Assembly: GCA_965204285.1 (NCBI GenBank)
Contig: OZ241980.1
Coordinates: 4,269,987 to 4,333,986, forward strand
DNA from: Candidatus Poribacteria bacterium
GTDB lineage: Bacteria; Poribacteria; WGA-4E; WGA-3G
Length of the DNA stretch: 64,000 nucleotides
Direction: 5' to 3'
Part shown: positions 1-64,000 of the stretch, piece after piece
Layout: every line of letters starts with the position of its first letter
How positions within the stretch are numbered: the stretch's first letter is position 1
Made by a program: the position numbers and the translations under genes
Notes under the pieces: model-generated
What the model saw: only the letters and a program-made list of their open reading frames with translations
Told to the model about the DNA's origin: nothing
Database searches by the model: none

Positions 1-114
1 TTTAGAAATTAAGGTCCAAAGCGCAATGAATTGCGCGAGCACAAACAATACAACTTCACAGAAATGTCTTTTTTAAGCTTTACCAAAAATGACTCTGACA
101 CATAAAAAATGGTG

Positions 115-143
115 TTGACTCTTTTTGACATCTTTGTTACAAT
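115..143 (+). promoter_or_regulatory. sigma70-like promoter, TTGACT-17nt-TACAAT
   Basis: Seen in sequence: TTGACT (115-120), 17-nt spacer, TACAAT (138-143), about 115 nt upstream of the first CDS start. Confidence 0.4.
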
Positions 144-260
144 TTCTCTGGTCTTGATAGATTTTCACAATAACAGAGTGGAGTCTACCAAATCCTCTTA
201 TGTGCTGCTGTGTTACCTACCTCAACGCGCAGCATTACTATAATAAAAGAGACGAATAAA

Positions 261-1076
261 ATGAGAACGCAAAAGTTCAAACCTATCTTGATCGCAATCA
301 CCGCTATCGTATACCTTTTCCTTATTGTTCAAAATAGCGAGGCTATTCGGATTGTTGAGATGGACCCAAGCCATGGTACCGAAGTTTATTCTTCTGGGGG
401 TGTCAACTACCATACAGCTTATGTACGAACGACTGAAGGTTTAGACTCCGTAGAATGGTACGTTGGTGCTGAATTAGCACATACGAGTGTAATGACGAAT
501 GGTGAGACAGAAGCTTATTTCTCTCCCTACTGGTTAGGAGGCAATCTGCAAGGGATAGATTATACGATCACTGCCGTTGCAATTTCTGACGAGGATGAGG
601 ATGAGGATGGCGAACCGGATACGGACAGTCGTTCCTATGAGTTAAAGGTCTGGGAGTCTGTTGTGGTGCCGCTCGTTTCTAACCACACCAATACTTCTGG
701 ATACGTAGAAATTACCAAACTCTACTATGATTCGGGATCCGCCGTTTGCGATGGTAACATCTATGTGTATAATCTGAGTTCCGACGAAACGTATGATATA
801 GTAGACTGGGGTGGCCGCCTTTCATGCTATGCAACTAACGATGGCCAAGTCCTTGCACCCGATGAGAAAAAGCATATATGGGGAGGGACATTAGGTCCCG
901 GTGAAACTTTTAGTAAATCCATAGCTCTCTCCATGGATCTTGCCTCAAGAGGTGCAAATGATGGGACACAGTACACGATGCAAGCCGATTATTGGATAAA
1001 CTTATCAACCGGTGATGACAATGAGGTAGATGGTGTTAACGTTTCGGATACCCATGGTTTCACATATCACCCCTAA
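261..1076 (+). CDS. hypothetical secreted/anchored protein with acidic DEDEDEDGEPDTD linker
   Basis: ORF track 210..1076. ATG at 261 precedes a hydrophobic segment (ILIAITAIVYLFLIVQNSEA) that looks like a signal peptide or anchor. No recognisable catalytic motif. Confidence 0.5.
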   Translation: MRTQKFKPILIAITAIVYLFLIVQNSEAIRIVEMDPSHGTEVYSSGGVNYHTAYVRTTEGLDSVEWYVGAELAHTSVMTNGETEAYFSPYWLGGNLQGIDYTITAVAISDEDEDEDGEPDTDSRSYELKVWESVVVPLVSNHTNTSGYVEITKLYYDSGSAVCDGNIYVYNLSSDETYDIVDWGGRLSCYATNDGQVLAPDEKKHIWGGTLGPGETFSKSIALSMDLASRGANDGTQYTMQADYWINLSTGDDNEVDGVNVSDTHGFTYHP

Positions 1077-1089
1077 TAGGAGGTTACCA

Positions 1090-2091
1090 ATGATCAGAAA
1101 GTTGATAACCTACTGTCTGCTATTATGCTTTCCGAGTCTTGCTGCCGCCAAAATCGTGTTCATTTCAAATCGAGATGGTGGCAACAATATCTATATGATG
1201 GACGATGATGGCAGCAATGTCCAGAGACTCACCTTCACAGAGGCTCCGCAAGTCGATGGGGGACCTATTTGGTCCCCCGATGGCACACGCATTGCGTTTG
1301 AGAGAGATACAGATGCGGCTAAGCGTAAAACAAATCAAAAGTATGATATATTCCTGATGGATGCCGATGGCAGCAACGTGCAGCAGCTTACAGACGATCA
1401 CGCACTGGATGGCACAGGTACGTGGTCCCCGGATGGGCATCGTATTGCATTTACCAGCACCCGAAACAAGGGGTTTGATATCTATGTAATGGATATTTTA
1501 ACCCGAGAAGTTGAGCAACTGACGCACAACCCAGGGAATCGAGAATGGGCTAAGAGACCCTCCTGGTCGCCCAATGGCAAATATATTGCCTACGAACAGG
1601 CGATCAACGGAGGCTTTTTAAATGCGGGGACAACGATCTATATAATGAATGCAAACGGCAACGGGGCAAAAGAGCTTGTTCCCCCTCATAATGAGTGGTC
1701 ACGCGCGTCCCCCCGCTGGTCGCCCGATAGCAAATCTATTTTATACCACGAGTCACATTTCGCTTTAGTCGGGCAGATCACAAAGAAGGTTGCCAGCAAT
1801 GTTGTGATTCAGCGGCACGGTAGCAAAACACGGAGGATTTTAAATACTCCAAAAAATTGGTTAGTTAATAATGTGTGTTGGATGGATAACGGAAAACAGG
1901 TGCTGATTGCCGCGCGGGAAGGTATAGATGAGAAGAATGACATCTATCGGTATCACCTTGTTACCGGACAGATAACTAACCTTACAAACCATCCAGCATC
2001 TGACTACTCAATGGATTGGATCAGTGATGATGTGCTGTCTGTAACGCCACAAGGCAAAAAAACAGTCCAGTGGGGAGCACTTAAGAAGTAA
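1090..2091 (+). CDS. TolB-like PD40 (WD40-like) beta-propeller periplasmic protein
   Basis: Repeated W-SPDG/SPNG PD40 motifs (IWSPDGTRIAF, TWSPDGHRIAF, SWSPNGKYIAY, RWSPDSKSILY). Signal peptide (CLLLCFPSLAAA). ATG at 1090 preceded by TAGGAGG. Confidence 0.75.
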   Translation: MIRKLITYCLLLCFPSLAAAKIVFISNRDGGNNIYMMDDDGSNVQRLTFTEAPQVDGGPIWSPDGTRIAFERDTDAAKRKTNQKYDIFLMDADGSNVQQLTDDHALDGTGTWSPDGHRIAFTSTRNKGFDIYVMDILTREVEQLTHNPGNREWAKRPSWSPNGKYIAYEQAINGGFLNAGTTIYIMNANGNGAKELVPPHNEWSRASPRWSPDSKSILYHESHFALVGQITKKVASNVVIQRHGSKTRRILNTPKNWLVNNVCWMDNGKQVLIAAREGIDEKNDIYRYHLVTGQITNLTNHPASDYSMDWISDDVLSVTPQGKKTVQWGALKK

Positions 2092-2144
2092 ATTCACCAA
2101 TACCTAATGTGCATTTGGTGTTGATTTAGCAGATTGCATCAGAA

Positions 2145-2184
2145 GAGAGGCAAGTAACGGGACGGTTACCTGCCTCTCTTTTTT
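2145..2184 (+). terminator. Rho-independent terminator, 14-bp stem (1 mismatch) plus T6
   Basis: GAGAGGCAAGTAAC-gggacg-GTTACCTGCCTCTC followed by TTTTTTG, 54 nt after the TolB-like stop. Confidence 0.6.
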
Positions 2185-2281
2185 GTTATTGGTATTCTCT
2201 GCCTCAGTTTTATATCCCAATTTATTTGCCATTTTTTCATCTGTGTGGTATCCTATATCTTCAAGGAGGAATACGGAACCT

Positions 2282-3040
2282 GTGGCATCTATTAATGACA
2301 TCGCAAACGAATTTATCCGAGAAGAAATTGAAGAATACCTTGAACGTCCCGATGAGATTGAGTTTTTCATTGAGATGTTCACCCAAGCAACGCCCGAAAT
2401 GCAGGACATCGCCGCTGCACTGATTGATGGTGACCATCACACCGTTGATGAATTAACACAAGAATCACTCGCGGAAGGTACAGAAGCATTGGAAATTATG
2501 GACGACGGACTGATTTCAGGGATGGGTATCGTTGGCATTAAGTTTCGCGAGAACTTTATTTTTGTGCCCGAAGTGCTTGCATGCGCCCGTGCAATGAAAG
2601 CAGGCATGGCACATATTGAACCTATACTCTCCGATTCAGGAATTGAACCTGTCGGCACGGTGATTATGGGCACAGTCAAGGGGGACCTACACGACATTGG
2701 CAAAAACTTGTGTATCATGATGTTGCGAGGTGCAGGTTTTGTCGTCCACGATTTGGGCGTAGATACCTCCGAAGATGACTTTATAGAGGCAGTGGAAGAA
2801 TACGAAGCACCAATCTTAGGGATGTCCGCACTGCTAACGACAACAATGCCAAATATGGGCAAAACAATTGATGCTTTTATTGACGAAGACCTGCGTGAGG
2901 AAGTCAAAATTATGGTCGGCGGTGCTCCTGTTACACAAATATTCGCTGATGATATGGGGGCTGATGGATACGGTAAGGATGCCTTGGCGTGTGTTGCGCT
3001 CGCAAAACATTTTCTTGAGGCAGAAGATGAAGAATGGTAA
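2282..3040 (+). CDS. corrinoid (cobalamin-binding) protein, MtaC/MtmC/MtgC-like cognate corrinoid protein of a methyltransferase system
   Basis: B12-binding DxHxxG motif (GDLHDIGKN) and downstream S-x-L / GG elements (MSALLTT, MVGGAPV). B12-binding N-terminal cap-like helical region. Likely GTG start at 2282, 7 nt after AAGGAGGA. The ORF-track 2183 start would add a hydrophobic leader that I judge spurious. Confidence 0.7.
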   Translation: MASINDIANEFIREEIEEYLERPDEIEFFIEMFTQATPEMQDIAAALIDGDHHTVDELTQESLAEGTEALEIMDDGLISGMGIVGIKFRENFIFVPEVLACARAMKAGMAHIEPILSDSGIEPVGTVIMGTVKGDLHDIGKNLCIMMLRGAGFVVHDLGVDTSEDDFIEAVEEYEAPILGMSALLTTTMPNMGKTIDAFIDEDLREEVKIMVGGAPVTQIFADDMGADGYGKDALACVALAKHFLEAEDEEW

Positions 3041-3064
3041 AACCGTGTCAGGTATTTTTTGTAG

Positions 3065-4963
3065 ATGAAAAAAATAGACAAAACAGAATACGAAAAACGA
3101 CTGAATAAAATTACAGAGATTTTTGAAGAACTCGTTGTCCACGCTGACGAACAGTCAAGCTACCGTTGCCCTTACAAAAATCGCTTTGACCACTGCACGG
3201 CAAAATTCGGCTGCCGAAACCAACGTAAAATTGATGAAGGCACGGGACTCCTATGCGTAGGAGATGACAAGTTAGATTATCGCAGTGCATGGGAAATCGA
3301 CCCAAACGACGAGACAGGCCAGCCACACCAGAAAGCGAAAGGCACAATCACTTGTAAAGGTAAAACATATCAACTCTCCCCCGGAAAAACCGTCTTTGAC
3401 TATGCAGATGATTTAGCCGTACAAGTTCCTACCTCGTGCTTCCGAACAGGGCAATGCCACGAATGTATCGTTGAGATCAAACAAGGTATGGACAGCCTTC
3501 GTCCACCCAACGAGGCAGAGGCATTTCTCCGAGACAACTATCGACTCGCCTGCCAAGCCGTTGTCCTGAACGTAGATGAGCATATTGAATTCACACCGCT
3601 ACGGCGCACGCCAAAAATTCTGACACATATCGGCACAGAAAACGACACACCCCTATCTCTGAATCCGTTGGTCACACATCGCGATGGAATTGTCTATTAC
3701 GACAACGAACCCGTTGATAGATTTCGGGGGCACATCTATGGACTTGCATTAGACATTGGCACGACGACTGTGGTAGCGAATCTCGTGGATTTAGAAAGCG
3801 GCGAAACTGTCTCTGTAAGTTCATTTGAAAATCCACAACGTTTCGGTGGAAGTGACATCATGCACCGAATTTCTTATGATGGTGAGTTTGAGGGTGAATT
3901 ACGTAAATCGCTGATAGCAGCATTGAATAGTCAAATCATGGAGATGTGTGAAAGACACAACTTTGTTCGTCAGGAAATTTATGAGATCGTTGTAGCAGGT
4001 AATACAACCATGCGCGACATCTTTTTTAGACAAGATGTCCAAAGCATTGGGCAGAAACCGTATAAATCCGTCATTGAGTATGAATATCGTGACGGTATCC
4101 GTTCAACGACATCACTGACCGAGAAATCTCGTAGACTCGGTATTCGTTCCAATCCGAAAGCGATGGTCCATAGTTTACCGTTGATTGCAAGCCACGTTGG
4201 AGCAGATGTTGCAGCAGATTTAGTTGCAGTTGACATGCAATCACAAGACGAAGTTATTATGCTGGTTGATGTTGGCACAAATACTGAGGTCGTTGTTGGC
4301 AATGCAAAGCGGATGGTTGCGGCCTCGTGTCCAGCCGGTCCTGCGTTTGAAGGCGGTGGCATAGAATATGGGATGCCTGCTTACCCGGGGGCAATTGAAT
4401 CGGTGAAATGGGTTGACGGTGAGATTGGCTACGAGACGATTGGTAAAGAAATACCGCAAGGCTTATGCGGTTCGGGGCTAATTTCCCTACTTGCTGAACT
4501 TCGCCGCCACAATCAGATGAGCGCAAAAGGCGTTTTTGCTGATAGAAAACAGCGGATAATGCCGCTTTTACCTGAACACGGTATTACCTTCTCACGCGAT
4601 GACGCAAGCAACTTAGCACAAGCAAAGGCAGCAAACTATTGTGGGCAATACATTGTTCTCCGCCATTTCGGTTGTTCTCCGCAAGACATCACTAAACTCT
4701 ATTTAGCAGGCGGTTTTGCCAACTATGTTAACGTACAAGATGCCATTGACATCGGTTTTCTTGCACCTGTCCCTCAAGATCGGATTGTCAAAATTGGGAA
4801 CGCAGCAGTAGGTGGTGCAAAAGCAGTCTTACTTTCAAGAGAAAAACGGGCGGAGATTGAAAAATTCGTCCAAAACATTGAACATATTGAACTTGAAACA
4901 ACCCCTGATTTCTTTGAGATATTTGTTGATGGGTGTCAATTCAAGCCGATGTCTATGGAATAA
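3065..4963 (+). CDS. RACo/RamA-like ATP-dependent reductive activator of corrinoid proteins (COG3894-type): N-terminal [2Fe-2S] ferredoxin plus ASKHA ATPase
   Basis: Plant-type ferredoxin Cys pattern CFRTGQCHEC...LACQAVV. An extra N-terminal Cys cluster (CPYKNRFDHCTAKFGC). ASKHA phosphate motif (LALDIGTTTV). Confidence 0.65.
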   Translation: MKKIDKTEYEKRLNKITEIFEELVVHADEQSSYRCPYKNRFDHCTAKFGCRNQRKIDEGTGLLCVGDDKLDYRSAWEIDPNDETGQPHQKAKGTITCKGKTYQLSPGKTVFDYADDLAVQVPTSCFRTGQCHECIVEIKQGMDSLRPPNEAEAFLRDNYRLACQAVVLNVDEHIEFTPLRRTPKILTHIGTENDTPLSLNPLVTHRDGIVYYDNEPVDRFRGHIYGLALDIGTTTVVANLVDLESGETVSVSSFENPQRFGGSDIMHRISYDGEFEGELRKSLIAALNSQIMEMCERHNFVRQEIYEIVVAGNTTMRDIFFRQDVQSIGQKPYKSVIEYEYRDGIRSTTSLTEKSRRLGIRSNPKAMVHSLPLIASHVGADVAADLVAVDMQSQDEVIMLVDVGTNTEVVVGNAKRMVAASCPAGPAFEGGGIEYGMPAYPGAIESVKWVDGEIGYETIGKEIPQGLCGSGLISLLAELRRHNQMSAKGVFADRKQRIMPLLPEHGITFSRDDASNLAQAKAANYCGQYIVLRHFGCSPQDITKLYLAGGFANYVNVQDAIDIGFLAPVPQDRIVKIGNAAVGGAKAVLLSREKRAEIEKFVQNIEHIELETTPDFFEIFVDGCQFKPMSME

Positions 4964-4991
4964 AAAAGACGTAAGGAGAAAAGACACAAGC

Positions 4992-5993
4992 GTGGAAACT
5001 TTTCGTGAACGTATAAAATCTGATAAACCGATACTATATGATGGCGGATTTGGATCGCAGCTTTTTGCTCGTGATATTGAACTCGCCAACAGTGCACTTG
5101 CTAACGAATCTCATCCTGATGATATTGTAGGTATCCATTTAGATTATATCAGTGCTGGTGCTGAGGCAATCGGCACAAATACATTTGTCGTGTCCCCTCT
5201 TCACCTGGAAATGGCAGGACAGGATAAATCAGATGCGCAACGACTCACACGACTTGGCGTGGAGCATGCAAAGCGTGCAGTTGGGGCAAGTGATAAACAA
5301 ATATACATTGCCGGTTCTGTTGGACCATCGCCAGGTGCTATTGAAGCAGATAGTGGCGATACAACTTTCGGTATTCCAAATGCTGACGTTAGGGAAGCAC
5401 ATAAACTGGTAATCTATACGCTTGCAGAAGAAGGTGTTGATTTTCTCTGTCTTGAGACAATGTTTTCTGCGAAAGAAGCCGCTATCGCTGTTGATATTGC
5501 CCGCGAGACAGACCTACCGATAGCGGTGAATATGACATACAAATGGACGAAAGAACGCAGCACAGGCAAAGAGATTTATAAAACCGACTGGGGACATTCT
5601 GCTGCCGACTTACTCCAAATGCTTGCCAGCGGTGAATTTTCGGGAGGGGACTCACTTTTAGATTATGTTAATATTATCGGTCTAAACTGCGGCGCAGAAT
5701 CAAAGCGAACGGAACATTCGGGCATGCCGTACGCCATCACTGGTACCGAGCAACTCCATGCCGCATTATCAGAAATAGGTATCAACGGCAAACGCATGAT
5801 GGCATATCCAAACGCTGGAATGCCCGAACTTGATGAAAATTATGAAACTGTCTATACACAAACATCAACAGAGATGGCTGGTCATATCCCCGCACTCATT
5901 GAAGCAGGTGCATACATAATCGGGGGTTGTTGTGGCACTACGCCTTCACATATAAAGGCTTTCCGTGAGGCAATTGATGCGAACGCGCGTTAA
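4992..5993 (+). CDS. homocysteine/thiol S-methyltransferase-domain protein (Pfam S-methyl_trans; MetH N-terminal-module-like, zinc-dependent)
   Basis: YDGGFGSQL, ISAGAEAIGTNTF, IGLNCG and C-terminal GGCCGTTP (the Zn Cys triad arrangement of MetH/BHMT). Start placed at GTG 4992 after TAAGGAGAA. The ORF-track start 4812 overlaps the previous gene by 150 nt. Confidence 0.65.
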   Translation: METFRERIKSDKPILYDGGFGSQLFARDIELANSALANESHPDDIVGIHLDYISAGAEAIGTNTFVVSPLHLEMAGQDKSDAQRLTRLGVEHAKRAVGASDKQIYIAGSVGPSPGAIEADSGDTTFGIPNADVREAHKLVIYTLAEEGVDFLCLETMFSAKEAAIAVDIARETDLPIAVNMTYKWTKERSTGKEIYKTDWGHSAADLLQMLASGEFSGGDSLLDYVNIIGLNCGAESKRTEHSGMPYAITGTEQLHAALSEIGINGKRMMAYPNAGMPELDENYETVYTQTSTEMAGHIPALIEAGAYIIGGCCGTTPSHIKAFREAIDANAR

Positions 5994-6597
5994 AATTTGT
6001 GGCATAATCAATCTTACAGATGCAGAAATAGCAATAGCAGCAGGTGCAGATGCCCTCGGATTTATTTTTGTGCCGGAAACGCCACGTTACATAAAACCCA
6101 CCGATGCAGCTGAAATCATCCGCGCGTTACCTCCGTTTATTACAACAGTTGGCGTTTTCAGGAATGTTGAACACGAAGTCATTGAGGGTATTGCTATGCA
6201 AACCAGTATCACATCTATTCAATTACATGGCGGAGAATCACCAGAATTTTGCACACAAATATCACTACCTGTCGTTAAGGTATTTGAACTACAAAACGAA
6301 AGAGATTTACAAACCTTAAACGATTATAACGTGAGTGCATATCTCGTAGATAAACCAAAATTCATCTCAGGTGGGACGATCAATTTGGAATTAGCACTGA
6401 AGGCGCGACATCAAACAAAAAGGTTGATCCTTGCTGGCGGTTTAAACCCAGAAAATGTCGCTAAAGCGATCAAATATGTTAAGCCGTATGCTGTTGATGT
6501 TGCCAGTGGCGTTGAATCGGAAAAACGTAGCAAAGACCCAAGAAAAATTAAGGCGTTCATCGGAGCGGTTAGACGAGCTGATGAAGTAAGAACGTAA
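5977..6597 (+). CDS. trpF: N-(5'-phosphoribosyl)anthranilate isomerase
   Basis: VKICGI...AGADALGFIFVPETPRYI, typical TrpF N-terminus; about 205 aa. Overlaps the end of the upstream methyltransferase gene (stop 5991-5993). Confidence 0.7.
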   Translation: MRTRVKICGIINLTDAEIAIAAGADALGFIFVPETPRYIKPTDAAEIIRALPPFITTVGVFRNVEHEVIEGIAMQTSITSIQLHGGESPEFCTQISLPVVKVFELQNERDLQTLNDYNVSAYLVDKPKFISGGTINLELALKARHQTKRLILAGGLNPENVAKAIKYVKPYAVDVASGVESEKRSKDPRKIKAFIGAVRRADEVRT

Positions 6598-6599
6598 AG

Positions 6600-7097
6600 A
6601 TGCAAACAATAACCTTAACCTATAAAAGACTGCCGAATCGGGTTAATTATTTCAAACAGCAACTGCTTTATGAAGACGAAAGGGTTATTGTCACATCTCA
6701 ACGCGTAAAACCATCCTCTCCAATCATTTTAAACGGTGAAACAGTTTTAGATGATAATTACACTGCAATCTGGTTTGTGTTTACAGGATTGTGGTACGAC
6801 ATCGGTAAAATCTATAATCTTAAGGATGAATGGACAGGATATTATTGCGATATTATGAAACCCGTTAAGCGGAGTCCAGATCAATTCGAAATTGTTGACC
6901 TATTTCTTGATTTGTGGGTAACCCCCAATGGTAATTATGAAATCCAAGATGAAGATGAGTTTGAAACCGCCCTTGAAGAGGGTATTATAAGCACTGAATT
7001 AGCAGAAAAAGCGAGGCATGCGTTAGACGACTTAATCAGTGAAGTCGTGTCAGGAAAATTTCCGCCCGAATTTGTGAAAAATTTTGGAGCTCAATAA
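6600..7097 (+). CDS. DUF402 (FomD/Ntdp-like nucleoside-diphosphatase fold) protein
   Basis: Family-like YxD..KP...W.DLxLD pattern (YCDIMKPV...DLFLDLWVTPNG). Call from memory of the family. Confidence 0.4.
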   Translation: MQTITLTYKRLPNRVNYFKQQLLYEDERVIVTSQRVKPSSPIILNGETVLDDNYTAIWFVFTGLWYDIGKIYNLKDEWTGYYCDIMKPVKRSPDQFEIVDLFLDLWVTPNGNYEIQDEDEFETALEEGIISTELAEKARHALDDLISEVVSGKFPPEFVKNFGAQ

Positions 7098-7114
7098 ACA
7101 ATTGGAGACTTCAC

Positions 7115-8323
7115 ATGTCTATTTTAGCAACCAATGGCGGTGAACCGATCCGCACCAAACCTTATCCTACATGGCCTACCCTTGATCCTGCCGACACAGA
7201 AGCATTTGAAAGTATCTACAACAGCAGGCAATGGGGTGTTGGCGGGACAAAAGTGCCTGAATTTGCGAAACAATTTGCTGAATTCCAAGGCGCAAACTAT
7301 GGTGTTTGTGTAAATAGCGGCACCACAGCACTCTATATTGCTTTAAAAGCGGCGGAGGTAGGTCCAGGCGATGAAGTAATTACTACTCCGTATACATTTC
7401 AGGCTACCATCGTTGCCATCCTGATGACACATGCAGTGCCTGTTTTTGTAGACACTGCACCCGACAGTTTTCTGTTGGATATTTCCAAAGTGGAAGATGC
7501 CATCACAGAAAAGACGAAAGCGATCCTACCTGTTCATATTGCCGGTTATCCTGCTGATCTTGACGCGCTCGTAGATATTGGCAATCGACATAATCTAAGG
7601 ATTATTGAGGACTGCGCGCAGGCGCACGGTGCTGAATGGCGTGGCAGAGGTGTTGGGAGTTGGGGAGATTTCGGATGTTTCAGTTTCCAATCATCAAAAA
7701 ACCTATGTGCTGGCGAGGGCGGAATCGTTTTGATGAATGATAGAGAACTCTATGAACGCGCCTGGGCACTCCACAACTGTGGACGCACACCACCTGATGC
7801 AGAATCCGGCAATATAGAACCGTTTGGCGGAAATTTCAGAATGACAGAATGGCAGGCGGGACTCCTCCTCTCACGCTTAACACGACTTGAGGCTGAAACT
7901 AACCACAGACACATGAATATGCGCTGGTTAGACGGTTGGTTCGGTGAAATTCCGGGTATCAAGGTAACACCGCTTGATCCGCGTGCAACGAGATGCGGTT
8001 CTCACGGCTACAAGACGATTTTCGATTCAGAAGAGTTTGAAGATATATCGCGTAGCACGTTTATCAGCGCGATGCGCGCAGAAGGCATTCCTATCGGATA
8101 TTGGTACAGCACGCCGATGTATCGTGCCTCGTTTCTTTCCTCTAATCTTTTTGGCAGTGACCTTGATTTTTCAGATGTTCACTGTGCCGAAACCGAAAAA
8201 ATTTGTCAATCAGGACTTGCCTTTGGTCAAAATGTTTTAATGGGAACAGAGGAAGATATGGAAGACATTATTAAGGCGGCAATAAAAATCAGACGTAATG
8301 TGGGCGAATTAAAGAAAGGTTGA
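7115..8323 (+). CDS. DegT/DnrJ/EryC1/StrS-family PLP-dependent sugar aminotransferase
   Basis: GTTALYIALKA, DCAQAHGAEW, catalytic-Lys motif FQSSKNLCAGEGG. Confidence 0.8.
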   Translation: MSILATNGGEPIRTKPYPTWPTLDPADTEAFESIYNSRQWGVGGTKVPEFAKQFAEFQGANYGVCVNSGTTALYIALKAAEVGPGDEVITTPYTFQATIVAILMTHAVPVFVDTAPDSFLLDISKVEDAITEKTKAILPVHIAGYPADLDALVDIGNRHNLRIIEDCAQAHGAEWRGRGVGSWGDFGCFSFQSSKNLCAGEGGIVLMNDRELYERAWALHNCGRTPPDAESGNIEPFGGNFRMTEWQAGLLLSRLTRLEAETNHRHMNMRWLDGWFGEIPGIKVTPLDPRATRCGSHGYKTIFDSEEFEDISRSTFISAMRAEGIPIGYWYSTPMYRASFLSSNLFGSDLDFSDVHCAETEKICQSGLAFGQNVLMGTEEDMEDIIKAAIKIRRNVGELKKG

Positions 8324-8453
8324 TAATTACACGCTGTATAGCAAATAGTGGAGATTAACCACGAAAAATTGTATTTTTTTACAATTTTACTATCCTTTTT
8401 ATATCTCAAGGACTCTATAGTGTCAAAAGCATCTATGATAAGGAGATTTTAAA

Positions 8454-9020
8454 ATGAGTAATGAACGTGAAACCCAAAAGGAAGTCCGCAGAATTGTCCG
8501 AATGTTAGAAGCAACAACAAGACATCTTGAAAAAGCTTCTATATTAGACGGTTTGTCCAGTGGAGAAGCAAGGTGCATCCGACAATTCAACAATGCCCTG
8601 GCACGATTATATGATTTAGAGGCATTGCCTGAAGGATTGTTCGATCCCTTAGACGAGGATGCGTCTGTCGGGGATATTGGTCAGGCATATCATCAAGTTG
8701 CCACGTATCTCAAAGAAGCCACAAGTTTTGATTTCGATTTTGATTTTAAGAAAGAGAAGGAAACGATCGGCAACGTGATGAAAGATGTTGGCGAAGTTGT
8801 AACTCGTTCTATCTTCAGTATGAGGGAAACGGATTCGGAGGATGATGAATCATCAGGATCAGCGACGGTGGAAGTTGTTGAAGTAGAGGATGATGAGAAA
8901 CCGGATCCCGTTGAACCACGGCTGGACAAATTAGAGGAACAGATGGAAACTGTTGTCGAGATTCTTCAGGAACTCCGATCCAAAAAGAATAAAAAGGATG
9001 AGAAGGGTGAGAAAAAGTAG
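8454..9020 (+). CDS. hypothetical acidic coiled-coil protein
   Basis: ATG preceded by AAGGAG. FDFDFDF and a D/E-rich C-terminus. No known motif. Confidence 0.5.
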   Translation: MSNERETQKEVRRIVRMLEATTRHLEKASILDGLSSGEARCIRQFNNALARLYDLEALPEGLFDPLDEDASVGDIGQAYHQVATYLKEATSFDFDFDFKKEKETIGNVMKDVGEVVTRSIFSMRETDSEDDESSGSATVEVVEVEDDEKPDPVEPRLDKLEEQMETVVEILQELRSKKNKKDEKGEKK

Positions 9021-9085
9021 AGTGAACGCCATTCGCGCGTGATGAAGTAAAACAAAGGATCCCTTCAATCTTATAGGAGGATACT

Positions 9086-9886
9086 ATGACACGCATACAA
9101 TACTGGGGGCTTGCCGCCCTCATTATTCTATTGACTGGAGCCGCCATTCTATTGACTGGAGCCGCCGTGATGTGGTATCGACACGGACTTGCAGAAATCC
9201 GCCAACTTGAACAAGAGGCTGCAGCAGCAGAAAAACTGTTAGCGGAAAGCAACAAGGAAAAAGAAACGCCTGAGGAAGTTAACGCTGACAGTGTCAACAC
9301 TGAAGAAGATGATAAAGTGAAAGTATCTGATGCAGATATAGAGAAATTTCTCAAGGAACTTGCTGCGGAGGGAAAAATCTCTGAGGCAGACGTAGAGAAA
9401 TTAGTTGCGGATGTTGCTGCGGAGGAGGAAGAGGTGAAGGACACTCTCTCGCCTGAAGAGTTAGCAAAACGAGAGAATCGGCGAAAAGCGCGGGAACTCT
9501 GGGACAAAATTGGCAATATAATTGGCGGAGGTATACACTCTTCAACGCATCCAGAAGAGATGCAAGAGTTGGTTCGCCTTTTTGAAGAAGCCGCAGGAGG
9601 TCCCACCATACTTACCGACATGAATAATTTAGCAACGGTACTCCATAAATATATGGACACAAACGGTAATGTGCGTACTTCCGATCTCTTAAAAATTGCA
9701 GATGCCCATGAATCCGTACCCGGCGAATTTGGCGAATTCATGACCGCTCCTGCAACGTTTTATCGTCAGTTAGCACAATATGCCACTACTAAAGGCTACG
9801 ATGAAATTAATATTTACGAGATAATTACAAATCCTCCTGATGACTTTGAAAAAGTTCTGAAGGAGTATTATGAGTCGACCAAATGA
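9086..9886 (+). CDS. hypothetical membrane-anchored acidic protein
   Basis: AGGAGG RBS. N-terminal TM helix containing a perfect 2x21-nt tandem duplication (ILLTGAA twice). E/K-rich coiled coil. Confidence 0.5.
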   Translation: MTRIQYWGLAALIILLTGAAILLTGAAVMWYRHGLAEIRQLEQEAAAAEKLLAESNKEKETPEEVNADSVNTEEDDKVKVSDADIEKFLKELAAEGKISEADVEKLVADVAAEEEEVKDTLSPEELAKRENRRKARELWDKIGNIIGGGIHSSTHPEEMQELVRLFEEAAGGPTILTDMNNLATVLHKYMDTNGNVRTSDLLKIADAHESVPGEFGEFMTAPATFYRQLAQYATTKGYDEINIYEIITNPPDDFEKVLKEYYESTK

Positions 9887-10065
9887 TGCCTAAACCTCGC
9901 GGAGGGTTTTACGACATTATAGTCCAACCGATAATTATGGACACACTTTAGCATCTGTCTGCTCTCCCCTCGCTTGCGGGGCGGGATAAGAGGGTAGGCT
10001 TTTCATGTGTCCGCTTAATTGTCGAATCTTCTATAATTCTCTATTTCTTGTGGTTTTATTGGTGT

Positions 10066-11973
10066 TTACCAATGCTTAAACGAATACATCCGCTGTCCGA
10101 AAGATAAACCCAAAATCGCCCATAAACTGCCCATGACAAATTCACCCAACATTGCACCAAAAAATAGCGGTAATGCCTTACGGTATGCACCAATTCCGCC
10201 GTGCCGGACAAGTATGGACTTTATTACCCATGCTAAGAACACAGGAAACCAAAGCCTCCCAAAGTTCCAATTGCCAGCAAGCGGATAGGCGAGTGGGTGA
10301 AGTTGCCACCAGATAAAACGCAATCGCATAAAAAGTGTGCTTAAAGTCAGAACAATGCCGAATCCGAAGAAGCCGAGATGCCGCCATTCTGTTTCACTCG
10401 GAAATGTCAACCAGCGTTGAAGGTCATTAAACGCTTCTTGCCCACGCCATGTTCCCAAACTTCCGTGTAGATAGCCAGCGTGTAGGAAGGCGACAAACCC
10501 AATAAGCAGTCCAATAACAGACGATCCCCACATGACCCAAAGCAGTTGACGACTGTTGATTGCACCTTTTTCAGCAAGCTTAAAACCTTCAAGTTGATTC
10601 GGCATCGGTTGCGAACGATAGTTGCGGGTAAACCCGTAGAGGAATGCAAATCCCGTTAAGGTTTGTGCCCCAATCTTCCTTGAACCGAAAAGTGAAGTTA
10701 GGAAAAAACTTGGACCGGCACGATAGAAATCCTGTGTCGGTGTTCCGAGTTCTGCCCGCATCCGTGTGAACGCCAAAACCAGTATGAAATGGATACTGAA
10801 AAATCCAACGATTCCCCACCACGACATGCCTGCCTTTAGGCAAAATCCAAACACAATGGCAATACTAATCAGAAATCCGAAAAACGCACTGCGATACCCT
10901 ATCGGTTCACTTGACGAATCAAGGTCAGTTCTCATACCAATGATATTGCGAAATACTTTCCATAAGTGCTTATGCGTTATCCAAAGTGCAAAGAAACACA
11001 GTCCAAAGTATGCACCAAGCGATTGCATATCAATATGCGGGTAACCAGGTGTTTGGTTCAAACCTGACATAGCCCCGAATATAAGTTGCACTTTCCAAAA
11101 AAGATAGAACACCCAGCAAGATAACGACAAATCAAGCGGCATTAAAAAACCGATGCCGATGGCGTAAGGATTTAGGTGAATAGGGGTTGAACCAATTGCG
11201 TTTAAGGGTTTTTCAGTAAACAACCGCCCAATGTCATGTCGAATAGGAATCGCGGGAACAAAGGGAAAAAGGAAATTCATCCCGTTTAGCAGGTCAAGTC
11301 CTAATCCTACGCCGAATCCGATCCAAAGGAGTCTATTACGGTAGAAAACACTGCCTTTCGTCATTTCAAACGGAAGTAAAATAATAGGGTAACTCAGTTT
11401 TTCGTGTTCAATCCACTGTTTTCGGAGAATCGCGCTCAGCATTATCATAGAAAAAGCGAGCGCAGAAAAGAAAAGTAACCAGAACAGGACAGGCGTGAGC
11501 CATGCCCGAATGTGATCTATTTCAAACAGATTCGATGTGCCTTCGTAATAACCTGTCAAGGCATTGCGATCCATCACAGCAATCCAGTCCGGTATATGCC
11601 GAAAGAAAAGGGATTGCCACTCATTTTCAGGTGTAGCGAACCAACTTGCATGCCCAAGAATACACATCGTTGCCTGCAACAAATCATGTCCGCAGACAAC
11701 GCATGCAAGCGTTACCATGAGATATGTTGTAAGCATTTCTCCTTGTGTCAGCTGCCATTTCGGAAGATATCGTGTTAGGAATAGGTTACAGATTGCAACA
11801 AGGAATAGCGTAAAGACGGCGTTGAAAAAGATCGCCATCGTGGTAGGATATTGTGTTGTCCAGACAGTTTCTGTTTGAACAACAAGGTATATATTGAGGG
11901 GAAGCGACAGCAGACCTATAATTATGGCTCGCCAGGTGATATTTTCAGTTGATAAGCGAGGCGATTTATCCAT
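10066..11973 (-). CDS. large polytopic integral membrane protein (at least 12 predicted TM helices), function unknown
   Basis: 635-aa ORF with many hydrophobic segments. Possibly a DUF678x-type family; not assignable by eye. Confidence 0.55.
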   Translation of the reverse strand: MDKSPRLSTENITWRAIIIGLLSLPLNIYLVVQTETVWTTQYPTTMAIFFNAVFTLFLVAICNLFLTRYLPKWQLTQGEMLTTYLMVTLACVVCGHDLLQATMCILGHASWFATPENEWQSLFFRHIPDWIAVMDRNALTGYYEGTSNLFEIDHIRAWLTPVLFWLLFFSALAFSMIMLSAILRKQWIEHEKLSYPIILLPFEMTKGSVFYRNRLLWIGFGVGLGLDLLNGMNFLFPFVPAIPIRHDIGRLFTEKPLNAIGSTPIHLNPYAIGIGFLMPLDLSLSCWVFYLFWKVQLIFGAMSGLNQTPGYPHIDMQSLGAYFGLCFFALWITHKHLWKVFRNIIGMRTDLDSSSEPIGYRSAFFGFLISIAIVFGFCLKAGMSWWGIVGFFSIHFILVLAFTRMRAELGTPTQDFYRAGPSFFLTSLFGSRKIGAQTLTGFAFLYGFTRNYRSQPMPNQLEGFKLAEKGAINSRQLLWVMWGSSVIGLLIGFVAFLHAGYLHGSLGTWRGQEAFNDLQRWLTFPSETEWRHLGFFGFGIVLTLSTLFMRLRFIWWQLHPLAYPLAGNWNFGRLWFPVFLAWVIKSILVRHGGIGAYRKALPLFFGAMLGEFVMGSLWAILGLSFGQRMYSFKHW

Positions 11974-11999
11974 ACGTCTGTATCGGTTTTTGATAGTGT

Positions 12000-13970
12000 T
12001 TAGAACGCACGTTCAACGCCAATAAAAAGCTGCGGTTGAGGTGATGTATCTGACGGTGAATCAAGCGGAAATGCCAACTCAATACGAAAGATACCTGCGT
12101 CGCTTACCTGGGAAACGCTACCGCGCAACCCAAATCCTACGCTCGGTTTTACTTCTTTTATATCAAATGTATTATAACTATCCCAGATGTAACCGATATC
12201 CGTGAATGCAGTTGCACTCAAAACGAGGCCAAGATCAACGATACGGTCTTTGATAAAAGGCTTAGCAAAGAATGTAGCAACCTTGGTCAGACCGTCATTC
12301 ATCTTTCTGAAAAAGTCACCGCCGCAAAGGGTACGGCTTTCTATACTTAGCACCATCATTTTTTCACCGTTAAACTGTCGCAGTCCGTATCCACGCAAAC
12401 CGTTGACAGCACCTAAGACAACTTGGCTTTCACCGCGCCATCCAAACTGCATCTCCGATTTAAATTGAGCGACAAATGTCTGTTGAAAATCAAATAAACC
12501 GTTCTCACGAAATCCTGTGTCTACTCTATAAATATCACCTGTGTTGAATACATCTCGGAAAAATAATGCACTTCGTGCTTGAAGGACAGAACGTTCAATT
12601 TGATTAGTAAAACTTGTTGCAAATTTAATAAGCGCTGTTCCAAAAAAACGATTCTGACTCACCCAACCACCATTTAAACCGAGGTCTGCATAATATTCGG
12701 TGCGCTCAGAACCAAACAGTGGAGAAGCATATCCAAAGGAAGTGCTGAATTGAGAGCCACTCAAAAAATCTTCATCTCCTCCCATTCCTCTGAGGAATCG
12801 TGTTTGATGAAACCCAACATTCCTCCGCCCCAAGGTTATCCCTACACGTTTGATGTTACGATTTAATGGCGCTGCGTCGGATTGGGCAATAGATTCAATT
12901 GACAGATAACTTTTACGGTGTGAATTTACCCAGAGTCCTATGTAGTTTTGATGATGACGGTCGCCAAAGTACCGAAGTATATTTCCGGATGTCTTGTGGA
13001 GGGTTCGCTCAAAAGTGTCTGTTTCTTTGCCGTCTTCATACCAACGGACATGATTTATCGATTCAGAGACGCTAAAATTTGTACTCCAACGACTTTTTAA
13101 GGTATACTGGGGTCGTTCCAATAACACACGCCATGAATCACCTTCTCGCTCTTGGATGTATTCACTATCTAAATTCCAATGGGAATCGACGAGGCGAGGC
13201 ATCCGATATTTAAATGTAAATATACCTCGTGTTTTTTCTCCGATTTCGCTAATTCGCTCATATCTTATTTGCCCTGCTTGTCCAGACCCAAAAATATTAG
13301 CTTCTCTGACTTGAGCCAGAAAATACCCACTCTGGTTGTTAATTCCTGGGTCAAGCGCTCCGGTTATAGAAAAAAGTTCTGTAACGGTGACATGAATTGA
13401 GACACTTTCCAATTCTACATCCCACTTCGGTTCTATCTTTGCTGCACCGATATACCGTTTCTGTCTCAGAATCCGTTCACTTTCTTTTTTATCTGCTTCT
13501 ATGTACACATCACCTTTTTCAAATAGCAGTTCACGTAAAATAACGTTATCTCTCGTTTTCGTATTTCCGGACAGTGTAATTGTGCCAATTTTTCCCTCAT
13601 CTATCTCAACCCCGATAAAAACGCCATCCTCATATTTTTTAGGCGATTCGGTCACTCTTGCATAAGTGATGCCTTTGTTGCGTAAAAAACGAGTGATCCT
13701 TTCGGAATCTTCTTTCAATACTTCAACGTCATAAGGTTTTTCTTTTTTTGTTTGCATTAGTTCAAGAATTTGTATTTTAGAAAATGACTGATTGCCTGAT
13801 ATTACAACACTACGGACAATGTTTGCTTGGTCTGCAAAGGCGGATTGTAAGTTGAGACAGAACAACACAACAAGATATAAAAAACTATAGTGTACAAAGG
13901 TGGCAAGGTGGCGCACAAAATAAGCAGGAAAAGTGCAGAAAAAAGAAGAGATCCCTTTAGATTTTTCCAT
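12000..13970 (-). CDS. Omp85/BamA-like outer-membrane protein (POTRA repeats plus beta-barrel)
   Basis: Signal peptide. POTRA-like N-terminal repeats. C-terminal barrel with aromatic-rich strands and terminal ...GVERAF (C-terminal Phe). Confidence 0.65.
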   Translation of the reverse strand: MEKSKGISSFFCTFPAYFVRHLATFVHYSFLYLVVLFCLNLQSAFADQANIVRSVVISGNQSFSKIQILELMQTKKEKPYDVEVLKEDSERITRFLRNKGITYARVTESPKKYEDGVFIGVEIDEGKIGTITLSGNTKTRDNVILRELLFEKGDVYIEADKKESERILRQKRYIGAAKIEPKWDVELESVSIHVTVTELFSITGALDPGINNQSGYFLAQVREANIFGSGQAGQIRYERISEIGEKTRGIFTFKYRMPRLVDSHWNLDSEYIQEREGDSWRVLLERPQYTLKSRWSTNFSVSESINHVRWYEDGKETDTFERTLHKTSGNILRYFGDRHHQNYIGLWVNSHRKSYLSIESIAQSDAAPLNRNIKRVGITLGRRNVGFHQTRFLRGMGGDEDFLSGSQFSTSFGYASPLFGSERTEYYADLGLNGGWVSQNRFFGTALIKFATSFTNQIERSVLQARSALFFRDVFNTGDIYRVDTGFRENGLFDFQQTFVAQFKSEMQFGWRGESQVVLGAVNGLRGYGLRQFNGEKMMVLSIESRTLCGGDFFRKMNDGLTKVATFFAKPFIKDRIVDLGLVLSATAFTDIGYIWDSYNTFDIKEVKPSVGFGLRGSVSQVSDAGIFRIELAFPLDSPSDTSPQPQLFIGVERAF

Positions 13971-16048
13971 TATGCTTCACCTGCAGTTAATGTGCTGGCG
14001 CGGTTAGAAAGAAATCCTTCCAGAAGTAAGAGACAAACTGCTAAAATTAGCAATTCTCCCCAAATTTCCCTGCCATGTCTTTTGATGTCCAGTGCTTCAG
14101 TGTCCAATTCACCTATTTCATTCGTCGAACTGGCTTGTGCGTTTACGCGTTGAGATGCCTGCTGAAGGGAAATTGAAGTTAAATTGGCTTCAGCAGTTGG
14201 GGTGTTGACAGCAAAGAAATCTCGGAACAGTCTATCTTTTGTTTTGACATCTATTTGATAAATACCGGGAAATTCTGTAGCCTCAAAACGTGTCGTACCA
14301 TCTTCACCAATTGGAACCGCTGTCATGGCATTTTCATCTGATGATTCAAGTCTTTTGATCCACGCTCTTCCTCCGGAATTTTCAGGGAAACTGGCAAGGT
14401 AGGCTTCTCCGACGTTTATATTTTTTTCTGTGCCACTGTGCATTACATACAACACACTATGTTGAAGAAGAGGTAAGAAATATGGATTTACAAGTAGCTC
14501 GCTATTATTAGGTTGTTGCTGGAGTCCGCAGTTGAAGAATAAAATATGGCTTTTCCCTTCACGCCGTTCTACGAGAAATGGTGTTTCATCTTCAAAACGT
14601 GCAATAACGGTTGCATCCGATGCTGGCGTTACCGTCATACTCTGGTAAAATTGCGGTCCATATTGACCCGAAAAGACATTCTCAGGAAAAATCTCAAAGA
14701 TAGGGTGCGATTCCTCATATTTGCTGACCTGTTGCGGTATCTGCCATATAATTGGTTGACCGAATTGAACGGGTGTCCATGATAGGTTGTAATTAGTAGT
14801 GCCGAAAACAATTATACTTTTTCCTTGATGGATGAATCCTTGTAACTGTGCTTTAACCTTTGGAGAAATCTTTGGTACATCTGCAAGGAGGATAACATCG
14901 TATCCTTCAAGTGGAAATGTCTCAAATTCTGCGGGAGTGCACTCCGTGGGTTGTATCATAGATGATTGTGCTGGTGCTTCCGTAGTTTGCTTGCTAACCA
15001 TTGGATTCAATACCAAATTTAGATATTCTGTCTGGTCGCCAACACAAAGCACCCGAATTTCACCGAGTGCTTCAAGAGCGAAATATTGCCGATTATCTGC
15101 ATTCAAGCGGTCAGCGGTTAACTCAAAAAATCCAGTATGCGTTCCTGGTGTTGAAAAAGTATGTGTTAAAGTGGTTACTATTGATTCATCTGCTGTAGCA
15201 GAAAATGTCTGTGTTTTCCTTTTCTTATCTCCTACATAAAAAATAAGTGTTGTTTGTGCTATAGGCGTATCAGAATAATTTCTAATCGTGGTGTTCAAGT
15301 GAAACGGTAAATCAACGCCGATTAGTTGATGAGAGGGTAGGATTTCTTCAATATTTGTATTATGTGGAATTCTTTCACTAACAGGTAAAAGGACAATTCG
15401 AGAGCCAGATCGATTTGCAATGGTTTCCCAATTGTTCCAACCGTTCTGCGCAAAATCGGATATTAAATACAGTTCTTTATTTTGTTGAGTTGACTCAGAG
15501 AGAATTTCGTGTGCAAGTTCAACGCTTGGTTGGACGTTTGTAGCGCGATGAGATACTTCCGCGTTTTGAATTGCTGCTATAACACTTTCAAGGTCAGGGG
15601 TAAGTTGCCAAAAAATAGGTTGTGGAATATCCGACATTAAAATGAGACTGGCAGAATCCCCATGCCGAAGTGAACGGAGTATGTCGGTAGCCAAAGTTTT
15701 TGCTTTCTCAAACCAAACACCGTCTACGTCTTGATACCCCATACTGTGGGAATTATCTAAAACAATTACCACGTCAGTTTTGGCTCGCACAGCAGCAAGC
15801 GGAAGACCGAGTGTTAGAAATGGGCGTGCCAAAGCGAGGGCGATTAGTGCCACAATTAACATGCGTAAAAGTAAAATCAGAAGTTGTTTAAGTTGTAGCC
15901 GCCGCACATTTTGACGATGTGCCGCAACCAAGAACATTAAACTACTAAAGTCTACAGTCACCGCTTGGCGGCGGCTCCATAGATGAATAAGCAGCGGAAT
16001 TCCAGCAGCGAATAAACCTAATAGAAATAGTGGGTTAAGAAAAGCCAA
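13970..16048 (-). CDS. BatA-like protein: N-terminal double-TM 'aerotolerance' domain plus von Willebrand factor A domain
   Basis: N-terminus MAFLNPLFLLGLFAAGIPLLIHLW (TIGR02226-like). vWA MIDAS start (VVIVLDNSHSM). Confidence 0.65.
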   Translation of the reverse strand: MAFLNPLFLLGLFAAGIPLLIHLWSRRQAVTVDFSSLMFLVAAHRQNVRRLQLKQLLILLLRMLIVALIALALARPFLTLGLPLAAVRAKTDVVIVLDNSHSMGYQDVDGVWFEKAKTLATDILRSLRHGDSASLILMSDIPQPIFWQLTPDLESVIAAIQNAEVSHRATNVQPSVELAHEILSESTQQNKELYLISDFAQNGWNNWETIANRSGSRIVLLPVSERIPHNTNIEEILPSHQLIGVDLPFHLNTTIRNYSDTPIAQTTLIFYVGDKKRKTQTFSATADESIVTTLTHTFSTPGTHTGFFELTADRLNADNRQYFALEALGEIRVLCVGDQTEYLNLVLNPMVSKQTTEAPAQSSMIQPTECTPAEFETFPLEGYDVILLADVPKISPKVKAQLQGFIHQGKSIIVFGTTNYNLSWTPVQFGQPIIWQIPQQVSKYEESHPIFEIFPENVFSGQYGPQFYQSMTVTPASDATVIARFEDETPFLVERREGKSHILFFNCGLQQQPNNSELLVNPYFLPLLQHSVLYVMHSGTEKNINVGEAYLASFPENSGGRAWIKRLESSDENAMTAVPIGEDGTTRFEATEFPGIYQIDVKTKDRLFRDFFAVNTPTAEANLTSISLQQASQRVNAQASSTNEIGELDTEALDIKRHGREIWGELLILAVCLLLLEGFLSNRASTLTAGEA

Positions 16049-16119
16049 TCGTAATCTGCTCCTGTTGATGGGTATTATCTACGAAAGTGGGTTTTATTCA
16101 TTTAAATCCGATCAATTCC

Positions 16120-17613
16120 TCATTCAACAACATCAATTTCAAGCTGATTGAGCGTACGGAAAACACCTTCAGTATATTCAGTCATCGTGTCAGATTCTAA
16201 GGTCCCGCCCCCAAGTTGAATGTGGTTCGCATCGGCGATAATTTGCCCTAATGTAGGATCCATTTGAATCCATGTCCCGACGTAGACTTCTGTCCAAAAA
16301 TGGTAATAAAATGCATCTCCAGCGAAAAATAGCCCTGAACAGATTCGCGCCGGAATTCCGACTGAACGCGCCATTGCTATTAGCAGGACGGTGTGTTCTG
16401 TACAGTCCCCCGAAAACGATTCAAGCGTTTTGAGTGATGAATTGAAACCACCGCTTAATTTTTTATTGCGGATAGATCTGTAAACCCACTCGCATAGCTT
16501 TTTTGCAGCTCGCCAAGAATTAACCTCACCGTCTAAGATTTCTACTGCTTTTGCGTGTATGTTCGGATGGGCGGCTTCAATAAAGGCTGTTGCCGAAAGA
16601 AAAGTTTGGAGTTCTGGATTCTGGATTGGTAAATCAACGCATTTGTCCTCATCAACATTTGGAGTCTCAATGGAAAGTTTTCCTGACCGCTCAGAATTTA
16701 CCTCAAGTTTCTGATGACTGCTTGTCATGATAGCTTCATTTAGGCTACCTTTTGAGAGTTGGACATTCGCTACCAACTGTGATGCGCCCCGTTTCAGTTT
16801 TTTTCCTGTAGGGATAATGCGAGTCCCCAACATAATATCAACCTCTTCAACGGCATCAAGGGCTTTTTCCCTATCTGTTTTCGTTGCCACCATAGAGAAT
16901 CCCATCATATCTGTTGCAGATTTGTAAGTTGTGCCGTCACGGGTAACCCACAAACGAGCGGTAATGCCACCCATAATGTCCATCTTCTGTTCAAGGATAT
17001 AGACCTGTTTTTCTTCAGAATCGTATGTTAAACTCGATTCATCTAAAACCTTAAGTTCTGTTTTGATGGATTGAAGTAGATCGAAACTGAAAGTATTATA
17101 GTTGAGTTTTTCACCAATTTTTAATCGGTCTTTAGATAACAGATAGTTTACTGCGACAGTATCAGAAATCGTATTGTCTGGGACAGCAATTTCTGATTCT
17201 GTTGTTTGACCGTTGAGTGTCGTCTTCATATATGCCACGTTATCTTTAATTTTTCCTTCAACTTTTTTCTCTCCAGATTCATTAGAGGTTGAAACGAAAT
17301 AGCGAGGCATAAAGTTAGAATCTGAATATTCAATACGATTGATCTCAATTTTCATTGTTTTTCCCAATCCCTTGAGTTGCATTACCGTATCTATTCTACT
17401 TCGCAGCATTTCCTCTCCTTGATACTCGGCTTTTTCGAGGTATATATGCATGTAACCTATTTTCATCCCCATCATGCTCAAATTATACCAATGTTCTTCG
17501 GGATGTTTTAACATTTCTTCAAATTTCAATTGTTCAGTCTCCGCAGCTTCGCAAATCAAGCAAAAAACCGTCAACAATAGCGCAGATATCCAGATAAATT
17601 GTGAGCATTTCAT
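16120..17613 (-). CDS. secreted transglutaminase-like cysteine-protease-fold protein
   Basis: Core motif SGDCTEHTVLLIAMARSVGIPARICSG, with FYYHFWTEVY downstream. Signal peptide. Confidence 0.7.
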   Translation of the reverse strand: MKCSQFIWISALLLTVFCLICEAAETEQLKFEEMLKHPEEHWYNLSMMGMKIGYMHIYLEKAEYQGEEMLRSRIDTVMQLKGLGKTMKIEINRIEYSDSNFMPRYFVSTSNESGEKKVEGKIKDNVAYMKTTLNGQTTESEIAVPDNTISDTVAVNYLLSKDRLKIGEKLNYNTFSFDLLQSIKTELKVLDESSLTYDSEEKQVYILEQKMDIMGGITARLWVTRDGTTYKSATDMMGFSMVATKTDREKALDAVEEVDIMLGTRIIPTGKKLKRGASQLVANVQLSKGSLNEAIMTSSHQKLEVNSERSGKLSIETPNVDEDKCVDLPIQNPELQTFLSATAFIEAAHPNIHAKAVEILDGEVNSWRAAKKLCEWVYRSIRNKKLSGGFNSSLKTLESFSGDCTEHTVLLIAMARSVGIPARICSGLFFAGDAFYYHFWTEVYVGTWIQMDPTLGQIIADANHIQLGGGTLESDTMTEYTEGVFRTLNQLEIDVVE

Positions 17614-17700
17614 AGTTATATCCCCTAATTAGATTAAATTTAGATTTCAAATTTATACCTATTGGAGTGTCCACTCCAAAATTATGAGTCAAAGAAATCG

Positions 17701-17766
17701 GGAATCGGAGTTCCCTCCTACAAAGACAGACCCATCTTCTGTAGGAGCGATCTCCGAATTGCGATA
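17701..17766 (-). repeat. copy of a dispersed intergenic repeat family, inverted relative to the 63.6-kb copies
   Basis: GGAATCGGAGTTCCCTCCTAC ... TGTAGGAGCGATCTCCGAATTGCGAT is the reverse complement of motifs at 63631-63790. Internal inverted repeat (CTCCTACA...TGTAGGAG). Confidence 0.6.
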
Positions 17767-17810
17767 TTTATCTATAAAATATGAGTAGACACAGCACTAT
17801 ATTCACTCAA

Positions 17811-18383
17811 TTAAGTCAGAGTTGCCATCGCAACCGTATGTGTGTTTCGTTGTTTAACCTTCCGATAGTTTCCAAATACTTGAATAAAATTGCGTTTAAT
17901 GAATTTTCGAAGCCCAGAAATTGTAACAACATATAGCCTACCATTTTGTTTGAGGTATCGCTTGGCATCAGCGAAGAATCTCTGTAAGAGTTCTTTACCA
18001 ACATTGGCGGGTAAATTAGAAGCTATCACATCAAAATGAACGTCGGGAAGATGGCTAAATCCGTTGCTTAAAAGAACATGGCAATTTTGAAGTCCATTTT
18101 GGTTCACATTTTTACGAGCATATTCTATTGCAACAAAATCTTTGTCCACCATGTAGACATCTGCTGTCTGTGCGCACTTTGACATCGCTACACCAATGGC
18201 ACCGTACCCACATCCAAGGTCAAGACAGGTATCGCCTTCTGCGATTTCTAACTGATCTATCAACAATTGTGTGCCTGCGTCTACAGCTTTTGGAGAAAAA
18301 AGTCCCCACGTAGTTGTAAAAGTAAGGTCGAATCCACGCAATTTCGTGTGAAAGGTGATCTCTGATTGTGTCTTTGGTGCCAT
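17811..18383 (-). CDS. class I SAM-dependent methyltransferase (MTS small-domain, RsmC/RlmG-like)
   Basis: LDLGCGYGAIGV (motif I), VIASNLP (motif IV-like). Confidence 0.6.
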   Translation of the reverse strand: MAPKTQSEITFHTKLRGFDLTFTTTWGLFSPKAVDAGTQLLIDQLEIAEGDTCLDLGCGYGAIGVAMSKCAQTADVYMVDKDFVAIEYARKNVNQNGLQNCHVLLSNGFSHLPDVHFDVIASNLPANVGKELLQRFFADAKRYLKQNGRLYVVTISGLRKFIKRNFIQVFGNYRKVKQRNTHTVAMATLT

Positions 18384-18399
18384 ACTTAGGAGTTTCGCT

Positions 18400-19374
18400 T
18401 TACCACTTTATCAATACACCGAGTGTATCTCCGGGCGTATTCCATAGCAGATCAAAGGCTGCTTTCGCTTCTGTATAGTGAAAACGATGCGTAATCATAT
18501 CAGATGCGCGAATCTCACCTTTTTGTATTTTTTGCAGCGCACGGGTAGCAATATTTGCGCGTGGCTCATCAGTAAGGATGCCTGCAACAAGCCGTTTGCT
18601 CATCATCTTTGACGAATGTAACGGGAGTGGTTTTTGTTGGTAAAGCGCAATGAGTTGAATGATTCCGTATTGACACACCATATCTTGCGCTTGTTCAAAA
18701 GATTTAACGCCTGCATGCCCACCGACACAATCTATAACTAAATCTGCACCTTTCCCATCGGTAAGGCGACGAACTGCTTGGACAGGGTCCTCTTCTTCAG
18801 CGTTTATTGATTCATCTGCACCGAGTTTGAGTGAAAGCTCACATCGTGACGGCAGTGCATCTACAGTGATAATCCGTTCAGGAGAATAACTACGGACGAC
18901 CTGCATCATCAAACTGCCAACCAAGCCTTGCCCCAAGACAACGACTGTGTCACCCTCTTTTATACCTGAAGAGTCTGCCCAAGCAACAGAACTGGTTGCA
19001 AGAGGAAGGAAAGTGCCCTCTTCAAAGCTGACATCTTCAGGAAGCGTAACAATTCGCGCATCAGTTGCGTTGGGTTCAGCAACTACGTATTCAGCATGTG
19101 GTGCCACAACCATCACCCGATCTCCAATATCATAATCCGTAACTTGATCTCCCGCGGCGTCTACAGTTCCCGTAAGGGAATATCCCATGATTGATGGTGA
19201 AACCGCTTCCTCAAGAATGTATCGTCTAAAAAGTTCAGAACCACGGCTTATTAAGGTTGTATCTGTTTTTACCCGTATTTGATTTGTGCTTATGTCTGGA
19301 ATCGGCACCTCTTCTAATTGGATATTGCCGAAGCCTTCTGGTTTAGTTACCCGAAACATGTTTCTAATCTCCAA
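18400..19374 (-). CDS. medium-chain dehydrogenase/reductase (MDR, GroES-like plus Rossmann) family oxidoreductase
   Basis: VVVLGQGLVGSLMMQ Rossmann motif and overall MDR architecture. Zn ligands not obvious. Confidence 0.5.
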   Translation of the reverse strand: MEIRNMFRVTKPEGFGNIQLEEVPIPDISTNQIRVKTDTTLISRGSELFRRYILEEAVSPSIMGYSLTGTVDAAGDQVTDYDIGDRVMVVAPHAEYVVAEPNATDARIVTLPEDVSFEEGTFLPLATSSVAWADSSGIKEGDTVVVLGQGLVGSLMMQVVRSYSPERIITVDALPSRCELSLKLGADESINAEEEDPVQAVRRLTDGKGADLVIDCVGGHAGVKSFEQAQDMVCQYGIIQLIALYQQKPLPLHSSKMMSKRLVAGILTDEPRANIATRALQKIQKGEIRASDMITHRFHYTEAKAAFDLLWNTPGDTLGVLIKW

Positions 19375-19405
19375 AGTTATTCCTGTCAGGGAATGAAATA
19401 AAGTA

Positions 19406-20791
19406 TTATCCTTTCTGTTTTAAACGCTTTACTAAATCTTCACGACTAATAGGTTTATTTAGATCCATTAAATAGATGTGAAAGTTATCACTTCTATCGG
19501 AAACAAATGCTATGTAACGTCCATCAGGTGAGAAAGCAGGTTGAATAGACCTGCCGATGTCGTTTGTGATTCTACGTTCATTTTTCCCATCAGTATCAAT
19601 AAGGTGAATTTCCCAATCCGCATCTCTTGCTGATACATAGGCAATTGTTTTCCCATCTGGTGAGACGGTGGGATTGTAACAATCGTAGCGATTTGGATTG
19701 AAATGTTTTTCGTTCTGTCCATTAACATTTATAGTATAGAGTTGGTGCACGTCATTTCGTGAGGAAACAAACACAATACGTTTCCCGTCAGGAAAGAAGG
19801 CGGGACTTCCTTCATCAGTTTCATTGTGTGTAATACGTTTCGGTTTGATTTGTTCAGGTGTGATTTGTGTGAGGTTAAGTCCATCTTCTAAATCAAGAAG
19901 ATATAATTCCAAATTTCCATCAGTATTTGATTCGTAAACTATTTGGTTACCTGAAGAAGAGGATCGTGGGACGCGTGCGCCAAAACTGATTGGTATAACG
20001 GAACAAGTGATTTTGCTGTGGATATGTGTTACGTTAAAACCTGTATAAATAGGAGTTGAACCACTACTCTGAAGGACTATTTTGACTTCTCGTGACGATT
20101 TTGGTTCACTGCTATAGAATATATGGTTTGGAGTTTTTAAATATGCTGGTGAGTCGTCATTAAAATCTGTAGAGTAGGTTACACGGCGTTGGATCCGACC
20201 ATTTAAATCCATCAGATAAATTTCGCCATTATCAAGACGAAAAGAGGCAAAAGCAATTTGTGTGCCATCTGGCGAGAAAACAGGTGAATAGTTATCGGAA
20301 TTGCCACGTGTAAGCTGTTTAGACGAATAGCTGTCTCCTACAAGCTCGATGATTTTTTGCAAGACCTTAGAGTCTGAAGTGCCTTTTTGAACAATGCTGA
20401 GTATACGAAATGCAGAATCTCTATCACCAAATATGAGATAAGTGCGTGCCAATTCAAGACGAGCAACAATCCGTTTTTCTGGTTGTCCAGTATAAAGTTG
20501 CGAGGCTTTTTGAAACTGCTCAATCGCATCATTATGCCGCCCTAATTCATTATATGCTTTTCCAAGCAACATCCGTGTTCTTGGATTCTTAGGGTCTGCT
20601 TCAATTAAAGCCTCCAATTTTTCCACAGCCTCTCGCGGCATTCCAGCATGGATAAGTGCTTCGATTTTGTTTAAGGAGTTGTCTTGACACCCCAGAATTA
20701 CCAGTATAGCAAGAGATAAACTGCAGCAAAAAATAAATGTGCAATTCAGTTTTACTTTTCGGGTTGCTCTTAGCATATCGAGCCAATCCAT
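19406..20791 (-). CDS. TPR-repeat plus TolB-like PD40 beta-propeller protein
   Basis: N-terminal TPR (LGKAYNELGRHNDAIEQFQKA). C-terminal FSPDG/VSPDG/FFPDG/FSPDG repeats. Signal/anchor. Confidence 0.65.
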   Translation of the reverse strand: MDWLDMLRATRKVKLNCTFIFCCSLSLAILVILGCQDNSLNKIEALIHAGMPREAVEKLEALIEADPKNPRTRMLLGKAYNELGRHNDAIEQFQKASQLYTGQPEKRIVARLELARTYLIFGDRDSAFRILSIVQKGTSDSKVLQKIIELVGDSYSSKQLTRGNSDNYSPVFSPDGTQIAFASFRLDNGEIYLMDLNGRIQRRVTYSTDFNDDSPAYLKTPNHIFYSSEPKSSREVKIVLQSSGSTPIYTGFNVTHIHSKITCSVIPISFGARVPRSSSSGNQIVYESNTDGNLELYLLDLEDGLNLTQITPEQIKPKRITHNETDEGSPAFFPDGKRIVFVSSRNDVHQLYTINVNGQNEKHFNPNRYDCYNPTVSPDGKTIAYVSARDADWEIHLIDTDGKNERRITNDIGRSIQPAFSPDGRYIAFVSDRSDNFHIYLMDLNKPISREDLVKRLKQKG

Positions 20792-20836
20792 TGTAGAATA
20801 GTAACACTTTCAGTATAATTTGATATTTAGATTTTC

Positions 20837-21346
20837 TTAAAGTAAGGAGTGTGTTACAGAATTTCCGTGTTCTAATCTGTCTCTATTTTGTCTATACTTG
20901 GATTTACGCCTACCACGCCATCCGCCACTCACCGCGTATATCCAACATACTATTGCCTGGATAGACGAAGTGACTTTTAGAATCCAAGAAGGGCGAAACA
21001 TTAACTTTTTTCCACTATCAAGTGTCCAAAGATGAATTGAACGATCAGAATCTGTTTCCGTATTTGTCTTATCATTTGTTGTAGTTTCAGCTTGCGCAAT
21101 AGGCTGAAATCGGATTAAATCTTGCCATCCCCTTACCGGATATGAGTTAATATAAAAAATACCAATTGCCGAAGCAAATACAACAAAGATTATACACCCC
21201 TTAACAAATTGATGTAAGTATATCTGTCCAAGTCCGGGGAGAAGTGCTGATAATACCATCGCAGAATAAGAACGAGTTTGAACGGATGGCTCTTGTTTCT
21301 TTATAGAAATGTTGTCAGAGTGAATATCGGATGTTGATTCTTGCAT
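20837..21346 (-). CDS. hypothetical single-pass membrane protein
   Basis: ALLPGLGQIYL...KG TM motif. No assignable family. Confidence 0.4.
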   Translation of the reverse strand: MQESTSDIHSDNISIKKQEPSVQTRSYSAMVLSALLPGLGQIYLHQFVKGCIIFVVFASAIGIFYINSYPVRGWQDLIRFQPIAQAETTTNDKTNTETDSDRSIHLWTLDSGKKLMFRPSWILKVTSSIQAIVCWIYAVSGGWRGRRKSKYRQNRDRLEHGNSVTHSLL

Positions 21347-21349
21347 CGA

Positions 21350-21733
21350 TTAAGTTTCTCCTTGCGCCACAAGATAAACACCGATACAGATAATAATTGC
21401 CCCGATTATGCGAACTCTGGGAATTGATTCTTTGAAAAACAACCATGAAAATGGTATTGTCAGGACATATCCCAAGCTCAACATTGGGTACGCGATACTC
21501 AGTTTAACGCGCGAGAGAATGACGAGCCAGACGAATGTTGTGAAACCGTAGATTGAAATACCACCAATCACATACGGATTTAACATTACCTGCGTCAGTT
21601 TTGGTACTAATTCACGAAATTTGATTACTCCGACCTTGCTGACTCCCTGTTTTAGCAGAATTTGTCCCATGACTGTCAATAAGACATTGAAAAAAAGTAA
21701 TATATAGTCTTTCATATCACTATTATACCACAT
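21350..21733 (-). CDS. small 4-TM DMT-superfamily (EamA/SMR, ArnE-like) transporter subunit
   Basis: 127 aa with four hydrophobic helices. GQILLKQG motif as in ArnE/EamA half-transporters. Confidence 0.45.
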   Translation of the reverse strand: MWYNSDMKDYILLFFNVLLTVMGQILLKQGVSKVGVIKFRELVPKLTQVMLNPYVIGGISIYGFTTFVWLVILSRVKLSIAYPMLSLGYVLTIPFSWLFFKESIPRVRIIGAIIICIGVYLVAQGET

Positions 21734-21787
21734 GTATAAGTGTTTTGCAATTTTGCAGGCATGAATTCAGAACTATTCAAATTTCTG

Positions 21788-21816
21788 TTGCTTTTTGTTT
21801 AAGAAATCGTTACAAT
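21788..21816 (+). promoter_or_regulatory. candidate sigma70 promoter, TTGCTT-17nt-TACAAT
   Basis: In the divergent intergenic region; -10 lies 21 nt upstream of ATG 21837. Confidence 0.3.
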
Positions 21817-21836
21817 TTTCAGACAAGGAGGAGAAT

Positions 21837-22634
21837 ATGGTTGAACTCACACCAGAAGACATTGGATTTTTCAGAGACAACGGTTATTTGATCAAACGGA
21901 ACGTTCTCAACCCTGAACTCATGGAACGAGCACGGGCGAAGTTATGGGAAGGCGCGCCGGAAGGAAGACTCCGCGAAGTCCCAGAAACATGGGTGGGTCC
22001 CTTCAAATCTGAAGAAGAGAATGAAGATAACTCAAATAGACGGAAAGGTTTCCGTTGGAATTACCGTGAACCCGGCGGCGAAGCATGGATGGTTAAACTG
22101 CTTGCGACAGATCCGAATGTCTGGCGAATGGCAGAACAGTTCTTAGGTGAAGGGAACTTGGTAATACCTGAACGTGTGCGTGGTATTTATTGCACATTAC
22201 CTTATGGGGATGTTCCGAAAAAGTCAATAGGATGTCATGTTGATGCACATCCGTTCCATCTTGGCGTTGTTGGCTATATTGATGATGTTCCACCTGAAGG
22301 CGGTGGGTTTACCGTTTGGCCGGGAAGCCATAAAGTATTCTATTACGACTATAAATCGCAATATAAGAACGAGCCGACACCACAATACGACGTTGATCGA
22401 GAACGTCTAAGTAGGGAACAGGGTGTGGATTGCTACGGTAATGCGGGTGATATTGTCTTTTGGCATCATCGTATCGGTCATGCTGCAGGACATAATTATA
22501 CACGCCAGATTCGTCAGGCAGTGTTATATGATTTCAGAAAAACGGAATTGTCAGAGACACAAGAGGAACCACCGAATGAAGATATGTGGCGAGATTGGCC
22601 CGGCATAAAAGCGCTGGAAAAATCTCAGTCTTAG
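21837..22634 (+). CDS. phytanoyl-CoA dioxygenase (PhyH)-family Fe(II)/2-oxoglutarate oxygenase
   Basis: HVDAHP (HxD) ... WHHRIGHAAG distal His. AAGGAGG RBS before ATG 21837. Confidence 0.5.
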   Translation: MVELTPEDIGFFRDNGYLIKRNVLNPELMERARAKLWEGAPEGRLREVPETWVGPFKSEEENEDNSNRRKGFRWNYREPGGEAWMVKLLATDPNVWRMAEQFLGEGNLVIPERVRGIYCTLPYGDVPKKSIGCHVDAHPFHLGVVGYIDDVPPEGGGFTVWPGSHKVFYYDYKSQYKNEPTPQYDVDRERLSREQGVDCYGNAGDIVFWHHRIGHAAGHNYTRQIRQAVLYDFRKTELSETQEEPPNEDMWRDWPGIKALEKSQS

Positions 22635-22662
22635 GATTTGTTAACAATTATACACCCCAGTA

Positions 22663-22684
22663 GGTGCGGTTTCCTAACCGCACC
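22663..22684. terminator. 9-bp perfect hairpin between convergent genes
   Basis: GGTGCGGTT-tcct-AACCGCACC. No clear T-tract. Confidence 0.3.
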
Positions 22685-22711
22685 AAACACCAGCAGAAAA
22701 AGTACTTTTCG

Positions 22712-23533
22712 TTATCTTAACCCTAATTTTTTCAAAGTTTCTGCCATCATTTCATAAGCAATCCGCGCCTTCTCCATCCGCATGTGTGGGAACGTCTCCA
22801 CAGAGATATACTTATCGTAGCCGACTTTTCCCAAACTCTCAGCAAAAGTTCTGAAATCCAACTCGTCCCCCGACTCACCCGGAATTAGAAATGTGCTGTA
22901 GGGATACATCCCTGTTACACCTTTGACGTGGCAATGTGCGGTAAGATGTCCCAATTCTTCGGTAACTTTAGCGATATCTTCTCCCATGTGATAGAAATTG
23001 GTGATGTCGTTGAGTGCCTTCAAGGAGTCGGATCCAACATGTTCAATCAGCAGTGTGACTTTTGGTGATGAATCGATAGTATTTGCTTCGTGATTATGGA
23101 TATTCATCGTAATCCCAAGTTTCTCAGCACGTTGGCAAATCGGTTTTAGCACGTCAACGAGAAGTTTCCATGCAAATGCATCGCCTTTGTCACCACCATA
23201 TCCTGTGAGGAAGTTGACACCGTGCGCACCAAGTGCGACTGCCACGTCTTGGAGCAGTGCATAGTGATCAATTGCTGCCTGTTTATCCTCTATTGCCAAA
23301 TGATATAACCCTTTTCCGGTAAACGGGTTGATGACAGAGACTTCTAATCCGTGGTCGGTTGTCATCGTTTTTACTTCTTTGAGCAGGTTGTCCGTTACTT
23401 CGCCAGAGGGGATGTGTGCTTCTGGTCCACACATCATCTCAATTGCATCATAACCGACTTCGGAGAGTATAGTGATAACTTCTTGTAGTGGGAGGTCTTT
23501 CATGCCTCCTGCATGGTATGATATGCCGATCAT
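22712..23533 (-). CDS. sugar phosphate isomerase/epimerase (xylose-isomerase-like TIM barrel)
   Basis: TIM-barrel AP-endonuclease 2/XylA-like pattern (GYDAIEM...HVK..E..). Confidence 0.55.
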   Translation of the reverse strand: MIGISYHAGGMKDLPLQEVITILSEVGYDAIEMMCGPEAHIPSGEVTDNLLKEVKTMTTDHGLEVSVINPFTGKGLYHLAIEDKQAAIDHYALLQDVAVALGAHGVNFLTGYGGDKGDAFAWKLLVDVLKPICQRAEKLGITMNIHNHEANTIDSSPKVTLLIEHVGSDSLKALNDITNFYHMGEDIAKVTEELGHLTAHCHVKGVTGMYPYSTFLIPGESGDELDFRTFAESLGKVGYDKYISVETFPHMRMEKARIAYEMMAETLKKLGLR

Positions 23534-23596
23534 TGGGTGTTTCCTTTCAAGTAAAGTTTAGGGTGTTTATTTTAAAGGCTTTCCACATATTGATTT

Positions 23597-25051
23597 TTAT
23601 AGATCCTGACTGGCAGTAGTATACGTCTTAAGGTGCTTTAAAGCACTCCCATCGTCCATCACCGATTGTGCGCGCTTGAGTGCTTCGTGTGGGTCCGAAC
23701 ATATCCCTAACAGATAATCTACCATAGCCGTGTTGAGAAGAATCCTATCGTAAATCTGTCCTTTTTCGCCCGATAACGCAGCTACACCTGCTTCTGCAAA
23801 AGCATCCGCGCTAACATTTTCTGGGCGTGGATTCAGAGCATATTCAAACCCATAGATTTTAGGATCGATATCTAAAGCGAAGTCTTCACGTTTGCCTTTA
23901 ATGCATCGAAAACCTTGAGAATAATTGACCGCCATCCTGTCGGGTGTAGAGGGTTTTCCGAGTCGCAGTGCATAATGGCTCGTGCCTTCTTCCCCTTTAA
24001 CAGCAACTGCAGCCTGAAACCCTCGTTCCAACGCCATCTGAAGTAAAGGTTTTTCATAACCAATATGATAATATCCAAGCACCATATAGTTTGCTTTTCG
24101 GGCAGAAAAGAATTGTTGTGCCTTCTCAGTTGCAGCCCATGGTGGTCGTTTCTTGATATGCACCCGTAATTCCCGCACTTTATATGCCCCTGGCGAATAT
24201 TCTCGTTGACTGATATATCCAAAACCAACCGATTTATTGGTGATGAGCGAGGCAGTCTGTTCAAGAGATAGGTCAGTCTTTGCGCCGAGTGCTTGCAAAA
24301 TAGACTCTTCAGTTACCCCATTTTTCGGTGGCATCACATCCACACTATGAAGAAGTGAGGGTTCTCCTAATGCTGCACGGACAGCTGCAACAAAAAGGGT
24401 TGGACGAAAATAACGCGTTGCGCCATCGTAAGGTTGACCAAAATGCGTAAGCGTATCCACATCAATCGGGCGAACCTGCTCAGGTGCAAAATAGGCATCA
24501 AGGTATCCTCGCACCTCCTCGTAAGTTTCTCTGTTCATGCGTTGTCCGATAAGTGCGGCGCCTTTCAGGGCAGGTTTAACATCATCAGTGAGGATAGCCT
24601 CACACATCTGTCGAGTTTCAGCATAACTCAAATGTTTTGCCCTTAATATTTTTTCTAATGCTTTCACGACAATGGCTTCTGTCGGATTTCTCGGAATATA
24701 CCCAGGTTCTGGGTTCATGAGAAATTGAATCTCTTTGGGAAGACGAGGCAATAATGTGGGTTGGTATTTCTGGAATGCTGCTTTTTCCGCGTGGGACCAT
24801 TGCGTTGCCTCAGGAAAATATTTTCGAAGCGTCATTGCAACGAAAAACGCTCCCATCTGTGCCTCAGAAACAGTTTCTTTATCTCCTAATTCACCTTCCA
24901 AAGATTTTAAGATGGTTTCAAGGATAGCATCAGGTTGTGGTCCATCGTTAGGTTTCTTTCCTAAAGGTCGTGTTTGGTGTGGACCTGTGCAGACTCGTGC
25001 TTGTGCTTCAAGCATCTCTTCATTGGGTCCGGGATATTGTGGCGTATACAT
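23597..25051 (-). CDS. divergent glycosyltransferase-family-3 (anthranilate phosphoribosyltransferase TrpD-like) protein
   Basis: Weak resemblance to the TrpD N-terminal helical domain (ILETILKSLEGELGDKETVSEAQMGAFFVAMTLRK) and core (ILQALGAKTDLSLEQ...GFGYI). GTGGD motif not found. Tentative. Confidence 0.3.
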   Translation of the reverse strand: MYTPQYPGPNEEMLEAQARVCTGPHQTRPLGKKPNDGPQPDAILETILKSLEGELGDKETVSEAQMGAFFVAMTLRKYFPEATQWSHAEKAAFQKYQPTLLPRLPKEIQFLMNPEPGYIPRNPTEAIVVKALEKILRAKHLSYAETRQMCEAILTDDVKPALKGAALIGQRMNRETYEEVRGYLDAYFAPEQVRPIDVDTLTHFGQPYDGATRYFRPTLFVAAVRAALGEPSLLHSVDVMPPKNGVTEESILQALGAKTDLSLEQTASLITNKSVGFGYISQREYSPGAYKVRELRVHIKKRPPWAATEKAQQFFSARKANYMVLGYYHIGYEKPLLQMALERGFQAAVAVKGEEGTSHYALRLGKPSTPDRMAVNYSQGFRCIKGKREDFALDIDPKIYGFEYALNPRPENVSADAFAEAGVAALSGEKGQIYDRILLNTAMVDYLLGICSDPHEALKRAQSVMDDGSALKHLKTYTTASQDL

Positions 25052-25140
25052 TTTATGTTCCTCTATTCTCAGTATCTGATTGGTTTAAATATATCACATT
25101 CGGTGGATATAGTCAAATCCCAAATGTCCGTTCAATAAAC

Positions 25141-25169
25141 TTGACAGCAAGTTAGAAAGAAGATATAAT
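25141..25169 (+). promoter_or_regulatory. consensus sigma70 promoter, TTGACA-17nt-TATAAT
   Basis: Perfect -35 and -10 hexamers with a 17-nt spacer, 70 nt upstream of the hen1 ATG. Confidence 0.55.
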
Positions 25170-25238
25170 AATGAACGCTGATACGAAGAAGCCCTATTTT
25201 ATAATTCCGCTATTAGTTAATCCACTCAATTCATCGCA

Positions 25239-26648
25239 ATGCTTTTGACAATCACAACGACTTATTCTCCTGCGACAGACCTTGGATTTCTGTTGCATAA
25301 GCACCCTGAACGACTTCAATCCTTTGATCTTGCTTTCGGGCAAGCGCATGTCTTTTATCCTGAAGCGAATACGGAAAAATGTACAGCTGCCTTATTACTT
25401 GATGTGGATTCTGTTGGGTTGGTCCGTCGTTATCACGGACAGGTGCGGGATAATTTCGCACTGGCGGAATATGTCAACGACCGCCCTTATGTCGCCTCCT
25501 CATTTATGAGCGTAGCAATTGCCAAAGTGTTTAGCAGCGCGTTATCAGGGAAAAGTAAAGATCGTCCTGAACTTGTGGAAACACCGATACCCTTAAGTGC
25601 AAAGTTATCCACGTTGCCGTGTCGGGGTGGAGAAAAGTTCTTGAGACGGCTCTTTGAACCACTTGGATATAATGTGAATGCTGAAAGACACATCTTAGAT
25701 GCACAGTTCACAGATTGGGGTGAAAGTCGTTATTTCAGTGTCACTTTGGATAAAGTTTGCCGTTTGAGTGAACTCCTCACACATCTTTACGTTTTAATCC
25801 CTGTGCTTGATGATGAAAAACATTACTGGGTCGACCAAGCAGAAATAGATAAACTATTGAAACACGGTGGTGATTGGCTTTCCGAACATCCTGAACAGGA
25901 ATCTATTGTTAATCGTTACCTGAAACGTCAACGTAGACTTACCCGTCAAGCACTTGCTCAATTGCGTGAAACAGATGTTGATGAAATTGAAGAACAGATT
26001 CAAGAAGAAGCACAGATTGAAGAGCGCATTGGTCTAAACGAAATCCGTTTAACCAAGACGACTGAGGTAATCAAAGAGTCCGGAGCAAAACGGGTTCTTG
26101 ATTTAGGGTGTGGTGAAGGAAAACTTCTACGAAAACTGATGGCAGAAAAACAGTTTGAAGAGATTGTAGGCGTAGATGTTTCACATCGATCACTAAAAAT
26201 CGCACAGCAGAGGCTGCATTATGATCGGTTACCTGACAAACAGAAGGAGCGCCTCAAGCTTTTTCAAGGGTCTCTCTGCTATCGAGATAAAAGGTTAGGG
26301 GGATATGACGCAGCGGCTGTAATAGAGGTAATCGAACATTTAGATCCTCCACGTCTTTCTGCCTTTGAAAGAGTTCTATTTGAATTCGCACGCCCACAAA
26401 TGGTTGTATTGACAACGCCTAATGTGGAATATAACGTAAAGTTTGAGAATCTGCCAGAGGGACGATTTCGACACAGAGACCATCGTTTTGAATGGACACG
26501 GGAAGAATTTCAATCTTGGGCATCGGATATTTCCAACTGCTTTGGCTATGCTGTTGTGTTTCACCCAATCGGAGAAACAGATGAAGATGTTGGCTCACCG
26601 ACTCAGATGGCTGTGTTTACAGAAGAAAGATCCGAACAGAAAACCTAA
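25239..26648 (+). CDS. hen1: bacterial Hen1 RNA 3'-terminal 2'-O-methyltransferase (RNA repair)
   Basis: N-terminal bacterial-Hen1 domain (MLLTITTTYSPATDLGFLLHKHPER). C-terminal SAM MTase (VLDLGCGEGKLL). Adjacent to pnkp. Confidence 0.75.
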   Translation: MLLTITTTYSPATDLGFLLHKHPERLQSFDLAFGQAHVFYPEANTEKCTAALLLDVDSVGLVRRYHGQVRDNFALAEYVNDRPYVASSFMSVAIAKVFSSALSGKSKDRPELVETPIPLSAKLSTLPCRGGEKFLRRLFEPLGYNVNAERHILDAQFTDWGESRYFSVTLDKVCRLSELLTHLYVLIPVLDDEKHYWVDQAEIDKLLKHGGDWLSEHPEQESIVNRYLKRQRRLTRQALAQLRETDVDEIEEQIQEEAQIEERIGLNEIRLTKTTEVIKESGAKRVLDLGCGEGKLLRKLMAEKQFEEIVGVDVSHRSLKIAQQRLHYDRLPDKQKERLKLFQGSLCYRDKRLGGYDAAAVIEVIEHLDPPRLSAFERVLFEFARPQMVVLTTPNVEYNVKFENLPEGRFRHRDHRFEWTREEFQSWASDISNCFGYAVVFHPIGETDEDVGSPTQMAVFTEERSEQKT

Positions 26649-26699
26649 ATATCATTTCTGACTGTAGTTTGATTAACCATTTGTAATTGATTTTGAAAT

Positions 26700-29264
26700 A
26701 TGCTTATCAAAATTCCTGACCCTTCACTTGTAATCCTCATTGGTGCTTCAGGTTCGGGTAAATCTACTTTTGCCCAAAAGCATTTTAAGCCGACAGAAAT
26801 CCTTTCGTCTGATTTCTGTCGTGGTCTTGTTTCTGATGACGAAACCGACCAGTCTGCAACGGCTGATGCGTTTGAAGTACTGCACTTCATTGCTGCGAAG
26901 CGACTCGCCGCTGGAAAATTGACAGTGATTGATGCTACGAATGTTCAGGCGGAGGCACGAAAATCGTTGCAGGCACTTGCAAAGGAATATCATTATTTAA
27001 CTACTGCTATAGTGTTTAACCTACCAGCTAAACTCTGTCAAGAGAGAAACGATGCGCGTCCTGACCGGAATTTCAAACCACATGTCATTCGTAATCAGAC
27101 CAGTCAACTGCGTAGATCACTACGCGGACTTAAGCGCGAGGGTTTCCGGAACTTTTTATATGTTATGTCTTCACCGGAGGAGGTTGAAGCAGCTCAAGTT
27201 GAACGGCAACCGTTGTGGACAGATCGTAAGCATGAAGTAGGTCCGTTTGACATAATTGGAGATATTCACGGTTGTTTTGATGAACTTGTGGAATTGCTGA
27301 AAAAACTCGGTTATGAAATTTCGAATCAATCGGATGGTGGGATAGTTGTTAGACATCTACAGGATAGAAAAGTCGTTTTTGTTGGAGATTATGTTGACCG
27401 AGGACCAAAAGTGGTTGAAGTGCTACGATTAGTTATGGAAATGCACAAAACAGATATGGCAATTTGTGTTCCGGGAAATCATGATACAAAACTTGTTCGG
27501 GCACTCAGAGGTAAAAATGTGAATCCGACGCATGGGTTAGCTGAGTCGCTTGCTCAATTAGAAAAAGAACCAGAGGAATTTAAGACAGACATAGCGGATT
27601 TTATTGAAGGCATGGTGAGCCACTATGTTCTGGACAACGGAAAACTTGTGGTGGCACATGCAGGAATGAAGAAGGAATTTCAAGGAAGAGCATCTGGGCG
27701 TGTCCGAGAATTCGCGCTTTATGGTGAAACCACTGGAGAAACTGACGAATTTGGCTTGCCTGTTCGGCTTAATTGGGCTGAGGAATATCGTGGTGATGCG
27801 ACTGTTGTTTATGGACATACGCCTGTTTCTGAACCGCAATGGATAAATCGCACCATTAATATTGATACAGGATGTGTTTTCGGGGGCAATCTGACAGCAT
27901 TGCGATACCCTGAAAGGGAACTCGTGTCTGTACCTGCGCGGCAAACCTATTATGAACCAGCTAAATCGCTGCTTGATGAATCGGACAAAAAGGCTTCATC
28001 AGAAAAGCAAATTGATGAAGGAATCTTGGACATTAGTGATGTTATAGGAAGACGAGTGATTAGCACTCGATTAAATCACAATGTAACGATTCGTGAAGAG
28101 AATACTATCGCAGCGCTGGAGGTGATGAGTCGTTTTGCAATTGATCCGAAATGGCTTATCTATTTACCGCCAACAATGTCTCCAACTGAAACCTCAAGCA
28201 AACCAAATCTGCTTGAACATCCAGCAGAAGGATTTGCTTATTATCGGAATCAAGGTGTGTCTCAAGTCGTTTGGGAAGAAAAACACATGGGATCACGTGC
28301 TGTTGTTATTGTATGCAAAAGCACCGAAACGGCAAAAAAGCGTTTTAGCATATCAGATGATAGAATTGGCGTCTGTTACACGCGCACTGGTAGACCTTTT
28401 TTTGACGAGGTATTGATGGAATCTGAACTACTGAAACAAGTCAAACAGGCAGCAGACAGCGCTGATTTTTGGGAAGCATTAGATACGGGTTGGATTTGTT
28501 TGGATTGTGAGCTGATGCCGTGGTCAGTGAAAGCACAAGAGTTGTTACGACAACAGTATGCCCCTGTTGGAACATCCGCAGGTATCGCGGTTCAAGATGC
28601 GATTGGTACTTTAGAAGCCGCAGAGAAACGGGGAATTGAGGTCAAGGATATATTGGACGGTTATCTACAACGCACTGTTGCTGTTAGTGAATATGTCAAT
28701 GCCTATCAACGATATTGCTGGTCTGTGGAATCTATCACCGATCTGAAACTTGCTCCGTTCCATCTATTGGCAACAGAGGGGAATGTACATGTTGATAAAG
28801 ACCATCTGTGGCACATGGAGATACTTTCAAAACTTTGTAACGGTTCTGATGACAATCTGTTATTTGCTACTTCATACGGCACGGTTGATTTAACTAACGA
28901 GAATAGTGAAACTGAAGCGATTCGTAAATGGGAAGACCTTACTGCACAAGGCGGTGAAGGTATTGTTATCAAACCATTGAATTTTGTTGTTAAAGGCAAA
29001 CGCGGACTTGTTCAACCGGCTGTTAAATGTCGGGGTAGAGAATATCTTCGTATAATTTATGGACCTGAATACACATTACCCCACTACTTAGAACGTCTTC
29101 GATCCAGAGGATTGTCGCACAAACGTTCGCTTGCAATCAGAGAATTTGCATTAGGTGTTGAAGCACTTGAAAGGTTTGTACATCATGAACCTTTGTCTAA
29201 GGTTCATGAATGTGTTTTCGGCGTATTAGCACTTGAAAGTGAAACAGTTGATCCGAGGTTATGA
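26700..29264 (+). CDS. pnkp: polynucleotide kinase-phosphatase/ligase Pnkp (RNA repair): P-loop 5'-kinase, calcineurin-like 2',3'-phosphoesterase, C-terminal adenylyltransferase/ligase
   Basis: GASGSGKST P-loop. GDIHGCFDEL / GDYVDRGP / GNHD metallophosphoesterase motifs. C-terminal nucleotidyltransferase region with candidate Lys nucleophile (EEKHMGSRAVV). Confidence 0.8.
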   Translation: MLIKIPDPSLVILIGASGSGKSTFAQKHFKPTEILSSDFCRGLVSDDETDQSATADAFEVLHFIAAKRLAAGKLTVIDATNVQAEARKSLQALAKEYHYLTTAIVFNLPAKLCQERNDARPDRNFKPHVIRNQTSQLRRSLRGLKREGFRNFLYVMSSPEEVEAAQVERQPLWTDRKHEVGPFDIIGDIHGCFDELVELLKKLGYEISNQSDGGIVVRHLQDRKVVFVGDYVDRGPKVVEVLRLVMEMHKTDMAICVPGNHDTKLVRALRGKNVNPTHGLAESLAQLEKEPEEFKTDIADFIEGMVSHYVLDNGKLVVAHAGMKKEFQGRASGRVREFALYGETTGETDEFGLPVRLNWAEEYRGDATVVYGHTPVSEPQWINRTINIDTGCVFGGNLTALRYPERELVSVPARQTYYEPAKSLLDESDKKASSEKQIDEGILDISDVIGRRVISTRLNHNVTIREENTIAALEVMSRFAIDPKWLIYLPPTMSPTETSSKPNLLEHPAEGFAYYRNQGVSQVVWEEKHMGSRAVVIVCKSTETAKKRFSISDDRIGVCYTRTGRPFFDEVLMESELLKQVKQAADSADFWEALDTGWICLDCELMPWSVKAQELLRQQYAPVGTSAGIAVQDAIGTLEAAEKRGIEVKDILDGYLQRTVAVSEYVNAYQRYCWSVESITDLKLAPFHLLATEGNVHVDKDHLWHMEILSKLCNGSDDNLLFATSYGTVDLTNENSETEAIRKWEDLTAQGGEGIVIKPLNFVVKGKRGLVQPAVKCRGREYLRIIYGPEYTLPHYLERLRSRGLSHKRSLAIREFALGVEALERFVHHEPLSKVHECVFGVLALESETVDPRL

Positions 29265-29321
29265 TGTGTCCAAAAATCTTGAGAGTTCAGTAGAATCGCA
29301 ATCCTAATTTGAAGAAAATTC

Positions 29322-30239
29322 ATGAGAATTACAACAAAGATGCAAATGAAGATTAAACATTTCCAATTATACTATTATATACTCATTATCGGCTTCATTT
29401 TTTGGATTTGTGGATGCCAAGATTCATCCTCAGTTATTGATGGATCCAAAAAAGATTCTGAAGTTGTACTACGAGACTATGTACTGTCAGAAGATGAAAC
29501 TTGGGAATCAGAGAAAATCTATATTGTGCACGGAACATTAGAGATTCCATCCAACATAGCCCTTGAAGTATTGCCTGGAACTGTCGTTAAATTCGGTCAA
29601 GATGCACATGTCAATGTGAGAGGAACGCTAAAGATTGGAACACCACTATCACAGGATGGGTTGGGGGAATTAGTCCATTTAACTTCAAATAATAGTAATC
29701 CAGAATCTGGTGATTGGGACGGTATCCTATTTGATCACACACATGATTCAGAAAGTTTCCTAAGGGGAACAGTAATAGAATATGCTACGGTTGCTCTTGA
29801 CATCAAAACAAGTTCTCCAAATGTGGCAGATTGTACATTCCGCTATAATGAAACTGCAATTGCTTTAGATGGTAGTAACGCAAAAATTCAGTATAATGCA
29901 ATTCAAGAAAATAACATCGGTGTATATACCATTGGTCGACAAACCCGTCCTCGAATTGAAAGAAATAACATCACCAAAAATGATACTGGAATTTTCTGCG
30001 AAAATGTTCAGTCAATCATTCAAAATAATAATCTTGAAAACAACAATTACGCGTTAAGTTTAAATGTAAAATTTGATCTTGGAATTTCCAACAATTGGTG
30101 GGGAACAGTTGTTAATGAAGAAATTGATAGGATTATCTTAGATTCTAATGACTCAAACATTATAACAAAACCTCTTGGAACGGTCAATTATGAGCCAATT
30201 GCTGAAACACGTTTCGCAGATGCGGGGCCTCGGGAGTGA
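29322..30239 (+). CDS. secreted/lipoprotein right-handed parallel beta-helix (PbH1) repeat protein
   Basis: Signal peptide. Repeated N-N-I/N-I-T-x-N PbH1-like turns (IQENNIGVYTIG, NNITKNDTGIFCEN, IQNNNLENNNYALSL). Confidence 0.55.
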   Translation: MRITTKMQMKIKHFQLYYYILIIGFIFWICGCQDSSSVIDGSKKDSEVVLRDYVLSEDETWESEKIYIVHGTLEIPSNIALEVLPGTVVKFGQDAHVNVRGTLKIGTPLSQDGLGELVHLTSNNSNPESGDWDGILFDHTHDSESFLRGTVIEYATVALDIKTSSPNVADCTFRYNETAIALDGSNAKIQYNAIQENNIGVYTIGRQTRPRIERNNITKNDTGIFCENVQSIIQNNNLENNNYALSLNVKFDLGISNNWWGTVVNEEIDRIILDSNDSNIITKPLGTVNYEPIAETRFADAGPRE

Positions 30240-30245
30240 AGGATT

Positions 30246-31448
30246 ATGTTGACAATACTGAATGTTTCCCAAAATCATTATATTCGCGGCGGTTCCGATA
30301 GATATTTTTTTACGATGGCGGAATTATTGCAAAAACATGGACACAACGTAATTCCGTTCGCCGCAGCAAACCCCAAAAATGAACACTCTGAATGGGAACA
30401 ATATTTCCCACGTGGAGCCGATTTTGAAAAACCGAAACCGATTGACCTACTACGTTTTTTGTATTCACGTGATGCTGTTAAATCGATTCAAAAGTTGTTG
30501 GACACTACAGATGTAGATATTGCACACTTTCATATTTACTACGGCAAATTGACTGCATCAATTTTGGGAAGCCTTGAAAAAGCTGGAATTCCTCTAATTC
30601 AGACATTGCACGAATATAAATTAACTTGTCCTGTTTATAGCCACTTGTCAAACGATGAGATATGTGAAGACTGTGAAGGAAAACACTTTTGGCGTGCACT
30701 TCCAAAACGGTGTAATAGAGGCTCACTTGCACGTACAGCCCTGAGTGTTACCGAGTCCTATGTTTCACGGCAATTAGGTGCCGTTGAAAAGTTTGACCAT
30801 TTCATTTCCGTTTCCCATTTTCTTCGAAAAAAAATGATACAGTATGGAATTCCTAAAGAAAAGATTTCAACGGTTCATAATTTTGCAGATGTTTCTGACA
30901 TCACGCCAAATTTTTCTATCGGTGAATATATACTCTACTTTGGCAGGGTGCATCGTAGCAAAGGTATTTTGACACTGATAGAGGCTGCAGCTCCACTAAA
31001 ACAAGTCCCACTCTATATCGTTGGTGATGGTGAAGCGATGCCTGAAGTTCAAAAAATTGTAGAACAGAACGGGTGTGAACATATCCACCTGTTAGGCTTT
31101 AAACAGGGTGATGAACTGCAAGAACTGATTCTAAATAGCATCTGCACAGTTTTGCCATCTGAATGGTATGAAAATTGCCCCATGTCCGTTTTAGAATCTT
31201 TTGCTTATGGGAGACCAGTGATCGGCGCGGATATAGGAGGTATCCCAGAATTAATTAAAGACGAAGTTGATGGATTTCTCGTTCCCTCCGCTGGAACAGA
31301 AGCACTTCGAGAAAAATTGTTGTGGATGTTTGAACATAAAGTTGAAGCCGCTGAGATGGGGAAAGCTGGACGCCATAAAATGGAGACCGAATTTAATGCC
31401 GATATTCACTATGAAAAGATCATGAATGTCTATCGGAAGTTTTTGTAA
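30246..31448 (+). CDS. family GT4 (GT-B) glycosyltransferase
   Basis: EX7E region EWYENCPMSVLESFAYGRPVIGADIGGIPELI. Rossmann-like N-domain. Confidence 0.75.
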   Translation: MLTILNVSQNHYIRGGSDRYFFTMAELLQKHGHNVIPFAAANPKNEHSEWEQYFPRGADFEKPKPIDLLRFLYSRDAVKSIQKLLDTTDVDIAHFHIYYGKLTASILGSLEKAGIPLIQTLHEYKLTCPVYSHLSNDEICEDCEGKHFWRALPKRCNRGSLARTALSVTESYVSRQLGAVEKFDHFISVSHFLRKKMIQYGIPKEKISTVHNFADVSDITPNFSIGEYILYFGRVHRSKGILTLIEAAAPLKQVPLYIVGDGEAMPEVQKIVEQNGCEHIHLLGFKQGDELQELILNSICTVLPSEWYENCPMSVLESFAYGRPVIGADIGGIPELIKDEVDGFLVPSAGTEALREKLLWMFEHKVEAAEMGKAGRHKMETEFNADIHYEKIMNVYRKFL

Positions 31449-31687
31449 TAGATCCAAAAACATTTGTTGTTTCCAGTCTGAATCCTATAATCTATTTGTG
31501 CAGTGGATTTCAAATCACCATCAGTCTGGACTAATTAATTCTTCAAAAGTTTGTTCCTTCTTCCTAATGTTTTTCGTCGTATTTAATACTGGATAGTTTG
31601 TATTAATCGAAAAAAAGACCGTAAATAAAACCCTTTTTTGAAGTAGCAAATAGCGTAAAACTGAACGGGATGGTAGATGTAAAATAT

Positions 31688-31716
31688 TTGACATTTATCA
31701 TCTAATATAGTATTAT
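31688..31716 (+). promoter_or_regulatory. candidate sigma70 promoter, TTGACA-17nt-TATTAT
   Basis: Lies in the 387-nt AT-rich non-coding gap, 120 nt upstream of ATG 31836. Confidence 0.35.
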
Positions 31717-31835
31717 TTTTATGAAAATATATTAAACAGTGAACCCTTAAAATAAACTGTTTTGTTGTTTAAGGGTTACTCATAAAGTCAACTTTTCATC
31801 TACATTTAAGTAAATTTTAGAGAAGGAGCATATTA

Positions 31836-32486
31836 ATGTTAAAATTTCAAATTCCCTTAATTATTTTTCTGCTGGGTTGTGTTGTATTTGTTTCGTGTGA
31901 GAGAGCATCTCAAATGTTGGAACCTGCTATGCCGGATATGGATTCCACGGATACTATGGATTCCACGGATACCATGGATACCTCAGACACAGGGATGATG
32001 GATACAGATAAAATGATGGACACCGTTATGGAAGGGGCTCCAGTTGTAATTAACGAATTGATGGCAGATAACGACAATACCGTTCCTGACCCACAAGGCG
32101 ACTATGATGACTGGCTTGAGTTGCATAACCTTACCGATATGGCTTTACCCTTAACAGGACTGTATCTGAGTGACAAAGAGGACAATCCTACAAAATGGGC
32201 ATTTCCTGAAGGTACAGAGATTCCAGCAAATGGGTATTTGATTGTGTGGTTAGATGAAGATCATGATGATGAAAATGCTACAGAAGGACTGCATGCCAAC
32301 TTCAAACTTTCAAAAAGTGGCGAAACGGTCATGCTTGTGAGTCCTGATGCTCAAGGCAATATGGTGCTTGATAGCGTTGCCTTTGGAGAGCAAGAAACAG
32401 ACGTTGCTTATGGACGCTTGCCGAATGGTACCGGTGAATTCCAAGTTGTAGTAGCAACACCAGGTGCGGCAAATTGGGGTGAATAA
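31836..32486 (+). CDS. lipoprotein with Met/Asp/Thr-rich repeat followed by a lamin-tail domain (LTD)
   Basis: Lipobox-like FVSC. MDSTDTMDSTDTMDTSDTGMMDTDKMMDTVM low-complexity tract. LTD-like VVINELMADND...DWLELHNLTD...GLYLSD...GYLIVW. Confidence 0.55.
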   Translation: MLKFQIPLIIFLLGCVVFVSCERASQMLEPAMPDMDSTDTMDSTDTMDTSDTGMMDTDKMMDTVMEGAPVVINELMADNDNTVPDPQGDYDDWLELHNLTDMALPLTGLYLSDKEDNPTKWAFPEGTEIPANGYLIVWLDEDHDDENATEGLHANFKLSKSGETVMLVSPDAQGNMVLDSVAFGEQETDVAYGRLPNGTGEFQVVVATPGAANWGE

Positions 32487-32672
32487 AATCCAAATTGTAA
32501 TCTATATGCTGCAGAAAGATGTTTAGTTCTAAAACTTCTTTCTGAAGTTACAACCAAGTTTAAAAGTGTAAGACTGGGAGATTGAAAGGGATACACTTGT
32601 TGTTCTCTTACATTCTTTCAGTCTTTTCAAATATGGAATTGATTCTCTCATATTCCTAAGGGGATAGATCAA

Positions 32673-35600
32673 TTGATATTTTCAACATATATTGGCTCAA
32701 TACATAAAAAGTCCAAAAGGTTGAATTTGAGACTTACCCAGGTAGGTGGTCTTATTCTTTTTGTGTATATGTTCTTTTTAGGACATCACCAGATGGCAAC
32801 AGCGCAAACTGTTCACATTCCTGACCCAGGTCTCCGCGCTGTTCTTGAATTGGCATTGGATAAAGAGGTAGGTGACGACATCACTCAGGCGGATATGGAG
32901 AGTTTGAAAACACTTCAAGCAGTCAAATCTGGTATTCACGATCTCACAGGTCTTGAGTTCGCAACGAATCTGGAAATCTTAGAGTTTGGACAAAACCAAA
33001 TATCAGATATATCCCCACTTAAAGATTTGATAAAGCTGACAAAACTACGTCTTGGGGACAACCGTGAGATATCAGATGCGTCTCCGCTCAAAAATTTGAC
33101 AAATCTGACGTTCCTGGATATTGATAGTAATCAGGTATCGGATGTGTCTCCGCTCAAAAATTTGATAAATTTGACTTGGTTAGACCTTGACGACAACGGT
33201 ATCTCAGATTTGTCTCCACTTAGCACTTTGACAAAGCTGAGGTACTTGGATCTTGACGGCAACCTTATCTCAGATTTATCTCCACTTAGCACTTTGACAA
33301 ATCTGACATTTCTGGATCTTGATGAAAACGAGATATCAGATTTTTCCATACTCAGTACTTTGATAAACTTGACAGTGCTTGATCTTGAAGGTAACAAGAT
33401 ATCGGATGTGTCCCCCCTCAGCACCTTGATAAATCTGACAGAATTGGATCTACATAACAACAAGATATCGGATGTGTCTCCCCTCAGCAATTTGATAAAC
33501 TTGACAGTGCTTGACCTTCGGGGCAACCAGATATCAGATTTTTCCCCAATCAATGGATTGATAGATAATTTAGTGGAATATTATAACAGCGACCAAACCA
33601 TTCCAACCCATATACCTGAAAATGTGAATCGCGATGGCAACCCAGAACTTGTCCACATTCCAGACCGAGGTCTCCGTACTGCTCTTGAATTCGCATTGAG
33701 CAAAACACCAGTTGAAAACATAACTCAGTCAGATATGGCGAGTTTAAAAGTGCTTCAAGCAAGCAAATGCCGCTATTTAGGATTAGCGGAAGTGGGAGCA
33801 CGAGCGCCAAACCGGTGGGAATGCGGGTTTACTGATGTTACGTCTGGATATAGTATTCAAAATCTAACCGGCCTTGAGTTTGCTACTAATCTGAGAGAGT
33901 TACATCTTGGTCGAAATGAGATATCTGATGTGTCTCCACTCAAAAATTTGACAGAATTAACATACCTTGATCTTGGTAACAACCAGCAAATATCAGATGT
34001 ATCCCCACTCAGAAACTTGACAAATTTGACATTCTTAAACCTTAGATTTAATCGTATATCAGATATATCTCCACTCAAAAATTTGACAAAGCTGATTGAA
34101 CTCGGTCTACGCGGCAATGAATTATCGGATGTGACTCCACTCCGTCCCTTGATAAGCTTGAAGTATCTAAGCGTTAGAGATAATCGTTTATCAGATGTGA
34201 CTCCTTTACGAAACTTGACACAATTGGTAATCCTGAATCTGCGTGAAAATAATATATCAGATGTGACTCCATTCAAAGGTTTGGTGAACTTGACACACCT
34301 TTATCTTAGAGAAAACCAAGTATTGGATGTGTCACCTCTCAGAGATATGATAAATATGAGAGAACTGGACCTTGAAGATAACCAAGTATCAGATGTGACT
34401 CCACTCAGAGATATGACGGAACTGGTATACCTGGATATGGACAGCAACGCAGTACCGGACGTGTCTGCATTAAAAAATATGACAAAACTAAGAATTCTGG
34501 ATTTTTCCGATAACCAGATATCAGATATTTCACCACTCACAGATATGTTATATCTAAGTCGCCTGGATCTTGATGACAATCCAATATTGGATGTGTCACC
34601 TCTCGAAAACTTGACAAGACTGATATGGTTAGATCTGGATGATAACGAGATATTGGATGTGTCACCTCTCAAAAACTTGACAAGACTGACATGGTTAGAT
34701 CTGGATGACAACCAAATATCGGATCTATCTCCGCTTAAAAATTTGATGGAACTGACATACCTGGACCTTGATGGCAACGAGATATCAGATTTATCGCCAC
34801 TCAAAGATATGACAAAACTGGAAGTCTTGGATCTTGATGGTAATAACATATCTGATGTGTCCCCACTCAGTACATTAATAAATCTAATAGAGTTGGATCT
34901 TCACGACAACGAAATATCTGATATATCCGCACTCCAAAATATGACAAATCTGATGGATCTGGATATTGACGACAACCAGATAACTGATGTATCACCTCTG
35001 AAAAATATGATTAAATTAACAATACTTGATGCTGACGGCAACCTGATATTGAATGTGTCCCCACTCAAAGATTTGACAAATCTTACTGAACTGGATCTTC
35101 ACGACAACGAAATATCTGATATATCCGCACTCCAAAATATGACAAAACTCAAAGTGCTTGATCTTCGTGGCAATCAGATATCAGATTTTTCGCCAATCGC
35201 CGGATTGATAGATAATTTAGTAGAATATTATAACAGCAACCAAACATTTCCTGCCTACAAGCGTGAAGATGTGAATCGAGATGGTGTCGTGAATATTACT
35301 GATCTTGTCTTAGCGGCAACTAACTTTGACGATCCTGACTTGACGGTACTTGCTCGGAGAAATCTCTATCCAGATGTTAACAACGACGGTGTTGTGGATA
35401 TCAGAGACTTAGTTCTAATCGCTGCGGAGATAGGTTCGGCTGCTGCTCCAGCACTTAGCAAAAGCTCAATTGAAACATCGAATCTCACTGCCAAAAATCT
35501 CACGCAGTGGATACGGCTTGCCAAGAAACTTGATATGTCCAATCTGCAGATGCAGAAAGGGGTTGCTGTTTTGGAGCAGCTTTTAGCAGTGCTGTCCCAT

Positions 35601-35909
35601 GCAGAGAGGTTACCGAAAGAGACGGCACTATTAATGAACTATCCAAATCCGTTCAACCCAGAGACTTGGATACCTTATCAGCTGGCAAAACCAACAGAGG
35701 TAGTTATTTCTATCCATTCTGTAGATGGGAAGCTTGTTCGGAGGCTGGTGTTAGGGCATTTACCTGTGGGTATATATCGTAGCAAATCTCGCGCTGCACA
35801 TTGGGATGGTCGGAATGAGTCGGGTGAACTTGTGGCAAGTGGTGTCTATTTTTATACACTCACTACTGATAATTTTACGGCTACTCGCAAAATGCTCATT
35901 CAGAAGTAA
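32673..35909 (+). CDS. internalin-like LRR surface protein, in-frame fusion of two paralogous LRR units, with C-terminal dockerin-like pair plus T9SS-type CTD
   Basis: TTG start conserved with paralogs (AAGGGGA RBS). About 33 22-residue LRRs (L..LTNLT.LDL..N.ISDVSPL). A second N-cap (VHIPDRGLRTALEFAL...C...C) at about aa 320. C-terminus DVNRDGVVNITD / DVNNDGVVDIRD then NYPNPFNPETWIPYQL...GVYFYTL. Confidence 0.75.
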   Translation: MIFSTYIGSIHKKSKRLNLRLTQVGGLILFVYMFFLGHHQMATAQTVHIPDPGLRAVLELALDKEVGDDITQADMESLKTLQAVKSGIHDLTGLEFATNLEILEFGQNQISDISPLKDLIKLTKLRLGDNREISDASPLKNLTNLTFLDIDSNQVSDVSPLKNLINLTWLDLDDNGISDLSPLSTLTKLRYLDLDGNLISDLSPLSTLTNLTFLDLDENEISDFSILSTLINLTVLDLEGNKISDVSPLSTLINLTELDLHNNKISDVSPLSNLINLTVLDLRGNQISDFSPINGLIDNLVEYYNSDQTIPTHIPENVNRDGNPELVHIPDRGLRTALEFALSKTPVENITQSDMASLKVLQASKCRYLGLAEVGARAPNRWECGFTDVTSGYSIQNLTGLEFATNLRELHLGRNEISDVSPLKNLTELTYLDLGNNQQISDVSPLRNLTNLTFLNLRFNRISDISPLKNLTKLIELGLRGNELSDVTPLRPLISLKYLSVRDNRLSDVTPLRNLTQLVILNLRENNISDVTPFKGLVNLTHLYLRENQVLDVSPLRDMINMRELDLEDNQVSDVTPLRDMTELVYLDMDSNAVPDVSALKNMTKLRILDFSDNQISDISPLTDMLYLSRLDLDDNPILDVSPLENLTRLIWLDLDDNEILDVSPLKNLTRLTWLDLDDNQISDLSPLKNLMELTYLDLDGNEISDLSPLKDMTKLEVLDLDGNNISDVSPLSTLINLIELDLHDNEISDISALQNMTNLMDLDIDDNQITDVSPLKNMIKLTILDADGNLILNVSPLKDLTNLTELDLHDNEISDISALQNMTKLKVLDLRGNQISDFSPIAGLIDNLVEYYNSNQTFPAYKREDVNRDGVVNITDLVLAATNFDDPDLTVLARRNLYPDVNNDGVVDIRDLVLIAAEIGSAAAPALSKSSIETSNLTAKNLTQWIRLAKKLDMSNLQMQKGVAVLEQLLAVLSHAERLPKETALLMNYPNPFNPETWIPYQLAKPTEVVISIHSVDGKLVRRLVLGHLPVGIYRSKSRAAHWDGRNESGELVASGVYFYTLTTDNFTATRKMLIQK

Positions 35910-36029
35910 GAGATGATTACATCAGGTCTTTTAGTTTGATGTATATGCTGCTTGTTTCTTTCTGAATCCTTGCTTGTAGAAACTTTCAGAATTTCCTGAT
36001 TAACCGAAAACAAAGGAGCAAGAAATATC

Positions 36030-38225
36030 TTGATACTTTTTACATCATATAAAGGATCGCTATCCGAATATTTCTCAAACCGGAATTTAGAATTTACCCG
36101 TGTTGTTATTCTTGTATTTATAGCGTGTGCCTTTTTTGGGGCACCACACCGTATAGCAACCGCACAGACTGTCCACATTCCGGATTCTGATCTTCGCACC
36201 GCTGTTGAGTTAACATTGAACAAAGAGATAGGTGAAGACATCACTCCAGCAGATATGGCAAGTTTGCAAATACTTCAAGCAAGTAACTGTCACTTTTTGA
36301 GGCGATCAGGAGTGCCACGATGGATACCAATACGCCAGAGATGTCCACACAATTTATTAGAATCCCACGTTCAAGACCTAACAGCACTTGAATTCGCAAT
36401 TAATCTGGAAGAGTTACATCTTGCTCATAACCTGATATCTGATGTATCCCCACTCAAAAATATGAAAAAACTGATTGTGTTAGATCTGCACAACAACTTT
36501 ATGATATCTGATGTATCACCACTTAGTGCTTTGACAAATCTTACGCACTTATCTCTTTGGGGCAACCAAGTTTCCGATCCCTCTCCCCTCAGTGTACTAA
36601 AAAACCTCACATATTTATCTCTTGAAAACAATGGAGTATCTGATGTATTCCCACTCAAAGGTTTGACCAACTTGGAGGGACTGGATGTTGAAACCAACCG
36701 AATCTCCGATTTATCCCCGCTCAGAGGTTTGACAAAACTTACGTTCCTTGATTTTGACCAGAATAGAGTATCTGATGTATCACCACTCAAAAACATGACA
36801 GAACTAACACAACTGGATGCATCCGACAACCAGATTTCAGATATATCTCCGCTCAGTGCTATGACAGAAATAACACAGCTGGATATTGACGATAATCAGA
36901 TAATAGATATATCCGCACTCAAAAATATGACAAAAATGTTATGGCTGGATATTGACGGTAACCAGATAATAGGTTTGTCCGCACTCAAAAATATGACAAA
37001 TCTGACAAGGGCGAACATTGATGACAATAACATATCAGATGTGTCCCCACTGGAAAATTTAACAAAATTAGAAAAACTTGATCTTGACCATAACAACATA
37101 TCAGATGTATCACCACTGAAAAATATGGTAAAACTGACATGGTTAGATATTGACGATAACCAGATAATAGATATATCCGCACTCAAAAATATGATAAGGT
37201 TGCAATTGTTGGATTTAGGTGACAATGAAATATTAGATATATCCGCACTCAAAAATATGACGAAATTGACAGAATTAGATCTTAACGACAACGAAATATT
37301 AGATATATCCGCACTCAAAAATATGACAAAACTCAAAGTGCTTGATCTTAACGGCAATCGGATATCAAACATATCCGCACTGAAAAATATGACAAAATTG
37401 ACAGAATTAGATCTTCACGACAACCAGATATCAGATATATCCGCACTCAAAGATTTGACAAATCTCAAAGTGTTGGATCTTCGTGGCAACCATATATCTG
37501 ATTTTTCACCAATCGCAGGATTGATAGATAATTTAGTGGAATATTACAACAGCGACCAAACACTCCCGACCCACAAATTAGAAGATGTGAACCGAGATGG
37601 TATCGTAAATATTACTGATCTTGTTTTAGCCGCATTAAATCTTGACAATCCTGATTTAGCGTCACTCGCTCGGAGAAATCTCTATCCAGATGTTAACAAT
37701 GACGGTGTTGTGGATATCAGGGACTTGGTACTAATCGCTGCAGAGATAGGTTCACCCGCTGCTCCAGCGCTCAGCAAAAACGCGGTTGAAACATCCAACC
37801 TCACTGCTAAAAATCTCACACGGTGGATACGGCTTGCCAAACAGCTTGATACACAAGAGCCGCAAATACAAAGAGGGATTTCTGTTTTAGAACAGTTCTT
37901 AGCAGTTCTGATTGACGTAGAAGTGCCACCAAAAGAGACTGCCCTACTAACCAACTATCCAAATCCGTTCAACCCTGAAACTTGGATACCTTATCAGTTG
38001 GCAAAACCAGCGAAGGTAAATATCTCTATTCATTCTGCGGATGGTAAACTTATTCGTCTGATACCAATGGGGCACTTGCCTGCAGGCACATATCACAGCA
38101 AATCTCGCGCAGCTTATTGGGATGGTCGGAATGACTCAGGTGAGACTGTAGCAAGTGGCGTCTATTTTTATACACTCACTGCAGATGATTTCACCGCTAC
38201 TCAAAAAATGCTAATCCGAAAGTGA
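36030..38225 (+). CDS. internalin-like LRR surface protein with C-terminal dockerin-like pair plus T9SS-type CTD (paralog 2)
   Basis: TTG start and AAAGGAG RBS. Signal peptide and Cys-loop N-cap (NCHFL...RQRCPHN). About 17 LRRs. Same C-terminal module. Confidence 0.75.
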   Translation: MILFTSYKGSLSEYFSNRNLEFTRVVILVFIACAFFGAPHRIATAQTVHIPDSDLRTAVELTLNKEIGEDITPADMASLQILQASNCHFLRRSGVPRWIPIRQRCPHNLLESHVQDLTALEFAINLEELHLAHNLISDVSPLKNMKKLIVLDLHNNFMISDVSPLSALTNLTHLSLWGNQVSDPSPLSVLKNLTYLSLENNGVSDVFPLKGLTNLEGLDVETNRISDLSPLRGLTKLTFLDFDQNRVSDVSPLKNMTELTQLDASDNQISDISPLSAMTEITQLDIDDNQIIDISALKNMTKMLWLDIDGNQIIGLSALKNMTNLTRANIDDNNISDVSPLENLTKLEKLDLDHNNISDVSPLKNMVKLTWLDIDDNQIIDISALKNMIRLQLLDLGDNEILDISALKNMTKLTELDLNDNEILDISALKNMTKLKVLDLNGNRISNISALKNMTKLTELDLHDNQISDISALKDLTNLKVLDLRGNHISDFSPIAGLIDNLVEYYNSDQTLPTHKLEDVNRDGIVNITDLVLAALNLDNPDLASLARRNLYPDVNNDGVVDIRDLVLIAAEIGSPAAPALSKNAVETSNLTAKNLTRWIRLAKQLDTQEPQIQRGISVLEQFLAVLIDVEVPPKETALLTNYPNPFNPETWIPYQLAKPAKVNISIHSADGKLIRLIPMGHLPAGTYHSKSRAAYWDGRNDSGETVASGVYFYTLTADDFTATQKMLIRK

Positions 38226-38342
38226 AGCGAGATGACACAGCAGCATTTTAGTTAGATGTATGCTGCTTGCTTCTGCTTTGAAGCCTTGTGGGTGATACTT
38301 TTCAGCGTTATCCGTTGACCTAAGACATAGGAGTATTATCTC

Positions 38343-40700
38343 TTGAAACTTTTTACATCATATAAGGTATTACTGTCCAAACCTTTCTCAGACCGGAGTG
38401 TAGAATTTACCCGGATTGTTATTCTTGTTTTTATCGCGGGCATGCTTTTTGGGGCATCACACCCGATAGCAATGGCACAGCCTGTCCACATTCCGGACCC
38501 CGGCCTCCGTGCTGCTCTTGAATTAGCACTGGATAAAGAGATAGGTGAGGACATTACCGAGGCTGAGATGGCGAGTTTGAAAATACTTCAAGCAAGTAAC
38601 TGCCGTTTTTTATGGTTGTCGGAAATAGGACACTGGGCTGTAAATAGGCGATGGATATGTCAGTCTGCTGACGATACGTTGGGAACCGGTGATAATATGT
38701 TTGAATATGATATTCGAGATTTGACGGGCCTTGAGTTTGCTACTAATCTGACAGATCTGCATCTTGGCCGGAATCGGATATCTGATATTTCTCCACTCAA
38801 AGACTTGACAAACTTAACATATCTTGATCTCGGACTCAACCGGAGGATATCGGATGTGTCTCCACTTGAAAACTTAACAAACTTGACACACTTGAATCTA
38901 ACAGGTAATCGGATATCGGATGTGTCTCCACTTAAAAACTTAACAAAACTGGTAGACTTGGATCTCCAATACAATCGGATATCGGATGTGTCTCCACTTG
39001 AAAACTTAACAAACTTGATTTTTTTAGATATCCGCAGCAACCAGATATCAGATATATCTCCACTCAAAAATTTGACAAACTTGACACACCTGAGACTTAA
39101 AGAGAACCAAATATTTGATGTTACCCCGCTCAAAAACTTAACAGACTTATCACACCTTAGTCTTCAATCCAATCAGATATCGGATGTGTCCCAACTCACT
39201 TCCTTGGCAAATTTAGTTTATCTGGATCTTGACAGCAACCAGATATCAGATGTATCTGTGCTCAAGAACTTTAAAGAACTGAGACATCTGGATATTTCTG
39301 ACAACCAAGTATCGGATGTATCTCCCCTCCAAGATCTGATATTCCTGGGACGTCTGGATATTGACGATAACCCTCTATCGGATGTGTTCCCGCTCAGAAA
39401 ATTGACTAACCTTGTATTTTTAGATATTGATGATTGTCAGATATTAGATATTTCTCCTCTCAGAGACTTGATCAGGTTGACAGTTTTAGATCTTGATGAT
39501 AATAAGATATCCGATGTATTTCCTCTCAAGGACTTGACAAGATTGGTAGTTTTGGATCTTGATGGCAATGAATTATCGGATATATCTCCACTTGAAAACT
39601 TGACAAGACTGACAGAACTGGATCTTGATGGTAATCAGATATCGGATGTGTCCCCGCTCAAAGTTTTGAGAAATTTAAAACTACTTGATCTTCACAACAA
39701 CCTGATATCTGATTTGGCGCCACTCAGTGACTTAACAAGACTGGCTTTTCTGGATCTTGACGACAATCAGATATTAGATGTGTCTCCACTCAGAAATTTG
39801 ACAAACTTGACGGAACTGGATCTTGATGGTAATCAGGTATCGGATGTAACACCTCTTAAAGATTTAACAAATCTGACAGTGTTAGACCTCCGCGACAATC
39901 AGATATTAGATGTGTCTCCACTCAACGGTTTGGTAAACCTGAAAATCTTAGATATTAGTGACAACCATATATCTGATTTTTCTCCAATTGCCGGATTGAT
40001 AGATAATTTGGAGGAATATTATAACAGCAACCAAACATTTCCTGCCTACAAGCGGGAAGATGTGAACCGCGATGGTGTCGTGAATATTACTGATCTTGTC
40101 TTAGCAGCAACCAACTTTGACGATCCTGACTTGGGCGCACTTGCCCGGATAAACCTCTATCCAGATGTTAACAACGACGGTGTTGTGGATATTAGAGACC
40201 TGGTCCTTATTGCTGCAGAGATAGGTTCCGCTGCTGCACCTACACTTAGCAAAAATTCCATTATAGCAATAGAGCTCACTGCGAAGGACCTCACGCCGTG
40301 GATTGCTCTCGCAAAACAACTTGACACACAAGATATACAGATACAAAAAGGTATTGCTGTATTGGAGCAGCTTTTAGCTGCCCTTACTCTTTCCGAGATT
40401 TTACCGCGAGAGACAGCCCTGTTAGCGAACTATCCAAATCCGTTCAATCCTGAAACGTGGATACCGTATCAGCTGTCAAAACCGGCAGCGGTTACGATAT
40501 CTATTCATTCTGCGGATGGTAAACTTATTCGCTCATTATATATTGGGCGTTTGTCTGCTGGTATCTATCGTAGCAAATCCCGTGCGGCGTATTGGGATGG
40601 TCGAAATGAGTCGGGTGAACTTGTAGCAAGCGGTGTTTATTTTTATACACTCACTGCGGGTGATTATACTGCAACGAAGAAAATGCTTATCAAAAAGTAA
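38343..40700 (+). CDS. internalin-like LRR surface protein with C-terminal dockerin-like pair plus T9SS-type CTD (paralog 3)
   Basis: TTG start and AGGAG RBS. N-cap NCRFLWLSEIGHWAVNRRWIC. About 22 LRRs. Same C-terminal module. Confidence 0.75.
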   Translation: MKLFTSYKVLLSKPFSDRSVEFTRIVILVFIAGMLFGASHPIAMAQPVHIPDPGLRAALELALDKEIGEDITEAEMASLKILQASNCRFLWLSEIGHWAVNRRWICQSADDTLGTGDNMFEYDIRDLTGLEFATNLTDLHLGRNRISDISPLKDLTNLTYLDLGLNRRISDVSPLENLTNLTHLNLTGNRISDVSPLKNLTKLVDLDLQYNRISDVSPLENLTNLIFLDIRSNQISDISPLKNLTNLTHLRLKENQIFDVTPLKNLTDLSHLSLQSNQISDVSQLTSLANLVYLDLDSNQISDVSVLKNFKELRHLDISDNQVSDVSPLQDLIFLGRLDIDDNPLSDVFPLRKLTNLVFLDIDDCQILDISPLRDLIRLTVLDLDDNKISDVFPLKDLTRLVVLDLDGNELSDISPLENLTRLTELDLDGNQISDVSPLKVLRNLKLLDLHNNLISDLAPLSDLTRLAFLDLDDNQILDVSPLRNLTNLTELDLDGNQVSDVTPLKDLTNLTVLDLRDNQILDVSPLNGLVNLKILDISDNHISDFSPIAGLIDNLEEYYNSNQTFPAYKREDVNRDGVVNITDLVLAATNFDDPDLGALARINLYPDVNNDGVVDIRDLVLIAAEIGSAAAPTLSKNSIIAIELTAKDLTPWIALAKQLDTQDIQIQKGIAVLEQLLAALTLSEILPRETALLANYPNPFNPETWIPYQLSKPAAVTISIHSADGKLIRSLYIGRLSAGIYRSKSRAAYWDGRNESGELVASGVYFYTLTAGDYTATKKMLIKK

Positions 40701-40777
40701 TACCAAATCAGGTAATGCCAAACGGTCTTAATTCTGATAAAAATACCTTTTTAAGTGGCTACACTACAAGGAGCAAA

Positions 40778-43408
40778 ATGAGAACATCAATAGTATTATT
40801 TTTCATTTTCTGTCTGCTGTCAACAGCATTAGGTGACATCCAGTTTGAAGAAGTTTCACATCAAGCAGGCATCACCCGCATCGGTGAAAGTTGGGGAAAT
40901 GCATGGGGTGATTTTGACGGTGATGGTTATCTTGACTTATGGGCAACAAACCATAAGCATAAACCGAGCCTTTATCGGAACAACGGTGACGGAACTTTTA
41001 CAGATATTATTGACGAAGTCTGGAACGCGAATCCGCATGCCGATACACATGGTGTCGCGTGGGCAGATTTTGATAACGATGGCGACCAGGATCTAATTGT
41101 GTTATGTGGAAGTGGTGGTGGGAGAACAAGTGTAACTAATCCAACTCAGGATAACCATTTTTACATTAACGAAAATGGTATGCTTATAGAACGGGCGTCT
41201 GAGTTGGGTGTTGTATTTCCACTTTTACGAGGTAGAACACCTCTCTGGTTAGATTGGAATACCGATGGGGAGTTGGATCTTGTTCTAACTGGAATTCTCC
41301 GAATGGATGGGAACGGTGAGTTAGTGGCAGCCTCTTTATTTGAACAGACAACGGGTGGTTTTCAAGATGTAAGCTCTGCTTCAGGTTTTTTGATAGAAAA
41401 AAGTACTTCGTTAGCGCAACTGGTGGATATAACACACGATGGAGTCATGGATTTGGTTGTTCAAGGGAACCCTCATCCGCTGCAAGTATATGACATGTCT
41501 TCAATGTTTTTTAATCCTGTAACAACGCCTAACTTCCCGAAACGTTTTAATGTAAAAGATGCCGTTTATGCCGATTTCAACGGGGATTTGATGTTGGATA
41601 GTTTTCTTGGAAGAGGTGTATCCAGTTCCTACATTGACACACAAAATCCAAATAGAATGGTAGCCGGTATATCTGCCAACATGGAAGAAAAAGGTGTTAG
41701 TTTCAAAGCCGAAGGTGATGTGCATTTTGAAATCTATTCAGCTTGGGCAACTTGGCGTTCTCATCTATTAATTGGTGCCGAAGGACATCAATTAACACAA
41801 TTTGATGGTGAATTTATTGGAACAGACCCGATTCGTAATGTAGCATCTTTCAAATTTGTTCTATCTCCCGATGACCCTAAAGCAGTAGGGCTCAAAAATA
41901 GACCGGAATTTGAAAATCAAAGGATTTATGTCGGTTATGATCATGTGACGGAAAGATGGACCGTCCTGTTTCATACAATGCCTCGTAATAAGATCACTGG
42001 GAATATAACCATGAGTGCGATTATCCATTCATCTCAATCAATATCAGATGTAGAACCCATTAACTTTTCCACATCAGAATTACGGAACAGACCGCAATCA
42101 ATTCTTTTTATTAACGAAGGGAATAAACTTGCATCTACTAACGATGCTTTTGCAAGTGATGTTGTCTCAATTGGTTCAGGTGACTTTGATAACGATATGG
42201 ATGTGGACCTTTACCTCGTACGTTCAAGCAGTGTCGGGAATCTCCCAAATTACCTTTATGAAAACATGGGAGCTGGATCTTTTATTGAACACGATGCAGG
42301 AGGTGGCGCTGTTGCAAGCGAACAAGGAAGAGGACAAAGCGTCGCGGTGGCTGACTATGACAAAGATGGATACCTTGACCTTTTTGTCACGAACGGCAAA
42401 GGAGTGTTCCCCTTTAACAATGGACCTGACCAACTTTTCCGAAATACAGACAGTGGCAACAATTGGCTGCAAATTGATTTGGAGGGAACTGTTTCTAATC
42501 GTGATGGTATCGGCGCGCGACTTTTCGCAACAACACCTGATGGTAAAACTCAATTACGAGAAAACAGCGGAGGTATTCATTGGTGTCAACAGGACCAGAA
42601 ACGTATCCATTTTGGGCTTGCACAGAATGAGAAAGTCAGCGAATTGGTTATCCATTGGCCAAGCGGAATATTCCAAAAGTTGACCAACATAGAAGTTAAT
42701 CAAGTATTACACGTCGTTGAGGATGGGATTCAAACACAGCTTCCAGGGGATGTCAATCGAGATGGGCAGGTAGATATATTGGATCTCCTTGTTGTTGTAT
42801 CGCACTTTGGAGAAGATCCACCTTCAAACGCGCGAAGTGATACCAACAAAGATGGACAAGTAAATCTTGAAGATGTTGTTTGGATTATCAAGATTATTGA
42901 AGAGAACCAGAATAGTAATGCAGCGCCTGTTCAGAGACCTTCAACCCGATCTATTCCGAATACTATGTCAAACGGTATTGCCACGTTGTCGGACACGGAT
43001 ATAGCACTCCTTCATTCCTTTTATCAAAAAATTGAAGAAATGCAAGGGAACTCTACACAAATAGAATTGGTCAAACGATTTTTAAGACATCTACTAATGC
43101 CCGCGGATAATCCGTTGAAAACGAAACTCTATGCGAATTACCCGAATCCTTTTAATCCGGAAACATGGATTCCATATCAACTTGCGGAGGATGTTGAAAT
43201 TACTATACGTATCTATAACACAGCAGGTAAGATTGTAAGGACTCTTTTTTCTGGACATCAAAAATCAGGGTATTACATCACCCGTAGCAAAGCCGCATAT
43301 TGGGATGGTCAGAACGAATTCGGAGAAGCAGTTGCCAGTGGTGTCTATATCTATGAACTGGTAACCCCAAAAACTAAACACACAAAACGACTCGTAGTAA
43401 TAAAGTAA
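40778..43408 (+). CDS. FG-GAP repeat / UnbV_ASPIC (CRTAC1-like) protein with C-terminal dockerin-like pair plus T9SS-type CTD
   Basis: FG-GAP/VCBS motifs (DFDGDGYLDLW, DFDNDGDQDLIV, DYDKDGYLDLFV). ASPIC domain (RDGIGARLFATTPDGKTQLRENSGGIHWCQQDQKRIHFGL...IHWPSG). Then DVNRDGQVDILD / DTNKDGQVNLED and NYPNPFNPETWIPYQLA...GVYIYEL. Confidence 0.75.
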   Translation: MRTSIVLFFIFCLLSTALGDIQFEEVSHQAGITRIGESWGNAWGDFDGDGYLDLWATNHKHKPSLYRNNGDGTFTDIIDEVWNANPHADTHGVAWADFDNDGDQDLIVLCGSGGGRTSVTNPTQDNHFYINENGMLIERASELGVVFPLLRGRTPLWLDWNTDGELDLVLTGILRMDGNGELVAASLFEQTTGGFQDVSSASGFLIEKSTSLAQLVDITHDGVMDLVVQGNPHPLQVYDMSSMFFNPVTTPNFPKRFNVKDAVYADFNGDLMLDSFLGRGVSSSYIDTQNPNRMVAGISANMEEKGVSFKAEGDVHFEIYSAWATWRSHLLIGAEGHQLTQFDGEFIGTDPIRNVASFKFVLSPDDPKAVGLKNRPEFENQRIYVGYDHVTERWTVLFHTMPRNKITGNITMSAIIHSSQSISDVEPINFSTSELRNRPQSILFINEGNKLASTNDAFASDVVSIGSGDFDNDMDVDLYLVRSSSVGNLPNYLYENMGAGSFIEHDAGGGAVASEQGRGQSVAVADYDKDGYLDLFVTNGKGVFPFNNGPDQLFRNTDSGNNWLQIDLEGTVSNRDGIGARLFATTPDGKTQLRENSGGIHWCQQDQKRIHFGLAQNEKVSELVIHWPSGIFQKLTNIEVNQVLHVVEDGIQTQLPGDVNRDGQVDILDLLVVVSHFGEDPPSNARSDTNKDGQVNLEDVVWIIKIIEENQNSNAAPVQRPSTRSIPNTMSNGIATLSDTDIALLHSFYQKIEEMQGNSTQIELVKRFLRHLLMPADNPLKTKLYANYPNPFNPETWIPYQLAEDVEITIRIYNTAGKIVRTLFSGHQKSGYYITRSKAAYWDGQNEFGEAVASGVYIYELVTPKTKHTKRLVVIK

Positions 43409-43420
43409 AAGGCAAAAAAT

Positions 43421-44416
43421 ATGAAAAAAACCTCATTGGTTACTGGTGGAGCAGGTTTTATGGGTGCCCACCTCGTTAATGAGTTACTTCGCGATGAAAA
43501 TCATCAAGTGGTTGCACTTGATGACCTGAGCGGTGGATTTCACGAAAATGTCAATCCAAATGCAACATTTGTTGAAGGTAGTATACTTGATGTTCAACTA
43601 ATAAACCAACTCTGTGAGCAGTATAAATTTAACTATATCTATCATCTTGCGGCGTATGCAGCAGAGGGATTGAGTCACTTTATCAAACGATTTAACTATC
43701 AAAATAACCTTATCGGTAGTGTCAACCTGATAAATGCCGCTGTGAACTATAATGTTAAACGGTTTGTGTTCACCTCTTCCATCGCTGTTTATGGTGAAAA
43801 CCAACTTCCGATGCACGAAGGACTCATACCGATGCCTGAAGATTCCTACGGTATCGCCAAATATGCTGTAGAACAAGAATTGGTCGTTTCTAAACACCTC
43901 TTTGACTTGGATTACACCATTTTCCGACCACATAATGTTTATGGTGAACTTCAGAATATTAGTGATAAATATCGCAATGTTATCGGCATCTTCATGAATA
44001 AAATTATGCAAAATGAACCCTTGGTTATCTTTGGAGATGGAGAGCAGACACGCGCTTTTACACATATCGCAGATGTCGCACCGCATATCGCACACTGCGT
44101 AGATATACCGGAAGCCTCATGTGAAGTTTTCAATGTCGGTTCGGATAAACATGTTTCTGTCAATGAATTAGCACATCTCGTCATGACAGCCATGGAAAAG
44201 GAGGTACCTGTAAAACATCTTCGAGAAAGGGAAGAGGTGAAGCATGCCTATTGCACGCATGAAAAATTCCACAAGGTTTTTGGAGAAACGTCACAGGTTT
44301 CACTTCCAGAAGGTTTAGGTAGGATGACAACATGGGCAAAGTCTGTCGGACCACGGGATTCCACCTTATTTAAGGACATTGAAATTCGCAAAAACCTACC
44401 TGAAGGTTGGAAATAA
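43421..44416 (+). CDS. NAD-dependent sugar epimerase/dehydratase (extended SDR)
   Basis: VTGGAGFMGAHL (GxxGxxG). YGIAKYAVEQ (YxxxK). Confidence 0.8.
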   Translation: MKKTSLVTGGAGFMGAHLVNELLRDENHQVVALDDLSGGFHENVNPNATFVEGSILDVQLINQLCEQYKFNYIYHLAAYAAEGLSHFIKRFNYQNNLIGSVNLINAAVNYNVKRFVFTSSIAVYGENQLPMHEGLIPMPEDSYGIAKYAVEQELVVSKHLFDLDYTIFRPHNVYGELQNISDKYRNVIGIFMNKIMQNEPLVIFGDGEQTRAFTHIADVAPHIAHCVDIPEASCEVFNVGSDKHVSVNELAHLVMTAMEKEVPVKHLREREEVKHAYCTHEKFHKVFGETSQVSLPEGLGRMTTWAKSVGPRDSTLFKDIEIRKNLPEGWK

Positions 44417-44445
44417 TTTTCTCCATCTCTGGATTCCAAATTTGC

Positions 44446-45762
44446 ATGGTGAAAAAACTTCTACGGCACAATACCTTTTGGGTAATGGTGATTACCTTTG
44501 TTGGAATGGGATTAAGTCTACTCACCCGTGCCATCTTGATTCCTAAGCGGTTTGATATCGGCATAACATCAGACGCACTGATTACCGCATTAAAAGTGGT
44601 GTTATTAGTCGATACGGTGGTACGGGAAGGTGCTAAGTTTAGTCTTGTTCCGCTCTTTATCACATGCGAAAAGGAGATGACGGATACAGAATACCTGCGT
44701 TTTACAAATAGTCTACTCAACTTTTTGCTCTGTGTTGGTTTAGGTATATTTATCCTTATTGAACTTTCCGCACCTTGGATTGTGAGGGCATTATCGTCAA
44801 CCATTGATGCGCAGAAGACGACTACACTGTTGCGATTATCTGCCCCATTGATTATCTTTGGATGTGGTAGCACCGTACTGGGTGCGTTGCTGAACAGTCG
44901 GCAGCGTTTTAAGACGGTAGCTCTCCGAAACGCACTCCCTCCCGGTGTCGCCGCTGTAGTATTTTTGTTCCTGTGGCACACTGAAAACTTAGAAAATTGG
45001 ATAGCGATTGCATACACAGGGGGTTTTGTCTTATATTTTGGATGGTTGTGCATCGGGATGTATCGAACGGGACATCGGTTTCAGTTTGAAGGAATTTCCC
45101 TTGATACGCTGCGTTCTTTGAAAAACACGGTTACGCTGCCAACACTCGGTTTCACTGTTCGACAGGTTACGAATCGTTTGTTGGTTGAAGTATCCCTTGT
45201 CTCACAACTCGGAAGTGGGGCAGTTACGCTCTATGAATGCGCTTTCAGGATTTTCTCTGCATTACAGACACTTATCGGGATCAGTATTGCTACAACTGGC
45301 TTGCCGGATATGGCGACACAAGATGTGGAGGATAATCAGCTCAAATTGAGACGCACACTCAAACGGAACATAGCAACAGCATTTTGCATTGCACTTCCAG
45401 TGACATTACTACTTCTTTTGAGCCACACAAAAATTGTCTCGCTTTTGTATACTGGGAATAAATTTGATCACGCGTCAATTCAACAGATCGCGCAAGTACT
45501 CTTCTGGCTCAGCACAGGGATGGTTTTTTCGTGTTTGATACCTGTGTTAAACGCTGGACTCTATGCTCAAAAAGCGTACGGATTGATTTTTAGAAACATG
45601 TTAACGATGGCAGTTTTAAACTTTGCTTTGGCTTATGGATTTGTTAAAGCATGGGGACTTCTTGGTATCGCTTTAGCCGTTTCAGTCACTGCAATTCTTG
45701 CTGTAGCCAATTTGACATATTTACTTCGAAAAACAGGAATAGTCTTGCTACCGAGAGATTGA
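44446..45762 (+). CDS. MOP-superfamily polysaccharide flippase (Wzx/MurJ-like)
   Basis: About 440 aa and about 12-14 TM helices, with typical Wzx/MurJ topology. Overlaps the epimerase stop. Confidence 0.5.
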   Translation: MVKKLLRHNTFWVMVITFVGMGLSLLTRAILIPKRFDIGITSDALITALKVVLLVDTVVREGAKFSLVPLFITCEKEMTDTEYLRFTNSLLNFLLCVGLGIFILIELSAPWIVRALSSTIDAQKTTTLLRLSAPLIIFGCGSTVLGALLNSRQRFKTVALRNALPPGVAAVVFLFLWHTENLENWIAIAYTGGFVLYFGWLCIGMYRTGHRFQFEGISLDTLRSLKNTVTLPTLGFTVRQVTNRLLVEVSLVSQLGSGAVTLYECAFRIFSALQTLIGISIATTGLPDMATQDVEDNQLKLRRTLKRNIATAFCIALPVTLLLLLSHTKIVSLLYTGNKFDHASIQQIAQVLFWLSTGMVFSCLIPVLNAGLYAQKAYGLIFRNMLTMAVLNFALAYGFVKAWGLLGIALAVSVTAILAVANLTYLLRKTGIVLLPRD

Positions 45763-45829
45763 AGCATATTTTTAGTAGAATTGGACTCAACGATTACATT
45801 GAGGACTCGGTTTAATTCTGGACGAATTT

Positions 45830-46810
45830 ATGAGTACTCCTACAAAAAAAGTCAGTGATTACCGTTATCTAATTGTAGGTGGGACAACAAAGGCAGCAAC
45901 TACATCCTTGTTTGCATATCTCGCAGACCATCCCACAATTTGCGGTGCTACCTATAAGGAAACACGATTTTTCCTTGACAGTAACTATCCCTTGCCATCA
46001 AAATATCGATACACTGGAGATTTGGAGGAATACAATCTTCTGTTTTCTTCTTGTGATGATGATCAAGTTCGCCTTGATTCAACACCGGATTATCTGTATT
46101 GCCCACAAGCCCTTGAACGAATCGCTACATTTCTGCCACATGCCAAGATAATTTTTAGCCTTCGCGAACCGATTTCACGTTTAGTTTCATGGTATCGATT
46201 CGCGAAACAAATTGGGAAATTGCCGCAAAACCTAAATTTTGATGCTTATGTAGAAAAGCTTTTTGACATAGAAGAACATTTACAAGTGGACAGTACTTCC
46301 ACAGATGAAAAACCTATCACTGAACAGTACATGCAGGCACTTAGGCAAGGGTGTTATGCCTTATATCTGAAAGAGTATTTTAAACAATTTAAGTCAAATC
46401 GTCTCTACATCCTCTTTTATGAAGACCTTGCCGCATACCCTTCAAAAGTGCTTACAGAGTTATGCAACTTTGCTGGCATAGATGCTAATTTTTATGAGGG
46501 CTACGCATTTAAAGTCACGAATCGTACCGAAACGATGAAAAATTCGGAGTTTCATAAAAAGTATAGAGACTTCCGATTTCGCTTACGTCAATGGACACAT
46601 AACAAGCCTCTAATTCACAATCCTTTAAGGTTACTGAGACGAACAATTGAACCGCTTTATCTTCGATTAAACACACGTCCAACTGAAAACGTCCACATGT
46701 CAGAAGATACACAAAAGCAATTAATAAATTACTACAAAAGCGATGTCCGTGATCTTACAGAATTAATTGGAAAAATACCGCCTTGGGAACAATTTACTTC
46801 GGCCCCGTAG
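45830..46810 (+). CDS. sulfotransferase-family protein (PAPS-dependent)
   Basis: 5'-PSB-like P-loop YLIVGGTTKAATTSL. 3'-PB-like IIFSLREPISRLVS. Confidence 0.6.
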   Translation: MSTPTKKVSDYRYLIVGGTTKAATTSLFAYLADHPTICGATYKETRFFLDSNYPLPSKYRYTGDLEEYNLLFSSCDDDQVRLDSTPDYLYCPQALERIATFLPHAKIIFSLREPISRLVSWYRFAKQIGKLPQNLNFDAYVEKLFDIEEHLQVDSTSTDEKPITEQYMQALRQGCYALYLKEYFKQFKSNRLYILFYEDLAAYPSKVLTELCNFAGIDANFYEGYAFKVTNRTETMKNSEFHKKYRDFRFRLRQWTHNKPLIHNPLRLLRRTIEPLYLRLNTRPTENVHMSEDTQKQLINYYKSDVRDLTELIGKIPPWEQFTSAP

Positions 46811-46853
46811 TACGAAAGTTTCGTGTTAGGTATTTCATTCAAGGAGAGTCAGT

Positions 46854-47759
46854 TTGGTTGATAAGTTAATCCAACTCATGATTGTGGGGACGCAGAAGTC
46901 GGGAACGTCTTCGTTACTGCATTATTTAGCACAACATCCTGATATCTATACGCATCCACAACCAGAGATGACTTTTTTCCTCCAAAATCATGAATATACA
47001 CGCGGGTACGAATCGGCATTTGCTAAATATTTCTCTCAATCTCCAGAAGATAAAAAACTTATTGCCAAAAATGTAATGGTGATGCATTCTCCAGAGATAA
47101 TGCAACGAATTCATGAACATAATCCGGAAATACATCTTGTTGTGCTACTGCGGGAACCTGTGGCACGCGCATACTCCGCCTATTGGTGGGCAAGACGCAG
47201 AGGTTGGGAAAATATCAAGACATTTGAAGAAGCGCTTGCTGCTGAGGAAACACGCCTTGAGGAAGATTGGTTCAAATGGCGGCAGTGTGGGTATCTCAAT
47301 AACAGCACTTATTATCCGCACGTCAAAAGTTTAATTGCACAATTTGGAGAGAGACACGTTCACTGCCTTTTAACCGGTGAATTACAAATAGATCCTCTGA
47401 CTGTTTGTCAACGCCTCTATAAACTTCTCAATATCGGCACCGATTTTGAACCTATCGTGGAAGAAAGACATAACCAAGCAGCAATGCCTCGATCTGAAAA
47501 GTTTAATTTCCTCTTTACACAGTTTCTATCATCTCATAATCCATTGAAACGTGCGATTCGTAAACTTGTGCCAGATGCTGCCGCTTACAAATTAAGAAAA
47601 AAAATCCTAAACTGGAACGACAAACCTTTCACGCCGCCGCCAATGAACCCGAAGACACGCGAAGAATTAAAAAATTATTTTACACCTTTTAATCAAGAAT
47701 TAGCAGAATTATTAGGACAAGATTTATCACATTGGAATGCCCATAAAGCAGTTACGTAA
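46854..47759 (+). CDS. sulfotransferase-family protein (PAPS-dependent)
   Basis: MIVGTQKSGTSSL (5'-PSB, PKxGTT-like). VVLLREPVARAYSAYWW (3'-PB RxxxRxxS-like). Confidence 0.65.
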   Translation: MVDKLIQLMIVGTQKSGTSSLLHYLAQHPDIYTHPQPEMTFFLQNHEYTRGYESAFAKYFSQSPEDKKLIAKNVMVMHSPEIMQRIHEHNPEIHLVVLLREPVARAYSAYWWARRRGWENIKTFEEALAAEETRLEEDWFKWRQCGYLNNSTYYPHVKSLIAQFGERHVHCLLTGELQIDPLTVCQRLYKLLNIGTDFEPIVEERHNQAAMPRSEKFNFLFTQFLSSHNPLKRAIRKLVPDAAAYKLRKKILNWNDKPFTPPPMNPKTREELKNYFTPFNQELAELLGQDLSHWNAHKAVT

Positions 47760-47803
47760 TGCTCAAACCAATAAATACTCCTTATCCGATTAGTATGTGA
47801 AAA

Positions 47804-49153
47804 ATGTTCATAATCTATTTTCTCACAGGTTACGTCGCTTTTGAAGAGTTTGTACTGAAATTTCTGCCTGTCAGTGATGCTGTATATTCTTACCTAAGAT
47901 TCTTAGGAGAGCTACTTATCTATGCGGCATTTGCAAAACTTGTTATTCACAAACTCTACAAAGGAATACCTTTCGTCAAAACAGCGATAGATTTGCCAAT
48001 TATCGGTTTTTACGTTGTGGTATTTCTTTCAATGGTAATAAACCGTTCACCATTGATCGGAAGCATTTATAATATCCGTCCATTTGCGCGGTATATAGTC
48101 CTCTTTTATCTTATTGCTAATTCACCTTTGTCTGAAAAACGCATTGCAACTTTTCTACGGGTAATTTTATGCGTTGGTGTAGCACAACTCTTTGCAGGTA
48201 TGATTCAATGGGCTGGTGGTCGCGGAGCTTTTGACTTCTTCCTTCCGCGTGCGTCAACGCTTGAAGTCGGTGGGTTCACAAAAGAATACAGATTGCTTGA
48301 ACTCGGTCGAGAAATTGGAAGTATCTATGGCACTTTGGGGGATACGGTTATTTACGGGGTGTTCATGATTCTTATCCTCGTCATTTTTCTTTCACGCATA
48401 AGGCGGTTGGAGTATCTGAATTTACTTGGAATAGTCGTTCTGTTGATGTTCATTGCCCGTTCTTACTCACGCGCTGCTACTTTTTCCGCGATTCTTGCAT
48501 GTGCAGCATGGTTCTACTTTCAATACGGTTGGAAGAAAACACTCCGTTTATCATTAGCAATAATACTCGTCTTCGGAATTCTTTTGGCGATAGTGAATCC
48601 ATTTAGCTTGGAATACGTTAATCCGAGAAAAGCGAAAGTTGGTTTGGTTGGGAATGTAACAGGTGTATTTTCTGGTTCTTATGTTCGTATAGCACAAAAA
48701 CAGAGACTTGGTGCCTTAATTGGGAATGTGCCGACAGTACTCGCAAACAAACCGATTTTAGGATATGGTGCAGATCAGAACAGCACGATTGAAAAACTGA
48801 ATATGAGCAAACGTTCATTTCTTTTAAAAGTACTCAGTAAAAAAGGATTTAAAGATGTGTATTGGGTTGCTATTCTCTGTTTTTACGGCCTGTTAGGGTT
48901 GGGTTTATTCAGTTTAATATTTCTCCGTCTTTTTATCGCGGCATTAAGTCTTTACAAGCGCGCAGTTAGTAGATACGCTAAGGAGATCGCGATGATAATG
49001 CTTTGTCTTGTTACAGTAACTGTCTTTTTGCTCTTTTTTAATCGAACACTTGAATTTCGTGGCTATGGGTTCTACTTTTGGCTGTGCGCGGGACTGATGT
49101 TTGCCAGTGATGCTTCACTTAAAACCTATAAACCGCTAAGGATTACTTTATGA
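47804..49153 (+). CDS. Wzy/O-antigen-ligase-like polytopic membrane protein
   Basis: About 10-12 TM helices with a large periplasmic loop. Locus context. Family call tentative. Confidence 0.4.
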   Translation: MFIIYFLTGYVAFEEFVLKFLPVSDAVYSYLRFLGELLIYAAFAKLVIHKLYKGIPFVKTAIDLPIIGFYVVVFLSMVINRSPLIGSIYNIRPFARYIVLFYLIANSPLSEKRIATFLRVILCVGVAQLFAGMIQWAGGRGAFDFFLPRASTLEVGGFTKEYRLLELGREIGSIYGTLGDTVIYGVFMILILVIFLSRIRRLEYLNLLGIVVLLMFIARSYSRAATFSAILACAAWFYFQYGWKKTLRLSLAIILVFGILLAIVNPFSLEYVNPRKAKVGLVGNVTGVFSGSYVRIAQKQRLGALIGNVPTVLANKPILGYGADQNSTIEKLNMSKRSFLLKVLSKKGFKDVYWVAILCFYGLLGLGLFSLIFLRLFIAALSLYKRAVSRYAKEIAMIMLCLVTVTVFLLFFNRTLEFRGYGFYFWLCAGLMFASDASLKTYKPLRITL

Positions 49154-50772
49154 GATATGTTAACCAAGATCGAACTGAGAAACGGAAATTATTCTCATCA
49201 TTTACATTCTTATTTTCTATCATTTTAGTATTATGCCTGCTATTCTTAGTAATTCGTGGTTGTGAAAAAAAATCTCTAATTTCCAGAGGAGTACGCTTTG
49301 AGGTTGACACACAAGCAAAAACGTTTTTGAGAAAAGAACTTTACGGCTTTAATACAAACATGATAAGCGGAGATTATGGGTATCTTGATACAGATTTTTT
49401 TACCTTAACAAAGGCACTTCAACCGAAAACATTGAGATTCCCTGGTGGGACAGTCGGCAATTTCTATCATTGGAAAACCAAAGGTTTTATTGAAAGCGAA
49501 ATGGGGTCAACTCTATATCCTCAACTGAATAAACGAAACAGAGGGAATTACATTAGACTCCAAAAGCGGCGGAACGGTATTATTTCTTTTGATGATTTTA
49601 TGCAGTTGTGCCAAGAATTAAATATTACGCCTATTGTCGTTGTTAATCTGTGGACGGGTACTCCCGAAGAGAGTGCTGATTGGGTGCGTTATGCCAAAAC
49701 CAAAGGATACAAGATTACGCATTGGGAACTTGGCAATGAGTACTATCTTCCACATTATGCCAACAAATTCCGTACTGCAGAAATTTATATGAGAGAAGCC
49801 AAAAAACATGCATTAGCAATGAAAGCCGTTGACCCCAACATAAAAGTGTCTGTATGCGCAACTCCTATAGCTTTCCACAAAGATGGGTGGTTAATAAAAA
49901 CAGCACAACGTAAATGGGATAAAAAACTCGCTGAGAACACTTATCCTTTGACAAATAGCTGGTATGATGCCTACACTGTTCATGTTTATGCATACAAAGC
50001 AGTCCGGAAAACAGATATTGAGAATATGCGAGGCTACCTCTTTGGATGGATTCACTTTGGCATAGATGAAGCAATGGAGTACTATGAGAAATTGTTTCCT
50101 GATAAAGAGATGTGGGTAACGGAGTGGAACATCGCTAATCCTGCTAACCGGGTCGCTAACACACAACTACATGCCATGTATGTCGGCGATTTTTTTCTGA
50201 AATTGCTCAGTATACCAAACATAACACAAGCAAACTTTCACGTGATTACTGGTCCGGGCAAAGGATTTCCAGTTTTTTCGCGGATTACACCTGTATCAAA
50301 ACGCACCTTTTGGAAATATGGCGGGGAACCAGAATCGGATTATGGAGACACAATTCGCCGCACTGTCTACTTCCCTTTTCAATTAATTGGTGAAGCATTC
50401 GCAGAATCAGATACGCAGTTTGCTGTTTCACTACAAAATATGCCAATGCTTGAAGGACAATTAGAGTATAAAGGAAGGCAAATGTCCGCGGTTCAAGTTC
50501 AAGCAATCGGAAACATTGAAACCGTCTACATATTTGTCAGTAATCGCTCTGCAGACGAACTAACACCACAACTTGCTATTGACGGAAAACAGTTGAAAAA
50601 AGAAATTAACTATCGCTATATTGCAAATGAGAGTCTCACAGCGACCAATGGTGGCAATGCTGAAATGGAAGGATCCGGCGAAATTGAGGTGCAAATTCAG
50701 GAATGGACAGGAAATTCTGCAGAACTCACAATTCCTAAAAACAGTTTTGGTGTGATAGAGGTCAAAAAGTGA
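49150..50772 (+). CDS. clan GH-A glycoside hydrolase (GH5/GH30/GH51/GH79-like), membrane-anchored
   Basis: N-terminal TM anchor. RFPGGTVGNFYHW. Acid/base WELGNEYY. Candidate nucleophile region VTEWN. 4-nt start/stop overlaps on both sides. Confidence 0.5.
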   Translation: MRYVNQDRTEKRKLFSSFTFLFSIILVLCLLFLVIRGCEKKSLISRGVRFEVDTQAKTFLRKELYGFNTNMISGDYGYLDTDFFTLTKALQPKTLRFPGGTVGNFYHWKTKGFIESEMGSTLYPQLNKRNRGNYIRLQKRRNGIISFDDFMQLCQELNITPIVVVNLWTGTPEESADWVRYAKTKGYKITHWELGNEYYLPHYANKFRTAEIYMREAKKHALAMKAVDPNIKVSVCATPIAFHKDGWLIKTAQRKWDKKLAENTYPLTNSWYDAYTVHVYAYKAVRKTDIENMRGYLFGWIHFGIDEAMEYYEKLFPDKEMWVTEWNIANPANRVANTQLHAMYVGDFFLKLLSIPNITQANFHVITGPGKGFPVFSRITPVSKRTFWKYGGEPESDYGDTIRRTVYFPFQLIGEAFAESDTQFAVSLQNMPMLEGQLEYKGRQMSAVQVQAIGNIETVYIFVSNRSADELTPQLAIDGKQLKKEINYRYIANESLTATNGGNAEMEGSGEIEVQIQEWTGNSAELTIPKNSFGVIEVKK

Positions 50773-51824
50773 AATTGGATAAAATGCTTTTTGTTGTAGG
50801 GAATAGTCGAAGTGGAACAACAATGATGGGACGTATTTTAGGGAAACATTCTGATGTCTATACTTTTGGCGAACTCCACTTTTTTGGACAGTTATGGTCT
50901 CCTGCATTTTCTTCTGAATTACAAAAACAGAAAGCAGAAAAGTTGGCTTCGCAGCTATTCTGTATTCAACGAGAAGGATACCGGACACACGGCAACCCCA
51001 GTAGTTTTCTGGGAGAATCTCAGAACTTTCTCAATGAATTAACTGAATATCCTACAACACCTGACCGTCTTTTTTCAGCGTTCCTCCAATACGAGGCATC
51101 GCTAAATTGTAAAACGATCCCTTGCGACCAGACACCACGTAATGTGTTTTACATTGAAGACATCCTCCAATTTTATCCACAAGCAAAGATTATTAACATG
51201 ATTCGGGATCCGCGGGATGTACTCCTATCTCAAAAGCAAAAATGGAAACGCCGCTTTCTCGGTGGTAGTGATATGCCAAGAAAAGAGACGTTCCGTGATT
51301 GGATTAACTATCATCCTGTAACGATCAGCCGAATTTGGCATACTGCTGTTACTGCCGGAGATAAATTAGTTGATAGTGAACGAGTTATTTCAATTTACTT
51401 TGAAAAACTTCTTGCACATCCTGAAGCGACAGTCGCTGATGTTTGTGACTTTATAGGTATTGATTACGCTGCTTCAATGTTACAAGTGCCGCAAGTCGGT
51501 TCTTCTGTTAACACAGATAAACCCAATCAACTCGGCATAAATCCGACTCGCACACATAACTGGCACACCAATCACAAAAGTAAAAAAGATTCTGATCTCC
51601 CAACCGAAAGACGAGAATCCCTCAGTTCCACGGAAATTTACATATCCGAAAAAATAAACAGGACGCTGATGGAAAAACATAACTATATTCCTGTTTCAAC
51701 ACGTCCAAACATTTTTAGCTTAGTTGTTAATATCCTCTCATTTCCAATGAAATTAGCGGCAGCTTTCGTTTGTAACCTTGATAGAATGAAAAACATCCGT
51801 GAAACCTTAAAAAGACGTTTATAA
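50769..51824 (+). CDS. sulfotransferase-family protein (PAPS-dependent)
   Basis: VVGNSRSGTTMMGRIL and MIRDPRDVLLS. Confidence 0.65.
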   Translation: MKLDKMLFVVGNSRSGTTMMGRILGKHSDVYTFGELHFFGQLWSPAFSSELQKQKAEKLASQLFCIQREGYRTHGNPSSFLGESQNFLNELTEYPTTPDRLFSAFLQYEASLNCKTIPCDQTPRNVFYIEDILQFYPQAKIINMIRDPRDVLLSQKQKWKRRFLGGSDMPRKETFRDWINYHPVTISRIWHTAVTAGDKLVDSERVISIYFEKLLAHPEATVADVCDFIGIDYAASMLQVPQVGSSVNTDKPNQLGINPTRTHNWHTNHKSKKDSDLPTERRESLSSTEIYISEKINRTLMEKHNYIPVSTRPNIFSLVVNILSFPMKLAAAFVCNLDRMKNIRETLKRRL

Positions 51825-51850
51825 TTCATATATTGACCTGTACGTAGAAC

Positions 51851-52852
51851 ATGATTGCTCAAATTAATTCTGAATATATCACAACGCGTCCAACAAAAGC
51901 GCTAACTCGCCTCATCAGTTATACCTTTTTTGAAGGACGACCTGTGACAACAAAAGGTAGGTGGATAAATCCAGTTGTATTTTCTCTCCTGAAGAAGGCT
52001 GCGAGTAGTAGTAGACGATTCACACCAATTGAGAAACCTATCTTTATTCTTGGGACAGGGCGGAGTGGAACGACAATCTTAGGAATTGTGCTTTCTATGC
52101 ATAAAGATATCGGGTACCTAAATGAACCAAAAGCGATATGGCACCTCATCCATCCACATGAAGACATCATTGGGAATTACAGTCTAAGCCACGCTAAGTA
52201 CCGTCTCAACGCTGAAGATGCAACAGATGAAATGTGTCAACGTGCTGCCCAGATGTTTGGTGCTTATTTGTCATTAACCGGTTCAAAACGTGTCGTTGAT
52301 AAATATCCTGAACTAATCTTCAGGGTTGATTTCGTCCGCGCTCTATTCCCTGATGCGCGGTTTATTTTTCTTGTCCGAAATGGGTGGGATACATGCCGTT
52401 CAATTGCCAACTGGTCAACACGACTCGGTGTTCAAGTCAATGGTGAGAAACACGATTGGTGGGGAGTGGACGACCGTAAATGGAAACTAATAATAGATCA
52501 ACTGGTTACTACCGACGCAGACTTGAAAAACATTGTTGAGGATGTGAAAAATTTTGATCGACACTTAGACAAAGCATCTGTTGAATGGGTATTAACAATG
52601 CGCGAAGGGCTGCATCTAATGCAAAACTTACCTAACTGTACCTACGAAGTTCATTTTGAAAAATTAACATCAAAGCCCCAAGAAGTACTACCACCTCTAT
52701 GCGAATTCTGTGACTTGCTAACAGACAGCACGTTCCTAAATTATGCACAGCATAGCCTAAATCCGGTGCCGCCAAGAGAACCATTTGATTTACATCCGAA
52801 GATAGCACCGATTTTCTATGACACGATGTCAAGATTAGGGTATAATAACTAA
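51851..52852 (+). CDS. sulfotransferase-family protein (PAPS-dependent)
   Basis: ILGTGRSGTTILGIVL and FLVRNGWDTCRS. Confidence 0.6.
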   Translation: MIAQINSEYITTRPTKALTRLISYTFFEGRPVTTKGRWINPVVFSLLKKAASSSRRFTPIEKPIFILGTGRSGTTILGIVLSMHKDIGYLNEPKAIWHLIHPHEDIIGNYSLSHAKYRLNAEDATDEMCQRAAQMFGAYLSLTGSKRVVDKYPELIFRVDFVRALFPDARFIFLVRNGWDTCRSIANWSTRLGVQVNGEKHDWWGVDDRKWKLIIDQLVTTDADLKNIVEDVKNFDRHLDKASVEWVLTMREGLHLMQNLPNCTYEVHFEKLTSKPQEVLPPLCEFCDLLTDSTFLNYAQHSLNPVPPREPFDLHPKIAPIFYDTMSRLGYNN

Positions 52853-52927
52853 GTGGCATTGAAATAAGAGGAGGTTGTCAATGTGAATTATCCACACAAG
52901 TGTATAGTTCACTTGAAAAAGTATAAT

Positions 52928-53452
52928 ATGAGATTTTTGATTCTAATAATGCTTTGCGAATCAGCATTCCTTATCGGGTGCGACCAACGGATGGAACAGT
53001 CCATCATGCAGGTTGTAGTTCCCTCAGAGAGTTCTATAGAAAAAGCAAGATCAGCAATGAAAAAGGTTAATGAAAGACGGACAGAGGCCCAACAAAGGGC
53101 AGAAAAAACAGGTAACTTTTCCACCATACTTACTTCTTCTGAGGACATCTTCAGAGAAGAACTCGGCTTTAGAAAGGGGCTATGGGTTGATTTAGTGGAA
53201 ATATATCGCCAAGAGAATCTGGAAAATGCTACACTATTGGAAGTACTTGAGAACCTACAAGATGCCTTTGCTGAAAAATTAACGGAAGGCACCCTTGGCA
53301 TGTTCTACTTTCAATATATCAGTTCCTTTGATGAAATAATTATTGAATATCTCCGTCTGTCATTTGATTTTCCAGAAAAGAGTGAGAAAGATCTTCTTAC
53401 GCTATTCAGAGAATCTGTGAATGATAGAAAAATTTCCATTGTTTTTCCATAA
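52928..53452 (+). CDS. hypothetical lipoprotein
   Basis: MRFLILIMLCESAFLIGC lipobox. Helical. No motif. Confidence 0.4.
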   Translation: MRFLILIMLCESAFLIGCDQRMEQSIMQVVVPSESSIEKARSAMKKVNERRTEAQQRAEKTGNFSTILTSSEDIFREELGFRKGLWVDLVEIYRQENLENATLLEVLENLQDAFAEKLTEGTLGMFYFQYISSFDEIIIEYLRLSFDFPEKSEKDLLTLFRESVNDRKISIVFP

Positions 53453-53466
53453 GGTTCATTTACATT

Positions 53467-55548
53467 ATGCACGAAACATCTACTGTACAAACACATAAAC
53501 AAGCATCTGAGAAGCGTCCTTTTACCCGACGCGATTTTCTTTCAACCAGCCTAAAAGCCGGTGCAGCGGCTTTCACAACAGCACTTTTACCCAGATTCCG
53601 TGCCGATGCTGCAGGACAATACAATGTGTTGTTTATCATGGTTGACGACCTACGCCCTATGTTAGGCTGCTATGGGCACTCACAGATGCATACGCCTAAC
53701 ATTGATAGACTTGCCCAGCGAGGCACACTTTTCAACCGTGCCTATTGTCAATATCCGCTTTGTAGCCCATCTCGAACCTCTATGATAACTGGGTTGCGCC
53801 CAGAAACAACAGATGTCCTTAATAATTCAGATGATTTTCGGCAGAAATTGCCTGATGTAGTGACACTACCACAGAATTTTAAAAGATACGGATACCATAC
53901 ACAATCTGTCGGTAGAGTTGCCCATCTTCCAAGACTCCAAGATGATGAAAACTCATGGAGTGCTCCGTCATGGAGGCCTACATGGATACCTTTTGACATA
54001 GAGACAACTCCATCTTGGCAGGCACTTGACGTTGAAGACGACGAACTTAGGGATGGAAAAACTGCAAGGCGAGCCGTTCAGGTTTTAGAACAGATTAAAC
54101 ATCAACAATTCTTTCTGACTGTTGGATTTTATAAACCGCATCTTCCCCTGAAAGCACCACGGAAATATTTTGAGTTATACGATACGCAAGACTTTGACTT
54201 ACCCGCTTCTAATATGCCACCTATAGATGCGCCTGAAAGGGCACTCACTAATTGGAGTTCTATCAGAAGATATCAAGATCTACCTGCCGGAACAGAACCA
54301 CTTTCTGACGAGAAAACTTTGGAGTTAACTCAAGCATACGCGGCAGCTACAAGTTACATAGATGCACAAATTGGACGCGTATTAACAAAATTAGATGCTC
54401 TTGGTCTCACTGAAAAAACTGTCATCGTTTTCTGTGGAGATCATGGACATCATCTCGGTGAGCAGGGGATATGGGGCAAGCAAACTTTGTTTGAAGTTTC
54501 GCTCCGTTCACCTCTAATTGTGAGTGTTCCAGGGCAACAGACAGCAGAGACGAATGCCCTATCTGAACTTGTTGACATCTATCCAACGTTGTGTGATGCA
54601 TGTCAACTTCCAATACCTCCACAATTAGAAGGTCTGAGTCTGATGCCAATCATAGAGCAGCCGACACGTCCATGGAAAACCTCTGCCTTTAGTCAATTCG
54701 GTCAAGGAAACTCTATGCGGACAGAACAGTACCGATATACCGAATGGGGAAATAATGGGAGCCTTGGGCTGGAACTTTACGATTATTACACTGACCCGAA
54801 TGAGACAGTCAATATTGCACATCTTCCAGAAAACGAGGAACTTGTTGAACAACTCAGCGAAAAACTGCATGCTGGCTGGCAAGGAGCTCTATCTGATATA
54901 CCGGACCAATTCCATGTTCCACAAACGTTACCGTGGGATATAAACAATGACGGTGTTGTTGATTTCCAAGACCTTGTTTTGATCTCAAGTAATTTTGGTA
55001 CTGAGGCACCTGAAAATCCGAAAGTTGACGTGAATAGAGATGGTAATGTTAACATCATTGATTTGCTCATAGTTGCTGCACATCTCGGTGAATCTACCAA
55101 CACGGGGGCACCTGCAACACAGGCAGAGATTTTCCCAAAACACTTTAGTTTAGTGGATGAATGGCTCACAGAAGCACGTTTAGTGGATGATGGTTCAGAT
55201 GTTTTTAAACTGGGTATCGCTACCTTGGAAGGATTACTTAATATTGTAACTCCAGAAAAAACAGTGCTTTTACCGAACTTCCCGAATCCTTTTAATCCAG
55301 AGACTTGGATACCTTACGATTTAGCACAAGACACGGATGTTCACATCCATATCTTTAATCTGAAGGGCGAATCAATTCGTGAGTTACCACTTGGTTTCCA
55401 AACCGCTGGCACATATAGGTCTCAGGCGCAAGCCGCATATTGGGATGGGCGTAATTCTGAGGGTGAGCTTGTTGCAAATGGAGTTTATTTTTGTACACTC
55501 CACGCGGGACAAACACGAGGAACACGCAAAATGGTAATAAGAAAATAA
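53467..55548 (+). CDS. Tat-signal arylsulfatase-family (Cys-type, C-x-P-x-R) enzyme with C-terminal dockerin-like pair plus T9SS-type CTD
   Basis: TRRDFLSTSLKAGAAAF twin-arginine motif. FIMVDDLRP. Active-site CSPSRTSMITG (53761-53775). GDHGHHLGE. C-terminus DINNDGVVDFQD / DVNRDGNVNIID and NFPNPFNPETWIPYDL...GVYFCTL. Confidence 0.8.
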   Translation: MHETSTVQTHKQASEKRPFTRRDFLSTSLKAGAAAFTTALLPRFRADAAGQYNVLFIMVDDLRPMLGCYGHSQMHTPNIDRLAQRGTLFNRAYCQYPLCSPSRTSMITGLRPETTDVLNNSDDFRQKLPDVVTLPQNFKRYGYHTQSVGRVAHLPRLQDDENSWSAPSWRPTWIPFDIETTPSWQALDVEDDELRDGKTARRAVQVLEQIKHQQFFLTVGFYKPHLPLKAPRKYFELYDTQDFDLPASNMPPIDAPERALTNWSSIRRYQDLPAGTEPLSDEKTLELTQAYAAATSYIDAQIGRVLTKLDALGLTEKTVIVFCGDHGHHLGEQGIWGKQTLFEVSLRSPLIVSVPGQQTAETNALSELVDIYPTLCDACQLPIPPQLEGLSLMPIIEQPTRPWKTSAFSQFGQGNSMRTEQYRYTEWGNNGSLGLELYDYYTDPNETVNIAHLPENEELVEQLSEKLHAGWQGALSDIPDQFHVPQTLPWDINNDGVVDFQDLVLISSNFGTEAPENPKVDVNRDGNVNIIDLLIVAAHLGESTNTGAPATQAEIFPKHFSLVDEWLTEARLVDDGSDVFKLGIATLEGLLNIVTPEKTVLLPNFPNPFNPETWIPYDLAQDTDVHIHIFNLKGESIRELPLGFQTAGTYRSQAQAAYWDGRNSEGELVANGVYFCTLHAGQTRGTRKMVIRK

Positions 55549-55559
55549 GGGAACGGTTT

Positions 55560-57596
55560 ATGAAAAACGATAAGCAACAGAAGACATCTTTTCAACCATT
55601 TACCCGACGGGATTTCCTATCAACAACTTTGAAAGCAGGTGCTGCCGCTTTCACGACAGGACTTTTGCCCAAACTCAAAGCAGACGCTAATTGTCAATAC
55701 AATGTGTTGTTTATCATGGCTGACGACCTACGCCCCCTACTTGGCTGCTACGGATATCCAGAGATGCATACGCCTAACATTGATAGACTTGCCCAGCGAG
55801 GCACACTCTTCAACCGTGCCTATTGCCAATTTCCTGTGTGTAACGCATCCCGGACCTCAATGCTCACTGGGTTAAGACCTGAGACAACAAGGGTGTTTTC
55901 CAATAGAGATAGATTTCGGGAGACGTTACCAAACGCTCTGACGCTCCCACAGCACTTTAAAGCATACGGATATCATACTCAATCGATTGGTAAAATTTTT
56001 CATAATCTTGCAATGCAAGATGACACCTATTCGTGGAGTGTTCCCTCGTGGGGACTGCCGATAACGAATCAGGGACCGTCGCATCCTTCTTGGAAAGCAT
56101 TTGAAGTTGAAGATAGTGAACTTAGTAGTGGTAAAACAGCAAAGCGCGCGATTGAGGTATTGGACGAAATTCAAGATACACAGTTTTTTCTCTCTGTTGG
56201 TTTTCACACACCACATTTACCTTTTTATGCCCCAAAGAGGTATTACGATTTATACAAAAACGAAAACTTCAGTTTTACATCTTCTTCCATCTACCCAAAT
56301 ACGAATATGAGGTTATTCCGAGATATCCCTGATGAAGGCCCTCTCACGGACGCAAAAGCGTTAGAATTAATTCGGGCGTACGCTGCATCAATTAGTTATA
56401 TGGACGCACAAATCGGACGTGTTTTAGACAGGATAGACGCACTCAGCTTGGCAGAAAAAACAGTTGTCATTTTTGCAGGTGACCACGGTTATCATCTTGG
56501 AGAGCATGGCAAATGGGGAAAGAATTATCTTTTTGAAGTTTCCCTCCGATCACCACTGATTGTCAGTGTTCCAGGACAGACATATCAGGGCGTTAAAACG
56601 GATGTCCTCACAGAACTTGTTGACATCTATCCAACATTGTGTGATGCATGTCAACTTCCAATACCTTCACAATTAGAAGGTTTGAGTCTGATGCCCGTCA
56701 TTGATGAACCGACACGTACGTGGAAAACTGCTGCTTTTAGCCAAGTAGGAAGGTCAAACGGGAATTCTATGCGGACAGAACAGTATCGATACACCGAGTG
56801 GGGAAACAATGGAAGACAAGGACAGGAACTTTACGATTATCATACTGACCCGAATGAGACAGTCAATATCGCGAATCTACCAGAAAACAAAGAACTTGTA
56901 GCACACCTCAGAGAACGGCTCCATGCTGGGTGGCAAGCGGCTTTGCCAGATGTACAAGAGCAAGTGCGTGTTCCGCAAACGTTACCATGGGATATAAACA
57001 ACGACGGTGTTGTAGATATTCAGGATCTGATCTTGGTTTCAAACAGTTTTGGGATGGAGACTCCAGAACATACGAAAGCAGATATAAATAAAGATGGAAA
57101 CGTTGATATAATAGATTTATTATATGTCGCATCGCATTTCGGGGAATCTTGCATTGCATCAGCATCCTCGGCATCAGTTTCACAAGAACATGTCAATAGC
57201 ATTTCTGAATGGTTGACTGAAGCACGCCAAGCAGATGACGGTTCTGACGTTTTTCGGCACGGAATTGCGAACTTAGAAGCGCTGTTTAACACCGTAACCC
57301 CTAAAAAAACAACCCTTCTTCCGAATTTTCCAAATCCTTTCAATCCAGAAACTTGGATACCTTATGATTTGGCGAGAGATACAGATGTCAACATTGAGAT
57401 CTATAATCTGAAGGGAGAAATTATTAGAAAGCTAAATATGGGATTACAAACTGCTGGCACCTATCGGAGTAAAACAAATGCAGCACATTGGGATGGACGT
57501 AATTCGGGGGGTGAACTTGTTGCAAGTGGCGTCTATTTTTATTCTCTTAACACTGGTATGGTAAAAGCTATCCGCCGAATGACAATTCTTAAATAA
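55560..57596 (+). CDS. Tat-signal sulfatase-family enzyme with variant C-N-A-S-R active-site motif and C-terminal dockerin-like pair plus T9SS-type CTD
   Basis: TRRDFLSTTLKAGAAAF. FIMADDLRP. CNASRTSMLTG (55839-55853; Ala in place of the canonical Pro). GDHGYHLGE. Same C-terminal module. Confidence 0.8.
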   Translation: MKNDKQQKTSFQPFTRRDFLSTTLKAGAAAFTTGLLPKLKADANCQYNVLFIMADDLRPLLGCYGYPEMHTPNIDRLAQRGTLFNRAYCQFPVCNASRTSMLTGLRPETTRVFSNRDRFRETLPNALTLPQHFKAYGYHTQSIGKIFHNLAMQDDTYSWSVPSWGLPITNQGPSHPSWKAFEVEDSELSSGKTAKRAIEVLDEIQDTQFFLSVGFHTPHLPFYAPKRYYDLYKNENFSFTSSSIYPNTNMRLFRDIPDEGPLTDAKALELIRAYAASISYMDAQIGRVLDRIDALSLAEKTVVIFAGDHGYHLGEHGKWGKNYLFEVSLRSPLIVSVPGQTYQGVKTDVLTELVDIYPTLCDACQLPIPSQLEGLSLMPVIDEPTRTWKTAAFSQVGRSNGNSMRTEQYRYTEWGNNGRQGQELYDYHTDPNETVNIANLPENKELVAHLRERLHAGWQAALPDVQEQVRVPQTLPWDINNDGVVDIQDLILVSNSFGMETPEHTKADINKDGNVDIIDLLYVASHFGESCIASASSASVSQEHVNSISEWLTEARQADDGSDVFRHGIANLEALFNTVTPKKTTLLPNFPNPFNPETWIPYDLARDTDVNIEIYNLKGEIIRKLNMGLQTAGTYRSKTNAAHWDGRNSGGELVASGVYFYSLNTGMVKAIRRMTILK

Positions 57597-57633
57597 AATT
57601 TATTTCATTTTGTTCCTTGGAGGCAGAAAATAC

Positions 57634-59262
57634 ATGTTTGGACGAATATTACTAATATTCTACATAGTTGCAAATTTCTGGTATTTCCCACGCGCCGACG
57701 CTGCTTCGCTAATAAACGTCCCCCTTAATCCAGATATATCTGATTTTAATACTGAAACCTACCGCTTTATTCATCGTTTACTTAATAAACGTGTGGTGTC
57801 GGGTGTGACGCGAGGTTCTTTACCGTTTACGCGAAAACAGGTTGCATCTTTGCTGGTAGAGGTGTCTCAAAAACTTGATAGAGGTGAACTCACTTTAAGC
57901 GTTAACGACCAGAAGCGCTTAAAGGACTTATCAGCCTTTTACTCAGAGGCTGGAACGCAAACCCCTCCCAATCGACGATTACACTTAGGCACACTTACTG
58001 ACAACTCTACCTCTCGTATCTCCTTTGATTTACGGGTTGGACACCAAGAGATCACACGTTTAGTTGATAACGTGTCCGAAGTGCCAAATGTTGAAGGGAA
58101 TATGCACGTTACAACGCTGTATCCACATCTATATGGGCAGTTTGAGGATAGTTTTGCTTTTTCAGGAGATATAGCATATAGGTCATTGTATGGAGACTTT
58201 TTTGACGATGTCTTTGCTGACGAATCGAAGCATAGACAATTGGAAGGAAAACTTAAAAACAGAATTGCTATCAATAGTTATCTTAAGTTTAATATGCCTT
58301 GGTTTGAATTGCAATTTGGACAAGATAATCTCCAATGGGGGCCTGGTTATCATGGAAATTTACTGATTTCCTCAGACCCATTAGCTATTGATATGGTAAA
58401 ATTTCAAACTAACTACAAAACTATATCGTTTACTGCATTCACTGGTGTATTAGAGGACATGTCAGAGGACATCAATGAGAAATATATTTCAGGTCACAGA
58501 ATTGAAGGATATTATTGGAATAGGTTTGGTTTTGGAATATCTGAGGTAGTTATCTATGGCAATCGGTTTGAACCTGGATATTTGAATCCTGTTAACATAT
58601 ATTTCATAAACGAACAGACTATATCACGGTCAGACAGTCGGGCTCCTGGTAGTGGTGATAATGTATTTGTCAGTGTTGATTTTCGGTTACGTCCTGTAGA
58701 TAATTTTGAGATATATGGTGAGTTGATGGTTGACGATGGGAATCCTGCTGTCAGTTTTAAACATTGGGATACGAAGTTTGGTATCCTCGGTGGGATTTAT
58801 CTTACGGACCCCTTTGGACTAACAGACACTGATTTTTACGCAGAATACACTTTTATAAACCAATACGCCTATACACACGTCAATCCTGCAAACGTATATA
58901 AACACTTTACCACGCCAATTGGACATCATATCGGTTCTGATGCAGATAATCTATGGATTGAACTGCGTAGACGTTTTACAGATAAGCTTGAAACCGTTTT
59001 TGGGTACGAACTTGAACGCCACGGTGAAGGAGACATAGACAAAAATCATCTACCTGGTGCACCAAAAGATGATGTGTGGACACCATTATCTGGAATCACG
59101 GAAAGTGAGCATCGTTTAAAAATCGGTTTTAATTGGGTTGCTATTGGTCATTATTCATTTTACGGTGAGTGGGCAAGGATTTGGAGGCGAAATCTCGAAA
59201 ATCGTCAAGATGTACATGAAACTGGAAATGAAATCCAAGCAAAAGCACTTTATAGATTTTAA
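57634..59262 (+). CDS. outer-membrane beta-barrel protein, possibly capsule-assembly Wzi-like
   Basis: Signal peptide. N-terminal helical segment (ETYRFIHRLLNKRVVSG...TRKQVASLL). Alternating amphipathic strands. C-terminal ...ALYRF (terminal Phe). Wzi assignment is from memory of the family and locus context. Confidence 0.35.
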   Translation: MFGRILLIFYIVANFWYFPRADAASLINVPLNPDISDFNTETYRFIHRLLNKRVVSGVTRGSLPFTRKQVASLLVEVSQKLDRGELTLSVNDQKRLKDLSAFYSEAGTQTPPNRRLHLGTLTDNSTSRISFDLRVGHQEITRLVDNVSEVPNVEGNMHVTTLYPHLYGQFEDSFAFSGDIAYRSLYGDFFDDVFADESKHRQLEGKLKNRIAINSYLKFNMPWFELQFGQDNLQWGPGYHGNLLISSDPLAIDMVKFQTNYKTISFTAFTGVLEDMSEDINEKYISGHRIEGYYWNRFGFGISEVVIYGNRFEPGYLNPVNIYFINEQTISRSDSRAPGSGDNVFVSVDFRLRPVDNFEIYGELMVDDGNPAVSFKHWDTKFGILGGIYLTDPFGLTDTDFYAEYTFINQYAYTHVNPANVYKHFTTPIGHHIGSDADNLWIELRRRFTDKLETVFGYELERHGEGDIDKNHLPGAPKDDVWTPLSGITESEHRLKIGFNWVAIGHYSFYGEWARIWRRNLENRQDVHETGNEIQAKALYRF

Positions 59263-59416
59263 GTCGTATCCTGATAAGTTCGCAGTTGTTCCTTACGATT
59301 AGAGTGGAATTACGAACTTCAACTAATAAGACATTTTTAATGAAGATTCATGTTGGTTATCGCATCAAAGAAATTGTTTTATAGGCTTATCTTGGTATCA
59401 TTCGGAAGGATTTAAG

Positions 59417-60538
59417 ATGAAAATTCGCGTATTGGGCATTCGTGGTCTTCCAGCAACTTATAGTGGTTTGGAGACCATCATGGGTGAACTTGCACCGCGC
59501 TGGGTGGAAGCGGGACATGAAGTCACTGTCTATTGCCGAAAAGCAGTTTTTAAAGAGAGACCACGCGAATGGAAAGGTATCAAGTTAGTCTATTTACCCA
59601 GCATTGAACATAAAGTATTTAGCACTCTCAGCCATAGTTTTTTGGCAACTTTACACGCTTCGTTTTCCCCTTCTGATGCTATTCTTGTATGGAATGCTGG
59701 TAATGGTCCCTTTGGTTGGTTTTTCCGTATTGCTGGTAAAAGTGCTGTTATCAACGTTGATGGTATGGAATGGCTTCGTCCAAAGTGGAAAGGTATAGGT
59801 GCTGTCTACTTCAAGTGGGCAGCAAAGATGGCTACTTCCGCGTTTCCGATTGTAATTACCGATGCCGAAGAAATGAAAAGACTCTACCTTGAAGAATTAG
59901 GCGCTGAAACGACATATATTGCTTACGGAGCAAACATTGAGCCATCTGAGCATCCTGAGATCCTTGACAATTATGGGCTTGAATCACGGAATTTCTATCT
60001 TATCGCGAGTCGCCTCGTTCCCGATAATAATGCAGACCTGATTTTGGAAGCATTTGTTAACTCAAATAGCGAGAAAAAACTTGCTATAGCTGGTGGGGCA
60101 GACTATAAAGGTAACAAACTTGAAAATGAATTTTTAGATAAATTGAAAAGTATAGCCAATGAAAACGTGATATTTTTGGGACATATTGATAGTTCAGAAC
60201 ATATAAAGGAACTTCACCATCACTGCTTTGCCTACATTCATGGACACCAATTCGGTGGCATCAATCCATCCATTTTGAAGGCGTTAGGATATTCTAACTG
60301 CATTTTGGCACTCAATACACCTTTCAACCATGAAGTCCTGGAGGGCGGTACTTACGGTGTGCTCTTTGACAAGAATTCAGAAGCGCTCAAAGTCGAAATT
60401 GAGACGTTAGAACAGAATCCAGGGAAGGTTGACGACTTCCGTCGGCGTGCTCCTGAACAGATACGAAAACGATTCAATTGGGACCATATTGCAGAACAAT
60501 ATATTGACGTTTTTGAAAAACTACAGAAGAAAAAATGA
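59417..60538 (+). CDS. GT4-type glycosyltransferase with DUF1972-like N-terminus
   Basis: MKIRVLGIRGLPATYSGLETIMGELAPR (DUF1972-like). C-terminal GT-B domain. Confidence 0.55.
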   Translation: MKIRVLGIRGLPATYSGLETIMGELAPRWVEAGHEVTVYCRKAVFKERPREWKGIKLVYLPSIEHKVFSTLSHSFLATLHASFSPSDAILVWNAGNGPFGWFFRIAGKSAVINVDGMEWLRPKWKGIGAVYFKWAAKMATSAFPIVITDAEEMKRLYLEELGAETTYIAYGANIEPSEHPEILDNYGLESRNFYLIASRLVPDNNADLILEAFVNSNSEKKLAIAGGADYKGNKLENEFLDKLKSIANENVIFLGHIDSSEHIKELHHHCFAYIHGHQFGGINPSILKALGYSNCILALNTPFNHEVLEGGTYGVLFDKNSEALKVEIETLEQNPGKVDDFRRRAPEQIRKRFNWDHIAEQYIDVFEKLQKKK

Positions 60539-60569
60539 AATCTACTAATTTCGGGTAGGATAAAGGATA

Positions 60570-61229
60570 ATGGCACATTTGCCAATAAAATTTAGCGTTT
60601 CCAAACCTGACTTTGCATATATGAACGACACAGCACAGCCTTCAGTTGAAAGACTTTCTTCCTTCTACGCAAAGCGAGGAAAATATTTGCTTGATTTTGT
60701 GGCAGCGTTTTTCTTGATACTTATATTTGCTCCACTAATGATTCTCATTTCAATACTGATTAAACTCTCCTCACGGGGACCAATTTTCTTCTCGCATAAA
60801 CGGGTTGGGAAAAATAATAAACTTTTTGTCATTCACAAGTTCAGAAGCCTCCATATTGATACGCCCTCCTATTCAGAAAAACCCGATTCAACAGAAGATG
60901 TTCGTATCACTTCGGTTGGTAAATGGATTCGTAAAACGAGTTTAGACGAATTGCCTCAGTTATTTAACGTGATTAAGGGTGAAATGAGTCTCGTGGGGCC
61001 TCGTCCAGAAATGCCATTCCTTGCTGAGAATTACGAAGAATGGGAAAATCAACGCCATCTCGTGCGCCCTGGAATGACGGGACTTTGGCAGTTGAGCCCG
61101 CGCCGCCGTGGGTCAATCCGTGAAGGAATTCCTGTTGATTTGGAATATATTGAGAATTTGTCCTTATGGAACGACTTCAAAATATTGCTACGGACGTTCA
61201 AAGTCTTTTGGGACGACAACACCTATTAA
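60570..61229 (+). CDS. polyprenyl-phosphate sugar phosphotransferase (bacterial sugar transferase, WbaP/WcaJ C-terminal-domain type); initiating enzyme
   Basis: Signature LDELPQLFNVIKGEMSLVGPRPE. Single N-terminal TM. Confidence 0.8.
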   Translation: MAHLPIKFSVSKPDFAYMNDTAQPSVERLSSFYAKRGKYLLDFVAAFFLILIFAPLMILISILIKLSSRGPIFFSHKRVGKNNKLFVIHKFRSLHIDTPSYSEKPDSTEDVRITSVGKWIRKTSLDELPQLFNVIKGEMSLVGPRPEMPFLAENYEEWENQRHLVRPGMTGLWQLSPRRRGSIREGIPVDLEYIENLSLWNDFKILLRTFKVFWDDNTY

Positions 61230-61251
61230 CTTTTAGCAGTCTGGTTCTAAC

Positions 61252-61632
61252 TTGCATTTGAACGCATATATGAAACTAACTTTTGGGAATCTCAAAAAGA
61301 TTTTGCAGTGCAGTTTTGGACTTAAGTGTCCACGATGTGAGGAAGGCTCACTCTTTCAAAAACGATTTAAGATGTTTACACGCTGCACAGTGTGTAATTT
61401 GAAGTTTGAACGCGAGCAAGGATATTTCATCGGCGCAATGTATATCAATTATGGTGCAACGGTATTACTTGCGTTTCCCGGTTACTTCATATTTGAAGTT
61501 TTCACATCCATCCCTTTCTCACTTAACTTTGGCGTGTGGGGTTTCATTTCTGCAGTATTCCCTATCTTTTTCTACCGCTATTCGAAGAGTTTGTGGTTGA
61601 ACTTTGACTACACGTTAAACCCAAGTGGTTAA
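61252..61632 (+). CDS. DUF983-like zinc-ribbon membrane protein
   Basis: CPRCEEG...CTVCNLKFEREQGYF followed by a TM segment. Confidence 0.4.
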   Translation: MHLNAYMKLTFGNLKKILQCSFGLKCPRCEEGSLFQKRFKMFTRCTVCNLKFEREQGYFIGAMYINYGATVLLAFPGYFIFEVFTSIPFSLNFGVWGFISAVFPIFFYRYSKSLWLNFDYTLNPSG

Positions 61633-61660
61633 TAGTTTCCAAAAACTATTTTAGATTCAA

Positions 61661-62410
61661 CTACCTTGTGAAAATCTGCCCACGAATGTAGGATGCCTCG
61701 TCAGAAGCCAGGAACGTTAATATTCGGGCAACCCCCGCTGGATCACCGAGTGATTTCAGCGCATTGGCAACTGCAGCCTCCGGATCGTTCCCATCTCGCT
61801 TTGCTGATTCAGCAATTTGTCCAAGTTTGAGCGGTGTAGCAAGTCCACCGGGACATATCGTGTGCATACGGATGTTTGCCCCGACTTGGCCTTCTACAGT
61901 CATCACAAGACCATTAACCCCGCCTTTACTTGAAGCATAAGCGACTGAAGAACTTCCGCCACGCACTCCTGCCCCTGAAGCAATACAGAGGATAACACCC
62001 CCACCACTTCTGCCCATTACGGGAACAGCGTGTTTGATCGCAAAAAAAGTTCCCTTTAGATTTACATCGATTACTGAATCGAAGGTTGCCTCCTCAAAAT
62101 CTTCAATTCGGACGCTTGGGCCGCGTAGCACTCCTGCAGAAGTTACCAATGTGTCAATTCGCCCGTACGCATCGTCTGCAGTTTTTATGAGTTGGGCAAC
62201 TTCAGGCTCGGAGGTGACATCGGTGCGACAGAATTTTGCTATTCCACCGTTTCTTACAATTGCCTTTGAGGTTTCCTGCCCATCAACTTCATTAATGTCT
62301 CCAAGAACGACCTTTGCCCCAGCTTCTGCATAAGCGATGGCAGTTGCAGCACCAATGCCTGTAGAGCCACCCGTAATAACTGCTACTTTACTTGATAGTT
62401 GAATATTCAC
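61661..62410 (-). CDS. short-chain dehydrogenase/reductase (SDR)
   Basis: VAVITGGSTGIGAATA (TGxxxGxG). NAG motif (TSAGV). Catalytic S...YxxxK (YASSK). Confidence 0.8.
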   Translation of the reverse strand: MNIQLSSKVAVITGGSTGIGAATAIAYAEAGAKVVLGDINEVDGQETSKAIVRNGGIAKFCRTDVTSEPEVAQLIKTADDAYGRIDTLVTSAGVLRGPSVRIEDFEEATFDSVIDVNLKGTFFAIKHAVPVMGRSGGGVILCIASGAGVRGGSSSVAYASSKGGVNGLVMTVEGQVGANIRMHTICPGGLATPLKLGQIAESAKRDGNDPEAAVANALKSLGDPAGVARILTFLASDEASYIRGQIFTR

Positions 62411-62552
62411 AGATTATTCTCCCTAATGAATGAAATTTAAAAAAGTATAGAATGAATCTTCTTACAAGGCAAGTGATTTTTGGATGGAGGAATTTAAGGG
62501 AGTTGCCTGATTATATAGATGACAAAGTTAAGGAGGGAATGTTAAAAACAGA

Positions 62553-63452
62553 TTAGCTTTTCAAACTAAAACGATACGGAATACGCAGACGTTGACTCAC
62601 AGCTACTTTGCCCTGCATCGCCGGTGTGAATAATGAGGATTTGAGTGCTTGAATTGCTGCTTCTTCACATCCAAGACCGTTAATTTTTATCACTTCAACG
62701 ACCTGAATGTTTTGCGCTTTTCCATCTATACCGATAGTGGCTTCAAGTACAACCAATCCCTCTTGATGCGTGGCGCGAGCAGATTCGGGATATATCGGCT
62801 CAACTTTTTTGAGGAAGGTAGCGTTTTGAGTCGGTTTATTGATAGTCGGCATGTTTAAAGGAATAGCATCTATCTGTAAATTGTCTAAATCTGGTGCTGG
62901 CACATCCGACTTTCGCTCAGTTTTTTGTGGAGAAAGATCAACAGTTGAAGTAGTAACTGGCTTCGTTTCAACTGGCATTGCAATTGGATATGCAACATCA
63001 GACAAAGTATGTTGTGAAACATTCAAGGTGAAGTTTTCAGTTAATGTCGTAACTTGGGTCAATGTGGTGACCTCTGGAGTTTCAGTCATTGTCACAGGTG
63101 TAGATGGACGGACTACTTGAGGCTGTTGACGATGCAAATGAACAGGTTGCGGTACAACTAATTTATGGATATGTTGTTTAGTAGGAGGACGGATCGCAAC
63201 TGGTTTCGGAGAAGACAGAGAAAAAACATCAATTTGCATAGCATTGCTACTACTATCTGTCGTTTTAACGGAAGATAGACCGATAATTGATATACCTATC
63301 AGATGTAAACTGACTGACAGCATAAATGACGCATTCGGCAAGAAACTACTGAAAAAAAGTTTACCAATGCCAAAACCTTTATGCGAACTATGTTGCTGAT
63401 TCTGTTTTGTGAGAAATCGAAATTTGTTCACAATTTGGACAACGATGTTCAT
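62553..63452 (-). CDS. TonB-family energy transducer (N-terminal anchor, Pro-rich spacer, TonB_C domain)
   Basis: TM anchor. Pro/Thr/Val-rich linker. C-terminus EPIYPESARATHQEGLVVLEATIGIDGKAQNIQVV... Confidence 0.65.
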   Translation of the reverse strand: MNIVVQIVNKFRFLTKQNQQHSSHKGFGIGKLFFSSFLPNASFMLSVSLHLIGISIIGLSSVKTTDSSSNAMQIDVFSLSSPKPVAIRPPTKQHIHKLVVPQPVHLHRQQPQVVRPSTPVTMTETPEVTTLTQVTTLTENFTLNVSQHTLSDVAYPIAMPVETKPVTTSTVDLSPQKTERKSDVPAPDLDNLQIDAIPLNMPTINKPTQNATFLKKVEPIYPESARATHQEGLVVLEATIGIDGKAQNIQVVEVIKINGLGCEEAAIQALKSSLFTPAMQGKVAVSQRLRIPYRFSLKS

Positions 63453-63630
63453 TTTCTATACACCTTTGCTATCTCTTTCAACAAATCCTTTGAAAACCTG
63501 TATAATACTTGTTGTGTCAATACAATTCTATTTTACTTTCTTTTACACTATAAACTGTTAAGCAAATTCCGTGCCATTTATTACGTAGAACGTGGAAAGG
63601 TCTTAATTATTTGGTAGATTACTCTTGCGG

Positions 63631-63827
63631 TAGGAGGGAACTCCGATTCCCGACTACAAACGGGTCGCGATTCGGAGATTGATGACATAATATGCGGCTG
63701 CGATTCGGAGATCGCTCCTAACAATATGCGGCTGTGATTCGGAGATTGATGACACAATATGCGGCTGCGATTCGGAGATCGCTCCTACAATGTGTGGCTG
63801 CGATTCGGAGATTGATGACACAATATT
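63631..63827 (+). repeat. tandem array (about 5 units of roughly 33 bp) of a REP/MITE-like intergenic repeat
   Basis: Repeated GCGGCTGCGATTCGGAGAT core alternating with two tail variants (TGATGACACAATAT / CGCTCCTACAATGT). Same family as 17701-17766. Confidence 0.65.
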
Positions 63828-63902
63828 GGACAAAATATTTACATATCCTAACGGTTTTGGTATAATTTCGGCATAGAGTTGGAGACATCTAAAGGATATG
63901 CC

Positions 63903-64000
63903 ATGAAAATCAAAGATATTCGCGTTGTAGAAATTACGTTAAATCCGAAACCAAAAACACCACGACGCACACCGAATCGCGCTAAGACATTCCGCTTGAA
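63903..64000 (+). CDS. 5' end of a CDS running off the window (MKIKDIRVVEITLNP...), possibly enolase-superfamily-like
   Basis: ATG at 63903 with the ORF open to the window end. Family guess is weak. Confidence 0.3.
   Translation, partial: MKIKDIRVVEITLNPKPKTPRRTPNRAKTFRL

What the first reader, a model, noticed from the sequence alone, without database searches (positions are those of the whole stretch)
32673..40700. Tandem array of three internalin-like LRR genes with conserved TTG starts, long signal peptides and a Cys-loop N-cap
Three consecutive paralogs carry 17 to about 33 copies of a 22-residue LRR (L..LTNLT.LDL..NQISDVSPL).

Each starts at TTG behind a Shine-Dalgarno sequence. Each encodes a conserved, unusually long N-region (M(K/I)LFTSYK...EFTR(V/I)VILVFIA...ATAQ(T/P)VHIPDPGLR) and a Cys-X(n)-Cys capped N-terminal domain.

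The 5' flanking DNA of paralogs 2 and 3 is also conserved (36000-36030 vs 38310-38345). The unit therefore duplicated together with its regulatory region.

LRR number differs between copies, the signature of repeat-mediated expansion and contraction. This could generate surface variation.
Basis: seen in the sequence. Interest (0 to 1): 0.6.

Follow-up and report, generated by a model that had tools for sequence, protein, structure and literature searches.

The report
Tandem secreted LRR genes in Poribacteria
Three neighbouring genes in a sponge-symbiont (Poribacteria) genome encode secreted, internalin-like leucine-rich-repeat proteins; they are real and have some unusual details, but they belong to a very large and already recognised protein class and show no sign of rapid repeat variation.

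Summary
The three ORFs are real: g1 32673-35909, g2 36030-38225, g3 38343-40700. All start at a TTG behind a Shine-Dalgarno-like site and encode 22-residue LRRs.

Corrections to the finding:
- LRR counts are 29, 17 and 19, not up to 33.
- g1 is an in-frame fusion of two modules (9 + 20 LRRs). Its first cap has no Cys loop.

All genome relatives come from Candidatus Poribacteria MAGs, apart from a few labelled only "uncultured bacterium" and one short contig binned as Rhodothermaceae. The array sits in a conserved locus (Hen1-Pnkp-NosD-like-GT-LTD-[LRR genes]-FG-GAP-epimerase). LRR gene number there varies from 1 to 3 between species.

An independent assembly at about 90% identity reproduces g1, g2 and the start of g3 with identical repeat numbers. 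Fourteen of fifteen g2 orthologues, down to 65% identity, keep 17 LRRs. dN/dS is 0.2-0.26. This is slow duplication, fusion and deletion, not a variation device.

The closest solved structure is Listeria InlA, but these are not true internalins. Abundant LRR proteins with T9SS-type tails were reported in Poribacteria in 2014, so this is a new member of a known kind.

Family-wide oddities remain: a conserved TTG start, a ~45-residue signal peptide, the Cys-loop insertion, and an unresolved export route.

The parts
32673..35909 (+). g1: 1078-aa two-module LRR protein. Order: signal peptide, cap A, 9 LRR, C-cap, junction, cap B with Cys loop, 20 LRR, dockerin-like module, helical hairpin, CTD.
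   Evidence: orthologue of identical length in L001
32658..32675 (+). g1 Shine-Dalgarno-like AAGGGGA, 8-nt spacer and TTG start
   Evidence: TTG conserved in L001
32673..32804 (+). g1 presequence, aa 1-44, ending MATA|Q
   Evidence: sequence; family alignment has A at -1 in 62/62 and Q at +1 in 56/62
32808..32978 (+). g1 cap A: internalin-type helical cap without a Cys loop
32979..33575 (+). g1 LRR array A: 9 units of 22-23 aa
33618..33665 (+). g1 fusion junction: the truncated dockerin start ENVNRDG, then NPEL, then the next module's VHIPD cap start
   Evidence: conserved in L001; separate genes at this position in L003, L006 and L011
33651..33899 (+). g1 cap B, with Cys366-x17-Cys384 loop at 33768-33824
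33900..35222 (+). g1 LRR array B: 20 units
35223..35906 (+). g1 C-terminal cassette: C-cap plus dockerin-like module (to 35447), helical hairpin (35448-35636), T9SS type-A CTD (35637-35906)
   Evidence: Pfam Dockerin_1 24.0 bits (cut-off 22.9), FlgD_ig 28.0 (27); TIGR04183 35.1 (23)
35910..36029 (+). g1-g2 spacer, homologous to the g2-g3 spacer (69.8% identity); contains AAGGAG at 36013-36018
36030..38225 (+). g2: 731-aa LRR protein (17 LRR)
   Evidence: AF2 model with mean pLDDT 83
36030..36164 (+). g2 presequence aa 1-45 (n-region 1-24, hydrophobic core 25-37, IATA|Q). No other in-frame ATG/GTG/TTG before the core.
36165..36413 (+). g2 cap, with Cys87-x17-Cys105 loop at 36288-36344
   Evidence: loop pLDDT 48-53
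36414..37538 (+). g2 LRR array: 17 units
37539..38222 (+). g2 C-terminal cassette: dockerin-like module (to 37763), helical hairpin (37764-37952), CTD (37953-38222)
   Evidence: AF2 model of the cassette; Foldseek
38226..38342 (+). g2-g3 spacer; contains AGGAG at 38329-38333
   Evidence: 92% identical to L001
38343..40700 (+). g3: 785-aa LRR protein (19 LRR)
38343..38477 (+). g3 presequence aa 1-45, ending IAMA|Q
38478..38756 (+). g3 cap, with Cys87-x18-Cys106 loop at 38601-38660
38757..40013 (+). g3 LRR array: 19 units
40014..40697 (+). g3 C-terminal cassette: dockerin-like module (to 40238), helical hairpin (40239-40427), CTD (40428-40697)
40715..43408 (+). Context: FG-GAP/ASPIC-UnbV protein carrying the same dockerin + hairpin + CTD cassette. 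It starts 14 nt after the g3 stop and is the conserved right-hand border of the LRR hotspot.
31836..32486 (+). Context: lamin-tail-domain protein, the conserved left-hand border of the LRR hotspot

Best explanation
g1-g3 are paralogous exported proteins of a Candidatus Poribacteria (sponge-associated) bacterium.

Proposed route and function:
1. Each is made from a weak TTG start with an unusually long (~45 aa) Sec-type signal peptide, cleaved after an invariant A-x-A to expose Gln (inferred).
2. The mature protein starts with an internalin-type helical cap, usually carrying a two-Cys loop insertion that probably forms a disulfide.
3. Next comes a 17-20 unit SDS22/internalin-class LRR solenoid. 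Its concave face is a ladder of Asp residues.
4. A short C-cap follows, then a dockerin-like double calcium loop, a two-helix hairpin and an Ig-like T9SS type-A sorting domain.
5. The C-terminal cassette directs the protein across or onto the outer membrane, and perhaps docks it to cohesin-bearing partners (inferred). The LRR solenoid is displayed there to bind a host or matrix ligand (inferred by analogy with internalins and with other eukaryote-like proteins of sponge symbionts).

The array arose by tandem duplication of gene plus spacer at a conserved chromosomal hotspot. Occasional in-frame fusion (g1) or truncation followed. It evolves under purifying selection with stable repeat numbers, so it is a gene-family expansion and not a fast switching device.
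For: Shown:
- ORFs, TTG and SD. The TTG is conserved at the homologous position in L001, L003, L004, L006 and L011, with ATG at that position in L011_9899 and L006_6806.
- Presequence layout: A at -1 in 62/62, a small residue at -3, Q at +1 in 56/62. In most of the 111 full-length homologues the cap starts at residue 44-52, with the mode at 47.
- LRR class and fold: PF12799, InlA at 1e-89, AF2 LRR pLDDT above 90 and Foldseek InlA hits.
- Only two Cys occur in mature g1 and g2, both bounding the loop. The concave positions are mostly Asp and mature pI is 4.4-4.8.
- Cassette: Dockerin_1, FlgD_ig and TIGR04183 score above cut-off, except that g3's Dockerin_1 (22.4) falls just under its 22.9 cut-off. 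The same cassette is on the FG-GAP protein and on two Tat-signal sulfatases in the window. It is found on at least 6786 database proteins.
- Taxon: 80 best genome loci, nearly all titled Poribacteria MAGs; a few are unnamed 'uncultured bacterium' MAGs and one is a 5-kb contig binned as Rhodothermaceae.
- Conserved synteny with 1-3 LRR genes between the LTD and FG-GAP genes.
- Fusion, truncation and intact states of the first gene in different genomes.
- Purifying selection, dN/dS 0.20-0.26.
- Fixed repeat number in orthologues.

Literature: LRR (PF12799) and TIGR04183 tails are abundant in Poribacteria (PMC3909097). ELPs are enriched in sponge-associated Poribacteria (PMC8163846).
Against: - No signal-peptide predictor was available, so cleavage is inferred from rules.
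- The export route is uncertain. T9SS is regarded as confined to the FCB superphylum (PMC12421860). Kamke et al. found no T9SS structural genes in poribacterial single-cell genomes (PMC3909097). None is visible in this 64-kb window.
- Pfam's own Por_Secre_tail model scores below its threshold (21-24 against 27).
- The best fold match of the CTD is the FlgD Ig domain, ahead of the PorZ and PorU CTDs.
- No ligand, expression or localisation data exist.
- The Cys loop is modelled with low confidence.
Confidence: 0.7

Rival explanations
1. One reading: the array is a contingency locus in which slippage or recombination among the 66-nt repeats expands and contracts LRR number quickly, producing surface (antigenic or ligand) variation.
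For: - LRR numbers differ between paralogues: 9+20, 17 and 19.
- Across the family they range from 9 to 19 per module.
- Some adjacent units are 83-85% identical, which hints at old in-situ duplications.
- dS is strongly mosaic along g1, from 0.02 to 0.99, indicating recombination or gene conversion.
Against: - The ~90%-identical strain L001 has exactly the same unit counts, 29 and 17.
- 14 of 15 g2 orthologues at 65-90% identity have 17 units.
- The best unit pair is only 91% identical and the mean is 59%, so there is little substrate for slippage.
- dN/dS on concave-face codons is 0.14, lower than on other variable positions at 0.31.
Confidence: 0.08
2. The array, or the long g1, is an assembly artefact: collapse, expansion or chimeric joining of repeats.
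For: The DNA is repetitive, and the related contig L001 ends inside g3, showing that assemblers struggle here.
Against: - An independent assembly from another ENA analysis reproduces g1 codon for codon in length, including the fusion junction. It also reproduces g2, both spacers and the g3 start.
- No long exact repeats are present.
- All reading frames are intact and under purifying selection.
Confidence: 0.02
3. The LRR proteins are components of a cohesin-dockerin surface assembly, a cellulosome-like scaffold. In it, LRR, FG-GAP, WD40 and sulfatase modules are docked together through their dockerin modules. The LRR proteins serve as targeting or binding subunits rather than stand-alone adhesins.
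For: - The dockerin-like module is shared by the LRR, FG-GAP and two sulfatase genes in the window.
- Proteins with Cohesin (40-48 bits against a cut-off of 24.1) plus the same dockerin + CTD cassette exist. One lies next to WD40 and LRR genes on a 4.78-Mb contig.
Against: - No cohesin gene was found in the parts of the window I annotated.
- The taxon of the cohesin-bearing contig is not established.
- Dockerin_1 scores of the LRR genes sit at threshold (22.4-24.9 against 22.9).
- Dockerin-like modules occur widely outside cellulosomes (my own knowledge).
Confidence: 0.2
4. The proteins are lipoproteins or signal-anchored membrane proteins rather than cleaved secreted proteins. A Cys sits in the hydrophobic segment of g2 and of 69% of homologues.
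For: Cys at the position of g2 residue 33 in 43/62 aligned homologues; the residue before it is A or G in 26/62.
Against: - g1 and g3 lack this Cys.
- The hydrophobic core continues for four more strongly hydrophobic residues after it.
- The downstream A-x-A|Q is far better conserved: A at -1 in 62/62.
Confidence: 0.07

Closest known systems
Listeria monocytogenes internalin A/B/H (class 1 internalins)
   Same: - Sec signal, helical N-cap with the pattern ...L..L.A....I.dL.GlE...NL..L.L, and 22-residue SDS22-class LRRs.
- Best sequence match (1e-89) and best fold match (TM 0.65-0.79, 32-35% identity).
- Presumed ligand binding on the concave face.
   Different: - No Ig-like inter-repeat domain after the LRR, and no LPXTG or GW anchor.
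- NCBIfam internalin models score 259-493 bits against cut-offs of 1050-1600.
- The host is Gram-negative-type.
- Extra Cys-loop insertion in the cap.
- C-terminal dockerin + hairpin + T9SS-type CTD.
- Acidic Asp-ladder concave face.
Eukaryote-like LRR proteins of sponge symbionts, specifically Poribacteria (Kamke et al. 2014, PMC3909097; Robbins et al. 2021, PMC8163846)
   Same: Same phylum, same Pfam family (PF12799), frequent signal peptides, and the TIGR04183 Por-type C-terminal domain. The neighbouring VCBS/FG-GAP and ASPIC/UnbV genes were also noted there.
   Different: Those papers give domain counts only. They do not describe:
- the tandem hotspot and the A+B fusion;
- the conserved TTG start and the ~45-aa presequence;
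- the Cys-loop cap insertion;
- the dockerin + hairpin part of the cassette.
A full-text search for Poribacteria + dockerin found nothing relevant.
T9SS cargo proteins with LRR passengers in Bacteroidota, e.g. Porphyromonas gingivalis InlJ and Tannerella forsythia BspA (from my own knowledge, not checked here)
   Same: Architecture logic: N-terminal Sec signal, LRR passenger, C-terminal Ig-like type-A CTD. The CTD matches TIGR04183 above its cut-off and resembles the PorZ, PorU, NucA and RemZ CTDs in fold. Gln at +1 of the signal peptide, as in the Bacteroidetes Q-rule (PMC5837995).
   Different: - The host phylum lies outside the FCB group, where T9SS is known (PMC12421860).
- T9SS genes have been reported missing in Poribacteria (PMC3909097).
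- A dockerin module and a helical hairpin precede the CTD.
- BspA-type LRRs belong to a different LRR class.
Extended signal peptide region (ESPR) of autotransporters and two-partner-secretion proteins (from my own knowledge)
   Same: A conserved ~20-25 residue extension sits in front of an otherwise normal signal peptide, on large repetitive beta-solenoid passengers.
   Different: No sequence similarity and no PF13018 hit; different secretion context. The functional analogy is speculative.

Membership tests
Class 1 internalins (Listeria type) | Helical N-cap followed by 22-residue LRRs of the SDS22/internalin class | tested here: met
   PF12799 at 242-399 bits; phmmer InlA 1e-89; AF2 plus Foldseek top hits are InlA
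Class 1 internalins (Listeria type) | Ig-like inter-repeat (IR) domain fused to the C-terminal end of the LRR | tested here: not met
   No LRR_adjacent or IR family among the Pfam hits. In the model the last LRR is followed by a short helix/strand cap and then the dockerin-like helices.
Class 1 internalins (Listeria type) | Whole-protein score above the NCBIfam internalin cut-offs; LPXTG or GW cell-wall anchoring | tested here: not met
   NF033189, NF033188 and NF033190 score 209-493 bits against cut-offs of 1050-1600. The C-terminus is a TIGR04183 domain, not LPXTG or GW.
T9SS type-A CTD cargo | C-terminal ~75-90-residue domain matching TIGR04183 above its cut-off | tested here: met
   35.1, 34.8 and 36.2 bits against a cut-off of 23, at the extreme C-terminus. 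Pfam PF18962 scores below its own cut-off (21-24 against 27), while PF13860 FlgD_ig scores above (28-33 against 27).
T9SS type-A CTD cargo | Ig-like beta-sandwich fold of the CTD | tested here: inconclusive
   AF2 cassette model: beta strands with pLDDT 67-92. Foldseek best hit is the FlgD Ig domain (2e-4), then the PorZ (6e-3) and PorU (1e-2) CTDs, then the NucA/RemZ CTDs in the translocon (0.04).
T9SS type-A CTD cargo | N-terminal Sec (or Tat) signal peptide | tested here: met
   By rule-based inspection only: n-, h- and c-regions with an invariant A-x-A|Q. The sulfatases carrying the same cassette have a TRRDFL Tat motif.
T9SS type-A CTD cargo | T9SS machinery (SprA/Sov, PorV, PorU, PorK-N) encoded in the same genome | not testable with these tools
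   Only 64 kb of the genome is available and none of these genes was seen in it. Kamke et al. found none in poribacterial SAGs (PMC3909097).
Type I dockerin | Two tandem Ca-binding loop-helix repeats (DxNxDGxxxxxD) | tested here: met
   DVNRDG(I/V)VNITD ... DVNNDGVVDIRD in all three proteins. PF00404 scores 24.0, 24.9 and 22.4 against 22.9, so g3 falls just under. Helices are modelled at pLDDT 90-95.
Type I dockerin | A cognate cohesin partner | tested here: inconclusive
   No cohesin among the window ORFs scanned. Cohesin + dockerin + CTD proteins P0203 and P0215 exist in related metagenomic genomes. Binding is untested.
Eukaryotic-type LRRNT cysteine cap (PF01462) | Cysteine-cluster cap domain N-terminal to the LRR | tested here: not met
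   No PF01462 hit. There are only two Cys, and they bound a 17-18-residue loop inside an internalin-type helical cap. The loop is absent from g1 cap A and from 40 of 111 homologues.
Sponge-symbiont eukaryote-like LRR proteins (Poribacteria) | LRR (PF12799) protein encoded by a Poribacteria genome, often with a signal peptide and a TIGR04183 tail | tested here: met
   Nearly all of the 80 best genome loci are titled Poribacteria MAGs. Named homologues are 'leucine-rich repeat domain-containing protein' or 'T9SS type A sorting domain-containing protein [Candidatus Poribacteria bacterium]'. Description in PMC3909097.
Extended signal peptide region (ESPR, PF13018) | Match to the ESPR motif at the N-terminus | tested here: not met
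   No such Pfam hit at E <= 0.01; the resemblance is one of layout only.

The most novel reading that the evidence does not exclude
Poribacteria may use a surface-display route of their own. The ~215-residue cassette (dockerin-like module + helical hairpin + T9SS-type-A-like Ig domain) is carried by thousands of LRR, WD40, FG-GAP, sulfatase and cohesin proteins. It would be recognised by machinery other than the canonical FCB-type T9SS, and it would link the cargo into cohesin-dockerin assemblies on the cell surface.

Within that system, the LRR family's conserved weak TTG start and ~45-residue extended signal peptide would be selected features. They would throttle synthesis and export of long solenoid proteins.
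Probability: 0.15. Interest if true: 0.7.

Novelty: new member of a known kind. Interest (0 to 1): 0.35.

Why it matters
**Why it is largely ordinary.** LRR 'eukaryote-like' proteins are prime candidates for how sponge symbionts are recognised or spared by their host, and Poribacteria carry hundreds of them. This locus adds no new kind of protein.

**What it does offer:**
- It gives a clean, syntenic example of how the repertoire grows: tandem duplication with the spacer, in-frame fusion and C-terminal truncation at one hotspot.
- It shows that repeat number is stable once fixed.
- It defines family-wide features that could be tested: a conserved TTG start, a ~45-aa presequence ending A-x-A|Q, a two-Cys loop in the cap, and an Asp-ladder binding face.
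- It sharpens a question left open in 2014. Thousands of poribacterial proteins carry a T9SS-type sorting domain, here always preceded by a dockerin-like module and a helical hairpin. How they are exported in a phylum where no T9SS has been reported is unknown.

Tried and rejected
- **Exact-sequence look-up.** g2 and the neighbouring glycosyltransferase are not on record.
- **Rfam.** No match in the whole window.
- **Promoter and terminator scan.** Nothing convincing in the two spacers. Promoter-like sites are fewer than in shuffles, 21 against 35.
- **Structured 5' leader around the TTG starts.** z-scores of -0.26 to +0.20, so rejected.
- **Lipoprotein reading of the conserved Cys in the hydrophobic core.** Rejected.
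- **LRRNT cap.** Rejected, with no Pfam hit.
- **Diversifying selection on the concave face.** Rejected for the one close strain pair available, omega 0.14.
- **Recent repeat expansion.** No unit pair is more than 91% identical.
- **Search with g1 for further copies of the A+B fusion.** No other close full-length fused orthologue was listed. Even the L001 copy was missed by the word filter, so absence elsewhere is not established.
- **Better model of the Cys loop.** Not attempted; the loop stayed at pLDDT about 50 in the full-length model.
- **Literature searches.** Poribacteria + type IX / Por secretion / dockerin returned only Kamke 2014 as relevant.

Full report

Three + strand ORFs occupy 32673-35909 (g1, 1078 aa), 36030-38225 (g2, 731 aa) and 38343-40700 (g3, 785 aa).

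Each opens with TTG as the first possible start:
- g1: AAGGGGA at 32658-32664, 8 nt upstream.
- g2: AAGGAG at 36013-36018, 11 nt upstream.
- g3: AGGAG at 38329-38333, 9 nt upstream.

Pfam finds LRR_4/LRR_8 throughout.

Splitting the proteins into 22-residue units, and counting with an HMM built from those units, gives 29 units in g1 (9 + 20), 17 in g2 and 19 in g3.

The antisense ORFs inside the arrays are shadows of the repeats.

**2.

g1 is not a longer version of g2 and g3. It is two modules in one frame.
- After nine LRRs and a normal C-cap (ISDFSPINGLIDNLVEYYNSDQT) comes the first six residues of a dockerin loop (NVNRDG).
- Four residues (NPEL) follow, and then the start of a second cap (VHIPDRGLRTALEF...).
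- The first cap lacks the Cys loop. The loop in g1 lies at Cys366-Cys384 in the second cap.

In g1 only the layout is shared.

- Two Ca-loop/helix repeats, DVNRDG(I/V)VNITD...DVNNDGVVDIRD. Pfam Dockerin_1 scores 24.0, 24.9 and 22.4 against a cut-off of 22.9.
- A two-helix hairpin.
- An Ig-like domain beginning NYPNPFNPETWIPY. It passes NCBIfam TIGR04183 'T9SS type A sorting domain' (34.8-36.2 bits against 23) and Pfam FlgD_ig (28-33 against 27). It does not pass Pfam Por_Secre_tail (21-24 against 27).

**3. Not an artefact**

The 66-nt units average 59% identity. The best pair reaches 91%, and there are no long exact repeats.

A contig from a different ENA assembly (L001, ERZ21862620) carries the same gene order:
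- a g1 orthologue of exactly 1078 codons from the same TTG, with the same junction;
- a g2 orthologue of 731 codons from the same TTG. The gene caller had chosen an upstream start, hence '753 aa';
- the g2-g3 spacer and the first ~200 nt of g3, again with TTG.

**4. Organism and locus**

A genome scan with g2 returned 597 confirmed stretches. The 80 best are nearly all titled Candidatus Poribacteria MAGs from sponges, corals and sponge grounds. A few are labelled only "uncultured bacterium". One is a 5-kb contig binned as Rhodothermaceae from a sponge sample.

The window's neighbours form a block that is syntenic in at least eight other loci. The block runs Hen1, Pnkp, a NosD-like beta-helix protein, a glycosyltransferase, a lamin-tail-domain protein, then an FG-GAP/ASPIC protein and an epimerase.

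Between the LTD and FG-GAP genes the number of LRR genes differs:

| Locus | LRR genes in the gap |
|---|---|
| L002, L005 | 1 |
| L003, L011 | 2 |
| L006 | 2, plus 1 beyond FG-GAP |
| window | 3 (four modules) |
| L001 | the same three as far as the contig reaches (it ends inside g3) |

The state of the first, loop-less 'module A' gene also differs:
- L011: complete, with its own CTD.
- L003 and L006: truncated just after the dockerin.
- Window and L001: fused in frame to the next gene.

The site is therefore a hotspot of tandem duplication, deletion and fusion over species-level time.

**5. Duplication with the spacer**

The g1-g2 and g2-g3 spacers align over their full length at 69.8% identity. 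Shuffles give a mean of 49.6% and a maximum of 56.6%. The region upstream of g1 does not align.

Flanking coding DNA is more conserved: 81% at the 5' ends and 78-81% over the 3' 750 nt.

So the unit did duplicate together with its spacer, but the spacer shows no extra conservation that would mark a regulatory element. No sigma-70-like promoter, intrinsic terminator or stable RNA fold was detected there.

**6. Start codon and signal peptide**

g2 and g3 have no other in-frame ATG, GTG or TTG upstream of the hydrophobic core.

Family members from other genomes (L001, L003, L004, L006, L011) were compared. By my reading, about 11 of the 14 long-presequence copies have TTG preceded by AGGAG at the homologous position. 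Three have ATG, two of them at that position. NCBI's own annotation of P0096 also starts there.

In the 62-sequence alignment the presequence has this layout:

| Part | Residues (g2 numbering) | Feature |
|---|---|---|
| n-region | 1-24 | loosely conserved M-(K/R)-(L/F)-F-(T/A)-x-(Y/T) head |
| hydrophobic core | 25-37 | 13 residues |
| c-region | 38-45 | small residue at -3; A at -1 in 62/62 |
| +1 | 46 | Q in 56/62 |

The cap motif starts at residue 44-52 in most of the 111 full-length homologues, with the mode at 47.

This is an unusually long Sec-type signal peptide with an A-x-A|Q site. Cleavage itself is inferred, because no predictor or proteomic data were available.

A Cys in the middle of the core (43/62) could suggest a lipobox. 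I rejected that reading because the core continues after it, and because g1 and g3 lack it.

Gln at +1 recalls the Bacteroidetes Q-rule (PMC5837995). The FG-GAP neighbour does not show it.

**7. Structure**

An AF2 model of g2 built on 62 homologues has mean pLDDT 83, with values above 90 through the cap helices and all 17 LRRs. The Cys loop stays at 48-53.

The best PDB matches are InlA, the Chlorobium Roco LRR and InlF, by sequence (1e-89) and by fold (TM up to 0.79 on the target).

The Cys loop is a ~29-residue insertion between '...LQA' and 'IxDLTGLEF' of an otherwise canonical internalin cap. It occurs in two subtypes, C-x17-C and C-x18/19-C. It is missing from 40 of 111 homologues and from g1 cap A. 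It is not an LRRNT domain.

The loop cysteines are the only Cys in mature g1 and g2, which fits a single disulfide.

The concave-face positions are mostly Asp (LDLDDN), most strongly in the C-terminal two-thirds. Mature pI is 4.4-4.8.

A separate model of the C-terminal cassette gives confident dockerin helices and hairpin (pLDDT 90-95) and a beta-sandwich CTD. Its best matches are:
- the FlgD Ig domain (2e-4);
- the PorZ and PorU CTDs (6e-3 and 1e-2);
- cargo CTDs bound in the T9SS translocon (0.04).

**8. Evolutionary dynamics**

Between the window and L001, dN/dS is 0.26 for g1 and 0.20 for g2.

| LRR codon class | dN/dS |
|---|---|
| scaffold positions | 0.15 |
| concave-face positions | 0.14 |
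| other variable positions | 0.31 |

There is therefore no sign of diversifying selection on the binding face.

Repeat number is identical between the two strains. It is 17 in 14 of 15 g2 orthologues at 65-90% identity.

dS is strikingly uneven:
- g1 cap B 0.02, LRR B 0.10, LRR A 0.42, CTD 0.99.
- g2 has no synonymous change in its first 45 codons, against a gene-wide dS of 0.235.

This points to mosaic recombination or gene conversion among paralogues or strains. I did not resolve it further.

**9. The cassette and the export question**

The dockerin + hairpin + CTD cassette is also present on the FG-GAP/ASPIC gene (40715-43408). Two tandem sulfatases with Tat motifs (53467-55548 and 55491-57596) carry it too.

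Searched alone, the cassette finds at least 6786 proteins. Their passenger domains include LRR, WD40, LDL-receptor B, Big_1 and cohesin. The named ones are 'T9SS type A sorting domain-containing protein [Candidatus Poribacteria bacterium]'.

Kamke et al. (PMC3909097) reported three relevant points:
- PF12799 LRRs, VCBS and ASPIC/UnbV domains are abundant in Poribacteria.
- Many eukaryote-like proteins there carry TIGR04183.
- No Por/T9SS structural genes were found, 'a potential secretion pathway ... remains to be revealed'.

T9SS is described as confined to the FCB superphylum (PMC12421860). I could not search complete poribacterial genomes for the machinery, so the route is open.

**10. Verdict**

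What works like what:
- The N-terminal two-thirds works like an internalin LRR domain.
- The tail looks like a T9SS cargo signal preceded by a dockerin.

Membership:
- Not a Listeria-type internalin. There is no IR domain and no LPXTG or GW anchor, and the scores fall far below the NCBIfam cut-offs.
- A member of the poribacterial eukaryote-like LRR class, which is already known.
- T9SS cargo status is met at the domain level. It is untested at the system level.

What is mildly new:
- the hotspot dynamics;
- the A+B fusion;
- the family-wide TTG start and long presequence;
- the Cys-loop insertion;
- the fixed dockerin-hairpin-CTD cassette.

Interest is moderate to low (0.35). Novelty: a new member of a known kind.

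Noticed in passing
window 53467-55548 and 55491-57596 (+): Two tandem sulfatases (PF00884 + SGSH_C) have twin-arginine signal motifs (FTRRDFL). They carry the same dockerin + helical hairpin + NFPNPFNPETWIPY CTD cassette as the LRR genes. The cassette therefore serves both Tat and Sec cargo.
   Followed up: partly
window 40715-43408 (+): An FG-GAP/VCBS + ASPIC/UnbV protein with the same cassette starts 14 nt after the g3 stop. It is the conserved right border of the LRR hotspot in L002, L005, L006, L007, L011 and L027.
   Followed up: partly
L081 6001-7050 (P0203); also P0215: Small proteins combine a cohesin domain (40-48 bits against a cut-off of 24.1) with the same dockerin + CTD cassette. 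In L081 the gene lies between a WD40 gene and a 753-aa LRR gene on a 4.78-Mb circular contig. This hints at cohesin-dockerin pairing among these surface proteins. The taxon of the contig was not established.
   Followed up: partly
window 36030-36164 vs L001 10067-10201; g1 regions vs L001: Synonymous divergence between the two strains is very uneven. There are zero synonymous changes in the first 45 codons of g2, against a gene-wide dS of 0.235. In g1, dS is 0.02 in cap B but 0.99 in the CTD. This suggests gene conversion or recombination mosaics; it remains unexplained.
   Followed up: partly
window g1 aa 45, g2 and g3 aa 46; alignment A4: Gln follows the predicted signal-peptidase site in 56 of 62 family members, after an invariant Ala. 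This resembles the Q-rule described as specific to Bacteroidetes (PMC5837995). The neighbouring FG-GAP protein does not follow it.
   Followed up: partly
window 25239-29264 (+): A bacterial Hen1 (TIGR04074, 725 bits) and Pnkp (TIGR04075, 1414 bits) RNA-repair pair lies immediately upstream of the surface-protein block. It is syntenic with that block in several Poribacteria genomes.
   Followed up: no
window 31836-32486 (+): A lamin-tail-domain protein has a lipoprotein-like N-terminus (LLGCVVFVSC) and a short acidic MDSTDT/MDT repeat tract. It is the conserved left border of the LRR hotspot.
   Followed up: no
window 43421-52852 and 57610-61229 (+): Cell-envelope polysaccharide genes surround the surface-protein genes. 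They include an epimerase, a Wzy-like O-antigen ligase, a sulfotransferase, Wzi, a group-1 glycosyltransferase and a sugar transferase.
   Followed up: no
window 10066-17613 (-): A minus-strand cluster encodes DUF6785/DUF6784, a POTRA-domain protein, a BatA/VWA protein and a transglutaminase-like protein. Its function is unknown and it was not examined further.
   Followed up: no
L003 8524-9912, L006 8887-10146: In these genomes the loop-less 'module A' LRR gene ends shortly after its dockerin module, with no hairpin or CTD. These would be LRR proteins lacking the sorting domain, in contrast to the intact copy in L011 and the fused copy in the window.
   Followed up: partly

What the first reader, a model, noticed from the sequence alone, without database searches (positions are those of the whole stretch)
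33560..33700. First LRR gene is an in-frame fusion of two paralogous units, with the junction inside a dockerin repeat
At about aa 300-330 of the 1078-aa protein the first LRR block ends with DNLVEYYNSDQTIPTHIPENVNRDG. This is the start of dockerin repeat 1. It runs directly into NPELVHIPDRGLRTALEFALSK..., the mature N-cap of a second unit (compare TVHIPDPGLRAALELAL in paralogs 2 and 3).

A deletion has therefore removed the rest of the dockerin/CTD, the intergenic region and the signal peptide of the next copy. The result is one long double-LRR protein.

This shows recombination between tandem paralogs is ongoing at this locus.
Basis: seen in the sequence. Interest (0 to 1): 0.5.

Follow-up and report, generated by a model that had tools for sequence, protein, structure and literature searches.

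The report
Fused double LRR surface-protein gene
In a sponge-symbiont (Poribacteria) genome, two neighbouring leucine-rich-repeat surface-protein genes have been welded into one long gene by loss of the DNA between them; this is real but is an ordinary kind of gene fusion.

Summary
ORF 32673-35909 (1078 aa) contains two complete LRR units. Unit A ends at aa 322 (nt 33638) with NVNRDG, the first six residues of a dockerin calcium loop. Four residues later (nt 33651), VHIPD begins the mature N-cap of unit B.

Both sides match paralogs strongly (blastn E 3e-38 and 7e-21).

The window is from Candidatus Poribacteria. I examined 52 LRR units in 75 syntenic loci. Only this one runs from a dockerin start straight into an N-cap.

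Unit A has gap-free, same-length orthologs (70-71% aa) in two relatives, and a third at 75% over the part that aligns. All three are stand-alone genes with their own signal peptide, a full dockerin and, in two of them, an intact T9SS-type C-terminal domain. So the fusion is derived.

The join is illegitimate. It uses a 5-nt GATGG microhomology. About 13 nt of the former signal-peptide end survive in a shifted frame, and a net -1 indel restores the frame.

The gene is in fact a three-part mosaic, because its 5' end is orthologous by position to a different first gene in the closest relative.

"Ongoing recombination" is not shown. What the comparisons show is recurrent, historical rearrangement and concerted evolution.

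Interest is low to moderate.

The parts
32570..32672 (+). Upstream intergenic DNA of g1. It is the positional ortholog of the region upstream of the first LRR gene in the closest relative, L002.
   Evidence: blastn: W 32570-32920 matches L002 3656-4004 at 81%.
32673..32810 (+). Signal peptide of g1 (n-region KKSKRLNLR, hydrophobic core, ...MATAQ). It is of the 'first-gene' type, not the A type.
   Evidence: 78% nt identity to the L002 first gene, against 34-49% (unalignable) to A-type genes. Protein alignment.
32811..32921 (+). N-cap of unit A (VHIPDPGLRAVLELALDKEVGDDITQADMESLKTLQA). The left, homologous breakpoint of the mosaic lies at or near its end.
   Evidence: tblastn. 86% identity to the L002 first gene against 70-75% to A-type genes. 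Beyond nt 32921 the pattern reverses.
32922..33509 (+). A-type LRR body: about ten 22-aa (66-nt) repeats with no Cys-loop insert.
   Evidence: Pfam LRR_4/LRR_8. 66-nt periodicity. Gap-free 276-aa orthologs L047_672 and L001_12390 at 70-71% aa. AF2 pLDDT above 90.
33510..33620 (+). C-cap of unit A and the pre-dockerin linker (LDLRGNQISDFSPINGLIDNLVEYYNSDQTIPTHIPE).
   Evidence: tblastn. blastn 85% to 35153-35284. Alignment A3.
33621..33638 (+). Dockerin remnant NVNRDG: the first 6 residues of calcium-binding loop 1. Its first Asp has been replaced by Asn.
   Evidence: Alignments. D is present in all 49 readable intact units and N only here.
33633..33637 (+). GATGG, the microhomology shared by the dockerin start (cgc GAT GGt) and the signal-peptide end (caG ATG Gca). 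This is the inferred crossover point.
   Evidence: DNA alignments and upstream sequences.
33638..33650 (+). Remnant of the 3' end of a signal-peptide coding region (CAACCCAGAACTT). It is read one base out of its original frame and now encodes N-P-E-L. It is 1 nt shorter than in intact copies, which restores the frame.
   Evidence: blastn alignment to L002 starts at W 33633 / L002 8413, 19 nt upstream of that gene's N-cap. In the edit-distance test, 59/5000 random 13-mers and 212/5000 shuffles were as close.
33651..33764 (+). N-cap of unit B (VHIPDRGLRTALEFALSKTPVENITQSDMASLKVLQAS).
   Evidence: tblastn. Alignment A4.
33765..33860 (+). Cys-containing insert between the N-cap and the first LRR (KCRYLGLAEVGARAPNRWECGFTDVTSGYSIQ). 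It is shared with g2 and g3 and is absent from A-type units.
   Evidence: Alignment A4. Low AF2 confidence.
33861..35156 (+). B-type LRR body, about 20 repeats.
   Evidence: Pfam LRR_4 (20 stretches over the whole protein). Best cross-genome match is L002_8432 at 60% aa.
35157..35429 (+). C-cap of unit B and a complete dockerin type I domain (two calcium loops, DVNRDG and DVNNDG).
   Evidence: Pfam PF00404 at aa 865-919, 24.0 bits against a cut-off of 22.9. tblastn.
35640..35909 (+). T9SS type A sorting domain (CTD) and stop codon.
   Evidence: TIGR04183, 35.1 bits against a cut-off of 23, aa 990-1077.
36030..38225 (+). Paralog g2: a single-unit gene (signal peptide, N-cap, Cys loop, LRR, dockerin, CTD).
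   Evidence: Ortholog is L001 7653-9716 (69% aa).
38343..40700 (+). Paralog g3: a single-unit gene with the same architecture.
   Evidence: Ortholog is L002_6002 (78% aa).

Best explanation
g1 is a genuine, lineage-specific, in-frame fusion of two formerly separate LRR surface-protein genes in a Candidatus Poribacteria genome.

**How it formed.** An illegitimate, microhomology-mediated join linked two points. One is the start of the dockerin of a short A-type gene, just after ...NRDG. The other is the last few codons of the signal peptide of a long B-type gene. The join removed about 0.6 kb of dockerin, linker and CTD, the intergenic DNA, and about 0.13 kb of signal-peptide coding sequence. 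The crossover lies in GATGG. That put unit B one base out of frame, and a net -1 indel within the next 13 nt restored the frame. This could have been part of the same event or a later, selected repair.

A separate homologous exchange in the conserved N-cap gave the gene the promoter-proximal region and signal peptide of the array's first gene.

**What it most likely does (inferred).** The product is exported by the single N-terminal signal peptide. It is displayed on the cell surface through the single remaining dockerin and T9SS-type C-terminal domain. It carries two different, complete LRR solenoids (each with its own N-cap and C-cap) joined by a linker of about 17 residues. That would make it a bivalent version of the eukaryote-like LRR proteins thought to mediate sponge-symbiont contact.

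**Shown:** the junction anatomy, that the fusion is derived, the mosaic structure, and the intact ORF. **Inferred:** the order of events, export, and binding function.
For: **Junction anatomy.**

**Uniqueness.** Only 1 of 52 units in 75 Poribacteria loci has a dockerin start followed by an N-cap (13-nt gap). In 48 of the other 51 the CTD follows after about 330-350 nt. The three exceptions (L030, L038, L060) have lost their CTD.

**Stand-alone orthologs of unit A.**
- L047 516-2126 and L001 12264-13844: 276 aa aligned without gaps, 70-71% identity. Each has its own signal peptide, full dockerin and CTD.
- L084: 75% identity over the aligned 79% of the query, with its own N-cap and a full dockerin. 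Its gene call is broken by frameshifts.

**Unit B's closest relative.** L002 8291-10642 has its own signal peptide.

**Signal-peptide remnant and frame shift.**. The blastn alignment to L002 starts 19 nt upstream of that gene's N-cap. The remnant is closer to signal-peptide ends than 98.8% of random 13-mers.

**Relaxed constraint on the dockerin remnant.** D to N at a site that is invariant in 49/49 units.

**Unit A is still constrained.** dN/dS is 0.15-0.21 against its orthologs, and there are no stops in 1078 codons.

**Mosaic 5' end.**

**Domain assignments.**

**Background.** LRR, VCBS/ASPIC and TIGR04183-bearing eukaryote-like proteins are a known feature of Poribacteria (PMC3909097).
Against: - There is no read-level or independent-assembly support. 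The exact proteins of this locus are absent from the 153-billion-gene index, and the junction peptide is absent from JGI metagenome contigs.
- No relative shows the presumed pre-fusion adjacency of A then B.
- The signal-peptide remnant is short, so its statistical support is modest (about 0.01-0.04).
- The frame needs a second change (-1), so a one-step in-frame deletion is not what the sequence shows.
- The AF2 single-sequence model has low confidence across the junction, the unit B N-cap and the Cys loop (pLDDT about 30). The claim that both domains fold independently rests on sequence completeness only.
- Structural genes of the Por/T9SS system were reported missing from poribacterial single-cell genomes (PMC3909097), so the export route is uncertain.
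Confidence: 0.85

Rival explanations
1. The junction is the novel joint of a tandem duplication, not a deletion between adjacent genes. Take an array ordered [B][g2][g3][A], as in L001. Suppose it was duplicated, with an illegitimate joint between A's dockerin start and B's signal-peptide end. Homologous deletions then removed the upstream B-g2-g3 copy (by crossover in the N-caps) and the terminal A copy. The junction sequence produced would be identical. Only the path differs.
For: - Every close A-type ortholog (L001, L047, L084), and the more distant A-like short units (L027, L030, L038, L060), is the last gene before the FG-GAP gene. In the window A is first.
- Unit order is cyclically permuted between genomes. 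W is A^B, g2, g3. L001 is (B/g3-like), g2, g3-like, A.
- The 5' end of g1 is the positional ortholog of another first gene. The N-cap crossover in this model predicts exactly that.
Against: - It needs at least three events, against one or two for a deletion.
- No duplicated intermediate was seen in any of the 75 loci.
- Orthology of L001's first gene to unit B is weak (53% against 58% to g3).
- L002 has yet another order, so the ancestral order is not known.
Confidence: 0.25
2. Assembly artefact: the join at 33638/33639 is a chimeric or collapsed-repeat mis-assembly of the tandem LRR array, and the real genome has separate genes.
For: - The region is a tandem array of 66-nt repeats and about 80% identical C-terminal modules. 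Such regions are the kind that assemblers get wrong.
- The source is evidently a metagenome-assembled genome (inferred from its relatives being MAGs).
- No independent assembly with this junction could be found.
Against: - False joins arise at long shared sequence and so join homologous positions in register. This join links non-homologous positions (dockerin start to signal-peptide end) that share only GATGG.
- The longest exact matches between the paralogs are 19-41 nt, and none lies at the junction.
- The junction-specific features are not what a chimera of two extant copies would give. These are D to N at an invariant site, a 13-nt stretch matching no other copy exactly, and a frame-restoring -1 indel.
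- The open reading frame is intact through 1078 codons.
Confidence: 0.06
3. The two-LRR architecture is ancestral, and the single-unit genes of relatives arose by fission.
For: Nothing specific. It is listed only because the direction of change must be argued, not assumed.
Against: - The junction carries six residues of a calcium-binding loop and nucleotides of a signal-peptide end in the wrong frame. Both make sense only as leftovers of complete modules.
- Fission would have had to create a dockerin, a CTD and a signal peptide homologous to those of all other paralogs.
- 51 of 52 units are unfused, across lineages whose neighbouring FG-GAP protein is only 59-91% identical to the window's.
Confidence: 0.02

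Closest known systems
Listeria monocytogenes inlH (inlC2-inlD fusion in the inlGC2DE / inlGHE internalin cluster)
   Same: A tandem array of paralogous LRR surface-protein genes. In one lineage a deletion fuses the 5' part of one gene to the 3' part of the next, leaving one signal peptide and one cell-surface anchor (PMC3977354). The LRR repeats here are also of the 22-residue internalin type. NCBIfam internalin models give partial hits.
   Different: inlH is an in-register homologous recombinant with a single LRR domain (LRR of InlC2, B repeats and sorting signal of InlD). Here the join is out of register and illegitimate, and it keeps both complete LRR domains in tandem. The anchor is a dockerin plus a T9SS-type CTD, not LPXTG. 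The organism is a Gram-negative sponge symbiont. Scores are far below the internalin family cut-offs (493 against 1600 bits), so it is not an internalin family member.
Eukaryote-like LRR proteins of Poribacteria (Kamke et al. 2014, PMC3909097)
   Same: The same phylum and the same Pfam families: LRR_4 (PF12799), VCBS/FG-GAP_3 (PF13517) and ASPIC/UnbV next door, signal peptides, and the TIGR04183 C-terminal domain.
   Different: That work catalogued domain abundance. It did not describe tandem-array dynamics, the dockerin module or gene fusions. The double-LRR fused gene was not found in any of the 75 loci examined here.
Microhomology-mediated illegitimate deletion or duplication producing gene fusions (general bacterial mechanism; from general knowledge, not tested here)
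   Same: Breakpoints at non-homologous positions sharing about 5 nt. Intervening DNA is lost and a chimeric ORF is created.
   Different: The frame was not preserved by the join itself. A compensating -1 change lies within 13 nt, so former signal-peptide nucleotides now encode a linker in another frame.

Membership tests
Leucine-rich repeat proteins, bacterial 22-residue (internalin-like) type | Multiple tandem LRR_4/LRR_8 repeats with N-terminal and C-terminal caps | tested here: met
   PF12799 E 3.7e-123 with 20 stretches in g1. 66-nt periodicity. Two N-caps and two C-caps.
Class 1 internalins (InlA/InlH, NCBIfam NF033189/NF033188) | Whole-protein score above the curated cut-off (which implies an inter-repeat Ig-like domain and an LPXTG anchor) | tested here: not met
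   493 bits against a cut-off of 1600, and 455 against 1050. The hits are to LRR stretches only, and the C-terminus is a dockerin plus T9SS CTD.
Dockerin type I (PF00404) | Two EF-hand-like calcium-binding loops with following helices, scoring above the gathering threshold | tested here: met
   For the C-terminal copy: aa 865-919, 24.0 bits against 22.9. Margin is small. g2 scores 24.9. g3 scores 22.4, just below threshold.
Dockerin type I (PF00404): the junction remnant | The same two calcium-binding loops | tested here: not met
   Only NVNRDG (6 aa) remains. The first Asp is replaced by Asn. It is a remnant, not a domain.
T9SS type A sorting domain proteins (TIGR04183) | C-terminal about 70-90 aa domain scoring above cut-off | tested here: met
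   35.1 bits against a cut-off of 23, aa 990-1077.
T9SS type A sorting domain proteins (TIGR04183) | A type IX secretion machinery (PorK/L/M/N, SprA, PorU/V) encoded in the same genome | not tested
   Only 64 kb is available. The literature reports Por structural genes missing from poribacterial SAGs (PMC3909097).
Gene fusion by loss of the DNA between two genes | Each half has stand-alone orthologs or paralogs with the modules that are missing at the junction | tested here: met
   Unit A: L047, L001, L084. Unit B: L002 8291-10642 with its own signal peptide.
Gene fusion by loss of the DNA between two genes | Leftovers of the deleted modules at the junction | tested here: met
   A 6-aa dockerin start plus about 13 nt of signal-peptide end in a shifted frame.
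Gene fusion by loss of the DNA between two genes | A relative with the two genes adjacent, in the same order, and unfused | tested here: not met
   None of the 75 loci has an A-type gene directly upstream of a B-type gene. A-type genes are always last in the array.

The most novel reading that the evidence does not exclude
In Poribacteria, the dockerin-CTD cassette and the signal-peptide/N-cap cassette that flank every LRR body may act as recombination handles. These would continually reshuffle, fuse and truncate host-interaction surface proteins. The A^B fusion would then be a selected, bivalent adhesin that combines two ligand specificities on one anchor. The frame-restoring -1 indel next to the join would be the footprint of that selection.
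Probability: 0.25. Interest if true: 0.45.

Novelty: new member of a known kind. Interest (0 to 1): 0.28.

Why it matters
This is a clean, well-documented example of how tandem arrays of eukaryote-like surface proteins diversify in an uncultivated sponge symbiont. Three processes are visible at one locus:
- module-level gene conversion (C-terminal modules cluster by genome);
- homologous exchange of 5' cassettes;
- an illegitimate join that makes a two-headed LRR protein.

For annotation, it explains an unusually long LRR gene, and it warns that the internal NVNRDG is a relic and not a domain.

It does not reveal a new mechanism or a new protein family. Its functional meaning is untested.

Tried and rejected
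**Independent assemblies of the junction.** Exact-sequence look-ups of g1, g2, g4, the LTD protein, the GT4 and the epimerase all returned nothing. No independent assembly of this strain could be used to check the junction.

**Metagenome scans.**
- A degenerate DNA pattern encoding RDGNPELVHIPD found nothing in JGI metagenome contigs.
- A second metagenome scan, using unit A as query, returned only distant LRR genes (at most 51% identity).

**Protein database search across the junction.** A 153-aa query spanning the junction gave only three hits in the 5.8-billion-protein set, and none crossed the junction. One of them led to the useful relative L001.

**Structure prediction.** An AF2 single-sequence model of aa 44-476 was confident for LRR A and moderately so for LRR B. 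It was uninformative (pLDDT about 30) for the linker, the unit B N-cap and the Cys loop. I made no structural claim from it and did not run a fold search.

**Reconstructing the ancestral gene order.** I tried this from W, L001, L002, L054 and L024/L064. The orders conflict and C-terminal modules are homogenised within genomes. The path (deletion or duplication joint) is therefore left open.

**Dating the fusion from paralog divergence.** Rejected as meaningless, because concerted evolution affects the relevant segments.

**Phase-variable or programmed recombination.** Considered and dropped. There are no long exact repeats, no invertase or recombinase nearby, and the junction is unique.

**Literature.** A search for Poribacteria plus dockerin found nothing relevant.
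Full report
**1. What is in the sequence**

The region 32673-40700 holds three same-strand genes: g1 (32673-35909, 1078 aa), g2 (36030-38225, 731 aa) and g3 (38343-40700, 785 aa).

g2 and g3 share one architecture:
- a signal peptide;
- an N-cap beginning VHIPD;
- a Cys-containing insert;
- about 20 internalin-type 22-residue LRRs;
- a C-cap (ISDFSPIAGLIDNLVEYYNS);
- a short linker;
- a dockerin type I domain with two calcium loops (DVNRDG..., DVNNDG...);
- a linker of about 70 aa;
- a T9SS type A sorting domain.

The domain assignments are Pfam LRR_4/LRR_8, PF00404 and TIGR04183.

g1 contains this architecture once, plus an extra signal peptide, N-cap, LRR body and C-cap in front of it. The peptide at the join is ...NSDQTIPTHIPENVNRDG-NPEL-VHIPDRGLRTALEFALSK.... 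NVNRDG occupies nt 33621-33638 and the second N-cap starts at nt 33651.

**2. Is it more than chance?**

Yes.
- blastn with 33500-33900 splits cleanly. 33506-33637 matches the C-cap and dockerin start of g1's own C-terminus (85%, E 3e-38), of g2 and of g3. 33633-33783 matches the 5' ends of g1, g3 and g2 (E 7e-21 and better).
- tblastn with module queries finds four N-caps and four C-cap/dockerin starts in the LRR array, but only three full dockerins and three CTDs. The copy at 33510-33638 ends precisely at the G of NRDG.
- Protein alignments show the same boundaries.

**3. Fine structure of the junction**

Intact dockerins read ...AAT CGx GAT GGT GTC GTx AAT. Intact 5' ends read ...CAG ATG GCA ACx GCx CAx ACT GTC CAC (…Q M A T A Q T V H). 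The junction reads AAT CGC GAT GGC AAC CCA GAA CTT GTC CAC.

- The pentamer GATGG is common to both parents, so it is the likely crossover point.
- The following CAAC matches the signal-peptide consensus (GCAAC).
- The 13 nt between GATGG and GTCCAC resemble signal-peptide ends more than 98.8% of random 13-mers from these genes and 95.8% of shuffles do. That support is modest.
- In line with this, the blastn alignment of unit B to its best relative starts 19 nt upstream of that gene's N-cap.

The two parental frames differ by one base (GAT GGC against ATG GCA). Intact copies have 18 nt between ATG and GTC, and the junction has 17.

Without that net -1 change the fused frame would hit a stop 10-14 codons after the join. 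I worked this out by translating the parental sequences shown.

So the join either was complex or was followed by a compensating indel. Four residues (NPEL) are now encoded by former signal-peptide nucleotides in a new frame.

The dockerin remnant also carries Asn in place of an Asp that is present in all 49 readable intact units. This suggests relaxed constraint since the fusion.

**4. Source organism and relatives**

The neighbouring FG-GAP/ASPIC-dockerin-CTD protein (g4, 40715-43408) recovers more than 70 syntenic loci. Almost all are from Candidatus Poribacteria MAGs.

- The closest is L002 (CBDCOJ010000028.1). Its flanks are 85.5% identical at the nucleotide level.
- A second syntenic relative, L001, came from a protein hit.

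I located N-cap, C-cap and CTD modules in all 75 loci. In 48 of the 51 other units the CTD follows the C-cap/dockerin start after about 330-350 nt. The other three (L030, L038, L060) have lost their CTD, so the next one found is the FG-GAP gene's, about 2.9 kb downstream. Only the window's unit A is followed by an N-cap, 13 nt away.

**5. Direction of change**

Unit A, measured from its N-cap to NRDG, is 276 aa.
- It aligns without a single gap to L047 516-2126 (536 aa) at 70% identity and to L001 12264-13844 (526 aa) at 71%.
- No paralog exceeds about 57% identity over the unit.
- Both orthologs are stand-alone genes with their own signal peptide, complete dockerin and CTD.
- A third ortholog lies in L084. 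It is 75% identical over the aligned 79% of the query, has its own N-cap and a full dockerin, and lies in a frameshift-ridden long-read contig.

Unit B's best cross-genome match is L002 8291-10642, which has its own signal peptide.

The fused state is therefore derived, and fission can be dismissed.

Unit A is still under purifying selection. dN/dS is 0.15-0.21 against its orthologs, although dS is near saturation.

**6. The gene is a three-part mosaic, and the array is rearranged**

The segment W 32570-32920 covers the upstream DNA, the signal peptide and the N-cap. It is the positional ortholog of the 5' end of L002's first LRR gene.
- Overall nucleotide identity is 81%.
- The signal peptide is 78% identical, against 34-49% to A-type genes.
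- The N-cap is 86% identical, against 70-75% to A-type genes.

Beyond nt 32921 the relationship flips. Identity is 72-76% to A-type genes and about 25% (out of register) to the L002 gene. So a homologous exchange in the conserved N-cap also shaped g1.

Unit order differs between genomes:
- window: [A^B][g2][g3];
- L002: [other][g3-like][B-like];
- L001: [B/g3-like][g2-like][g3-like][A-like].

Every close A-type ortholog (L001, L047, L084), and the more distant A-like short units in L027, L030, L038 and L060, sits last, next to the FG-GAP gene.

No relative shows A directly upstream of B. I therefore cannot tell whether the junction arose by a simple deletion between adjacent genes, or as the joint of a tandem duplication of a [B g2 g3 A] array followed by homologous losses. 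Both paths give the same junction.

**7. Is recombination "ongoing"?**

The C-terminal modules (C-cap to stop) cluster by genome:
- 77-80% identity within the window;
- 81-89% within L001;
- 65-68% between the window and L001.

The LRR bodies, by contrast, cluster by type. In L001, two genes with different bodies share a 5' end that is 88% identical. This is concerted evolution, meaning repeated gene conversion or unequal exchange over time.

Within the window, however, the paralogs differ by at least 20% even in their most similar modules. Their longest exact matches are 19-41 nt. The junction remnant has itself diverged. The event at 33638 is illegitimate, not homologous.

So the locus is recombinationally dynamic on an evolutionary scale. 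Present-day activity is not demonstrated.

**8. Artefact?**

I could not test reads, and no independent assembly of this strain was found.

The nature of the join argues against a chimera:
- it links non-homologous positions that share 5 nt;
- it contains sequence identical to no other copy;
- it keeps a 1078-codon frame through a local -1 change.

One residual risk is an error in the CCC run at 33641-33643. That would turn the fusion into a truncated A gene.

**9. Likely function**

The window is a cell-surface locus. It encodes:
- a GT4 glycosyltransferase, an epimerase and a MurJ-like flippase;
- two sulfotransferases;
- Wzy-like and Wzi proteins;
- six proteins ending in the same dockerin-CTD cassette: the three LRR genes, FG-GAP/ASPIC, and two sulfatases.

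Poribacteria are known for abundant LRR, VCBS/ASPIC and TIGR04183-bearing eukaryote-like proteins, which are proposed to mediate host interaction (PMC3909097).

The fusion keeps both LRR domains complete with their caps, one signal peptide and one anchor. The most likely product is a surface-displayed protein with two different LRR binding modules in tandem. This is inference.

The AF2 single-sequence model supports a well-folded LRR A (pLDDT above 90) and a plausible LRR B (70-80). It is uninformative for the linker.

**10. Comparison with known cases and verdict**

The nearest documented parallel is Listeria inlH, a fusion of the 5' part of inlC2 with the 3' part of inlD within a tandem internalin cluster (PMC3977354). 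That event was in register and yields a single LRR domain. This one is out of register and yields two.

The proteins here are not internalin family members, because their scores are far below the cut-offs.

The added detail is a microhomology join, a frame-shifted signal-peptide relic, a three-part mosaic and a relocated unit. The fused gene is a new member of a known kind of event. Interest is low to moderate.

Noticed in passing
window 32673-43408 and 53467-57596: Six genes end in the same cassette of dockerin type I plus T9SS-type CTD: three LRR genes, an FG-GAP/ASPIC protein (40715-43408) and two sulfatases (53467-55548, 55491-57596). The cassette looks like a shared, exchangeable surface-anchoring module.
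   Followed up: partly
window 30246-31448, 43421-49153, 57610-59262: The LRR array sits inside a surface-polysaccharide cluster. It includes a GT4 glycosyltransferase, an NAD-dependent epimerase, a MurJ-like flippase, two sulfotransferases, a Wzy-like polymerase/ligase and Wzi. This suggests a sulfated capsule or exopolysaccharide locus.
   Followed up: partly
window 25239-29264: A Hen1 (RNA 3'-end methyltransferase) and Pnkp (kinase-phosphatase-ligase) bacterial RNA-repair gene pair lies just upstream of the surface locus.
   Followed up: no
L001 2678-4303: The relative L001 carries a TnpB / IS605 OrfB-type gene between the GT4 and LTD genes. It is absent from the window and from L002. Several L001 genes (LTD and three LRR genes) are frameshifted, which may be long-read assembly error or decay.
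   Followed up: no
L030 8407-9636 (also L038, L060): In three other Poribacteria genomes the short A-like LRR gene keeps its dockerin but stops before the CTD. This is an independent loss of the C-terminal module, in the same gene type and at the same array position next to the FG-GAP gene.
   Followed up: partly
L001 7653-7893 versus 12264-12489: Two LRR genes with different LRR bodies share a 5' end (signal peptide plus N-cap) that is 88% identical over 241 nt. This is a clear gene-conversion tract within the array.
   Followed up: partly
window 33765-33860, 36285-36380, 38598-38725: Unit B, g2 and g3 carry a 32-42-aa insert with two cysteines (C...C) between the N-cap and the first LRR. A-type units lack it. 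It is variable in sequence and poorly modelled by AF2. Coordinates for g2 and g3 are approximate.
   Followed up: no
window 33131-33553 (-), 34301-34849 (-), 36425-37372 (-): There are long antisense ORFs (130-180 aa) inside the LRR genes. They repeat with the same 66-nt period and are almost certainly by-products of the repeat's codon pattern, not genes.
   Followed up: no

What the first reader, a model, noticed from the sequence alone, without database searches (positions are those of the whole stretch)
40715..43421. T9SS-cargo genes abut the glycan locus, suggesting a sulfated glycan as anchor or partner of the displayed proteins
The LRR/FG-GAP cargo genes run directly, on the same strand and with less than 15 nt spacing, into the epimerase/flippase/sulfotransferase operon. 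The two sulfatase cargo genes are embedded inside it.

In Porphyromonas, CTD proteins are conjugated by PorU to an anionic LPS (A-LPS) made by a dedicated Wzy-dependent pathway. By analogy, this locus could make an anionic (sulfated) glycan to which the dockerin/CTD proteins are attached or bound.

This is inference from gene order only.
Basis: inference. Interest (0 to 1): 0.55.

Follow-up and report, generated by a model that had tools for sequence, protein, structure and literature searches.

The report
Sulfated-capsule locus hosting secreted-protein genes
A sponge-symbiont (Poribacteria) gene cluster for a heavily sulfated surface polysaccharide is conserved across the phylum. It has two variable slots filled with genes for secreted proteins, so the gene linkage is real, but a Porphyromonas-style covalent glycan anchor is not supported.

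Summary
ORF 40715-43408 encodes a CRTAC1-like FG-GAP propeller with a dockerin and a type-A CTD. It ends 12 nt before an epimerase gene that opens a Wzx/Wzy-type cluster: flippase, four sulfotransferases, a Wzy-like polymerase, a GH-A hydrolase, Wzi, two GT4 glycosyltransferases and a phosphoglycosyl transferase. Two sulfatase-dockerin-CTD genes lie inside it.

The genome is Candidatus Poribacteria, not Bacteroidota. In 80 poribacterial species representatives the core cluster is collinear. Cargo genes sit in two slots:
- Slot A (GT4a|epimerase) is occupied in 64 of 71 species.
- Slot B (ST4|Wzi) is occupied in 63 of 71 species.
- Both slots are empty in only 1 of 67.

Slot content varies: FG-GAP, LRR, zero to at least three sulfatases, and decayed remnants.

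The shared dockerin-linker-CTD cassette is generic. It matches 5,760 representatives of 50%-identity protein clusters, including cohesin-bearing poribacterial proteins. The window has no WaaL, Wzz, PorU or PorZ gene. The Wzy-like protein has no invariant histidine. Wzi points to a capsule.

Best reading: this is a conserved sulfated capsule/EPS locus. It carries co-expressed accessory surface proteins that bind or desulfate that glycan, or similar host glycans. A covalent A-LPS-like anchor is unlikely.

The parts
29322..30239 (+). NosD/CASH-like right-handed beta-helix lipoprotein. It is the first conserved gene of the cluster and possibly a polymer-level lyase or epimerase.
   Evidence: Pfam NosD 28.8 bits. 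Lipobox ...WICGC. It lies upstream of GT4a in the 8 loci whose flank reaches it: L005-L007 and L064, L072, L074, L076, L078.
30246..31448 (+). GT4 glycosyltransferase (GT4a). It forms the left border of variable slot A.
   Evidence: Glycos_transf_1 102 bits. Median identity 82% across species.
31836..32486 (+). Lamin-tail-domain lipoprotein that travels with the LRR genes.
   Evidence: LTD 55 bits. LTD-LRR pairs occur in L010, L040, L049 and L073.
32673..35909 (+). LRR protein 1 with dockerin-linker-CTD cassette (slot A, accessory).
   Evidence: LRR_4 399 bits, Dockerin_1, TIGR04183 35.1 bits. Cassette alignment A2.
36030..38225 (+). LRR protein 2 with cassette; tandem paralogue of LRR protein 1.
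   Evidence: CTD-coding DNA is 79-80% identical among the LRR genes.
38343..40700 (+). LRR protein 3 with cassette; tandem paralogue.
40715..43408 (+). The ORF of the finding: a CRTAC1-family FG-GAP/ASPIC-UnbV beta-propeller with dockerin-linker-CTD cassette. The probable true start is 40778. It is the commonest occupant of slot A.
   Evidence: PDB sequence hit to CRTAC1 9etn, 1e-22. Foldseek top hit 9etn (low-confidence model). It is adjacent to the epimerase gene in 42 of 64 occupied slots.
43421..44416 (+). NAD-dependent sugar-nucleotide epimerase/dehydratase (SDR).
   Evidence: Epimerase 168 bits. Median identity 85%.
44407..45762 (+). MurJ-like MOP-family flippase, in the Wzx role.
   Evidence: MurJ 166.6 bits. 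Below the MurJ equivalog cut-off.
45830..46810 (+). Sulfotransferase 1, related to carbohydrate (heparan-sulfate-type) sulfotransferases.
   Evidence: Sulfotransfer_1. PDB hits 3rnl, NDST1 and 3-OST.
46854..47759 (+). Sulfotransferase 2.
   Evidence: Sulfotransfer_1 47.4 bits.
47804..49153 (+). Wzy_C-like polytopic membrane protein, assigned as the repeat-unit polymerase.
   Evidence: Wzy_C 25.4 bits, below cut-off. 76-97% identical across species, with no invariant His. No PDB sequence hit.
49150..50772 (+). Clan GH-A-like lipoprotein glycoside hydrolase, specific to Poribacteria. Its likely role is PslG-like trimming of the polymer.
   Evidence: Invariant NEY and TEWN motifs. Weak GH51/GH79 matches. 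116 hits in genome contigs: every one of the 80 loci kept is titled Poribacteria or 'uncultured bacterium' except one Latescibacterota-labelled bin; the other 36 hits are not listed.
50769..51824 (+). Sulfotransferase 3 (Sulfotransfer_3 type).
   Evidence: 104 bits. PDB hits to polyketide-synthase sulfotransferase and TPST.
51851..52852 (+). Sulfotransferase 4.
   Evidence: Sulfotransfer_3 87 bits.
52883..53452 (+). Small lipoprotein of unknown function (U189), variably present. It lies at the left border of slot B.
   Evidence: No family hit. Found in 27 loci.
53467..55548 (+). Formylglycine-type S1 sulfatase 1 with a Tat signal and the dockerin-linker-CTD cassette (slot B).
   Evidence: Sulfatase 157 bits. 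TRRDFL and CSPSR motifs. PDB 6hhm 2e-90 and human iduronate-2-sulfatase 2e-61.
55491..57596 (+). Sulfatase 2, a tandem paralogue. The probable start is 55560.
   Evidence: Sulfatase 161 bits. CNASR motif. About 80% DNA identity to sulfatase 1.
57610..59262 (+). Wzi-family outer-membrane capsule-retention lectin. It forms the right border of slot B.
   Evidence: Caps_assemb_Wzi 95 bits, cut-off 30.
59417..60538 (+). GT4 glycosyltransferase (GT4b, with DUF1972).
   Evidence: Median identity 87%.
60570..61229 (+). Small polyprenyl-phosphate phosphoglycosyl transferase (WbaP/WcaJ catalytic domain), the initiating enzyme.
   Evidence: Bac_transf 211 bits. TIGR03025 260 bits.
61252..61632 (+). DUF983 small membrane protein, the conserved last gene of the cluster.
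   Evidence: Present at the cluster end in 25 loci.

Best explanation
This is a phylum-conserved, roughly 32-kb, single-strand gene cluster of sponge-associated Candidatus Poribacteria. It makes a heavily sulfated, cell-associated polysaccharide by the Wzx/Wzy route.

Inferred pathway:
1. A small phosphoglycosyl transferase and two GT4 enzymes build a short repeat unit on undecaprenyl phosphate.
2. Four cytoplasmic PAPS-type sulfotransferases decorate it.
3. A MurJ-like flippase moves it across the inner membrane.
4. The Wzy-like protein polymerises it.
5. Periplasmic lipoproteins (a GH-A hydrolase and a beta-helix protein) trim or modify it.
6. Wzi holds it on the outer membrane.

Gene content and synteny are shown. 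The chemistry is inferred.

Two fixed intergenic slots in the cluster hold a variable set of genes for exported proteins. All of them end in the same dockerin / disordered linker / three-helix / type-A CTD cassette, which Poribacteria use as a generic export-and-display module. I infer that the slot genes are accessory 'matrix' components, co-expressed with the glycan:
- a CRTAC1-like propeller and LRR proteins that bind the glycan or host matrix;
- Tat-exported exo-sulfatases of the iduronate-2-sulfatase type that edit sulfation outside the cell, on the bacterium's own polymer or on look-alike sulfated host glycans.

The dockerins most likely engage cohesin-bearing cassette proteins encoded elsewhere in the genome. 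The glycan is therefore a working partner or substrate of these proteins, not their covalent anchor.
For: - Domain content of all 22 genes.
- The source is Poribacteria.
- The core is collinear in 80 species representatives. Biosynthetic enzymes are 80-87% identical (Wzy-like 80, epimerase 85, GT4b 87, PGT 83.5). FG-GAP is 61%, LRR 50-58% and the sulfatases 63-65%.
- Slot A is occupied in 64/71 species and slot B in 63/71; both are empty in 1/67.
- The occupants are always cassette genes but of different kinds. Sulfatase copy number is 0, 1, 2 or 3 in 13, 15, 13 and 11 closed slots. States are interleaved on a core-gene tree.
- Decayed remnants are present.
- The cassette is conserved in all six window proteins aligned. 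It folds with pLDDT 82.6. Its CTD matches the CTDs of PorU and PorZ best.
- The cassette profile matches 5,760 representatives of 50%-identity clusters at E<=1e-30, always at the C-terminus.
- Passengers include cohesin domains. Two of these cohesin-bearing proteins are named Candidatus Poribacteria, and others sit on contigs whose lengths match the L065 and L080 genomes.
- The sulfatases have a Tat motif and a CxPxR/CxAxR motif. They match 6hhm and human iduronate-2-sulfatase.
- Wzi scores 95 bits.
- The GH-A protein has invariant NEY/TEWN motifs and a lipobox.
- A known analogue exists: FG-GAP matrix proteins RbmC/Bap1 are encoded with the Vibrio vps clusters (PMC4551309).
Against: - There is no chemistry, expression or localisation data.
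- Neighbouring, clearly unrelated genes (Hen1/Pnkp) are also syntenic in the four flanks where this could be seen. Conserved order alone is therefore weak evidence of shared function.
- The tight 12-nt junction is present in only 19 of 47 species; 19 have gaps of 101-300 nt.
- 13 of 52 closed slot-B regions have no sulfatase, and L072 has no cargo gene at all. The cargo is therefore dispensable for making the glycan.
- No Wza/Wzc export genes are in the window.
- The Wzy assignment rests on a sub-threshold Pfam match.
- The targets of the FG-GAP, LRR and sulfatase proteins are untested. They could be purely host molecules.
Confidence: 0.55

Rival explanations
1. The sulfated glycan is the lipid-linked anchor, an A-LPS analogue. 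A PorU-like sortase attaches it to the new C-terminus of CTD proteins after the CTD is removed.
For: - The CTDs are genuine type-A-like sorting domains: TIGR04183 at 34.7 and 35.1 bits, and Foldseek top hits to the PorU and PorZ CTDs.
- The pathway is Wzx/Wzy-type with a WbaP-like initiating enzyme, as for A-LPS (PMC5445135).
- The core is unusually conserved for a surface-glycan locus, with 80-87% identity over 80 species. That would fit a housekeeping anchor.
- How CTD proteins are handled in Poribacteria is an open question (PMC3909097).
Against: - No WaaL, Wzz, PorU or PorZ gene is in the window.
- The only Wzy_C-like protein lacks an invariant His.
- Wzi indicates a capsule held by a lectin rather than a lipid A-linked glycan.
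- T9SS structural genes were reported missing from Poribacteria.
- In Porphyromonas, cargo and A-LPS genes are not linked (my own knowledge). Adjacency is therefore not a signature of that system.
- The cassette is on thousands of protein families encoded elsewhere.
- L072 keeps the core without any cargo gene.
Confidence: 0.1
2. There is no functional link to the bacterium's own glycan. The two slots are recombination or duplication hot spots, or simply well-expressed positions. Cassette genes aimed at the host (sponge matrix glycans, host receptors) accumulate there and hitch-hike on the cluster's transcription.
For: - Slot content is highly variable, with gains, losses, tandem duplicates and pseudogene remnants.
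- Every occupant shares about 650 nt of cassette-coding DNA, which could mediate recombination.
- Cargo-free and sulfatase-free clusters exist.
- Unrelated flanking genes are syntenic too.
- Poribacteria carry very many cassette proteins with eukaryote-like domains.
Against: - The same two positions are filled in about 90% of species, whereas other intergenic positions are filled only once (L055).
- The occupants are not a random sample of cassette families. WD40 passengers are common among cassette proteins, but none was seen in the slots. The slots hold FG-GAP, LRR and S1 sulfatases.
- Sulfatase genes next to four sulfotransferase genes are a functionally coherent pairing.
- The FG-GAP orthologue group was found only in slot A in all four contexts looked up.
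Confidence: 0.25
3. Glycoprotein model. The Wzy_C-like protein is a PglL-type O-oligosaccharyltransferase. It transfers the sulfated unit en bloc onto Ser/Thr in the disordered Ala/Pro/Ser-rich linker of the cassette proteins in the periplasm, before they are exported.
For: - PF04932 also covers WaaL- and PglL-type enzymes (my own knowledge).
- The cassette has a disordered A/P/S-rich linker directly after the dockerin (pLDDT below 50 at residues 64-82).
- No Wza/Wzc polymer-export genes are in the window.
Against: - No invariant His occurs in 23 orthologues. The catalytic His is a hallmark of WaaL/PglL enzymes (my own knowledge).
- Wzi, a lectin for high-molecular-weight capsule, is conserved in the cluster.
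- No second membrane protein is available to act as the polymerase.
Confidence: 0.05

Closest known systems
Vibrio cholerae biofilm-matrix cluster (vps-I / rbm / vps-II)
   Same: Genes for secreted matrix proteins lie with the genes that make the exopolysaccharide. The matrix proteins include FG-GAP propeller proteins (RbmC; Bap1 is its paralogue). They work together with the polysaccharide outside the cell (PMC4551309).
   Different: - In Vibrio export is by the type II system and there is no sorting cassette.
- VPS is not sulfated.
- That cluster contains no sulfatases.
- Here the protein genes occupy two variable slots and all share a dockerin-CTD module.
Synechan (xss) sulfated-EPS cluster of Synechocystis PCC 6803
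   Same: It is a Wzx/Wzy-type EPS cluster with sulfotransferase genes inside it. Its outer-membrane export gene lies elsewhere in the genome (PMC8205485).
   Different: - xss has two sulfotransferases and eight glycosyltransferases. This cluster has four sulfotransferases and only three transferases, which implies a much higher sulfate density.
- xss has no embedded secreted sulfatases, no Wzi and no cargo genes.
- It comes from a different phylum. That paper states that such clusters were not known outside cyanobacteria.
Porphyromonas gingivalis T9SS with A-LPS anchoring (PorU/PorZ/PorV)
   Same: The proteins carry type-A-like C-terminal sorting domains. A Wzx/Wzy-type anionic glycan pathway with a WbaP-like initiating enzyme is present (PMC5445135; PMC8545088).
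   Different: - No PorU, PorZ, WaaL or Wzz was found here, and the T9SS machinery is reported absent from the phylum.
- The anionic groups would be sulfate esters, not phosphorylated branched mannan.
- Wzi is present.
- In Porphyromonas the cargo genes are not linked to the glycan genes (my own knowledge).
Cellulosome-type cohesin-dockerin display, as proposed for Cloacimonadota
   Same: Type I dockerins with two calcium-binding repeats sit on secreted enzymes. Cohesin-bearing partners exist in the same genomes, and a CTD gives surface attachment (PMC8542988).
   Different: - Here the dockerin and the CTD are on the same protein as one fixed cassette.
- Cohesins occur on cassette proteins themselves rather than on one large scaffoldin.
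- The passengers are mostly binding modules and sulfatases rather than glycoside hydrolases.
E. coli group 1 (K30-type) capsule loci
   Same: The pathway is Wzx/Wzy-dependent, with Wzi as the surface-retention lectin.
   Different: - No wza-wzb-wzc genes accompany wzi.
- The locus is conserved across a phylum instead of being serotype-variable.
- It contains sulfotransferases and secreted sulfatases.

Membership tests
T9SS type-A CTD cargo protein | C-terminal sorting domain matching TIGR04183 / PF18962 above the curated cut-off | tested here: met
   TIGR04183 scores 34.7 bits (FG-GAP) and 35.1 bits (LRR1) against a cut-off of 23. Sulfatase 1 scores only 18.8, and PF18962 scores 20-24 against a cut-off of 27. 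The six cassettes nevertheless align with 62% mean column identity.
T9SS type-A CTD cargo protein | Beta-sandwich fold of known T9SS CTDs, placed at the extreme C-terminus | tested here: met
   The AF2 cassette model has pLDDT 82.6. Foldseek top hits are PorU 6za2 and PorZ 5m11, with FlgD and the RemA CTD lower. The domain ends at the stop codon in all window copies.
T9SS type-A CTD cargo protein | [quoted passage not shown] | tested here: inconclusive
   By eye, the FG-GAP and LRR proteins have Sec-like signals, but both sulfatases have a Tat motif (TRRDFL). No signal-peptide predictor was available.
T9SS type-A CTD cargo protein | T9SS machinery (SprA/Sov, PorV, PorU, GldKLMN) encoded in the same genome | not testable with these tools
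   None is in the 64-kb window. The whole genome could not be reached and no seed sequence was available. Kamke et al. 2014 found none in poribacterial single-cell genomes (PMC3909097).
A-LPS-type anchor glycan pathway | Wzx/Wzy-dependent synthesis initiated by a WbaP-type transferase | tested here: met
   Bac_transf 211 bits, MurJ-like flippase 166.6 bits, Wzy_C-like protein.
A-LPS-type anchor glycan pathway | WaaL ligase that joins the glycan to lipid A-core | tested here: not met
   The only Wzy_C-domain protein (47804-49153) has no invariant His among 23 orthologues and no NCBIfam or PDB sequence match. No other candidate is in the window. A WaaL elsewhere in the genome cannot be excluded.
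A-LPS-type anchor glycan pathway | Wzz chain-length regulator and PorU/PorZ attachment proteins | tested here: not met
   None is in the window. The PorU and PorZ models match only through the shared CTD, at 21-36 bits against cut-offs of 260-420. The rest of the genome was not tested.
Wzx/Wzy-dependent capsule/EPS cluster (group-1-like) | Initiating transferase, glycosyltransferases, flippase, polymerase and Wzi | tested here: met
   Wzi scores 95 bits against a cut-off of 30. The polymerase match is weak (25.4 bits, cut-off 31.7).
Wzx/Wzy-dependent capsule/EPS cluster (group-1-like) | Wza (outer-membrane export channel) and Wzc (co-polymerase) export pair | tested here: not met
   None is in the window. 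These genes may lie elsewhere, as the outer-membrane export gene does for synechan.
Sulfated-EPS biosynthetic cluster | PAPS-type sulfotransferase genes inside the polysaccharide cluster | tested here: met
   There are four genes: Sulfotransfer_1 at 52.9 and 47.4 bits, Sulfotransfer_3 at 104 and 87 bits. Each is found in 74-78 of the 80 loci.
Sulfated-EPS biosynthetic cluster | A sulfated polymer actually produced | not testable with these tools
   This needs chemistry on sponge-derived cells or heterologous expression.
Formylglycine-dependent S1 sulfatase | Sulfatase domain with the C/S-x-P/A-x-R maturation motif | tested here: met
   PF00884 scores 157 and 161 bits. Motifs are CSPSR and CNASR. 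PDB 6hhm 2e-90 and iduronate-2-sulfatase 2e-61.
Cohesin-dockerin system | Type I dockerin with a duplicated calcium-binding segment | tested here: met
   Dockerin_1 scores 22.4-40.9 bits against a cut-off of 22.9; LRR3 at 22.4 is just below it. Two DxNxDGxxxxxD repeats are invariant.
Cohesin-dockerin system | A cohesin partner in the same organism | tested here: met
   Cohesin (PF00963) is found on cassette proteins P0256 and P0286. Homologues include two named Candidatus Poribacteria and others on contigs whose lengths match the L065 and L080 genomes. Binding itself is untested, and no cohesin is in the window.

The most novel reading that the evidence does not exclude
Sponge-dwelling Poribacteria coat themselves with a phylum-conserved, glycosaminoglycan-like, densely sulfated capsule that imitates the sulfated matrix of the host. 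This glycan, rather than a Bacteroidota-type T9SS attachment complex, is the receptor on which the huge family of dockerin-CTD proteins is assembled. Attachment could be through calcium-bridged dockerin-sulfate contacts or a new CTD-to-glycan linkage. The secreted sulfatases would tune where and how tightly the proteins bind. That would explain how a phylum reported to lack T9SS genes uses thousands of CTD proteins.
Probability: 0.1. Interest if true: 0.85.

Novelty: new variant of a known kind. Interest (0 to 1): 0.55.

Why it matters
- Sulfated polysaccharides are typical of animals and algae. A recent paper states they are made 'exclusively by cyanobacteria' among bacteria (PMC8205485).
- A four-sulfotransferase capsule locus conserved across at least 116 poribacterial species would mean that a dominant sponge symbiont makes its own GAG-like glycan. 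Until now these bacteria were known mainly as sulfatase-rich degraders of host matrix. This bears on how symbionts avoid being eaten by sponge cells and on who makes 'sponge' sulfated polysaccharides.
- The two variable slots give a defined, comparable place to study how symbionts diversify their surface proteins.
- The finding also sharpens a question open since 2014: how Poribacteria export and display CTD proteins.
- I found no paper in the searchable library that describes this locus.

Tried and rejected
- **T9SS machinery in Poribacteria.** I could not test for it. No seed sequence for PorU, PorV, SprA or GldKLMN can be obtained with these tools. Only +/-10 kb around hits can be read. Literature searches gave only the 2014 negative statement.
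- **Source record.** Exact-sequence look-ups of the window's FG-GAP protein and of P0121 (100% identical GH-A protein) found no record, so the source record was not named.
- **FG-GAP as a lyase.** I looked for a polysaccharide-lyase-like fold in the FG-GAP protein. The AF2 model was poor (pLDDT 63.7). Foldseek gave CRTAC1 first and no lyase. I therefore dropped 'lyase' as a claim.
- **Wzy versus WaaL versus PglL.** A profile of 23 orthologues found nothing in the PDB sequences. The alignment could not be submitted for structure prediction because it holds locus-derived sequences. The decision rests on the absence of an invariant His only.
- **Promoters and terminators.** The sigma-70 promoter and terminator scan gave fewer or no more sites than shuffled sequence. 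The best promoter-like site (31688-31716, upstream of the LTD gene) is not evidence.
- **Literature.** No Poribacteria paper in the library links sulfotransferases, capsules or dockerins to this locus.
- **Rejected reading, ordinary O-antigen locus.** Core enzymes are 80-87% identical across 80 species, which is unlike serotype-variable O-antigen loci.
- **Rejected reading, a general home for cargo genes.** The cassette is on thousands of families encoded elsewhere.

Full report
**1. What is in the sequence**

Between 29322 and 61632 all genes lie on the + strand, with short gaps. Pfam and NCBIfam give this order:

- a NosD-like beta-helix lipoprotein
- GT4a
- a lamin-tail-domain lipoprotein
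- three LRR proteins
- the FG-GAP/ASPIC-UnbV protein of the finding (40715-43408)
- an SDR epimerase
- a MurJ-like flippase
- two Sulfotransfer_1 genes
- a Wzy_C-like membrane protein
- a 540-aa protein with weak GH51/GH79 similarity
- two Sulfotransfer_3 genes
- a small lipoprotein
- two sulfatases
- Wzi (95 bits)
- GT4b
- a small Bac_transf phosphoglycosyl transferase (211 bits)
- DUF983

The FG-GAP stop codon is 12 nt from the epimerase ATG.

Two refinements apply. Glycan genes (the beta-helix protein and GT4a) also lie upstream of the cargo genes, so the cargo is embedded in the cluster rather than abutting it. The FG-GAP gene probably starts at 40778, where orthologues start and a signal peptide begins.

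**2. The shared cassette**

The three LRR proteins, the FG-GAP protein and both sulfatases end in the same module of about 215 residues. It has four parts:

- a type I dockerin with two invariant DxNxDGxxxxxD calcium loops
- a disordered Ala/Pro/Ser-rich linker
- a three-helix segment
- a beta-sandwich that starts with an invariant NxPNPFNPETWIPYxL motif (NYPNPFNPETWIPYQL in four copies, NFPNPFNPETWIPYDL in the two sulfatases) and ends ...GVYxxxL...K at the stop codon

TIGR04183 (type-A T9SS sorting domain) is met above cut-off for two proteins. An AlphaFold model of the cassette has pLDDT 82.6. By Foldseek it matches the CTDs of P. gingivalis PorU and PorZ best, followed by FlgD and the RemA CTD.

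The sulfatases have a twin-arginine motif (TRRDFL) and CSPSR/CNASR formylglycine motifs.

**3. The organism**

Homologues of the FG-GAP protein and of the GH-A-like protein that carry a source name are all from Candidatus Poribacteria, and several come from sponge metagenomes. A scan of one genome per GTDB species found 116 relatives of the GH-A-like protein. Each of the 80 loci kept is titled Poribacteria or 'uncultured bacterium', except one bin labelled Latescibacterota; the other 36 hits are not listed.

Kamke et al. 2014 already noted that TIGR04183 domains occur on many poribacterial eukaryote-like proteins. [quoted passage not shown] I could not re-test this on the newer complete genomes.

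**4.

I mapped all window proteins onto 80 loci (+/-10 kb around the GH-A gene) with tblastn. Wherever the locus is long enough to show it, the core is collinear: epimerase, flippase, ST1, ST2, Wzy, GH-A, ST3, ST4, then Wzi, GT4b, PGT, DUF983. The exceptions are about 16 loci with no detectable epimerase hit, L055 (an LRR gene inserted between Wzy and GH-A) and the fragmentary L088. Cassette genes occupy two positions.

| Slot | Position | Occupied | Immediate occupant |
|---|---|---|---|
| A | GT4a to epimerase | 64 of 71 | FG-GAP 42, LRR 18, sulfatase 1, other 3 |
| B | ST4/U189 to Wzi | 63 of 71 | 0/1/2/3 sulfatase genes in 13/15/13/11 closed slots, plus other cassette genes |

Open slots hold up to at least 4 sulfatase genes. 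Both slots are empty in only one of 67 evaluable species. That species, L072, has a clean cluster from Pnkp to DUF983.

Only one insertion was seen at any other position (L055). No cassette hit occurs in 55.8 kb of locus flanks outside the cluster or in the other 31.7 kb of the window.

Slot states are interleaved on a neighbour-joining tree of five core proteins, which implies many gains and losses. Truncated sulfatase genes and ORF-less cassette fragments remain in some slots.

The junction is tight (20 nt or less) in 19 of 47 species and 101-300 nt in another 19.

One caution is needed. The unrelated Hen1/Pnkp pair upstream is syntenic as well in the four flanks where this could be seen. 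Conserved order alone therefore proves little. The recurrence of one class of gene at two fixed positions, despite turnover, is the informative signal.

**5. Nature of the glycan pathway**

Core enzymes are strikingly conserved. Median identity to the window is Wzy-like 80%, epimerase 85%, GT4a 82%, GT4b 87% and PGT 83.5%. By comparison, FG-GAP is 61%, LRR 50-58% and the sulfatases 63-65%. This is unlike serotype-variable O-antigen or capsule loci and points to one conserved polymer.

Three transferases and four sulfotransferases imply a short, densely sulfated repeat; this is inference. ST1 is related to heparan-sulfate N- and 3-O-sulfotransferases. ST3 is related to polyketide-synthase and tyrosylprotein sulfotransferases.

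The GH-A-like lipoprotein keeps invariant NEY and TEWN catalytic motifs. It fills the role that PslG-type hydrolases play in other EPS operons (analogy from my own knowledge).

The Wzy_C-like protein has no invariant histidine in 23 orthologues. WaaL and PglL enzymes depend on a conserved His (my own knowledge), so a polymerase is the better assignment.

No WaaL, Wzz, Wza or Wzc gene is in the window. Wzi argues for a capsule held at the surface by a lectin.

**6. The cargo**

- *FG-GAP protein.* It is a CRTAC1-family propeller: PDB sequence hit 9etn at 1e-22, and Foldseek top hit 9etn with a low-confidence model. There is no lyase-like match.
- *Sulfatases.* They are closest to the arylsulfatase 6hhm (2e-90) and to human iduronate-2-sulfatase (2e-61). 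That suggests exo-acting carbohydrate sulfatases. Substrate specificity is not tested here.

**7. How general is the cassette?**

A profile of the six window cassettes was searched against 1.84 billion representatives of 50%-identity protein clusters. It gives 5,760 hits at E<=1e-30. In nearly all of the 150 hits listed the full-length match ends at the protein's C-terminus, and protein lengths range from 183 to 2,340 residues.

Ten sampled hits carry WD40 propellers, LRRs, a sulfatase and, in two cases, cohesin domains. A search with one cohesin-bearing hit returned about 70 more cohesin-dockerin-CTD proteins among the 120 listed. Two of these are named Candidatus Poribacteria. Others sit on contigs whose lengths match genomes that hold the glycan locus (5,130,803 bp for L065 and 4,029,097 bp for L080).

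Two conclusions follow. The cassette is a generic display module of the phylum, and the genes in this locus are a small subset of its users. The dockerin also has a conventional protein partner available.

**8. Interpretation**

Shown:
- a phylum-wide sulfotransferase-rich Wzx/Wzy cluster;
- two conserved slots that are nearly always filled with cassette genes of a restricted set of kinds.

Inferred:
- The slot genes are accessory matrix components expressed with the glycan. They are binders (CRTAC1-like propeller, LRR) and editors (secreted sulfatases) acting on the bacterium's own sulfated capsule or on similar sulfated host glycans.
- The closest worked example is the Vibrio cholerae vps/rbm region, where FG-GAP matrix proteins are encoded with the polysaccharide genes (PMC4551309).

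The covalent A-LPS/PorU model (PMC5445135) fails several membership tests in the window. It also lacks the machinery, according to the only published check. It cannot be fully excluded without whole-genome scans. A neutral 'hot-spot' reading remains a serious rival, because the cargo is dispensable and turns over quickly.

**9. Novelty**

Sulfotransferase genes inside bacterial EPS clusters were described for cyanobacterial synechan. That paper stated they were otherwise unknown (PMC8205485). I found no paper in the library linking Poribacteria to sulfotransferases, capsules or dockerins.

The locus is a new variant of known kinds: a Wzx/Wzy EPS cluster, a sulfated EPS, and matrix-protein genes embedded in an EPS locus. 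Its unusual features are secreted sulfatases inside a sulfation operon, a fixed dockerin-CTD cassette on every embedded protein, and conservation across a symbiont phylum.

Noticed in passing
window 53467-53620 and 55560-55700 (N-termini of the two sulfatases): Both sulfatases combine a twin-arginine (Tat) signal motif, TRRDFL, with a T9SS-type C-terminal sorting domain. Known T9SS cargo is described as Sec-dependent, so this pairing is unusual.
   Followed up: partly
window 25239-29264; L005/L006 1430-6881: A bacterial Hen1/Pnkp RNA-repair gene pair lies directly upstream of the glycan cluster and is syntenic with it in other Poribacteria. In L005/L006 an IS605 OrfB/TnpB-like gene is inserted between Hen1 and Pnkp.
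   Followed up: no
representative and homologue proteins P0256, P0286, P0393-P0508: Poribacteria encode many proteins that carry a cohesin domain together with the same dockerin-CTD cassette, often behind WD40 or LRR arrays. This suggests a self-associating cohesin-dockerin mesh on the cell surface rather than a single scaffoldin.
   Followed up: partly
window 31836-32486; L010, L040, L049, L073: A lamin-tail-domain lipoprotein with a Met/Asp/Thr-rich low-complexity stretch precedes LRR genes wherever they occur. In L073 the LTD-LRR pair sits in slot B instead of slot A, as if it moves as a unit.
   Followed up: partly
L075 13806-14831; L050 and L074 between ST4 and Wzi; L055 between Wzy and GH-A: Signs of turnover: a truncated sulfatase gene (341 aa, C-terminal part only), cassette-coding fragments without an ORF, and one LRR-cassette gene inserted at a non-canonical position inside the core.
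   Followed up: partly
window 2183-5993: A corrinoid-dependent methyltransferase set is present: a B12-binding protein, a RACo-type reductive activator with a 2Fe-2S domain, and a homocysteine S-methyltransferase-like enzyme. It is unrelated to the finding.
   Followed up: no
window 10066-17613 (- strand): A run of envelope-related genes: a DUF6785/DUF6784 protein, a POTRA/Omp85-like protein, a BatA-VWA protein and a transglutaminase/DUF3108 protein. None matches a T9SS component above cut-off.
   Followed up: partly
window 32900-35300, 36300-37600, 38600-40000: The LRR genes are built from long arrays of 66-nt (22-residue) repeats, about 60-74% identical to one another at the DNA level. The three genes are tandem paralogues.
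   Followed up: no
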